Shown here piece by piece: positions 1 through 30,427 of a stretch of DNA of 30,427 nucleotides. The translations under genes were made by a program, and so were the position numbers. This DNA comes from Xanthobacteraceae bacterium (GTDB taxonomy: Bacteria; Pseudomonadota; Alphaproteobacteria; Rhizobiales; Xanthobacteraceae). The stretch's first letter is position 1. Each line of letters starts with the position of its first letter. The stretch lies in NCBI GenBank assembly GCA_036498105.1, contig DASXIG010000179.1, forward strand, positions 1 through 30,427. The letters run 5' to 3'. Under the pieces are notes generated by a model. The model made no database searches, had not been told where the DNA came from, and saw only the letters and a program-made list of their open reading frames with translations.

Positions 1-374
1 TCGCTGAATTCGCCCTTCAGCAGATGCGGAATGCCGCATGCAAATTCGACGACCTCAAGCCCGCGCTGGATGTCACCTTTGGAGTCGGCCATGGTCTTGC
101 CGTGCTCGGAAGAGAGGAGCTGGGCAAGGCTGTTTAACTCCTTCTGTGCGAGCTCGAGAAACTTGAAAAGAACGCGTGCGCGGCGCTGCGGGTTGGTTGC
201 GGCCCACGCGGGTTGAGCTGCTTCGGCGTTGGCGATGGCGCGTTCCACTTCCGATTTGCTCGCGAACGCGACTTTGGCCTGCACCTCACCCGTGTTCGGG
301 TTGAACACATCGCCGCTGCGGCCCGATGTTCCCGCCGCGACCTTGCCGTCGATGAAGTGGCCGATCTGGCGCAT
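1..374 (-). CDS. mmsA: CoA-acylating methylmalonate-semialdehyde dehydrogenase, 5' part only (runs off the left edge)
   Basis: Not in the ORF track. Manual minus-strand translation from ATG 374 gives MRQIGHFIDGKVAAGTSGRSGDVFNPNTGEVQAKV...SSEHGKTMADSKGDIQRGLEVVEFACGIPHLLKGEFS, typical of MmsA/IolA. GGAGG RBS upstream. Confidence 0.9.
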   Translation of the reverse strand, partial: MRQIGHFIDGKVAAGTSGRSGDVFNPNTGEVQAKVAFASKSEVERAIANAEAAQPAWAATNPQRRARVLFKFLELAQKELNSLAQLLSSEHGKTMADSKGDIQRGLEVVEFACGIPHLLKGEFS

Positions 375-391
375 GGTTTCCTCCCAGAGCT

Positions 392-420
392 GCGGCCTTG
401 CACGCGCATGCGAGGGCCGC
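392..420. other. GC-rich stem-loop between the LLM gene and mmsA
   Basis: GCGGCCTTGCA-cgcgca-TGCGAGGGCCGC forms about 11 bp with one bulge. No clean U-tract, so its function is unclear. Confidence 0.35.
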
Positions 421-464
421 TTCCGAGCTTTGAAATAGCGCAGCTCTCGACCTCGCGCAAAGCG

Positions 465-1562
465 CTAGCGGGCGCGCGCCAGGCGTTCAGGCGGAGCTGT
501 CCGCGTGGATTGCGCCGACACAAAATGCGGCATCACCTGCGCCGCAAACAGGCGCATGGACGCTTGCGCGTCGCGAATGTTCAACGTGCCGAAATTGATC
601 TGCAGCGACGCATGCTCGAAATTGCCAACGCTTGCGGTCACGCGTTCGATGATGGCCCTGATCTCGCTCGGCGTGCCGACCCATGCCCCACCAGATTCGA
701 TCTGGCCATCGAGCGTGAACGACGCAAGCTTGCGCATGGAGCTCTCGTAACCGCGATAGTCCTTGGAGCTGGTTCCCGCAATCCAGTCGCTCACCCCTTC
801 ATTGAGGGCACGAAAATATTCCTCGAAGGGCCCGCGCGCGATCTCGCGCGCGAGACGGGGGTCCTCGTGGCAGAACATATGGAATGCGATCACCACTTCA
901 CCATCGCCAGGATGGCCCGCGCTGCACCAGGCCTCGCGATAGGCCAATATGAGCGGCCCCAGCGGGCCGATCGGGATGGCCATCAGTGCGTACCCCATAG
1001 TGCCGGCAAATTCGAAGGACTCGGGGGTCTGCGTTGCGGCGATGTAGAATTTTGGTCGCGGCTTCTGGGTCGGCCGCGGCAAGGATGTCACGTTCTCGAA
1101 TGAGTGGAACTGGCCGCGATGGGTGGCGTTCTCCTGGGTCAGCAAAAGCTCGACCTGCTCGAGACCTTCACGAAAACGCGCGTGGGATTCATCGGGCGAA
1201 ATTCCAAATCGCCGGAACTCATGCGGCAGGAACGCGCGCGCAAATCCAACGTCGAGACGTCCGCCCGAGATGCCGTCCAGCATCGCGATCTCGCCCGCGA
1301 GCTTCAGCGGATGATTGAACACCGGTAGCACCGCGCCCGTAACGAGGCGCATGGTCGTGGTCCGCTGTGATACGGCAGCGAGAAAAAGGAGCGGGTTAGG
1401 GCTGTAGCCGCCATAGCGTTCGAAATAATGCTCGACCGTGCGCGCATGCGTGAAGCCCAGCTGTTCCGCTTCCTCAGCGACGGCGAGCGACTCGGCGAAA
1501 TAATCCCGTGCCCCTTTGTTGGTATGATCGACGGCCGGAAAAAACTGCACCCCGAATTCCAT
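465..1562 (-). CDS. LLM-class (luciferase-like) flavin-dependent monooxygenase
   Basis: MEFGVQFF...EHYFERYGGYSPNP, GRLDVGFARAF, C-terminal MRLFAAQVMPHF. Start moved from 1634 to ATG 1562 to match the family N-terminus and a GGAAGG RBS. Confidence 0.88.
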   Translation of the reverse strand: MEFGVQFFPAVDHTNKGARDYFAESLAVAEEAEQLGFTHARTVEHYFERYGGYSPNPLLFLAAVSQRTTTMRLVTGAVLPVFNHPLKLAGEIAMLDGISGGRLDVGFARAFLPHEFRRFGISPDESHARFREGLEQVELLLTQENATHRGQFHSFENVTSLPRPTQKPRPKFYIAATQTPESFEFAGTMGYALMAIPIGPLGPLILAYREAWCSAGHPGDGEVVIAFHMFCHEDPRLAREIARGPFEEYFRALNEGVSDWIAGTSSKDYRGYESSMRKLASFTLDGQIESGGAWVGTPSEIRAIIERVTASVGNFEHASLQINFGTLNIRDAQASMRLFAAQVMPHFVSAQSTRTAPPERLARAR

Positions 1563-1746
1563 CTCGCGCCGTCCTTCCCATTCCTCCCGATCAGAGCAGT
1601 GATTATGAAGAATGCCGGCACTATAGGCCCGCATGCCTCCGCGTCAATTGAGACGAACACCCTCGATCCAGGAACTTGTCCAGTCGAGGCATGTTGCTTG
1701 CCTGCATGCAGTGATATAACGCGCCTCCGCGCGATCCTTTGACATC

Positions 1747-3660
1747 ATGCAGACCACAACTGTTGCTCCTCATCCCGGCATGGCGGCCGCCAAAGGTCGT
1801 CCGCGCAGCAAATTCTGGGCGCTCTCCTTGGGAAGCATCGGTGTCGTCTACGGCGACATCGGAACAAGTCCGCTCTATGCATTTCGCGAAGCGGTCACTG
1901 CCGCAGCAGCGGGGGAGGCCTCCATGCCGCGCGAGGCGGTTTTCGGCGTGCTGTCACTTATTCTTTGGGCCCTGATCATCGTTGTTACGCTTAAATACGT
2001 GCTCATCCTTCTACGCGCCGATAACCGGGGTGAAGGCGGAACCCTGGCGCTGATGGCACTTGCACAGGGCGCGCTCAGCAGGCGCGCCGGTGTCATGGCG
2101 CTCTGCGGGATTGTGAGCGCGGCGCTTTTCTATGGCGACTCCATGATCACCCCGGCTCTGTCGGTGCTGTCGGCTGTCGAAGGCTTGAAGGTGGCGACAC
2201 CCGCGTTCGAGCCCTACATCGTCCCCCTCACCGTGGCGATACTGGTCGCTCTGTTTGCAGTGCAGTCCACCGGCACAGCCAGGGTCGCCGCGTTCTTCGG
2301 CCCGATCACTTCGGTCTGGTTCGTCAGCATTGCTATCCCCGGCATGCTGGCCGTGCTTGGAGATCCCGAGATCCTTCTCGCGTTCAATCCGGTCTATGGC
2401 GTGCGTTTCCTGGGCGGGCACGGAATCATCGGGCTTTTCACGCTCGGCGCGGTATTCCTGGCCGTGACCGGCGCGGAAGCGCTCTATGCCGACCTCGGTC
2501 ATTTCGGGCGCCGGCCAATCCAGACCGCCTGGATCGGACTCGTCCTTCCATCCCTTGCGCTGAATTACCTTGGCCAAGGCGCGTTGATGCTGGCAAATCC
2601 GAAGGCGATCGAGAACCCCTTCTTTCTTCTCTATCCCGACTGGGCGCTGCTGCCCATGGTCGTGCTTGCCACCGTGGCTACCGTGATTGCAAGTCAAGCC
2701 GTCATCAGCGGCGCCTACTCTATCACCCATCAGGCGATCCAACTCGGTCTGTTGCCGCGGCTCGAGATTCGCCACACCTCGGAAGCGCTGTACGGCCAGA
2801 TCTACATGCCGCGCATAAATTGGTTTCTGCTCGTCGGCGTCCTGTTGCTGGTGGCTCTGTTCCGGTCCTCCAGCGCGCTGGCGTCCGCTTACGGCATCGC
2901 GGTCACGGGTACCATGGTGGTGACCGGGGTGATGGCCCTGGTGGTGATCTGGAAGGTGTGGAATTGGTCATTGCTTGCTGCCGCTGCCCTGATGCTGCCG
3001 TTCCTGCTCATAGACCTCACTTTCCTTGGCGCAAATCTTCTCAAGGTCGTCGAAGGCGGTTGGGTCCCGCTCGCGTTCGGCGGGTTGGTGATGACGGTGA
3101 TGTATACTTGGCGGCGCGGTACTCGCCTTCTGTTCGAGAAGACGCGCAGGCAGGAGATTCCGCTCGCCGATCTCGTGCGCATGCTCGAAAAGAAGCCGCC
3201 CGTGCGCGTGCCAGGCACAGCCGTCTTTCTCACCAGCACGCCTGAAAGCGCGCCGACCGCGCTCATGCACAGTCTCAAGCACTACAAGGCCCTGCACGAG
3301 CACAATGTCATCCTGACCATCCACACAGAGCAGGCACCGAAGGTCGACGCGGCTGAACGAGTCGCCATCGAACGGGTCGGAGAGACCTTTACGCGGGTGC
3401 TGCTGCGCTTCGGGTTCATGGACAGGCCGAACGTCCCGAGGGCGCTCGCGATCGCACGCAAGCTCGGCTGGAGTTTCGACATCATGTCGACCTCGTTCTT
3501 CCTGTCCCGTCGCGCGCTCAAGCCGGCCGCGCGCTCCGGCATGCCGCGATGGCAGGACCACCTTTTCATCATGCTGGCACGCATGGCCAATGATGCAACC
3601 GACTATTTCCAAATTCCGACCGAACGGGTAGTCGAGGTGGGAACTCAGGTCACAATCTGA
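1747..3660 (+). CDS. kup: KUP/HAK/KT potassium uptake transporter
   Basis: [42 protein letters not shown]; many TM segments; cytoplasmic C-terminus ending VEVGTQVTI. Confidence 0.97.
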
Positions 3661-3735
3661 AAGCATATTGCTGCTGCGAGCACGCAACCATGTTGATGCG
3701 TTCTTGAGCGGATCCGTCAAAAGGGAGCACACGAA

Positions 3736-4071
3736 ATGCCGGCACAGCTTGGTAGAGAAAACGTTCGCGACCTGGAGCCGCAAGAAGTCGCCCGCGGTCT
3801 TGCCGAAGGCAAGATGCTGCTCATCGACGTCCGCGAGCCCAACGAAACCGAAGTCGAGCGGTATCCGGAAGCCTTCTATCTGCCGATGTCCGAATTCGAT
3901 CCGGCTGCAATTCCAGATCCGGAAGGTCGCCAGGTCGTCTTCGCCTGCCGGTCCGGCAATCGATCGGTCACGGCCTCCCTGATGGCCCAAACCGCCGGAC
4001 TGCCATACGATGCACATCTCGCGGGCGGCATAAAGGCCTGGAAGGAGGTCGGCTTGCCGACGGAAACCTGA
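3736..4071 (+). CDS. Single-domain rhodanese/sulfurtransferase
   Basis: LIDVREPNE, active-site loop CRSGNRS, LAGGIKAW; GGGAG RBS. Confidence 0.9.
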   Translation: MPAQLGRENVRDLEPQEVARGLAEGKMLLIDVREPNETEVERYPEAFYLPMSEFDPAAIPDPEGRQVVFACRSGNRSVTASLMAQTAGLPYDAHLAGGIKAWKEVGLPTET

Positions 4072-4082
4072 TTGCACGTGAG

Positions 4083-5216
4083 ATGATGCTCCTGATGAAC
4101 CGGCACGGTCCTTCTGAGCACAGGCCGGCGCTTGCTCTGGCGCTCTTGGCGGCGATGACCGTCCTCCATCCTGCTGCCCTTTCCGCGGCAGATCACGTTG
4201 TCAACGTCTACAACTGGTCCGACTATATTGCGCCGCGAGTCATTGAAGATTTCAGTAAAGAGACCGGGATCAAGGTGCGTTACGACACCTTCGATTCCAA
4301 CGACACCCTGGAGACCAAGCTTCTGGCCGGCCGGTCCGGTTACGATGTGGTCGTACCCACGGGATATTTCCTCGAACGGCAGATCAAGGTCGGCATTTTT
4401 CAGAAGCTTGACAAGCAGAAGTTGCCGAACTTGGCGAACATCTGGCCGGCAATAGCCGAGCGCCTGGCAAAATACGATGCCGGCAACGCGTACGCCGTCA
4501 ACTATATGTGGGGAACGACTGGGATCGGGTTCAACTCCGCCAAGGTGAAACAGGCGACAGGAGCGGCGAGCGGAATAGACAGCTGGGCGACCGTATTCAA
4601 GCCCGAGAGCCTCGCGCGGTTCAAGGCTTGCGGCGTGCACATGCTGGACGCGTCCGACGATATCTTTCCGGCAGCGCTGCATTATCTCGGGCTTGATCCC
4701 AATTCCACCAACGATTCCGATCTGCAAAAAAGCGCCGATCTCATCATGAGCATACGGCCGTTCGTGCGGAAGTTTCACTCCTCCGAATATATCAACGCCC
4801 TTGCGTCGGGAGAGATCTGCCTGGCGGTCGGATTCTCCGGCGATATCAAACAGGCGCAGAAGCGCGCCGCCGAGGCGAAAAATGGGGTGGAAATCGGTTA
4901 CGCGATCCCCAAGGAGGGGGCGCAACTATGGTTCGACAACCTTGCCGTCCCCCGCGATGCAAAAAACGTGGAAGAAGCGTACGCATTCATCAATTACTTA
5001 CAGAAGGCGGAGGTCGCGGCCACGAATTCCAATTTTGTGTCCTATGCCAACGGCAACCTTGCCAGCCAGAAATTCATCGACAAGTCCATCATGGAGGACA
5101 AAACCATTTATCCCGACGACGCCATGATGAGCCGGCTTTATGTCATTAATGCCCACGATCCGAAGACCGAACGGCTCATGAATCGGCTCTGGATTCGGAT
5201 CAAGACCGGCACTTAG
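4083..5216 (+). CDS. potF: Polyamine (putrescine) ABC transporter substrate-binding protein
   Basis: Signal peptide, VYNWSDYI, YDTFDSN, YMWGTTGIG, IPKEGAQLWFD. Exact start among nearby ATGs is uncertain. Confidence 0.9.
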   Translation: MMLLMNRHGPSEHRPALALALLAAMTVLHPAALSAADHVVNVYNWSDYIAPRVIEDFSKETGIKVRYDTFDSNDTLETKLLAGRSGYDVVVPTGYFLERQIKVGIFQKLDKQKLPNLANIWPAIAERLAKYDAGNAYAVNYMWGTTGIGFNSAKVKQATGAASGIDSWATVFKPESLARFKACGVHMLDASDDIFPAALHYLGLDPNSTNDSDLQKSADLIMSIRPFVRKFHSSEYINALASGEICLAVGFSGDIKQAQKRAAEAKNGVEIGYAIPKEGAQLWFDNLAVPRDAKNVEEAYAFINYLQKAEVAATNSNFVSYANGNLASQKFIDKSIMEDKTIYPDDAMMSRLYVINAHDPKTERLMNRLWIRIKTGT

Positions 5217-5220
5217 GACT

Positions 5221-6141
5221 CTACCGCCAGCGGCGGTGCACCCATAGCCATTGCTCCGGATGCTCGCGCACCCAGCCCTCGATCACCGCGGTGATCGCCT
5301 GCATGGTGCCTTGCACGTCGATCCTGCCTTCCGCGTCCCGCCGCGGCTCCACGCGTTCCGAAAGCTCGGCACGAAAGCGCTGGCGATCGGGCAGACGCAC
5401 GACACGGGTGCCATAGATCGGGCACTCCAAATGCCGGGCAAGACGGGCAATGAACGGGTTGGCCTTGCACGGGCGGCCGAAGAAGGTCACGTCCACGCCG
5501 TTGACGTAGTATTGATCGACGAGCATGGCGACGCGCCCGCCACTCTCCAGAATACGGGCGAGCTTGAAGGGCGCGTCAAGAGAGGTGGGCACGAGCGTCC
5601 CCATGCTGCCTCTGCGGATCCTGATGACGGCATCGCTCACCGCGCCGATGTTGGGCCGGCGATATAGGACGGTGGCATCGAGCGCAAACCTGGTCGCAAT
5701 GAGGGCCGGCAGCTCCCAGTTCGCGAGATGCGCGGCAAAGATCAAGGCCGGCTTGCCTCGCAAGCGCTCGAAGCCTTCCGCAGTATCGAGCGTGTAGGCA
5801 ATGTCGCCGGCCTCATGCCGCGGCGGCGGGAAGATTTGCAGGCGGTCGATGTGGGCGAATTCAGCCGCAACCCGCCCGAGATTGTCCCAGACGCCGCGCA
5901 GTATGTTCTCGATCTCGCCTGCCGACTTCTCCGGAAAGGCCGCGGCGAGGTTGGCGCGGCCAATGCGGTGCTCCTTGAGCCGCGGACCGGCGCTGCGCAT
6001 GAAGGCCGCGGCAAAATCGGACATCGCTTTCCGATCGATCGCACGGATCGCGCGCAGCGTTCCGACCGCGAGCCATCCGGCGAGCGTGTCGATGGCGGCC
6101 TTGAGTTCCCGCCCGGCGGGAAGGGCGTTAACGGAGATCAT
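5221..6141 (-). CDS. lpxXL: Lipid A very-long-chain fatty acyltransferase (LpxL/HtrB family)
   Basis: AHLANWE motif, MLVDQ, PEQWLWVHRRW; last gene of the acpXL cluster. Confidence 0.9.
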   Translation of the reverse strand: MISVNALPAGRELKAAIDTLAGWLAVGTLRAIRAIDRKAMSDFAAAFMRSAGPRLKEHRIGRANLAAAFPEKSAGEIENILRGVWDNLGRVAAEFAHIDRLQIFPPPRHEAGDIAYTLDTAEGFERLRGKPALIFAAHLANWELPALIATRFALDATVLYRRPNIGAVSDAVIRIRRGSMGTLVPTSLDAPFKLARILESGGRVAMLVDQYYVNGVDVTFFGRPCKANPFIARLARHLECPIYGTRVVRLPDRQRFRAELSERVEPRRDAEGRIDVQGTMQAITAVIEGWVREHPEQWLWVHRRWR

Positions 6142-6156
6142 GCGGGTTGCCGGTAA

Positions 6157-7179
6157 TCAAAAGCCGACGATGATCTTCCCGAACACCTGCCGGCTCTCCA
6201 GCCGCGCGAGCCCGCGGTCGAATTCGGCAAGCGGCACCACCGTGTCGATCACCGGCAACAGCCCGCTCGCCATCTTGGCCAGGCTCTCGCGGATGTTGCG
6301 CAACGAGGCGCCGAACGAGCCGATGATGCGATACTGCTGCCGAAACAGCTGCATCAGATTAATGGTGGCCAATGGGCCGGAGGTTGAGCCGCAGGTGACC
6401 AAGCGGCCGCCGCGCTTGAGGCAGAACAGCGAGCCGTTGAAGGTTTCTGCTCCCACATGCTCGAACACGACATCTACGCCTTTCTTTGCCGTGATCTTGC
6501 GAACGACGCCTTCGAAGCGTTGGGTGCGATAATTGATGACGTGGTCGGCACCGAGCGCCTTGGCCTTTGCAACCTTCGCATCGTCGCCGACCGTGGTAAT
6601 GACTCTGCATCCGGTCGCTTTCGCCATGAGAATGGCGGCGGTTCCGATGCCGGAGCCGCCGGCATGTACGAGCACGCTCTCGCCCGGCTCGAGCTTGGCG
6701 TTGTCGAAGAGCATGTGCTGCACCGTGGCAAAGGCGATGGGCGCGCAAGCAGCATCGCGCATGGAAACTCCCTCGGGGACAGGAAGAACCAGACGCGCAG
6801 GCATGTTCACGAGATCGCGCGCAAAACCATCGATATGAAATCCCATGATCCCGCCGACATTTTCGCAAAGATTATCGCGACCTTCCTTGCACGCCTTGCA
6901 GCTACCGCAGGTCAAGGCGCCGTACATGACAACGGGATCTCCCGGCTTGAACGTGCCGTCCGCCGATCCAACCGCAGCGATCTCGCCAGCGGCTTCCACG
7001 CCCACCACCACCGGCATCTTGCGCTTGGCGAAGGCCATGCCGCGATAGCCCCATAGATCGAGGTGATTGAGACCCACCGCTTTGACCGTGATCTGCACTT
7101 CCCCAGCTGCAGGCGGCGGCGGAGCCGGCTGGTCGGTCAGCTCGAGCTTGCGATCGGCCACCAGTGCAAGCGCCCGCAT
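6157..7179 (-). CDS. adhA2XL: MDR-superfamily zinc-binding oxidoreductase of the VLCFA cluster
   Basis: CGSCKAC...C structural Zn motif, HAGGSGIG nucleotide-binding motif; sits between fabF1XL and lpxXL as in rhizobial clusters. Confidence 0.85.
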   Translation of the reverse strand: MRALALVADRKLELTDQPAPPPPAAGEVQITVKAVGLNHLDLWGYRGMAFAKRKMPVVVGVEAAGEIAAVGSADGTFKPGDPVVMYGALTCGSCKACKEGRDNLCENVGGIMGFHIDGFARDLVNMPARLVLPVPEGVSMRDAACAPIAFATVQHMLFDNAKLEPGESVLVHAGGSGIGTAAILMAKATGCRVITTVGDDAKVAKAKALGADHVINYRTQRFEGVVRKITAKKGVDVVFEHVGAETFNGSLFCLKRGGRLVTCGSTSGPLATINLMQLFRQQYRIIGSFGASLRNIRESLAKMASGLLPVIDTVVPLAEFDRGLARLESRQVFGKIIVGF

Positions 7180-7182
7180 GGG

Positions 7183-8463
7183 TCAGGCAGGCTCACCGCT
7201 GATCACGAGCGAGACGTTCTGGCCCCCGAATCCGAAGGAGTTGGAAAGGGCGTGCCTGACTTTGGCATCGCGCGCCACTTTGGGAACAACGTCGAGCGGA
7301 ATTGCCGGGTCAGGCAGGTTGTAATTTATCGTTGGCGGCAGCCGCTGATGCTGCAATGTCAAAAGCGTGAATACCGCTTCGACCGCTCCCGCCGCTGACA
7401 ACGTGTGTCCGATCATGGATTTGTTTGACGAGACCGGGATGGATTTCGCGCGTTCGCCGAATACCGACGACATACCGATATATTCCATCTTGTCGTTCTC
7501 GGGCGTCCCTGTTCCGTGCGGATTGACGTACTCGATGTCGTCAGGCGTGAGCCCGGCATCCGTTATCGCATTACGGATGCAGCCGATAATCGCCTTGCCA
7601 TCGGGGCTCGATCGCGTGCGATGAAACGAGTCCGCCATCTCGCCGCACCCGGCGAGTGCGCCCAAAATCCTTGCCCCGCGCGCCTTCGCCGATTCATACG
7701 TCTCGATAACGAGGGCAGCGGCACCCTCCGCCATGACGAAGCCATCGCGATTTTTTGAGAACGGCTTTGCCGCTGCCTCCGGCGGATCGTTGGCCGTCGA
7801 GAGCGCCGAGAGGAGCGAAAAGCGGATCAGGCATTCCGGGTTCACCGAACCGTCGGTGCCGATGCACAGCGCCGCTTCGGCCTCTCCGCGCCGGAGCGCC
7901 TCGACCCCGAGCTGGATCGCGCTTGCGCCGGAGGCGCAGGCCGTCGATACCGAAATCGGTGAACCTTTGGTGCCGAAGCGATCGGCCAGGTGCTCGGCGA
8001 CCGAGCCGAGCAGGCAACGCTCGTGAATGGCGTGAAAACGCCCCGACGCGCTTGCACGCAGGAGATCCGGGTATCCTATGGTATCGTTCGCCCCTGATGC
8101 GGCGGCCAATGTATCGCGATGGGGCCATTCCATCTCGACCGGCGCAACCGCAAGAAACAAGGGGCCTGGAAAATCGCCCTTCGCGCCGATGCCGGCCTCG
8201 CTGATCGCCTCTTGCGCGGCGAGAGCCGCCATGCGCTCGCCCAGCTCGGTGGAGCAGAAGGGCTCCACCGGCAGGAAGTCGACCGTGCCTGCAATGGTGG
8301 TCTTGAGCGCTTCGTTTGCAAACCGGGTGATCCGATGAATGCCTGATTGGCCGGCGACCAATCTGGTCCAATTGTCCACCTTGCCTGTCCCCAGCGATGT
8401 GATCACGCCCATGCCGGTGACGACTACGGTGGGACGCCGGTTGCTGCTGCGTGCGGAGGCCAT
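7183..8463 (-). CDS. fabF1XL: Beta-ketoacyl-ACP synthase (catalytically intact)
   Basis: STACASG (Cys), NPHGTGT (His), KSMIGHT (His), SNSFGFGGQN. Confidence 0.92.
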   Translation of the reverse strand: MASARSSNRRPTVVVTGMGVITSLGTGKVDNWTRLVAGQSGIHRITRFANEALKTTIAGTVDFLPVEPFCSTELGERMAALAAQEAISEAGIGAKGDFPGPLFLAVAPVEMEWPHRDTLAAASGANDTIGYPDLLRASASGRFHAIHERCLLGSVAEHLADRFGTKGSPISVSTACASGASAIQLGVEALRRGEAEAALCIGTDGSVNPECLIRFSLLSALSTANDPPEAAAKPFSKNRDGFVMAEGAAALVIETYESAKARGARILGALAGCGEMADSFHRTRSSPDGKAIIGCIRNAITDAGLTPDDIEYVNPHGTGTPENDKMEYIGMSSVFGERAKSIPVSSNKSMIGHTLSAAGAVEAVFTLLTLQHQRLPPTINYNLPDPAIPLDVVPKVARDAKVRHALSNSFGFGGQNVSLVISGEPA

Positions 8464-8477
8464 GCTCGTCTTATCCT

Positions 8478-9671
8478 TCAGCTGGCCGCATCGAGCAATG
8501 CCATGCCCTCGCCCCGCCAGTGGCCGATCGAGGTCACGGCGATCTGGTCGACGGCACCGCCGTACGGCTGTTCCACTCCTGATGAATCCAAGGGCGGGAA
8601 CAGCTTGTGGTGACGAAGCATAATGGCGGCGATCGCAATATTCATAGCGAATTGAGGCTCAAAACCATGCCCGATATAGCTGCCGGTCGCCCGCACCGGC
8701 AAGCTTGGAAGGCTCTTGAGCCAGGCGCGCTCCTCCCGCGTTCCTGGCTCCGTGCCGGTTGCGCCCGATATGACTGCCACCGGGGCGGTACTGCGCAGCG
8801 CGGCGAGTTGCTGCCACATGCGCGCGAGCGCCTCAGTCACGGACGACGGCGGTCGGCGCGATCGTTCGGACAGAACCGCAAGCAGCCGCGCCACCGGTCG
8901 TGCGCCGCGCGCTTGCGCGTGGGCGCGCTCTTCCAGCACCAGGAAGGCCCCGATCGAGCCGAGTACCATGCCAGGCGAGTCGGTGCGCTCCCACACCGGC
9001 TCGAACGTGCCGCGCCGCAAATATCCGCCGGCATCGTAGAGCAACAGCAAGTCCTCGCGCTCGCCGTTGTATGAGCCGCCTACAAGCGCTAGCTCGCTTT
9101 GTCCGGCGCGGATCCGCGCCGTTGCAACGCGAACCGCGTCGACGCCCGCTCCTTCCTCGCCCATGAAACTGCGGGAGGAACCGGTGACGCCGTGCACAAT
9201 GGAGATGTTGCCGGCGAGCAGATTGGAAAGCTGCGCCAGGAAAAGCGTCGGCCGCAGATCGCTCATGAGCCTTTCATTGAGAAATGCACCCGGGTTTGCC
9301 GCCTTCGATTTGTTGGTCAGAACCGAGCCGTCGACTGCGACGTCGCGTTCCCCGCCGGCGGCGGCAACGATCATATCCATGCGCGCAAGCAACTCGGCAT
9401 TGCCCTTGACGCCAGCATCCTCGAGCGCAAGGCCGGCCGCATAAGTGCCGATCCGCTGCCAAGCTTCCATCTGGCGCTGGTCGCCCTTCTTCGGGATCTG
9501 GCGATCGAGTACGAGTGGCGCCAGGGGATGAACCAGATAAGGCGCAAATGTCTCGGCATCGACCTTGATGCGCCGCTCTGCGAATCCCTGCCGGTGCGCT
9601 TCGGGTCCTTCACCCAAGCACGACACAATCCCGATGCCGGTGATCCAGACTTCCCTCGGCAAATCAGCCAT
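8478..9671 (-). CDS. fabF2XL: Beta-ketoacyl-ACP synthase-like protein with degenerate active site
   Basis: KAS fold N-terminus MADLPREVWITGIGIVS, FLAQLSNLLAG; cluster position. Start moved from 9755 to ATG 9671, which overlaps the fabZXL stop by 8 nt. Confidence 0.88.
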   Translation of the reverse strand: MADLPREVWITGIGIVSCLGEGPEAHRQGFAERRIKVDAETFAPYLVHPLAPLVLDRQIPKKGDQRQMEAWQRIGTYAAGLALEDAGVKGNAELLARMDMIVAAAGGERDVAVDGSVLTNKSKAANPGAFLNERLMSDLRPTLFLAQLSNLLAGNISIVHGVTGSSRSFMGEEGAGVDAVRVATARIRAGQSELALVGGSYNGEREDLLLLYDAGGYLRRGTFEPVWERTDSPGMVLGSIGAFLVLEERAHAQARGARPVARLLAVLSERSRRPPSSVTEALARMWQQLAALRSTAPVAVISGATGTEPGTREERAWLKSLPSLPVRATGSYIGHGFEPQFAMNIAIAAIMLRHHKLFPPLDSSGVEQPYGGAVDQIAVTSIGHWRGEGMALLDAAS

Positions 9672-10137
9672 TGGCGAGCGCCCCAACCGGGAACTCCAGG
9701 ATGGTGGCCATCTTTTCCATGTTGGTGCGAAATTCGGGGTTCGGGAATTCCACAAGCCGAAACGTTATTTCGGCGTTGCAGGCGAGCTTGCCGTCGCAGC
9801 GGATCTCCGCCTTGGTGATGGCGAAGCCCGAGCCTTCATGCAGGAGCTTGGCCGAGAGATCAAGTTCCTGCCCCGGCTTCACGAAGGAGCGCAACTTTGC
9901 TTCGCGCACGGCTGCGAAGAACGGCATGCGCGTGAAGCGCGTGATTGCGATCAGCAGCCAGCCCGAGGTCTGCGCCATGGCCTCGATGAGCAACACGCCC
10001 GGCATCAAGGGAAATCCGGGAAAGTGCCCCTCGAAGATAGTGGAGGCGAGCGGCACCCGCGCCTGGGTTCGTATGATCTGGTCCGAAAGCTTGAGCTCGA
10101 CAATGCGGTCGATCAGCTGAAAGTATTCGAGGCGCAT
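9664..10137 (-). CDS. fabZXL: 3-hydroxyacyl-ACP dehydratase (FabZ family)
   Basis: FQLIDRI, FEGHFPGFPLMPGVLLIEAMAQ hot-dog fold motif. Confidence 0.92.
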   Translation of the reverse strand: MRLEYFQLIDRIVELKLSDQIIRTQARVPLASTIFEGHFPGFPLMPGVLLIEAMAQTSGWLLIAITRFTRMPFFAAVREAKLRSFVKPGQELDLSAKLLHEGSGFAITKAEIRCDGKLACNAEITFRLVEFPNPEFRTNMEKMATILEFPVGALANG

Positions 10138-10146
10138 GTCAGGGCG

Positions 10147-10428
10147 TCAGGCGCCCCGGGCAGCAACAAGCTCGTCGATGCGGGTGCAGAGATTATCCAG
10201 CTGAAAGTACTGCTCCGGCGTGGCCTTGCCCTCGTTGACTTCCTGCGTCCATTGCTCGAGCGGCATCTTGATCCCGAATGCCTTGTCGATCGCAAACGCT
10301 ATGTCGAGGAAATCCAGGCTGTCGATGCCGAGATCGTTGATCGCATGACTCTCCGGCTTGACGGTGTCTCGCGGAATGTCGCACGTCTCGGAGATGATGT
10401 TGGCTACCGTGTCGAAGGTCGAAGACAT
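10147..10428 (-). CDS. acpXL: Specialised acyl carrier protein AcpXL (93 aa)
   Basis: [20 protein letters not shown]...[23 protein letters not shown] with the phosphopantetheine Ser. Start moved to ATG 10428. Confidence 0.95.
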
Positions 10429-10498
10429 CGTGAATCCCAGATCGGCCATGCACTCGTGCGACGCAGCTTGGCTGGCTAGTCGGGCGGGGTGTTCCCCG

Positions 10499-10529
10499 CC
10501 GTCATCCCCGCGAAGGTCGGATGCCCGTA
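10499..10529. repeat. Possible degenerate CGTC-type REP-like palindrome
   Basis: CCGTCATCCCCGCGAAGGTCGGATGCCCGTA resembles from memory the GTCATCCCCGCGAAAGCGGGGATCC repeats of alphaproteobacteria. Only one copy in the window. Confidence 0.3.
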
Positions 10530-10749
10530 TAGCGAAGAGAGGACGCAAGTTCAATGGCACCAAAGCCGACCGAAAGGCTGGGCTGCCAACGCAAACCAGG
10601 CCCAATCGAACGTAACGGCCGCGGCCGCAGGCAACCCGTACCGCCTAGGCCGAATCAGGGGGCGAACACGACCTCGCGCGCGCAGGCTTTCCTGTTGTAG
10701 ATACCGGGACGGCTTGCTTTGGGTCAACTTGCGAGAGCAATATTGGTGT

Positions 10750-11334
10750 ATGTACAAGGTGAGAACGCCTGCCCAAATCGCCCTTCTCTTTCCTGTGCTG
10801 GCATTTTGCGCCGGCTGTCCCATTCACGCCCAGGCGCCGTCCGTCGAGCGCATAGACATCATCGAATACGGCACATACACCGTGGACCGCCGGGTGCAGG
10901 GAAGAGATGCGCGCGGGATCAACCAGGCGACCGCGACCAACGTCCAGCATGCGGTCCCTACCACGGACATTCCCGCGCGCATCGGCACGACCTTTGGCTT
11001 TCGCTACAAGGTGCTTGGCAAGCCGGAACAAACACCGGTGATGCTGCGCAGGATCGTCGTTTTTCCCGCGCCCGGACTTCGGCCCTCTTCATCGGTGAAG
11101 CCATTGCCGCAAGACGAGTTCACCGTGCAGGCCAGGATCGGAGAGACGAATTACATCTTTTACACGCTGGAAGACGCGTTCGAGCTGGTGCCGGGCAGCT
11201 GGGTCATTGAAATCTGGCAGGACAATCGCAAGCTTGCAGCGCAAAGCTTTACCCTCATAAAGGCGGACAGCGGCGGAGCGCAGGCCACGCCGCCCGGGGC
11301 GCAGACAGCGCCGGCGGCCGGGGAAGGGCTATGA
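10750..11334 (+). CDS. Exported DUF3859-like protein
   Basis: Signal peptide, then IEYGTY...IPARIGTTFGFRY...ELVPGSWVIEIWQDNRKLAAQSFTL. Start (ATG 10750 or GTG 10759) is uncertain; the ORF-track extension back to 10489 looks non-coding. Confidence 0.7.
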   Translation: MYKVRTPAQIALLFPVLAFCAGCPIHAQAPSVERIDIIEYGTYTVDRRVQGRDARGINQATATNVQHAVPTTDIPARIGTTFGFRYKVLGKPEQTPVMLRRIVVFPAPGLRPSSSVKPLPQDEFTVQARIGETNYIFYTLEDAFELVPGSWVIEIWQDNRKLAAQSFTLIKADSGGAQATPPGAQTAPAAGEGL

Positions 11335-11985
11335 AGCTTTCTGACGCTCAGTCGCCAATGCGCGCTCCAGGCGCGCGACTTCCTGCAGGAGCCGATCGCT
11401 GGTGAGACGAAGCAGATAAAACCCGAATTCCGGGTTCTCGAAGTAGATCTCCCGGACCTTGTCGTACGTTATGCTCAGCACATGACCAGCCTCGATGCAT
11501 TCGACCGTCTGGGTACGACGTTGCTCGGAGGTCAGCAGTCCCAGCTCACCGAATATCTCGCCGGGCCGCATTGTTTTGTCCAGCTCGGGAATCCGATACC
11601 TGCCCTTCACCGACAAGAACATCTCGTTGGCGAGATCATTCTTGCGAAACAAAACGTCTCCTGTTCGGCATTTCCGCTTCGTCATGAAGGGCTGCAGCCA
11701 ATCCATGGACAAGTCCTGGCCGGCCGCGACGCGGACCTTCTTGATGAGCTGAATGAGCTCATACAGACGATACGAGTTCAACGGCACAAGAACGAGATAC
11801 AAGAAAATCGCGGTGATCGAAAAAGCCAGCACACCGTACACGAGAAAGAAGCAGGAGCTGGCAATGGCCGCTATGCGCAGGGGAATCACTGTCTTCATCG
11901 AGAGCGATGCCACATAAAAGAGAGCACCGAGCGCTCCCATGGCAATGGTTATGATCGTTCTCGCATCAAGCGGGATGAATTCCAT
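11329..11985 (-). CDS. Membrane protein with C-terminal cyclic-nucleotide-binding domain (no HTH)
   Basis: About 75 hydrophobic N-terminal residues, then LFRKND..NEMF..VKG, GEIFGELGLL..RRTQTV phosphate-binding cassette. Confidence 0.85.
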   Translation of the reverse strand: MEFIPLDARTIITIAMGALGALFYVASLSMKTVIPLRIAAIASSCFFLVYGVLAFSITAIFLYLVLVPLNSYRLYELIQLIKKVRVAAGQDLSMDWLQPFMTKRKCRTGDVLFRKNDLANEMFLSVKGRYRIPELDKTMRPGEIFGELGLLTSEQRRTQTVECIEAGHVLSITYDKVREIYFENPEFGFYLLRLTSDRLLQEVARLERALATERQKAS

Positions 11986-12048
11986 CTATTTCTCCAGCAG
12001 AGGCAATTTTCGAGTGGCCCCGAGGGCGTCGTTGCAAGCAGCTTCGCA

Positions 12049-12108
12049 GGCAGGGAGCAGCTGCGTTGGTTCGCGAGCAAGGTGATGCCGGCGTTGAAGC
12101 GAAGTTAA
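12049..12108 (+). pseudogene. Probable 3' remnant of an LLM-family monooxygenase gene
   Basis: Reads GREQLRWFASKVMPALKRS*, matching the LLM terminal helix (compare MRLFAAQVMPHF of 465..1562). No plausible upstream LLM coding sequence. Confidence 0.45.
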
Positions 12109-13439
12109 GATGAGTGGTCGAAAAACCGGTTCTTTGGCCGAGGCAACCCCAGGTTCTCGCGCAACGTCCTCCCTTCGTATTCCCTGCGGAAGATGCCGCG
12201 CCGTTGCAGTTCCGGCACCACCCGCCCGACGAAATCGTCGAGCCCTCCTGGGAGATAGGGAAACTGGATCGTGAAGCCGTCCGAGCCTTCCGTGGTCAGC
12301 CATTCCTCCATCTCGTCGGCAATCGTTGCGGGAGTGCCCACCATCGCCAGCCCGGAATGGCCGCCGAGCCGCTGTGCGAGCTGGCGGACAGTGAGATTCT
12401 CCCGCTTGGCGAGATCGATCGCACGCTGGCGGCCGCTCTTTGAGGCATTGCTCTCGGGGATGTCGGGCAGCGGCCCGTCCGGATCGAACTTCGAGGCATC
12501 GTGGCCGAGCGCAATCGACAGCGAGCCAATCGCGTTGGCGTAGTGCACGAGGCTGTCGAGCTTCGCCCGCTTGGCCCGCGCCTCTTCCACCGTCTCGCCA
12601 ACCACCACGAAGCAGCCCGGAAGAATTTTGATATCCTCACGTGCCCGCCCGACTTTTTCGGCCCGGCTTTTGACGTCCGCATAGAACTCTCGTCCGACCT
12701 CCAGGCTCGATTGTGCTGCAAACACCGCTTCGGCGGTTTCAGCCGCTAGCTGGCGGCCGGCTTCGGACGCGCCTGCCTGCACGATCACCGGCCAGCCCTG
12801 GGTCGGCCGCGCGATGTTGAGCGGGCCGCGCACCGAAAGGTACTTGCCCTTGTGATCGAGGACGTGGAGCTTGTCCGGGTCGAAATAGATGCCGTGCTCG
12901 ACATCGCGGATGAAGGCATCGTCCGCCCAGCTGTCCCATAACCCGGTGACCACGTCGTAAAACTCGCGCGCGCGCTCATAGCGCTCGCCGTGCTCAATGT
13001 GCTCTTCCAGTCCGAAATTCAGCGCCGCGTCCGGATTTGACGTGGTCACGATGTTCCAGCCGGCGCGTCCGCCGCTGAGATGATCGAGGGAGGCGAAGCG
13101 CCGTGCAACGTGATAAGGCGCGTCGAACGTGGTCGAGCCGGTCGCGACAAGCCCGATGCGCTCGGTCACCTGTGACAGAGCAGATAGAAGCGTGAAGGGC
13201 TCGAAGGACGTGACGGTGTGGCTGCGCTTGAGCGCATCGATGGGCATGTTGAGCACGGCCATATGATCCGCCATGAAGAAGGCGTCGAACTTGCCGCGCT
13301 CGAGCGCCTGCGCAAAACGTTTGAGATGCACGAAATTGAAATTCGCATCAGGAAAAGCGCCGGGGTAGCGCCACGCACCGGTATGAATGCTCGCCGGCCG
13401 CATGAAGGCGGCCAGCCTGAGCTGACGTGATTGCGCCAT
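12105..13439 (-). CDS. NtaA/SnaA/DszA-family FMNH2-dependent monooxygenase
   Basis: HTGAWR, FFMAD, FEPFTLLSAL, ARRFASLDHLSGGRAGWNIVT, PVIVQAGAS, VVPELQRRG..EYEGRTLRENLGL. Confidence 0.92.
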   Translation of the reverse strand: MAQSRQLRLAAFMRPASIHTGAWRYPGAFPDANFNFVHLKRFAQALERGKFDAFFMADHMAVLNMPIDALKRSHTVTSFEPFTLLSALSQVTERIGLVATGSTTFDAPYHVARRFASLDHLSGGRAGWNIVTTSNPDAALNFGLEEHIEHGERYERAREFYDVVTGLWDSWADDAFIRDVEHGIYFDPDKLHVLDHKGKYLSVRGPLNIARPTQGWPVIVQAGASEAGRQLAAETAEAVFAAQSSLEVGREFYADVKSRAEKVGRAREDIKILPGCFVVVGETVEEARAKRAKLDSLVHYANAIGSLSIALGHDASKFDPDGPLPDIPESNASKSGRQRAIDLAKRENLTVRQLAQRLGGHSGLAMVGTPATIADEMEEWLTTEGSDGFTIQFPYLPGGLDDFVGRVVPELQRRGIFRREYEGRTLRENLGLPRPKNRFFDHSS

Positions 13440-13480
13440 TTATAGTTTCCGTTTTTGCTGCGTTCACCCGGAAAATATCA

Positions 13481-14524
13481 TCATTTCTGAATCGCCGCCG
13501 ATGCTTTTTCGACGGTGGCCTTGGGCGTGCGATATAGCTCCACGAGAAGATCGTGGATTGCAGTCGCTGCGACCGGTGAGATCTCCAGGTCGAGCTTCGC
13601 CGCTTCATCGAAAAACTGTGGGTCCCGCATGGTTGCATCGAACGCGTTGCGCAGCGCATTCCCGTGGTTCTCGGGCACTTCGGGTGGTGCGAAAATGGGC
13701 CGGCCCAGGACCAGGCTTGCGAGCACGAGACGGAGGATTTGGCGCTGCTCCGGCGTGCGCGCAAAATCCAGAAGCAGCGGAACATCGGGCAGATCGGGAT
13801 GTTTCTCCATGCCGAGCTGCACGATCAGGCTGATCATTTTCTCCTTCAGCCATGATGTCTTCTGGCTCCTGATGCTGCTCCACGACCAGCCGCAACGGCC
13901 GTCTACTTCGCCGCGCTCCATTGCAAGATTGATGTCGTTGCCGCCGGGATAGCCGGTGATCAGCTTCATCTTCGCGCCAAACACGTTGCGCAGGAGCAGC
14001 GCGAAGCTGTCGGTCTCCGAGCCCGCGGCGCTTCCGCCCATGGTAAAGTCCTTGCTGAATATGTCGGCCCAGCTCTTCACCTGCGACGTGTGCCAGGTCG
14101 CGCAGACGCTGGTTTCGCTTGTCATGCTGCCGATCCAGGTGAATTTCAGTGGATCGAATTTGGACTCGCCGAGCAGCGGGTCGGTTGCCATCCCGCGAGT
14201 CGCGGTCGCGATGACGGTGCCGTCGCGCGCCGCCAGGCTGTAGATGAAATTCGCGGCCTTCAGGCTTCCCGCACCCGGCATGTTCTGGGGCAGCACCCTT
14301 GGATGACCGGGAATGTGCTTGCCCAAGTGGCGCGCAAGCACGCGCGCATAAAGATCGTAGCCGCCGCCGGCGCTGTAGCCTATCACCATGGTGATACCGC
14401 GATCGCGGTAAAAATCAGCAACCGGATCTGCTTGTGCCGGCAAGATGAGCGGCACCAGCATCGTACCGAGCATCAGGAGCGCATATCCCAAAATCGCGGC
14501 GGGCCGATGCGATGGAGGCATCAT
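13481..14524 (-). CDS. Tripartite tricarboxylate transporter (Bug/TctC-like) substrate-binding protein
   Basis: Signal peptide, GYSAGGGYDLYAR, NMPGAGS, GYPGGNDINLAMERGEVDG. Confidence 0.88.
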   Translation of the reverse strand: MMPPSHRPAAILGYALLMLGTMLVPLILPAQADPVADFYRDRGITMVIGYSAGGGYDLYARVLARHLGKHIPGHPRVLPQNMPGAGSLKAANFIYSLAARDGTVIATATRGMATDPLLGESKFDPLKFTWIGSMTSETSVCATWHTSQVKSWADIFSKDFTMGGSAAGSETDSFALLLRNVFGAKMKLITGYPGGNDINLAMERGEVDGRCGWSWSSIRSQKTSWLKEKMISLIVQLGMEKHPDLPDVPLLLDFARTPEQRQILRLVLASLVLGRPIFAPPEVPENHGNALRNAFDATMRDPQFFDEAAKLDLEISPVAATAIHDLLVELYRTPKATVEKASAAIQK

Positions 14525-14533
14525 ATCGCGAAA

Positions 14534-15889
14534 CTAACCTGCGGCGCCCAAACCAGGAATGCTCACGCCGAAAGTCTGCAGGATCAGCAGCAGGTTGAGC
14601 GACAGCACCAGTATCGTGCCGCCGATGGCCGCAACATTGGTGGGCCCGCGGTTGGCGAACCGGCCCATGATGTCGCGCCGCCGCGTGAACATGACGAGAG
14701 CTATCATCGGAAGCGGGAGTGCAATGCTGAGCACCACCTGACTGATCACGAGTGCATGGGTTGCATTGGCCCCCAGCCAGACCACCACGAACGCCGGCAG
14801 CATGGTTATGAGCCGCCGCACCCAGATTGGGATCCGAAAGCCGACAAATCCTTGCATGATCATCTGTCCAGCCATCGTGCCGACCGTAGAGCTGGATACT
14901 CCCGATGCGAGGAGCGACAGCAGGAAGATGCCCGCGGCCGCGATGCCGAGGAGCGGAGTCAACGTGTGATAGGCGGTCTCGATCTCTGCAACATCGCTGT
15001 GGCCCGCGTGGAATGCGCTCGACGCCATCATCACCATGGCCATGTTGACCATGCCCGCGACAGCAAGCGCGATCACCACCTCCTTGTTCGAGATGCGTAC
15101 TATCCTGCGCTTGCTATCCTCGTCCTGCGCCGGAATGCGCGCCTGGGTCAGCCCGGAGTGCAGGTAGACGGCATGCGGCATGACGGTCGCGCCGATGATC
15201 CCGACAGCCAGCACAAGCGCACCTGAATCGGCGATCTGTGGCAGCACGGTATGCAAGGCGGCCGCGCGCCAGTCGATCGGCGCTATGAACATCTGAATGA
15301 GATAGCAGAAGGCAATGATCGCGACCAAATTGCCGATCATGAGCTCCACCGGGCGAAATCCGAACCGTTCGAACATGAGGATGCCGTAAACGATGAAGCC
15401 CGTAATCACCATCCCCTGGAGCAGCGGGATGTTGAACAGGAGCGAGAGTCCGATGGCGCCGCCAAGGAACTCCGCCAGGTCCGTTGCCATCGCCGCGATC
15501 TCGCTGATCAACCACATCGTGTAGACCACGGGTTTGGGAAACTGATCGCGGCACATCTCCGCCAGATTGCGTCCCGTCACAATGCCGAGCTTCGCCGAGA
15601 GCGCTTGAAACAGCATCGCGACAAGATTGGCGAGCAGCACTACCCAAAGCAGGCCGTACCCGTACTTTGCGCCAGCCTGAATGTTGGTGGCGAAATTACC
15701 GGGATCCATATAGGCGATCGAGGCGACCACGGCGGGGCCGAGAAAGGCCAAGTATGCACGCAAGTCCGTGCGCTCGCCCGCCAGAACCTCGCGCGCCGCA
15801 GCGACCGTTCGCTCCGACAGCGTCTGTCGTCCGGCCAAGCGCCCCGCTTCGGGAACCATGGATTGCATCTTCACCTCGTCATCCATCAT
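14534..15889 (-). CDS. mntH: Nramp-family divalent metal (Mn2+/Fe2+) transporter
   Basis: AYMDPGNFATN and GATVMPHAVYLHS signature motifs; multiple TM segments. Confidence 0.96.
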   Translation of the reverse strand: MMDDEVKMQSMVPEAGRLAGRQTLSERTVAAAREVLAGERTDLRAYLAFLGPAVVASIAYMDPGNFATNIQAGAKYGYGLLWVVLLANLVAMLFQALSAKLGIVTGRNLAEMCRDQFPKPVVYTMWLISEIAAMATDLAEFLGGAIGLSLLFNIPLLQGMVITGFIVYGILMFERFGFRPVELMIGNLVAIIAFCYLIQMFIAPIDWRAAALHTVLPQIADSGALVLAVGIIGATVMPHAVYLHSGLTQARIPAQDEDSKRRIVRISNKEVVIALAVAGMVNMAMVMMASSAFHAGHSDVAEIETAYHTLTPLLGIAAAGIFLLSLLASGVSSSTVGTMAGQMIMQGFVGFRIPIWVRRLITMLPAFVVVWLGANATHALVISQVVLSIALPLPMIALVMFTRRRDIMGRFANRGPTNVAAIGGTILVLSLNLLLILQTFGVSIPGLGAAG

Positions 15890-16132
15890 CGGGCGCCGGT
15901 ATCAACGTGTAGCACAGAGCGAGGCGTCGAAGCCGCACTGAACTAAACCAAGGAGCTTACGCGCCACCTGCGCATTCATCTGCTGTCGGCGGTAACCCGC
16001 AACCAAACCTTTGAGTCCTTTGGCCAATCCTCGGCAAGAACGAGTCGAGATTGCAGGAGTACTGCCCCTTTGCAGACAGCATTGACCACTAGAAACCCAT
16101 AGGCGCCAATTGCAATTTGACGGGGGGATCTG

Positions 16133-16483
16133 ATGCGATTGACGAATTATGCGCTTGCGGTTTTGGCGACTCAGATTCTCATCACACAACCGTCGTGGGC
16201 GGAAACGCAGAGCGGCGTTGCTGCGATTTATTCGCTCTCGAGCGGGAGCCATACCGCGAGCGGGCAGAGATTGAACCCCGCAGCTCTGACCGCCGCTCAC
16301 CGGACGCTCCCATTCGGCACCAAGGTCAAGGTGACCAACAAGAAGAACGGCCGCTCGGTTGTCGTGACCATCAACGACCGAGGTCCCTTCACGCGCGGCC
16401 GCGTCATCGACCTCACGCCCGCGGCAGCACAGGAGCTTGGCTTCTCCGGAGTAACCCGCGTAGCGCTCGACATCGAGAAATAG
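16133..16483 (+). CDS. rlpA: RlpA-like double-psi beta-barrel (lytic transglycosylase family) protein, no SPOR domain
   Basis: [36 protein letters not shown]; Sec signal without a lipobox Cys. Confidence 0.88.
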
Positions 16484-16520
16484 ACATGGCTACCACTGTA
16501 GGAACTTCAAATCGGCAGCA

Positions 16521-16877
16521 CTAGCGAGGCAACTTACTGTCGATGCGCATGCAGTTGGTCCGCCCGGACAGAACACAGTCCTGGTTTTTGCGCAGATCGG
16601 CGATTTGAATCGCCAGCCACCCGCCGGCGATCGCCAAGGCCAAGGTGACGAGCAATGCCGCCAGATTGACCATCATGCGGTGGCGATAATCGTCGCCGTC
16701 ATCTTCGGCCTGGTATTTCGCAAGGCCCTCGACCGGGGGCGCTGTCGGGTCAGGAGGCTGTGCCCGGTGGACTGCCTGACTGGCTTTCGACGCCGGCTTG
16801 CGGGGCCGGAACGGCAGAACCTGGTGTTCCTCATCCGGTCGGCTCGAGGGCTCAGGTTTCACCGGGGTCGCTCTCAC
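16521..16877 (-). CDS. Hypothetical single-pass membrane protein
   Basis: GTG 16877 with AAGGA RBS; VLPFRPR, DDYRHRM, one TM helix, C-terminal QDCVLSGRTNC. Recalled as resembling conserved rhizobial hypotheticals (not verified). Confidence 0.65.
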   Translation of the reverse strand: MRATPVKPEPSSRPDEEHQVLPFRPRKPASKASQAVHRAQPPDPTAPPVEGLAKYQAEDDGDDYRHRMMVNLAALLVTLALAIAGGWLAIQIADLRKNQDCVLSGRTNCMRIDSKLPR

Positions 16878-17096
16878 AGAGGGGTCCTTCGCGCTGGAAT
16901 ATAGCTTTTCCGGCACGATAGAGTCAGGCGGATCAGGGTTCAGCCCCACTATGCGTTCCGCGCATGACCCTCTGCCCCGATAGCAGGCGCTCCACGGCCT
17001 GCGTCCCAGCCCCACAGTGCCGCCGATTTAGGCTCAATACGAATGGTTAAGAGACTGAGCTTATGGATTGAAGGGTTTGATATGCGTGAGGGGCCA

Positions 17097-18030
17097 ATGG
17101 CGACCCATAATCCCGGACCAAAGGATTGGCCGGGGTCAATCGAGAAGCTGGGCGCTGCCGAGCGACGGTCGCTCCTGGAAACCATGATCCACCGTCCGCG
17201 TCCGAGGATCGAGATCGACGAGGCATTGCGCAACGGCTGGTTCGAGATGTGGTACCAGCCGAAGATCGACCTCAAGCGCAAGTGCCTGGCTGGTGCAGAG
17301 GCGCTGGCGCGCATCCGCCATCCCCGCTTCGGCGTGCTCCTGCCGGGCAGTTTCCTCCCGGGTGTGGCCGAAGGCAGCGTCTCGCGGTTGGCCGAGCATG
17401 CGCTCGTTGCCGCGCTCGAGAGCTGGACGATGTTCGATCAGGCAGGATTCAAACCTGCATATTGCGATCAACGTTCCCGTTAGCGTCCTGCTGAAGCTGC
17501 CGATATCGGCGCTGGTCGAACGGCATCGGCCTACGGCTGATCGCTGGCCCGGCATCATCCTGGAAGTCAGCGAGGACCAGATCGTGCGAGACATGCGCCT
17601 CGCACAGGAAATCGCAAGCCAGCTCAGAGGAAGCGGGATCAACATTGCGATCGATGATTTCGGCGCCGGCTATTCCTCGTTCTCGAGCCTGCGCGAGCTG
17701 CCCTTCATCGAGCTCAAGCTCGACGGTAGTTTCGTCAAGAACTGCGCGACCGACGTTTCCAATGCCGCAATCTGTCAGACCGCCGTCGATCTTGCTCATC
17801 GCTTCGGTAGCGCAGCGGTCGCCGAGGGCATCGAAAGCGTGGCCGATCTGCAAGCGCTTGTGGTCATGGGCTGCGATTTCGGCCAAGGCGTTCTGATCGC
17901 GCCGCCCATGCCACAGGAACGCTTTCTCGATCTGCTGCGCCAGCGCGCCAACGCGGCTCGGCCGCAAGCCCAATCTGATGCAGCCGCGGCTGCGTCCGTC
18001 GCGGGCGCAGCGATCGGGCGAGTGGCATAA
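17097..18030 (+). pseudogene. EAL-domain c-di-GMP phosphodiesterase interrupted by a one-base insertion
   Basis: The first frame holds YQPKID...GAEALAR; the second holds NVP, ILEVSE, IDDFGAGYSS, ELKLD, AEGIE, GQG. Removing one A from AAA at 17451-17453 restores AGF-NLHIAINVP and a 310-aa ORF. Confidence 0.8.
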
Positions 18031-18032
18031 AC

Positions 18033-18074
18033 CAGAGGACAAACAACGGACGACGGATGTTATCTGTCGTCTGT
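18033..18074. terminator. Hairpin between convergent genes, possible bidirectional terminator
   Basis: ACGGACGACGGA-tgtta-TCTGTCGTCTGT (18046-18074) forms 12 bp with two G-U pairs. No clean U-tract. Confidence 0.45.
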
Positions 18075-18691
18075 CATTTGCCCTCCGGGAACGGCGACGG
18101 CTCATTCTCCGGCGGCGACATGCGGAACACGTTAAGGATCATCGAGATCATCACGTAATAGCCGAGGATGCCCACGAGCTCCACCGTTGCGGCGTCCCCA
18201 AGAATGTCGTGCACGCGCTTGAAGTTTCTGTCGCTCACGCGCCGGGTCTTATAGAGTTCCTGGATGAAATCATAGATCGCGCGCTCATCCTTGGGGGCTG
18301 ATTTCGGCACGCGGCCCCGATGCAAGTCGCGGATGGTCTCCTTGCGCACTCCGGCGCGCTCGGCCTGCGGCACATGGGCGTACCATTCGTATTGCGCTCG
18401 CCACAGCTTCGCGGTTGCCAGCACCGCGAATTCGGACAGCCGCGGCGGCACCGCTGTATTGAAGCGGCAATGGCCGCCCAGCCGCTGGGCCAGCTCGCCG
18501 AATACCGGGGCATGCAGGAAAACCGCGAATGGTCCGCGGATGCCGACCGCTGTCCCGCGCGGCCCGGAGCGGATGGAGTTCAGCAACGCCTGTTGCCCGG
18601 GGTCGAGCGCCTCCTCGGCAAGGACAGGAAGGCGCGGCGGCGGCATCCTTTTGGCCGGACTCTTCCTCGCGGCAGTCTTCTTTGCGGGCAT
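18074..18691 (-). CDS. Carboxymuconolactone decarboxylase (CMD/AhpD-like) family protein
   Basis: RGPFAVFLHAP, LPPRL-type SE..LATA...QYEWYAH, VELVGILGYY; no CxxC; Lys/Ala-rich N-tail. Start ATG 18691 with GGGGGAAG RBS. Confidence 0.85.
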   Translation of the reverse strand: MPAKKTAARKSPAKRMPPPRLPVLAEEALDPGQQALLNSIRSGPRGTAVGIRGPFAVFLHAPVFGELAQRLGGHCRFNTAVPPRLSEFAVLATAKLWRAQYEWYAHVPQAERAGVRKETIRDLHRGRVPKSAPKDERAIYDFIQELYKTRRVSDRNFKRVHDILGDAATVELVGILGYYVMISMILNVFRMSPPENEPSPFPEGK

Positions 18692-18855
18692 GAGACTTCC
18701 CCCCAAGGTAGGCGGCTTAGGCAAATGAGCCCGGCAAGGGCGGTCTCATGTGGCGTAACCCGCGGGTTGCGGCTGATTACGATACGGTGATCCGCCCCAC
18801 GATGCCTAAATTCTCGGCTTGAGCAACCCGAATCAGCCATCTACCACTACGGCGA

Positions 18856-19845
18856 ATGCGATTTCCAAAGCGCGTGATCGTTGTCACTGCCGCGGCAGCT
18901 TTTGCGCATGTCGGCGCGAGTCTGCCCGCCGGCGCGCAAAGCTGGCCGATGCGGCCTGTGACCATGGTGGTCGGGTTTGCGCCCGGCGGGGGTACGGATG
19001 TGCTGGCGCGCATAATCGCTCCGCGCCTCTCCGAGGTGCTGGGCCAGCAGGTCGTGATCGAGAACGTCGGCGGCGCCGGCGGAATGGTGGGGTCGGCGCG
19101 GGTGGCAAAGGCGGCGCCGGACGGCTACCAGTTCGTGCTCGGCAGCAGGGCCGATGCGATCAACCAGACGCTCTACAAGAATCCGCTCTACAACTTCGTA
19201 ACAGATCTTGCTCCCGTCGTGCTGATTGGCGAGCAGCCGATGGTGCTGGTCGCGCGCAAGGGTCTTCCGGTTGCCAACCTGCCGGAGCTCATCGCCTACG
19301 CCAGAAAGAACCAGGCCACCATGCAGTTCGGCTCGGCCGGGACCGGCTCCACCGGCCACATCGACTGCGCGCTGCTCAATGCCGCGATCGGCATCAACCT
19401 TCCGCACATCCCATACCGCGGTGGGGGTCCGGCCATGCAGGACTTGATTGCCGGACGGTTCGACTATTTCTGCACCCTCGCACCGACCGCGATGCAGCAG
19501 ATCGATGGCAATTTGGTCAAACCGCTTGCAGTATTGACCCGCAACCGCTCGCCGATGCTGCCCGGCCTTGCGAGCGCGCACGAGCAGGGGCTCGAGGATT
19601 TCGACGCCTCCACGTGGTTCGGCTTCTTCGTGCCCGCGCGTACCCCGCCCGCGATCATTGCGAAGCTCCACGACACGACTCTCGCCACCATGGATACCCC
19701 CTCCGTGCAACAGCGGCTCTTGGAAACCGGGACCGAGGTTGTCGCGCCGGAGCGCCGCTCGCCGGAATATCTGCAGCGATTCGTGGCGAGCGAGATCGAG
19801 CGGAACGCGGGCCCGATCCGGGCCGCGGGGCTCGCGATCGAGTGA
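18856..19845 (+). CDS. Bug/TctC-family tripartite tricarboxylate transporter substrate-binding protein
   Basis: WPMRPVTMVVGFAPGGGTDVLAR, ENVGGAGG, HIPYRGGGPAMQDLIAG. Confidence 0.92.
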   Translation: MRFPKRVIVVTAAAAFAHVGASLPAGAQSWPMRPVTMVVGFAPGGGTDVLARIIAPRLSEVLGQQVVIENVGGAGGMVGSARVAKAAPDGYQFVLGSRADAINQTLYKNPLYNFVTDLAPVVLIGEQPMVLVARKGLPVANLPELIAYARKNQATMQFGSAGTGSTGHIDCALLNAAIGINLPHIPYRGGGPAMQDLIAGRFDYFCTLAPTAMQQIDGNLVKPLAVLTRNRSPMLPGLASAHEQGLEDFDASTWFGFFVPARTPPAIIAKLHDTTLATMDTPSVQQRLLETGTEVVAPERRSPEYLQRFVASEIERNAGPIRAAGLAIE

Positions 19846-19857
19846 TGCTCATTTGTT

Positions 19858-20004
19858 CGTAGCCCCGCGTGCGGCAGCGAAATGCGGGGCCGTACCGGAT
19901 TTCGCTCCGCTCATCCGGACTCTTCCACCGTAGCCCACATGAGCGTAGCGAGCGTAGCGAGATGCGGGATCCCCCCGGATTTCGCTTCGCTCATCCGGGC
20001 TACG
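19858..20004. repeat. Cluster of GTAG-type REP-like palindromes (two inverted pairs, BIME-like)
   Basis: CGTAGCCC... left arms at 19858 and 19929. CCGGATTTCGCT(C/T)CGCTCATCCGG right arms at about 19895-19918 and 19975-19998, the last ending GGCTACG. A 9-nt GAGCGTAGC tandem duplication lies in the second left arm. Between convergent genes. Confidence 0.8.
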
Positions 20005-20974
20005 AAGTCTCTTGTCTCAGGCGTTCAATCGCCGTTGCGGACATCGGCTGTCCGGCGAGCCTGGCGGCGTAGATCGCAGCGCCGAGGCATGGCGACATGA
20101 TCGGCGCCCTCAGGTCGTAGCTCTCGGAATATTGCGCGATGTGCCCCCGCAGCGGAGCGATGATCAGATCTCCGGCGTTGAAGATGCCGCCGGAATAGGA
20201 GAGCGGGACGGCTTCGTCGGCTCCGAATTCCAGCGCTTGGCGTACCGCCTCGACAATGGCCGCGAGCTCGCACGCAGCACGCTCGAAAATTCGGGTAGCC
20301 GCGATATCGCCGTCGCGCGCGGCGCGGGCGACAAGCTCGGAGATGGCGGCGATGCCGCGGCGCGAGAGGTTGCTGCCGAGCCTGGCGCAGATATCGATAT
20401 CGCTATTCAAACCGAGAGTTTTCTTGAACATGGCATGGAGCGGCCCCTTGCTCAGGCGGCCGTCGCTCATGCGCGTGAAGACGTTCAGCCCCTGCACCGC
20501 GATCCAGTAGGCCGAGCCTTCATCGCTGAAGGTTTCGCCCCAGCCCCCGGCGCGGGCGGACCTGCCGTTGCGCTCGCCATAACCGATCGAGCCCGTGCCG
20601 GCGACAATGTTGATTCCGTCTTCGCCGCCGAGGGAGCCTGCCCAGGCGCAGACCATGTCGTTCCCGCACCGGTAGCGGCGATGACCGAGCAGCGGCTCCG
20701 GGAGGCGATCGAGCAGCACCTGGGCCGCGCTATCTTCGCCGTAGGCGGGTAGCCCGAAGAAGGCATGCGCGATTCCGCTCGCGGTGATCCCTGTCTTGTC
20801 GAGCAATGCAGCCAGCCCGCGCGCCAGCACGTCGCGCACGCCATCAATCCCGACCTGGAGATGATCGGATGTCGGCCCTTCGTGCGAAGCGGCGAGCCTG
20901 CCGTCGGTATCGAGCAGAACCAAGCGCGTCTTCGTGCCGCCCCCGTCGACGCCGAGGAAGAAGCCGGACCGCAT
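20000..20974 (-). CDS. BadF/BadG/BcrA/BcrD-type sugar kinase (N-acetylhexosamine kinase-like)
   Basis: LGVDGGGTKT, NDMVCAWAG, AGTGSI, GGWG..FSDEGSAYWI. Confidence 0.88.
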   Translation of the reverse strand: MRSGFFLGVDGGGTKTRLVLLDTDGRLAASHEGPTSDHLQVGIDGVRDVLARGLAALLDKTGITASGIAHAFFGLPAYGEDSAAQVLLDRLPEPLLGHRRYRCGNDMVCAWAGSLGGEDGINIVAGTGSIGYGERNGRSARAGGWGETFSDEGSAYWIAVQGLNVFTRMSDGRLSKGPLHAMFKKTLGLNSDIDICARLGSNLSRRGIAAISELVARAARDGDIAATRIFERAACELAAIVEAVRQALEFGADEAVPLSYSGGIFNAGDLIIAPLRGHIAQYSESYDLRAPIMSPCLGAAIYAARLAGQPMSATAIERLRQETS

Positions 20975-20978
20975 GGCG

Positions 20979-22154
20979 TCAGCCGATAGCGTGAATGCGC
21001 ACGCCCTGCACGACGCGATTCACCGTGCCTGAGCTGTTGGGGTTATCGGGCGAAAGGCCGCGGCTGATCGCCGCCTCGAATGCGAACATCTGCGGGGCGG
21101 CAATGAACGGGATCAGGAGATCAACATCCTCTGCATGCTCCATGGAGGGGATCAGGATTTTGTCTATGCCCGCCGGTATACCGTCATCGCGCGCAGCGAT
21201 GGCCAGGAGGCCCCCTGCCCTCCCCTCGCGCCGGATCTCCTGCAATAAATCCAGATCATATTTGTAGGTATGAGGCCGGTTGGACAGAAAGATCGTTATC
21301 AATGTTCGATCATTGATAATGGCCTTCGGCCCATGTCTGAACCCCATGGGGGAATCATGGACCGCTATCATTCCGCCATCCGTAAGCTCGAGCAGCTTAA
21401 GCGCCGCCTCGCGAGCAAGGCCTTTGAAGATATGACTCCCAAGATAGGCCACGCGCTCAAATCTCCGTGCGGCGAGTTTTTTCATCGCGTCGGCTTGGGT
21501 CCAGATCACGCTCTCGGTGGCTTGTGCTAACCGTTCGATTCGAGCTGCCATACGGTCGCCTGAGAGCGAGGCAAGCGCAGCGTAGGTCATGCAGCTGAAG
21601 CTCGAAGTCATGGCAAAGCTTCGGTCGTGGGTCTCCTCAGGCAGCAGAATGGTCATGCCCTTGCCGGATTCCGTGACCTGGCGGGCGAGCGCGCCATCGC
21701 GATTGCAGGTGATCGCAAGGTGATGGATCTCGCGCACGAGCGTGTTCGCAAGACCGACCGCAGCCACGCTCTCCGGGCTGTTGCCCGATCGGCCGAATGA
21801 AACGAGCAGCGTAGGCGTGCCGGCCTCGAAATAGAGAAACGGCGCACAGACCAGATCGGTGGTGGGGATCGCCTCCACCCGGCACGGCAACCGGGCGGCC
21901 AGATAAGGTGCGAGGCAGTCGCCGATGAAGGAGGACGTGCCGGCGCCCGCGAGGATCACGCGCGTCGCCGAATGCTCGAGCAGCGCGCGAAGGAAGCCGT
22001 GGAGAGCATCTTTGTGCGTGAGCAGAAGCTCGTGCGTCTTGCGCAACATCGCCGGTTGCTGGGCGATCTCGCGTGCGGTCCACCGCGCGCCGAGCGCCTC
22101 AAGCTCGCTTTCGCCGCGGCCGAGCAGATGAGGTTGTCCGGTTTGCTGGCTCAT
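20979..22154 (-). CDS. agaS: SIS-domain AgaS-family galactosamine-6-P deaminase / tagatose-6-P isomerase
   Basis: REIAQQP, GAGTSSFIG, SFGRSGNSPES, SFAMTSSF, KLLELTDG, GFRHGPK, PDNPNSSGTVNRVVQGV. Confidence 0.88.
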   Translation of the reverse strand: MSQQTGQPHLLGRGESELEALGARWTAREIAQQPAMLRKTHELLLTHKDALHGFLRALLEHSATRVILAGAGTSSFIGDCLAPYLAARLPCRVEAIPTTDLVCAPFLYFEAGTPTLLVSFGRSGNSPESVAAVGLANTLVREIHHLAITCNRDGALARQVTESGKGMTILLPEETHDRSFAMTSSFSCMTYAALASLSGDRMAARIERLAQATESVIWTQADAMKKLAARRFERVAYLGSHIFKGLAREAALKLLELTDGGMIAVHDSPMGFRHGPKAIINDRTLITIFLSNRPHTYKYDLDLLQEIRREGRAGGLLAIAARDDGIPAGIDKILIPSMEHAEDVDLLIPFIAAPQMFAFEAAISRGLSPDNPNSSGTVNRVVQGVRIHAIG

Positions 22155-22193
22155 TATCTTCCAAGTGAGCGTCCGGTCACGATTGCGTGCGAG

Positions 22194-22796
22194 CTAATAT
22201 CCCTGCGGACCGAACACCTCGATGCCGAATCGGCGCTCGAGCGCGCGGCCGAAGCGGTATTTCATCTCCGGGCCTTCATAGGTCATGGGGGGCGTGCGCA
22301 GGAAGCCGCTCTCGGGTTCGACCCGCAGCACCGTGAACGAGGGGCCATCTTCCGCCACGATGGCGGGCAATGCCCGCTCGAGCTCGTCGAGCTTGTCGAT
22401 GGTGCGGGCGCGCGAGATGCCCGCTGCCCGCGCTATTGCCGCGTAGTCCGTGCGTCCCTCATTCACCATGGGGAGCGCACCGACCGTCTGGTACACGCCG
22501 TTGGCGACGACGAAATGCTTCAGGTTCTTCGCGCTCTGCGAGGCTTCCGTCAGCAGGCAACCCAGGTTCATGCATAGCGAGCCATCAGCATTGATCAGCC
22601 ATACCGGCACGTGCGGAAGCGAGAGCGCAAGCCCGAGCGCAAAGCTCGCGGCAAAGCCCATCGCGCCGTGCATATAGAAGCTGTCCTCGCTCCTGGTCGC
22701 AGCCCACCACTCGTTCGCGGCCATCCCGAGGGCGCACACCGTAACTGCTTCGCCGCGACTGCGCGCAAGCAAATCGACCGCATTGCGCGCTCTCAT
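22194..22796 (-). CDS. TPP-dependent decarboxylase beta subunit (ComE / phosphonopyruvate decarboxylase-like)
   Basis: FYMHGAMG, NADGSLCMNLG...ANGVY (variant GDG..N TPP motif); ATGA overlap with the alpha gene. Confidence 0.8.
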   Translation of the reverse strand: MRARNAVDLLARSRGEAVTVCALGMAANEWWAATRSEDSFYMHGAMGFAASFALGLALSLPHVPVWLINADGSLCMNLGCLLTEASQSAKNLKHFVVANGVYQTVGALPMVNEGRTDYAAIARAAGISRARTIDKLDELERALPAIVAEDGPSFTVLRVEPESGFLRTPPMTYEGPEMKYRFGRALERRFGIEVFGPQGY

Positions 22797-23338
22797 TGCC
22801 GCGCTCCCTCGCCCTTCACCAGCCTGCGGGTGAGAAAGAGCACGAACGGCCGCTTCTGCAAGCGACAGGTCTCGAAAGCGTCTGGAATGCGGGGGATGTC
22901 CTCGGCGCGATCGATGACGTGGTAGGGAAAATCGTAGGTCTCGAGCAACGGGATGGTGCGGCGCCCCTGGACCTCCTGGTAAATGCGATGATCATCGATC
23001 GAGCCGCGCTGGCTCACCATCAGGAACACCGGGATCTGATGGCGAAGGTTGAGGGTTGCGAGCTCGCCCGTGCAGGTGAGCAGCCCGGTCGCACCCATCA
23101 GCGCCACCGCGCGCACGCCGCCAAAGAATGCGCCGCTGCAAATGGCAATGGCTTCCGCTTCGCGCGCTACCCGCACATGCCTGATCTGATTGTCCGCGGC
23201 GATCCGCTCGATCAGCGGCGCGATCCAGTCGTCGGGGAGCGAGGCCGCGAGCCGGACGCCGCATTTCGTCAGCTGCGCGTGAATCTGCGCGGTCACATCC
23301 GAAGGGGAGCTCGGGAGAGATCGAGTGTTCTCGTTCAT
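22793..23338 (-). CDS. TPP-dependent decarboxylase alpha subunit (ComD-like)
   Basis: ASLPD, HVRVAREAEAIAICSGA, QIPVFLMVSQRG. Confidence 0.8.
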   Translation of the reverse strand: MNENTRSLPSSPSDVTAQIHAQLTKCGVRLAASLPDDWIAPLIERIAADNQIRHVRVAREAEAIAICSGAFFGGVRAVALMGATGLLTCTGELATLNLRHQIPVFLMVSQRGSIDDHRIYQEVQGRRTIPLLETYDFPYHVIDRAEDIPRIPDAFETCRLQKRPFVLFLTRRLVKGEGARQ

Positions 23339-23721
23339 GGGCCGGCCGCGATCACCTCGACTTCCACCAGAAACTCCGGCCGCGAGAAGCCAGAGACGAC
23401 CATCAGCGTCGAGGCCGGCGGCGGCTCGCCGATATAGACATCACGCACCGACATGTAGCCCTTCAAATGCTCGCGCGAGACGACGAAAGCATTGATGCGC
23501 ACTATATTGGCTAAGGTAAAGCCTGCATGCTTGAGCACTGCGCCGATGTTGCGGAAGCAAAGGTGGGTCTGCTCCTCGACCGTCTCCGGTACGCGGTCCT
23601 CAGTCGAGATGCCGAGCTGGCCGGAGCATACCAGAATGCGGCTGCCCGCGGGGATCTCCACCCCGTAGCTGTAGCGCGCGAATGGGGGCCGAATGCCCGG
23701 CGGAGTAATATATTTCATCAA
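23335..23721 (-). CDS. Rid (YjgF/YER057c/UK114) family protein, non-RidA subfamily
   Basis: YSYG, SGQLG, PPPAST (Arg of the PAR motif replaced), LVEVEVIA. Confidence 0.88.
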   Translation of the reverse strand: MMKYITPPGIRPPFARYSYGVEIPAGSRILVCSGQLGISTEDRVPETVEEQTHLCFRNIGAVLKHAGFTLANIVRINAFVVSREHLKGYMSVRDVYIGEPPPASTLMVVSGFSRPEFLVEVEVIAAGP

Positions 23722-23833
23722 GCTTTGCTCCGAATGGAGAACGAAAGCGGGCGGGAACAGGCCAGAGTCCTGCTATACCAGCGGCCGGAACAGAATGTGA
23801 GTCCGCGGCAATGAATCCGGGCAAGCTCAGGGA

Positions 23834-24658
23834 ATGGGCGGCGCAACAGTTGCGGGCGATTGCGTCATGAGAAGGAAGCGTTTCTGGGCGGAGCTCAGGT
23901 CAAGCGAGTTCTCCGGCCTCGATCCGGCGTCGACCATCGCCATCTTGCCGGTCGCCGCCACTGAGCAGCATGGCCCACATCTGCCGGTCATGACCGACAC
24001 CGCCATTGCGGAGGGAATGATCCAGACGGTGCTGGCCCGGCTTCCCGCAGATCTCGACGTGCTCTTCCTGCCCATCCAGATGATCGGGAAATCCAACGAG
24101 CATCTGCGTTGCCCTGGGACCATCACCTACAGCGCGGAAAATCTCGTCCGCATCTGGGTCGAGATCGGCGAAAGCATTCACCGCACCGGCTTGCGCAAGA
24201 TGGTGATTGTCAACTCTCACGGCGGCAATACCGATGTGATCGGGATCGTGGCGCGCGAGCTTCGTGTGCGGCACAACATGCTGGTGGCTACCACGCAGTG
24301 GCGACGCTTCGGCCTGCCGGTGGGCATCTACGCGGCATTCGATGCGAGCCACGGCATTCATGCGGGCGACATCGAGACTTCACTCATGCTCCACTTTCGG
24401 CCCGACCTCGTCGACATGGGAAAGGCCAAGCTGTTTCCCTCGGCGGCCGGCGAGATGGAGAAGGACTACAAGTATCTGCGTCCCGCTGGTCAGCACGGAT
24501 TCGGCTGGATCGCGCAGGACCTCAACCCTGATGGCGCCGTGGGGGATGCATCGGCCGCGAGCGCCGATAAGGGTCGCTTGACCGCCGAGCACCAGGCCGA
24601 GGGCTTCATCGGTTTCCTGCGCGACGTCGCTCGCTTCCCGCTGGACCAGCTGGCTTAA
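23834..24658 (+). CDS. Creatininase/creatinine amidohydrolase-family protein
   Basis: LPVAATEQHGPHLP..TD, SNEH, NSHGGN, HAGDIETS metal-binding motifs. Alternative start at 23867. Confidence 0.9.
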   Translation: MGGATVAGDCVMRRKRFWAELRSSEFSGLDPASTIAILPVAATEQHGPHLPVMTDTAIAEGMIQTVLARLPADLDVLFLPIQMIGKSNEHLRCPGTITYSAENLVRIWVEIGESIHRTGLRKMVIVNSHGGNTDVIGIVARELRVRHNMLVATTQWRRFGLPVGIYAAFDASHGIHAGDIETSLMLHFRPDLVDMGKAKLFPSAAGEMEKDYKYLRPAGQHGFGWIAQDLNPDGAVGDASAASADKGRLTAEHQAEGFIGFLRDVARFPLDQLA

Positions 24659-25314
24659 GGCATCACACGGTACGTCAGAATGTCGAACCTGGGCTCGGAG
24701 GAATTCTTCGAAGCGAAGCGGATGTTCGGGCTCGGGTCGGCCCCGCCGACGAGCGGGAATATACGCTGATCGCCGTCCGCCATCGAGCATTCCAGTCGTG
24801 CAGCGACGGAATTGCGGTTTCTGAGCACATCGAACAATCGTCCCGCATTCAATGGAAACCTTGCGCTCGGCGGCAGGTCGGTGGTGGTTTGCTGTACGCT
24901 TCTCTGCCGGATCATGGTCGTCATGCGCACGCCGTACCCGCCGGTGCCGAACGATTGGGTTGCGTGTCGCTGCGATTGGAACAGCACTGGTCCGTTCTGG
25001 ACGAAGTCGCATGGGCTGCCGGACATCAGGGGCAGGCACTGCGGTATGCCGTTCGTGTCAGTCACATCGAGGATGATGTCCGCACCGGTGGGAACAATCT
25101 CGGCGGTGCAGTTTTGCGGGCCTCCGTCGGCGGTCTGGCACGACCCCTCGGCGCGCAAGCCGATAGGGGCATCGACAGTCGTCGCAATGGTTTGAATGGC
25201 GACACAGGTTCCGATCTGCTTGATCGCGCCGGGCGGCAGTGATTGCGCGCATACCTGATCGACGCAGGCGCCCAGCAAGGCGAGCACGGCGAGACGACCG
25301 ATCCAGCTCCTCAT
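24655..25314 (-). CDS. Hypothetical exported or lipoprotein, Cys-rich
   Basis: N-terminal MRSWIGRLAVLALLGAC signal/lipobox-like segment; 8 Cys; fills the gap between two recognisable genes. No family recognised. Confidence 0.7.
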   Translation of the reverse strand: MRSWIGRLAVLALLGACVDQVCAQSLPPGAIKQIGTCVAIQTIATTVDAPIGLRAEGSCQTADGGPQNCTAEIVPTGADIILDVTDTNGIPQCLPLMSGSPCDFVQNGPVLFQSQRHATQSFGTGGYGVRMTTMIRQRSVQQTTTDLPPSARFPLNAGRLFDVLRNRNSVAARLECSMADGDQRIFPLVGGADPSPNIRFASKNSSEPRFDILTYRVMP

Positions 25315-25329
25315 GGCGCAGCACCTACT

Positions 25330-25404
25330 GTTAGCCTCGCATTGAGCGATGGCGAAATGCGCGGCTGGGCTCCCCGAAATTCGCTGTGCTCAATCCGGGC
25401 TACG
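25330..25404. repeat. Degenerate inverted pair of GTAG-type REP-like palindromes
   Basis: GTTAGCCTCGCATTGAGCGATGGCGAAATGCG ... CCCCGAAATTCGCTGTGCTCAATCCGGGCTACG, related to the 19858-20004 elements. Confidence 0.65.
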
Positions 25405-27355
25405 CAGGTAAGCGCGGGCGCAGCAGCCCCTTGATGATCTTGCGAGTGGGAGTCAGCGGCATCTCGCCGATAAGCTCGAGGCGCTCCGGCCATTTCATCT
25501 TGGCGACGCCATTGTTGTGCAGCCATTCGCAGATTTCCTCGAGCGTCACGCTCTCGCCCTCGCGCGACACCACGAAGGCGCAGGCCTTCTCGCCCATGAT
25601 ATCGTCGCGCATGGGCACGAGAGCCGATTGCAGCACCTTGGGGTGTTTGTCGATGAGCACTTCCACATCGACGGGATTGATTTTTATTCCGCCGCGATTG
25701 ATCAAGTCCTTCAGGCGGCCGGTGATCTGAAAATTGCCTTCGGCGTCGCGGCAGGCGAGGTCGCCGGTGCAAAACCAGCTGTCGGCAAATGCGACCCCGT
25801 TCGCCTGCGGATTGTCATAATACCCGGCGAAAACAGAGGGGCCGCGGATGTGCAATTCGCCGGAATCCGTATCGGCCACGGGCTGGCCAGCTTCATTGAC
25901 GATGCGCACTTCAATCTCCGGGGTGGGACGTCCGACGCATCCGCAGCGTACCCCCTCGGCATCGTCGGGCCGCGTGTTCAAACCCATGAACAGCTCGGTC
26001 ATCCCCCACATCTGCATGACCTTGCCGGCCGGCATTCGCTGCTGCAGCGCCTCGGCAAGCTGCGGCGGACACGTGGAACCGGAGATCGTCGCAAGGCGGA
26101 GAGATGCGAGGTCGGCCTCCTGCAAGAGCCCGGCCTTGAGACAAGCGGCGACATGGGCCGGCGCGGCGAACAGAAGCGTCGGCCGGCCTTGCACAATGGT
26201 CTGCGCGAACAGGTCGGGCCGGAATGCCGGCAGCAGCAGCTGCGTGGCTCCGACCGAGAGCGCGAAGTTGATGATGCAGATGCCGAACGCGTGCGTAAAC
26301 GGCGCTCCGCTCATGAGGATGTCGTTGCCGCGGAGCTCATAGAGCGGTCCGCACAGGCGGTTGTTCGCCAGCATGGTGTAGGAGCTGTGGACCACCGCCT
26401 TCGGCGCGGCGGAGGTCCCGGAGGTGAAGCAGAGGATTGCCGGATCGGCCGCCACCCCTGGGTTGCGGATATCCTCGAACGGGCCGGTCTCGATCAGCTG
26501 CTGCAATGAGAGCGTGCCGGGTCGCGCGGGGCCCCCGATAGTTACGATGTGCGCGAGACTGTGGACCTCGTTGCGCAACGCGAGGAACATTTCCACCGGC
26601 ACATACTCGCCGACGGGAGGGCCGCAGATGGCAAGCCGCGCCCTCGCGTGGCGCAGAAGCGGCGCCATCTCGCGCGCGCGGTAGGGCATGTGCATGGGCG
26701 CCACAATCGCGCCCATCATGGTCGCGGCAAAATAGGCGAGCATGAACTCCGGCACGTTCGGAAGCTGGACGGCGATGACGTCGCCCTTGCGCAGACCGAG
26801 CGCGGTAAGCGCCCGCGCAAGCCGCTCGGCCCGCCGCCAGGCCTCGCGGTAGCTCAACGTCGCATCGGGCGCGACGATGGCCGGCTTGTCGGGCGTCTCG
26901 CGCGCGAAGCGCGCGAGCCAGCGCGGGACGGTATCCCCGTTCCAGTGGCGCTGCTCAAGCATGCGCTCGACATGCGCGGGCACAAATTCGACCCCTTCGC
27001 GCAGACGCTCAGCTTCGGGGCTGAGTGCAAAGCGCTCCTCTCGACTCACGTAGCGCTCTTCCCGATAGCGTTTGCCTGCACCTAGGCCGAGTATGCGTTG
27101 ATAATGGCCGGTGCGAAAGCGGCGATGCTCCATGATGATGCGGATGGTGCGCGCCTGCTCGAGCGAAAGCCCCAGGCGTGCCCCGATCTCCGCATCCGAC
27201 ATGCCGAGATCGGCGCGCTCGCGGTCGATGATATCGAACTGCTTGAGGCGGACCGGGTCGCCGCGACGGACCTGGATGTTGTTGGAGAGCCGAAAGACGA
27301 GGTCGCCATAGCCTGCAATCATGCTCTCAGTGACGCCGTACTTCTGGGCGGGCAC
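25400..27355 (-). CDS. Acyl/aryl-CoA ligase (ANL adenylate-forming) with an N-terminal HTH-like extension of about 125 aa
   Basis: FTSGTSAAPK P-loop, WGMTE, TGDL, GRLKDLINRGG, terminal TRKIIK Lys; closest to cyclohexanecarboxylate-CoA ligase-like enzymes by recall. N-terminal GMSDAEIGARLGLSLEQARTIR. Confidence 0.85.
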   Translation of the reverse strand: MPAQKYGVTESMIAGYGDLVFRLSNNIQVRRGDPVRLKQFDIIDRERADLGMSDAEIGARLGLSLEQARTIRIIMEHRRFRTGHYQRILGLGAGKRYREERYVSREERFALSPEAERLREGVEFVPAHVERMLEQRHWNGDTVPRWLARFARETPDKPAIVAPDATLSYREAWRRAERLARALTALGLRKGDVIAVQLPNVPEFMLAYFAATMMGAIVAPMHMPYRAREMAPLLRHARARLAICGPPVGEYVPVEMFLALRNEVHSLAHIVTIGGPARPGTLSLQQLIETGPFEDIRNPGVAADPAILCFTSGTSAAPKAVVHSSYTMLANNRLCGPLYELRGNDILMSGAPFTHAFGICIINFALSVGATQLLLPAFRPDLFAQTIVQGRPTLLFAAPAHVAACLKAGLLQEADLASLRLATISGSTCPPQLAEALQQRMPAGKVMQMWGMTELFMGLNTRPDDAEGVRCGCVGRPTPEIEVRIVNEAGQPVADTDSGELHIRGPSVFAGYYDNPQANGVAFADSWFCTGDLACRDAEGNFQITGRLKDLINRGGIKINPVDVEVLIDKHPKVLQSALVPMRDDIMGEKACAFVVSREGESVTLEEICEWLHNNGVAKMKWPERLELIGEMPLTPTRKIIKGLLRPRLPA

Positions 27356-27367
27356 GAGCTTTTCTCG

Positions 27368-28294
27368 CTATTTGGCCGGTGCCGCGGCCCCCGTCGGCCG
27401 TTGCGCGCGCGCGGCCTCGCTGCGCAGGATGGGATCCGCGAGTGGCGCTTTGGTCGCGATCGGACACACCCGCATGCACTCGAAGCATTGCCCGAACATG
27501 GCATGGGAGCCGGTCGAGAGCTTGTAGAAGAGGAGTTTGCTTTCGAGCGCCAGCATGTCGTCGAAATCCTGCGGATCGTTCTGGCGCATGGCTTCTGCCA
27601 GCACTTTGGGCATGGCCTCGAACTGCTGGCTCATCTCGGCGCATGCCGCCATATCGTAGTACATTTCGGCCTGCTGCCCGTGCTCATCGAGCTTGCCTGA
27701 GAGGCATTGGACCGGACAGAATTTCATGCACGGCGTCTTGCCTACCTCGCGGTACATCGCGACGCAGGAGGGAGCCGGACACGGATTCTCCTTAAGCGGC
27801 TCATCGGGGGCAAGGGTGAGCTCGGTAAAGACCGACGCGAAGTACATGTAGCCGAACTGCGGATGCAGCAGGATGTCTCCGGCGAGCGAACGGGCGCCGA
27901 GACCAGCGAGCTCCGCGTGCAACTTGAGCGACTGGAACGGCACGCGCGCGCCGGCCTCGCTGTCCATGTCCGGCGGACAGTAGACGGCCGGAATGCCGAA
28001 GGTATGCTCGATGTAGAAGGCAAGACCATAGGCGATCTTGTAGGCGCGGCCCTCGGTCGAGCCGAAATAGGTCAGCGCCTTGGCGGAGACGCCCCAGGAG
28101 CCGCGGGTGTTGCCGCCCACTCCGATGGAAACGACCGACTTCACCTTCGGCATCAGATCCGCCGGGCGATGGCCCGCTGGTGCGACCCGGTTGATCGCTT
28201 CCAGGTCGGCGATCCCCGCGCAGAGCGCGCCTTTGCGCAGGCAGTAGTCCAGCACCTTGCGCTTGGCGGCGGCTGCATCGAGGGGTTTTTTCAT
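27368..28294 (-). CDS. QueG/reductive-dehalogenase-fold cobalamin- and 4Fe-4S-binding protein
   Basis: GIADL, P.DLMP.VKSVVSIG, HAELAGLG...LLHPQFG..FASVFTEL, and Cys motifs C-x4-C-x11-CxxxCP-xx-C and C...CxxCxxxCP. No TAT signal. Start ATG 28294. Confidence 0.8.
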   Translation of the reverse strand: MKKPLDAAAAKRKVLDYCLRKGALCAGIADLEAINRVAPAGHRPADLMPKVKSVVSIGVGGNTRGSWGVSAKALTYFGSTEGRAYKIAYGLAFYIEHTFGIPAVYCPPDMDSEAGARVPFQSLKLHAELAGLGARSLAGDILLHPQFGYMYFASVFTELTLAPDEPLKENPCPAPSCVAMYREVGKTPCMKFCPVQCLSGKLDEHGQQAEMYYDMAACAEMSQQFEAMPKVLAEAMRQNDPQDFDDMLALESKLLFYKLSTGSHAMFGQCFECMRVCPIATKAPLADPILRSEAARAQRPTGAAAPAK

Positions 28295-28337
28295 GCCTTG
28301 GCGCTCCAGCCTTGCCGGCACGGTGAGTCTAACAAGA

Positions 28338-28407
28338 CGATTGCCTCTGACGCAATCGGCGGTCGCTCCGTAGCAAATGCCGAAAGAGAGCGAGGCAGGC
28401 GCCTCGC
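28338..28407. promoter_or_regulatory. Two inverted repeats in the divergent promoter region
   Basis: CGATTGC-N7-GCAATCG (28338-28358) and GCGAGGC-N4-GCCTCGC (28390-28407). Confidence 0.35.
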
Positions 28408-28524
28408 CCTACGAACTGCTCGCGTTTGTGCGGGCAATGCCGCAACTTTTTGCTTTGCAAACGCCACGGGGGGAGGCAACAATCGAGCGCCGGGGCCCAA
28501 TCCCACATTCTGGCGCGAGGGAAC

Positions 28525-29706
28525 ATGGATATGGCGTTTTTCAACCGGGTATTAGCCGCCGCGGCGCTGTGCACTGTCGGAGGGGCGTTTGCAGCCAGCG
28601 CGCAGGAGAAGCTCAAGCTCGGGCTCATTTCAACCTTGTCAGGCCCACCCGCCGTCATCGGTCAGCAGCAGCGCAACGGGCTCAGTCTCGGCATCAAGCA
28701 ATTGGGCGGCAAGCTGGGCGGACGTGAGGTCGAGCTGATCGTCCAGGACGACGAGCTCAAGCCTGACCTGGCGATCACCAAGGTCAAGGCCATGATCGAG
28801 CGCGACAAGGTCGATTTCCTGGTCGGGCCGGTGTTCTCCAATATCCTGCAGGCCATCCTGAAGCCGGTCGTTGACCACGATGCGACTCTGATCAGCGCCA
28901 ATGCCGGCCCTTCGAGCTATGCCGGGAAGGAATGCAGCCCGAATCTCTTCGTCACCTCGTATCAGAACGATCAAGTCCACGAAGTGCTGGGCAGGCATGC
29001 CCAGGACTCCGGAATGAAGCGGCTGTTCCTGATCGCCCCGAATTATCAGGCAGGCAAGGATGCCATGGCCGGCTTCAAGCGGCAGTTCAAAGGCGAGATC
29101 GTGGACGAGGCCTTTGTGCCGCTGGGACAGCTCGATTACTCAGCCGAGCTGGCCAAGATCGCGAGCGTTAGCCCGGACGCGATTTTCGTATTCTTGCCAG
29201 GAGGCATGGGCGTGAACTTCGTCAAGCAGTTCCGGCAGGCGGGGCTCGCCGACAAGGTCATTTTCCTGTCCGCCTTCACGGTCGACGAAGGCACATTGCC
29301 CGCCCAGCAGGATGCCGCCATCGGCTTTTTCGGCGGAGCGAATTGGGCTCCCAATCTCGATAACCCGCAGAACAAGGCGTTCGTCTCTGCGTACGAAAAA
29401 GAGTTCGGGGCAGTCCCCGCGACCTATGCGTTTCAGTCCTACGACGTTGCGATGCTGATCGACAGCGCGCTCAAGGAGGTGAAAGGGGATCTTTCCGACA
29501 AGGCGAAATTGCGCGCCGCGTTGCGCAAGGCCGATTTCAAATCCGTGCGCGGCAATTTCACGTTCAACAACAATCACTATCCGATTCAGGATTTCTATCT
29601 GGTCAAGGTCGCCAAGCGGCCGGACGGCAAATTCCAGACCGAGATCGTCAAGAAGGTATTCGAGAACTACGGGGACCCGTACGCGTCGGAATGCCCGATG
29701 AAGTGA
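28525..29706 (+). CDS. Branched-chain-amino-acid-type (Liv family) ABC substrate-binding protein, aromatic-acid-binding type
   Basis: Signal peptide, KLGLISTLSGP, DDELKPD, PNYQAGKD. Start ATG 28525 with GAGGGA RBS. Ligand class is inferred by recall. Confidence 0.88.
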   Translation: MDMAFFNRVLAAAALCTVGGAFAASAQEKLKLGLISTLSGPPAVIGQQQRNGLSLGIKQLGGKLGGREVELIVQDDELKPDLAITKVKAMIERDKVDFLVGPVFSNILQAILKPVVDHDATLISANAGPSSYAGKECSPNLFVTSYQNDQVHEVLGRHAQDSGMKRLFLIAPNYQAGKDAMAGFKRQFKGEIVDEAFVPLGQLDYSAELAKIASVSPDAIFVFLPGGMGVNFVKQFRQAGLADKVIFLSAFTVDEGTLPAQQDAAIGFFGGANWAPNLDNPQNKAFVSAYEKEFGAVPATYAFQSYDVAMLIDSALKEVKGDLSDKAKLRAALRKADFKSVRGNFTFNNNHYPIQDFYLVKVAKRPDGKFQTEIVKKVFENYGDPYASECPMK

Positions 29707-29707
29707 T

Positions 29708-30427
29708 TCACTCGCGCCGATCGACGATGCGCGGCGCTTTGATGCTCGCTTCGAATTCCTTGGCGATGGTGCCGAGCGGTAGCGGTACAATGTCCGCGCT
29801 CAGCTCAAACGTGCGCCTGATTGCATTCGATAGATCGAGCACCGCGGCCTGCGCATCGCAGTCGCGCCTGATCTCGACGCAGACCCGCAACACGTCCTCC
29901 GACCGCACCGTCACCGCCTCGCATTTGAAATCATTGACCGCCCGTTGCCGAAACAGCAGGTCCTCGAACTCGGCGTGGCCAATGTTCACGCCCTTGATCT
30001 TGAAGAAGCCGCTGGTGCGATGGGCATGGCGCAAGACCGGAAACACCGAGAACGGGCCGTTGCCGCGGACCTCCGTGTCGCAGGTAACGAGGTCGCCGGA
30101 CATCCAGCGCAGGAATGGGGTGACGTTGTTGGTGAAGAGCGGGGTGACGACGAGCGCGCCGGCCTTTCCGTCGGGCACCGGTTTCCCTGTGCCGGGCTCA
30201 ATCACCTCGATGTAGAACAGATCGGTCCAGACGCGGAATCCAGCGGCCTCCCCGTCCTCGGCGCCCATCATGCCTGCTTCCGTCATCCCGAATGAATCGC
30301 GCAGCCGAGCGCCCCACATCATCTCGATCTTCTCACGTTTGGCCTGCGAGATCGGCTCTGCCGAGCAGATCACGAGCTCGACCGAGCCGCGGGAAAGCTT
30401 CTCCCCATCCTGATCGGCGAGATTGGC
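29708..30427 (-). CDS. Phenylacetate-CoA ligase (PaaK)-like protein, 3' part only (continues past the right edge)
   Basis: Frame open to the window end (ANLADQDGEKLSRGSVELVICSAEP), DSFGMTEAG, PFLRWMSGD, FFKIKGVN. Confidence 0.85.
   Translation of the reverse strand, partial: ANLADQDGEKLSRGSVELVICSAEPISQAKREKIEMMWGARLRDSFGMTEAGMMGAEDGEAAGFRVWTDLFYIEVIEPGTGKPVPDGKAGALVVTPLFTNNVTPFLRWMSGDLVTCDTEVRGNGPFSVFPVLRHAHRTSGFFKIKGVNIGHAEFEDLLFRQRAVNDFKCEAVTVRSEDVLRVCVEIRRDCDAQAAVLDLSNAIRRTFELSADIVPLPLGTIAKEFEASIKAPRIVDRRE

Follow-up and report, generated by a model that had tools for sequence, protein, structure and literature searches.

A probable class III cobalamin-type reductase genomically coupled to a small partner module and an adenylate-forming ligase in a Xanthobacteraceae bacterium

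The pair of genes at positions 25400 to 28294 of a contig from a soil bacterium of the Xanthobacteraceae raises the question of whether a QueG/RdhA-like protein encoded next to an acid-activating ligase is one of the known kinds of class III B12 enzyme. To our knowledge these enzymes have three characterised functions, namely organohalide reduction, epoxyqueuosine reduction and B12 processing (by the cluster-free CblC), each of which revealed unusual cobalt chemistry. For the window, that is the whole stretch of DNA analysed (30,427 nucleotides of contig DASXIG010000179.1), the original prediction had proposed a cytoplasmic pathway in which an imported cyclic or aromatic acid is activated as a CoA thioester and then reductively loses a substituent, and this interpretation is partly supported by the present analysis. 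The features of the locus are the following.

27368..28294, minus strand: gene A, 308 aa, encoding a member of the QueG/RdhA superfamily that is cytoplasmic and branches separately (profile against PDB, AlphaFold, Foldseek, alignments, RBS and start)
27356..27367, minus strand: spacer of 12 nt from the gene A stop TAG to the gene B start GTG (sequence)
26951..27355, minus strand: residues 1-135 of gene B, its N-terminal module; the sequence pattern is HTH-like and the tail rich in Arg
25400..26950, minus strand: ANL-type adenylate-forming (acyl/aryl-CoA ligase) domain of gene B (Pfam, structure matches, motifs)
28295..28524, no strand: intergenic region from which gene A and the binding-protein gene diverge (gene coordinates)
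28525..29706, plus strand: Peripla_BP_6 ABC-type solute-binding protein, divergent from gene A (Pfam E 1.6e-81)
29708..30427, minus strand: PaaK-like adenylating enzyme truncated at the end of the window, with its C-terminal 239 aa inside (NCBIfam PaaK-type matches)

The open reading frame of gene A spans 27368-28321 on the minus strand and ends with a TAG at 27368-27370, and its true start is likely the ATG at 28294, which has a GGAG 9 nt upstream and coincides with the beginning of the homologues. Gene B (25400-27355, minus strand) starts with GTG and encodes 651 aa. The two co-oriented genes had been noted as lying 12 nt apart, and this spacing can be read directly from the sequence. Such a tight gap suggests that both genes are co-transcribed, possibly with coupled translation, and it is likewise tight (18-70 nt) in all 14 pairs of gene A and module found in the sampled genomes. 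The promoters are probably located in the divergent intergenic region.

Gene A was not recognised from its single sequence. No Pfam match was obtained at E <= 0.01, the PDB search was uninformative (best E 0.25) and NCBIfam gave only short sub-threshold matches to QueG and RDH. The profile A2 matched PceA (E 4e-18), QueG (6e-16 and 8e-16) and NpRdhA (2e-7) in the PDB. An AlphaFold run with 20 close homologues reached a pLDDT of 59 and was replaced by one using an alignment of 45 sequences, including relatives of 25-40% identity, for which the pLDDT was 88.9. All 46 Foldseek matches of this model to the PDB at E <= 1e-3 were PceA, QueG or NpRdhA, and CblC followed at ranks 47-50, below the threshold. 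In gene A (P0001) a B12-type core of about residues 15-175 is followed by a ferredoxin-like part with eight conserved cysteines between 181 and 287 (C181, C186, C198, C202-P, C227, C279, C282 and C286-P). In the close family these never vary, and in the wide family each shows at least 90% conservation (alignments A1 and A2); their number suffices for two [4Fe-4S] clusters, with a non-canonical spacing. Profile, predicted fold and cysteines thus place gene A in the QueG/RdhA superfamily of class III enzymes with cobalamin and two [4Fe-4S] clusters, as had been read from its cobalamin-type core and two 4Fe-4S motifs. Its cytoplasmic location also agrees with the prediction of a protein without a TAT signal, since no twin-arginine motif occurs at its N-terminus.

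Class III enzymes hold their cobalamin base-off and in contact with the proximal cluster, and corrinoid binding by gene A is presumed on the indirect basis of a conserved segment, the predicted fold and a CobN above the family cut-off in the window's own genome. Residues 134-172 are the segment most conserved with QueG and RdhA and the only part aligned by the QueG and RDH models and by the solved QueG and PceA chains; we take this segment to belong to the cofactor-binding core of these enzymes. A single conserved Tyr lies above the corrin in class III enzymes (PMC4646009). In gene A, Y98 is invariant in the close family and lacks conservation in the wide family, and its alignment is ambiguous, falling on a Tyr of PceA and two columns off Tyr-101 of QueG in the profile alignment.

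Gene A is distinct from both QueG and RdhA by its sequence. Its score is 25.8 bits with the QueG model TIGR00276 (cut-off 200), which covers residues 136-210 only, and 16.5 bits with the RDH model TIGR02486 (cut-off 160.35), with no match to PF13486, whereas real alphaproteobacterial RdhA homologues score 85-187 bits. The QueG of Streptococcus thermophilus has the D-Y-H motif as D100-Y101-H102 and the catalytic Asp as D130 (PMC4646009). The D-Y-H positions fall on G99-L100-A101 of gene A and the catalytic Asp position lies next to R126, so that neither is matched and the absence of a QueG signature noted originally holds. In the phylogeny gene A forms its own clade with an SH-aLRT support of 100%, the only support measure of this quick tree search, and QueG and RdhA are placed elsewhere; two rows of the tree (QueG_L106 and RdhA_L096), whose very long branches stem from wrongly extracted ORFs, are to be disregarded. 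Gene A thus neither clusters with true QueG nor is the only copy, either of which would have counted against the original prediction: a canonical QueG (429-478 bits) coexists with it in four of the five complete carrier genomes. The question of whether a queG exists elsewhere has accordingly an affirmative answer for these four genomes but not for the window's own, 70% complete, in which no QueG was found above the cut-off.

QueG (PDB 5d08, 5t8y and 5d6s) provides the top AlphaFold DB/Swiss-Prot matches of the gene A model and resembles it in having a nitroreductase-like core for the corrinoid and then a ferredoxin part with two clusters, in being cytoplasmic without a signal peptide and in its similar size up to the second Fe-S motif. 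However, QueG has a C-terminal helical-repeat domain, whereas gene A ends about 20 residues past the second Fe-S motif, Foldseek aligns its model with QueG residues 1 to about 200-267 only, and a separate small module is predicted to pack on it instead. PceA (PDB 4uqu and 8q4h) is the best profile and best Foldseek match, and RdhA proteins have the cofactor-binding core and Fe-S architecture in common with gene A. In contrast to them, gene A has no TAT signal and no N-terminal cap region, has some 150 residues fewer, comes paired with a ligase and lies outside the RdhA clade. RdhA proteins of the respiratory type go with an RdhB membrane anchor; no anchor family recurs in the neighbourhoods of 80 loci, and the genes flanking the present pair are the divergent binding protein, with its family match, upstream and a 219-aa ORF lacking one downstream. 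NpRdhA and BhbA (PDB 4ras and 6zy1), cytoplasmic class III B12 enzymes with a role in the catabolism of aromatic acids by aerobic Alphaproteobacteria, are the closest analogy in lifestyle and a weaker match. BhbA carries a fused NAD(P)H reductase. These enzymes act on free acids without a ligase or a small-subunit partner. Their length of about 700 aa includes a vestigial duplicate of the B12 domain (PMC12219181). CblC/MMACHC (PDB 3som and 5uos) also has the corrinoid-binding nitroreductase-like fold, but it has no Fe-S clusters, matches much more weakly and serves in cofactor trafficking.

In gene B about 145 extra residues precede the AMP-binding domain, and the module of about 135 aa within them is strictly associated with gene A. 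A homologue of the module lies directly downstream of gene A in all of 80 loci. Among 301 sampled Alphaproteobacteria the module profile A3 and the gene A profile A1 each found 14 places, in the same 11 genomes; every pair is adjacent and on the same strand with the module immediately downstream, and the module occurs nowhere else in the sample. The genomic coupling of gene A with the module is therefore obligate in these sets, and the reductase-ligase pairing is strongly conserved, as the original prediction required. The module is a free-standing small protein in 12 loci and is fused to a degenerate ligase in eight. Moreover, free module-like ORFs follow gene A relatives of 33-38% identity (hhalign probabilities of 88% and 95%). 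The C-terminal extensions of two reductases were also compared with it (P0159, 45%; P0170, 81% probability), and the module is probably fused to the C-terminus of P0170, a distant gene A relative, although these values together with weak BLASTP matches make such a fusion suggestive rather than proven. The conserved core consists of reductase and module, with the ligase split off, degenerate or absent from the searched flanks in some lineages.

The extension had been taken for an HTH fused to the ligase, and this part of the original prediction is revised here. Residues 42-75 or thereabouts do show an HTH-like pattern and the tail is Arg/Lys-rich, but no HTH family was significant (best Sigma70_r4, 13.4 bits against a cut-off of 24.1, E 0.057), the module profile found only sub-threshold PDB matches (a designed Xre-type DNA binder at E 0.041, MBF1 and EL222) and the ESM Atlas search gave no usable match. 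The complex of gene A and module was predicted with an ipSAE of 0.82 (0.81, 0.85 and 0.82 in three runs), with 0.21 for the best control; in the calibration of the tool, 58 of 80 solved complexes and two of 110 mismatched pairs came up to that mark, counts that hold only roughly here because the complex was built on our own alignments. Eleven of the 17 invariant module residues fall within the predicted interface (p = 0.004), in which the basic tail is also buried. Physical contact between both proteins is a prediction of this model, which contains no cofactors, so that the module could be occupying an empty cofactor or substrate cavity. Given the obligate neighbourhood, the free and fused forms and the predicted complex, we interpret the module as a subunit that docks on or caps gene A, in preference to a transcription factor.

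The rest of gene B is a ligase, as had been proposed. Pfam identifies AMP-binding at residues 148-513 (E 3e-82) and AMP-binding_C at 564-639 (E 6e-8), and the ANL motifs A3, A5, A7, A8 and A10 are intact and invariant or nearly so across 50 orthologues. Comparison assigns it to the acyl/aryl-CoA ligase type, below all NCBIfam equivalog cut-offs. The nearest solved structures are the aryl-AMP ligases DhbE, PchD, BasE and EntE and benzoate-CoA ligases, and with enzymes of the DhbE/EntE/PchD/BasE/BadA type (PDB 6e8o, 7tyb, 3o82 and 4eat) the domain aligns end to end (E 1e-65 to 1e-54), but these aryl-acid adenylating enzymes and benzoate-CoA ligases do not have the N-terminal module of about 135 aa. 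As the ligase is degenerate in the eight loci and detached in the 12 mentioned above, adenylation in cis is not essential to the pair of reductase and module.

A search of 185,579 species genomes recovered the gene A branch in 435 of them, and its presence in only 11 of the 301 Alphaproteobacteria indicates a patchy distribution; some carrier genomes have several copies or paralogs. Beyond the reductase-ligase pair no neighbour family occurs in more than 13 of the 80 loci, and clustering of these neighbourhoods gave no third conserved gene, for which reason the deduction of a pathway from gene context was dropped. Neither a conserved electron donor gene nor a consistent hint of the substrate was found near gene A across the 80 loci. 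The neighbours recurring in a minority are FAA hydrolase, a PaaK-like ligase, acyl-CoA dehydrogenase and binding proteins, which are typical of aromatic or acyl-CoA catabolism. The divergent binding protein and the PaaK-like gene pointed out in the original prediction are both present at this locus but are not conserved across the 80 loci, being lineage-specific context outside the conserved core. The literature search found no description of the gene A family, the module or the reductase-ligase pairing, in line with the earlier statement that no described pathway contains the two genes.

Genes A and B may form a two-protein cytoplasmic enzyme in which an acid activated by the ligase is reductively processed by the tethered class III cobalamin-type reductase, a proposal to which we give about as much belief as doubt. 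Gene A would provide the reductase, with a nitroreductase-like corrinoid-binding core and two [4Fe-4S] clusters. The first 100-135 or so residues of gene B would be a small subunit packing on its B12 core and ferredoxin part, possibly in place of the C-terminal domain that covers the active-site pocket of QueG. Through its fusion to this subunit, the adenylate-forming ligase, which is catalytically intact, would be tethered to the reductase. Its substrate would be a carboxylic acid, in all likelihood an aromatic or alicyclic one, which it would convert to the acyl-AMP and from there probably to a CoA thioester, CoA rather than AMP being our presumption for the activating group, and pass on to the reductase. 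There a Co(I) centre, fed through the two clusters from a low-potential donor, would perform a reductive elimination in which a halide, an oxygen function or a comparable group leaves. Activation of an aromatic or alicyclic acid followed by reduction through Co(I) chemistry is the most likely sequence; the type of substrate and the reaction, including the removal of a substituent, are inferred. It is also conceivable, more tentatively, that the gene A family with its subunit of about 100 aa and tethered ligase is an undescribed type of class III cobalamin enzyme, in which Co(I) acts on an enzyme-bound acyl-adenylate or acyl-CoA in neither a dehalogenation nor an epoxyqueuosine reduction. The reaction might, for example, be a reductive deoxygenation or dehydroxylation at a ring substituent, or begin with an attack on the activated carbonyl that yields an acyl-cobalt intermediate. 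The superfamily would then have a third functional branch, with a wide distribution among uncultured Proteobacteria of soil and sea.

The result defines a separate and tightly conserved class III branch, for which the small partner module is obligate and a tethered acid-activating ligase the usual companion, this unit being conserved in hundreds of uncultured bacteria. Among aerobic bacteria of soil and sea, it could lead to the discovery of B12-dependent reductions of activated carboxylic acids that are not known so far. The result also matters for annotation, as the gene A family is now labelled 'QueG' or 'hypothetical' and the extension of the ligase would be mislabelled as a regulator.

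Other explanations have to be weighed against the two-protein reductase. The pair could be a catabolic reductive dehalogenase, a cytoplasmic analogue of NpRdhA/BhbA that dehalogenates an aromatic acid as its CoA thioester. PceA being the closest fold and profile match would fit this, as would the resemblance of the ligase to aryl-acid activating enzymes, including 4-chlorobenzoate-CoA ligase, and a Pfam 'Dehalogenase' gene lies two genes upstream in one complete genome. All 10 other carriers of gene A in the 301-genome sample are, moreover, among the 35 genomes with RdhA-type genes (E <= 1e-20), but co-occurrence among related genomes is not independent evidence, and the window's own genome (70% complete) has no RDH match. 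With the low RDH score, the missing PF13486 match and the position outside the RdhA clade, and with the Tyr/Arg pair of RdhA not identifiable in gene A, we consider a dehalogenase unlikely. Gene A could also work without a corrinoid, as an Fe-S redox partner (or one with Fe-S plus flavin or another cofactor) on an ancestral nitroreductase-like fold. Flavin nitroreductases and the cluster-free CblC have this fold, the active-site residues of QueG and RdhA are not recognisably conserved and the cysteine spacing is atypical. Nevertheless it is the segment 134-172 that is best conserved with QueG and RdhA, the 46 significant PDB matches are all B12 proteins with no flavin nitroreductase among them, and CobN is taken as a sign of the capacity to make cobalamin, which leaves this explanation with a small chance.

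BirA-type ligase-repressors are adenylate-forming enzymes with an N-terminal HTH-like extension, and gene B is built alike. The module could by analogy be a DNA-binding HTH of a one-component 'trigger enzyme', with the ligase or the free protein regulating in response to the acid or its acyl-adenylate. The HTH-like pattern, the weak matches (Sigma70_r4, Xre-type, MBF1 and EL222) and the Arg/Lys-rich tail are what speaks for such a role, which we hold to be improbable: no HTH family is significant, and the extension of gene B differs from that of BirA in being strictly tied to a reductase gene, in existing on its own as a small protein and probably also as part of the reductase chain, and in being predicted to bind protein and not DNA. 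A module never found away from gene A in the sample, and always downstream on the same strand, would be unusual for a regulator, and the predicted protein-protein interface takes in the majority of its invariant residues. Hardly to be expected is a role in nucleic-acid modification, where gene A would act on a modified nucleoside in tRNA or another RNA, with the module binding the nucleic acid and the ligase attaching or activating a carboxylate. Among the characterised relatives of gene A, QueG is one of the two nearest, and its extra C-terminal domain has been proposed to bind tRNA (PMC4646009), to which a basic, HTH-like module could correspond. But the spread of the genes is patchy, several copies or paralogs occur in some genomes, the neighbours are catabolic, canonical QueG is already there and the basic tail is buried in the predicted interface.

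As for the surroundings of the pair, the 219-aa ORF following the ligase (24655-25314) is an orphan with a signal peptide that is not present in related loci, and it was left out of the system. The C-terminal part of the paralog par1 has no resemblance to the gene B module. In tblastn searches with the L011 genes against the contigs of the window's own genome, the binding protein was 89% identical to its L011 counterpart and the PaaK-like gene was found to run on into contig C415. This contig also holds one more QueG/RdhA-like paralog and the end of a second (hhalign against A2), which runs on into contig C228.

The gene encoding the QueG/RdhA-like reductase (gene A) and the ligase gene directly downstream of it (gene B) are both on the minus strand, and the spacer between the TAG of gene A and the GTG of gene B is 12 nt, as originally predicted. 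The divergent binding protein and the PaaK-like ligase predicted beside it were also found. The start of gene A was set at 28294 because its homologues begin there and GGAG lies 9 nt upstream.

27368-28321, minus strand: longest ORF of gene A, stop codon TAG
27368-28294, minus strand: gene A as adopted, 308 aa, ATG at 28294
25400-27355, minus strand: gene B, 651 aa, start codon GTG
28525-29706, divergent from gene A: Peripla_BP_6 binding protein
29708-30427, minus strand: PaaK-like ligase, C-terminal 239 aa, truncated by the window end and adjoining the binding-protein gene
24655-25314, minus strand: 219-aa ORF just downstream of the ligase, with a signal-peptide-like N-terminus

The 219-aa ORF matches nothing in Pfam, and none of the 80 related loci has an equivalent of it. 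In gene B, Pfam recognizes AMP-binding (residues 148-513, E 3e-82) and AMP-binding_C (564-639), and the approximately 145 residues ahead of them have no significant family match. Gene A, the N-terminal module of gene B (residues 1-135) and the ligase make up a real, conserved and uncharacterised system, which adds a branch to a known enzyme superfamily and whose partner architecture is new. Full-text literature searches retrieved no paper on the gene A family, the nearest being publications on the structure of QueG and an RdhA survey of cold seeps which does not include it, and the view that no pathway with this gene pair has been described was thus upheld.

As a single sequence gene A has no Pfam match, and a Pfam domain was found in none of its approximately 800 homologues (65-93% identity), for which the JGI labels are 'QueG' or hypothetical. 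An exhaustive phmmer search over 1.84 billion representatives gave only 248 clusters at E <= 1e-3, and the family is therefore narrow. A profile including relatives of 25-40% identity matched the solved structures of PceA (E 4e-18 and 3e-14), QueG (6e-16 and 8e-16) and NpRdhA (2e-7). The AlphaFold model, built on an alignment including the same range of relatives (pLDDT 88.9), had 46 significant matches in the PDB, all of them PceA, QueG or NpRdhA with CblC next, and in AlphaFold DB/Swiss-Prot only QueG and RdhA were matched. Eight Cys are conserved in the wide family (C181, C186, C198, C202-P, C227, C279, C282 and C286-P); their spacing is non-canonical and their number is enough for two [4Fe-4S] clusters. 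The profile and model matches, together with these Cys, place gene A firmly within the class III cobalamin/Fe-S superfamily of Payne et al. (PMC4646009), in agreement with its original assignment.

Gene A is nevertheless neither QueG nor RdhA. Its NCBIfam matches are short and far under both cut-offs (QueG 25.8 bits against 200, RDH 16.5 bits against 160). Where QueG has the D-Y-H motif and the catalytic Asp, the aligned positions of gene A are G99-L100-A101 and next to R126, and the C-terminal helical domain of QueG is missing; a twin-arginine signal was not found either, so that the reported absence of both the QueG signature and a TAT signal was correct. In a quick maximum-likelihood tree, read without two mis-extracted rows, the gene A clade (SH-aLRT 100) is nested among its own distant relatives, QueG and RdhA fall together in a second clade (97) and another paralog set makes up a third (96). 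The alternative that gene A is a true QueG, clustering with it and present as the sole copy, does not hold, as a canonical QueG (429-478 bits) coexists with gene A in four of the five complete chromosomes. These complete carriers also have 2-10 extra weak QueG-like matches each, several in tandem (G002 1039360-1043701; G004 750540-759197). These matches point to QueG/RdhA-like paralogs having expanded greatly in these gene A-carrying Alphaproteobacteria.

The gene A family was found in 435 of the species genomes scanned, nearly all of them uncultured Alphaproteobacteria (Rhodospirillales, Defluviicoccus, Xanthobacteraceae and others), plus a few Beta- and Gammaproteobacteria. In each of the 80 loci fetched, gene A is followed immediately by a sequence homologous to the first ~95 residues of gene B (43-88% identity). 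Most commonly the module forms one protein with a full ligase (~650 aa). In 12 loci it stands alone as an ORF of 101-106 aa, counted from the conserved block, and in the Rhodospirillales clade with the free module the same co-directional gene row starts with a ligase of normal length. In eight others (L048, L059, L063, L067, L069, L076, L085 and L087; for example L048:6904-8322) the module is joined to a ~470-aa remnant that retains no more of the AMP-binding domain than its first quarter and has no P-loop, A8 hinge motif or C-domain, which looks like a pseudo-ligase kept beside gene A. The proposed pairing of reductase and ligase is strongly conserved, with the ligase split off or degenerate in some lineages. 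Module-like small ORFs also follow gene A relatives of 33-38% identity (hhalign probability 88% and 95%), in one case with a separate ligase gene after them. The distant relative P0170 probably carries a module-homologous segment at its C-terminus (hhalign probability 81%); the match of the corresponding segment of P0159 is weaker (45%).

In a sample of 301 Alphaproteobacteria, drawn evenly, the module profile and the gene A profile each matched 14 places in the same 11 genomes, all 14 pairs being adjacent, on the same strand and 18-70 nt apart, and neither profile matched in the other 290. Given the adjacency in every locus and the variable ligase, the conserved core is gene A plus the module and their coupling is obligate, the ligase being a frequent and ancient third part that is nevertheless detachable.

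The module was originally read as a helix-turn-helix (HTH) fusion. Residues ~42-75 do have an HTH-like look, but no HTH family was significant (best Sigma70_r4, E 0.057; best PDB profile match, E 0.041) and contact with gene A is favoured instead. Prediction of the gene A-module complex, modelled without cofactors, gave an ipSAE of 0.82 (runs 0.81, 0.85 and 0.82; best control 0.21), in calibration 58 of the 80 solved complexes reached that mark, as did 2 of the 110 mismatched pairs, counts which are only rough here because self-supplied alignments were used. The predicted interface is large, covering the B12-type core (134-149) and the ferredoxin part (201-204, 216-240 and 278-285) of gene A, and 11 of the 17 invariant module residues fall inside it (hypergeometric p = 0.004). 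Physical contact is thus supported by the model. Taken with the strict adjacency and the fusion variants, the prediction speaks for a structural or cap subunit of gene A which would also tether the ligase. The HTH-like pattern would also fit a trigger-enzyme regulator, which we regard as improbable, or a nucleic-acid modifier, which is hardly credible.

The ligase should be active, since across 50 full-length gene B orthologues motifs A3, A5, A7, A8 and A10 show no or almost no variation. Its nearest solved relatives are the aryl-acid adenylating enzymes DhbE, PchD, BasE and EntE (E 1e-65 to 1e-54) and benzoate-CoA ligases (5e-56); with NCBIfam it falls under every equivalog cut-off, the best models being fatty-acid-CoA and cyclohexanecarboxylate-CoA ligase. 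An aromatic or alicyclic acid is a plausible substrate. The ligase would adenylate this acid and then probably make the CoA thioester, the fused module would keep it on the reductase and help to close the active-site pocket, electrons from a donor would pass via the two [4Fe-4S] clusters to cobalamin, and Co(I) would carry out a reductive elimination on the activated acid. We consider this mechanism as a whole evenly poised between right and wrong; corrinoid binding by gene A, the use of CoA as carrier and the type of reaction are inferred. A corrinoid-free Fe-S protein is rather unlikely; the genome itself encodes CobN, over the cut-off. Somewhat less unlikely is a strict dehalogenase: RdhA-type genes occur in all 10 other gene A carriers of the 301-genome sample versus 35 of 301 overall, a correlation among related genomes, but gene A itself lies outside the QueG and RdhA clade.

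The binding protein and the PaaK-like ligase had been taken as pathway context. Both are at the locus, but each neighbour family other than the pair is found in at most 13 of the 80 loci; the minority recurrent neighbours are FAA-hydrolase-family enzymes, PaaK-like ligases, binding proteins and QueG/RdhA-like paralogs. In L011, the closest relative, whose gene A is 93% identical, the upstream genes encode, in order, a DUF3891 protein, paralog 1 (378 aa), paralog 2 (332 aa), a PaaK-like ligase and the divergent binding protein, followed by the pair.

L011:141-1046, plus strand: DUF3891 protein, heading the row of paralog 1, paralog 2 and PaaK-like ligase

This protein may belong to a second module with these three genes. 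Two small contigs of the window's own assembly, C415 (L002) and C228 (L001), hold 86-90% identical copies of both QueG/RdhA-like paralogs (L011:1128-2264 and L011:2274-3272) and of the missing N-terminal part of the cut PaaK-like gene, the last on C415, so that the locus continues in the L011-like manner beyond 30427. The full locus thus comprises three QueG/RdhA-like reductase genes and two ligases. In a complete MAG chromosome (L107, G078:C1:1397000-1412000) gene A is directly preceded by genes for an MTHFR-like protein, a Pfam 'Dehalogenase' protein and another AMP-binding ligase; the first of these may be a link to C1 or methyl-transfer chemistry.

L107 5247-6215, 6286-7548 and 7049-9166: ORFs of this MTHFR-like/'Dehalogenase'/ligase group

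The window stretch was contained in none of the RNA sequencing runs, and it occurs in many soil metagenomes. Elsewhere in the window, 5221-9755 (minus strand) looks ordinary, with a lipid A acyltransferase, a zinc-type alcohol dehydrogenase and two beta-ketoacyl synthase genes, and is similar to the rhizobial gene cluster behind the lipid A very-long-chain fatty acid. The stretch 20000-24658 carries a BadF/BcrA-type ATPase or sugar-kinase-like gene, an AgaS-family SIS isomerase, a divergent creatininase-family gene and a split TPP enzyme resembling the alpha and beta subunits of sulfopyruvate/phosphonopyruvate decarboxylase.
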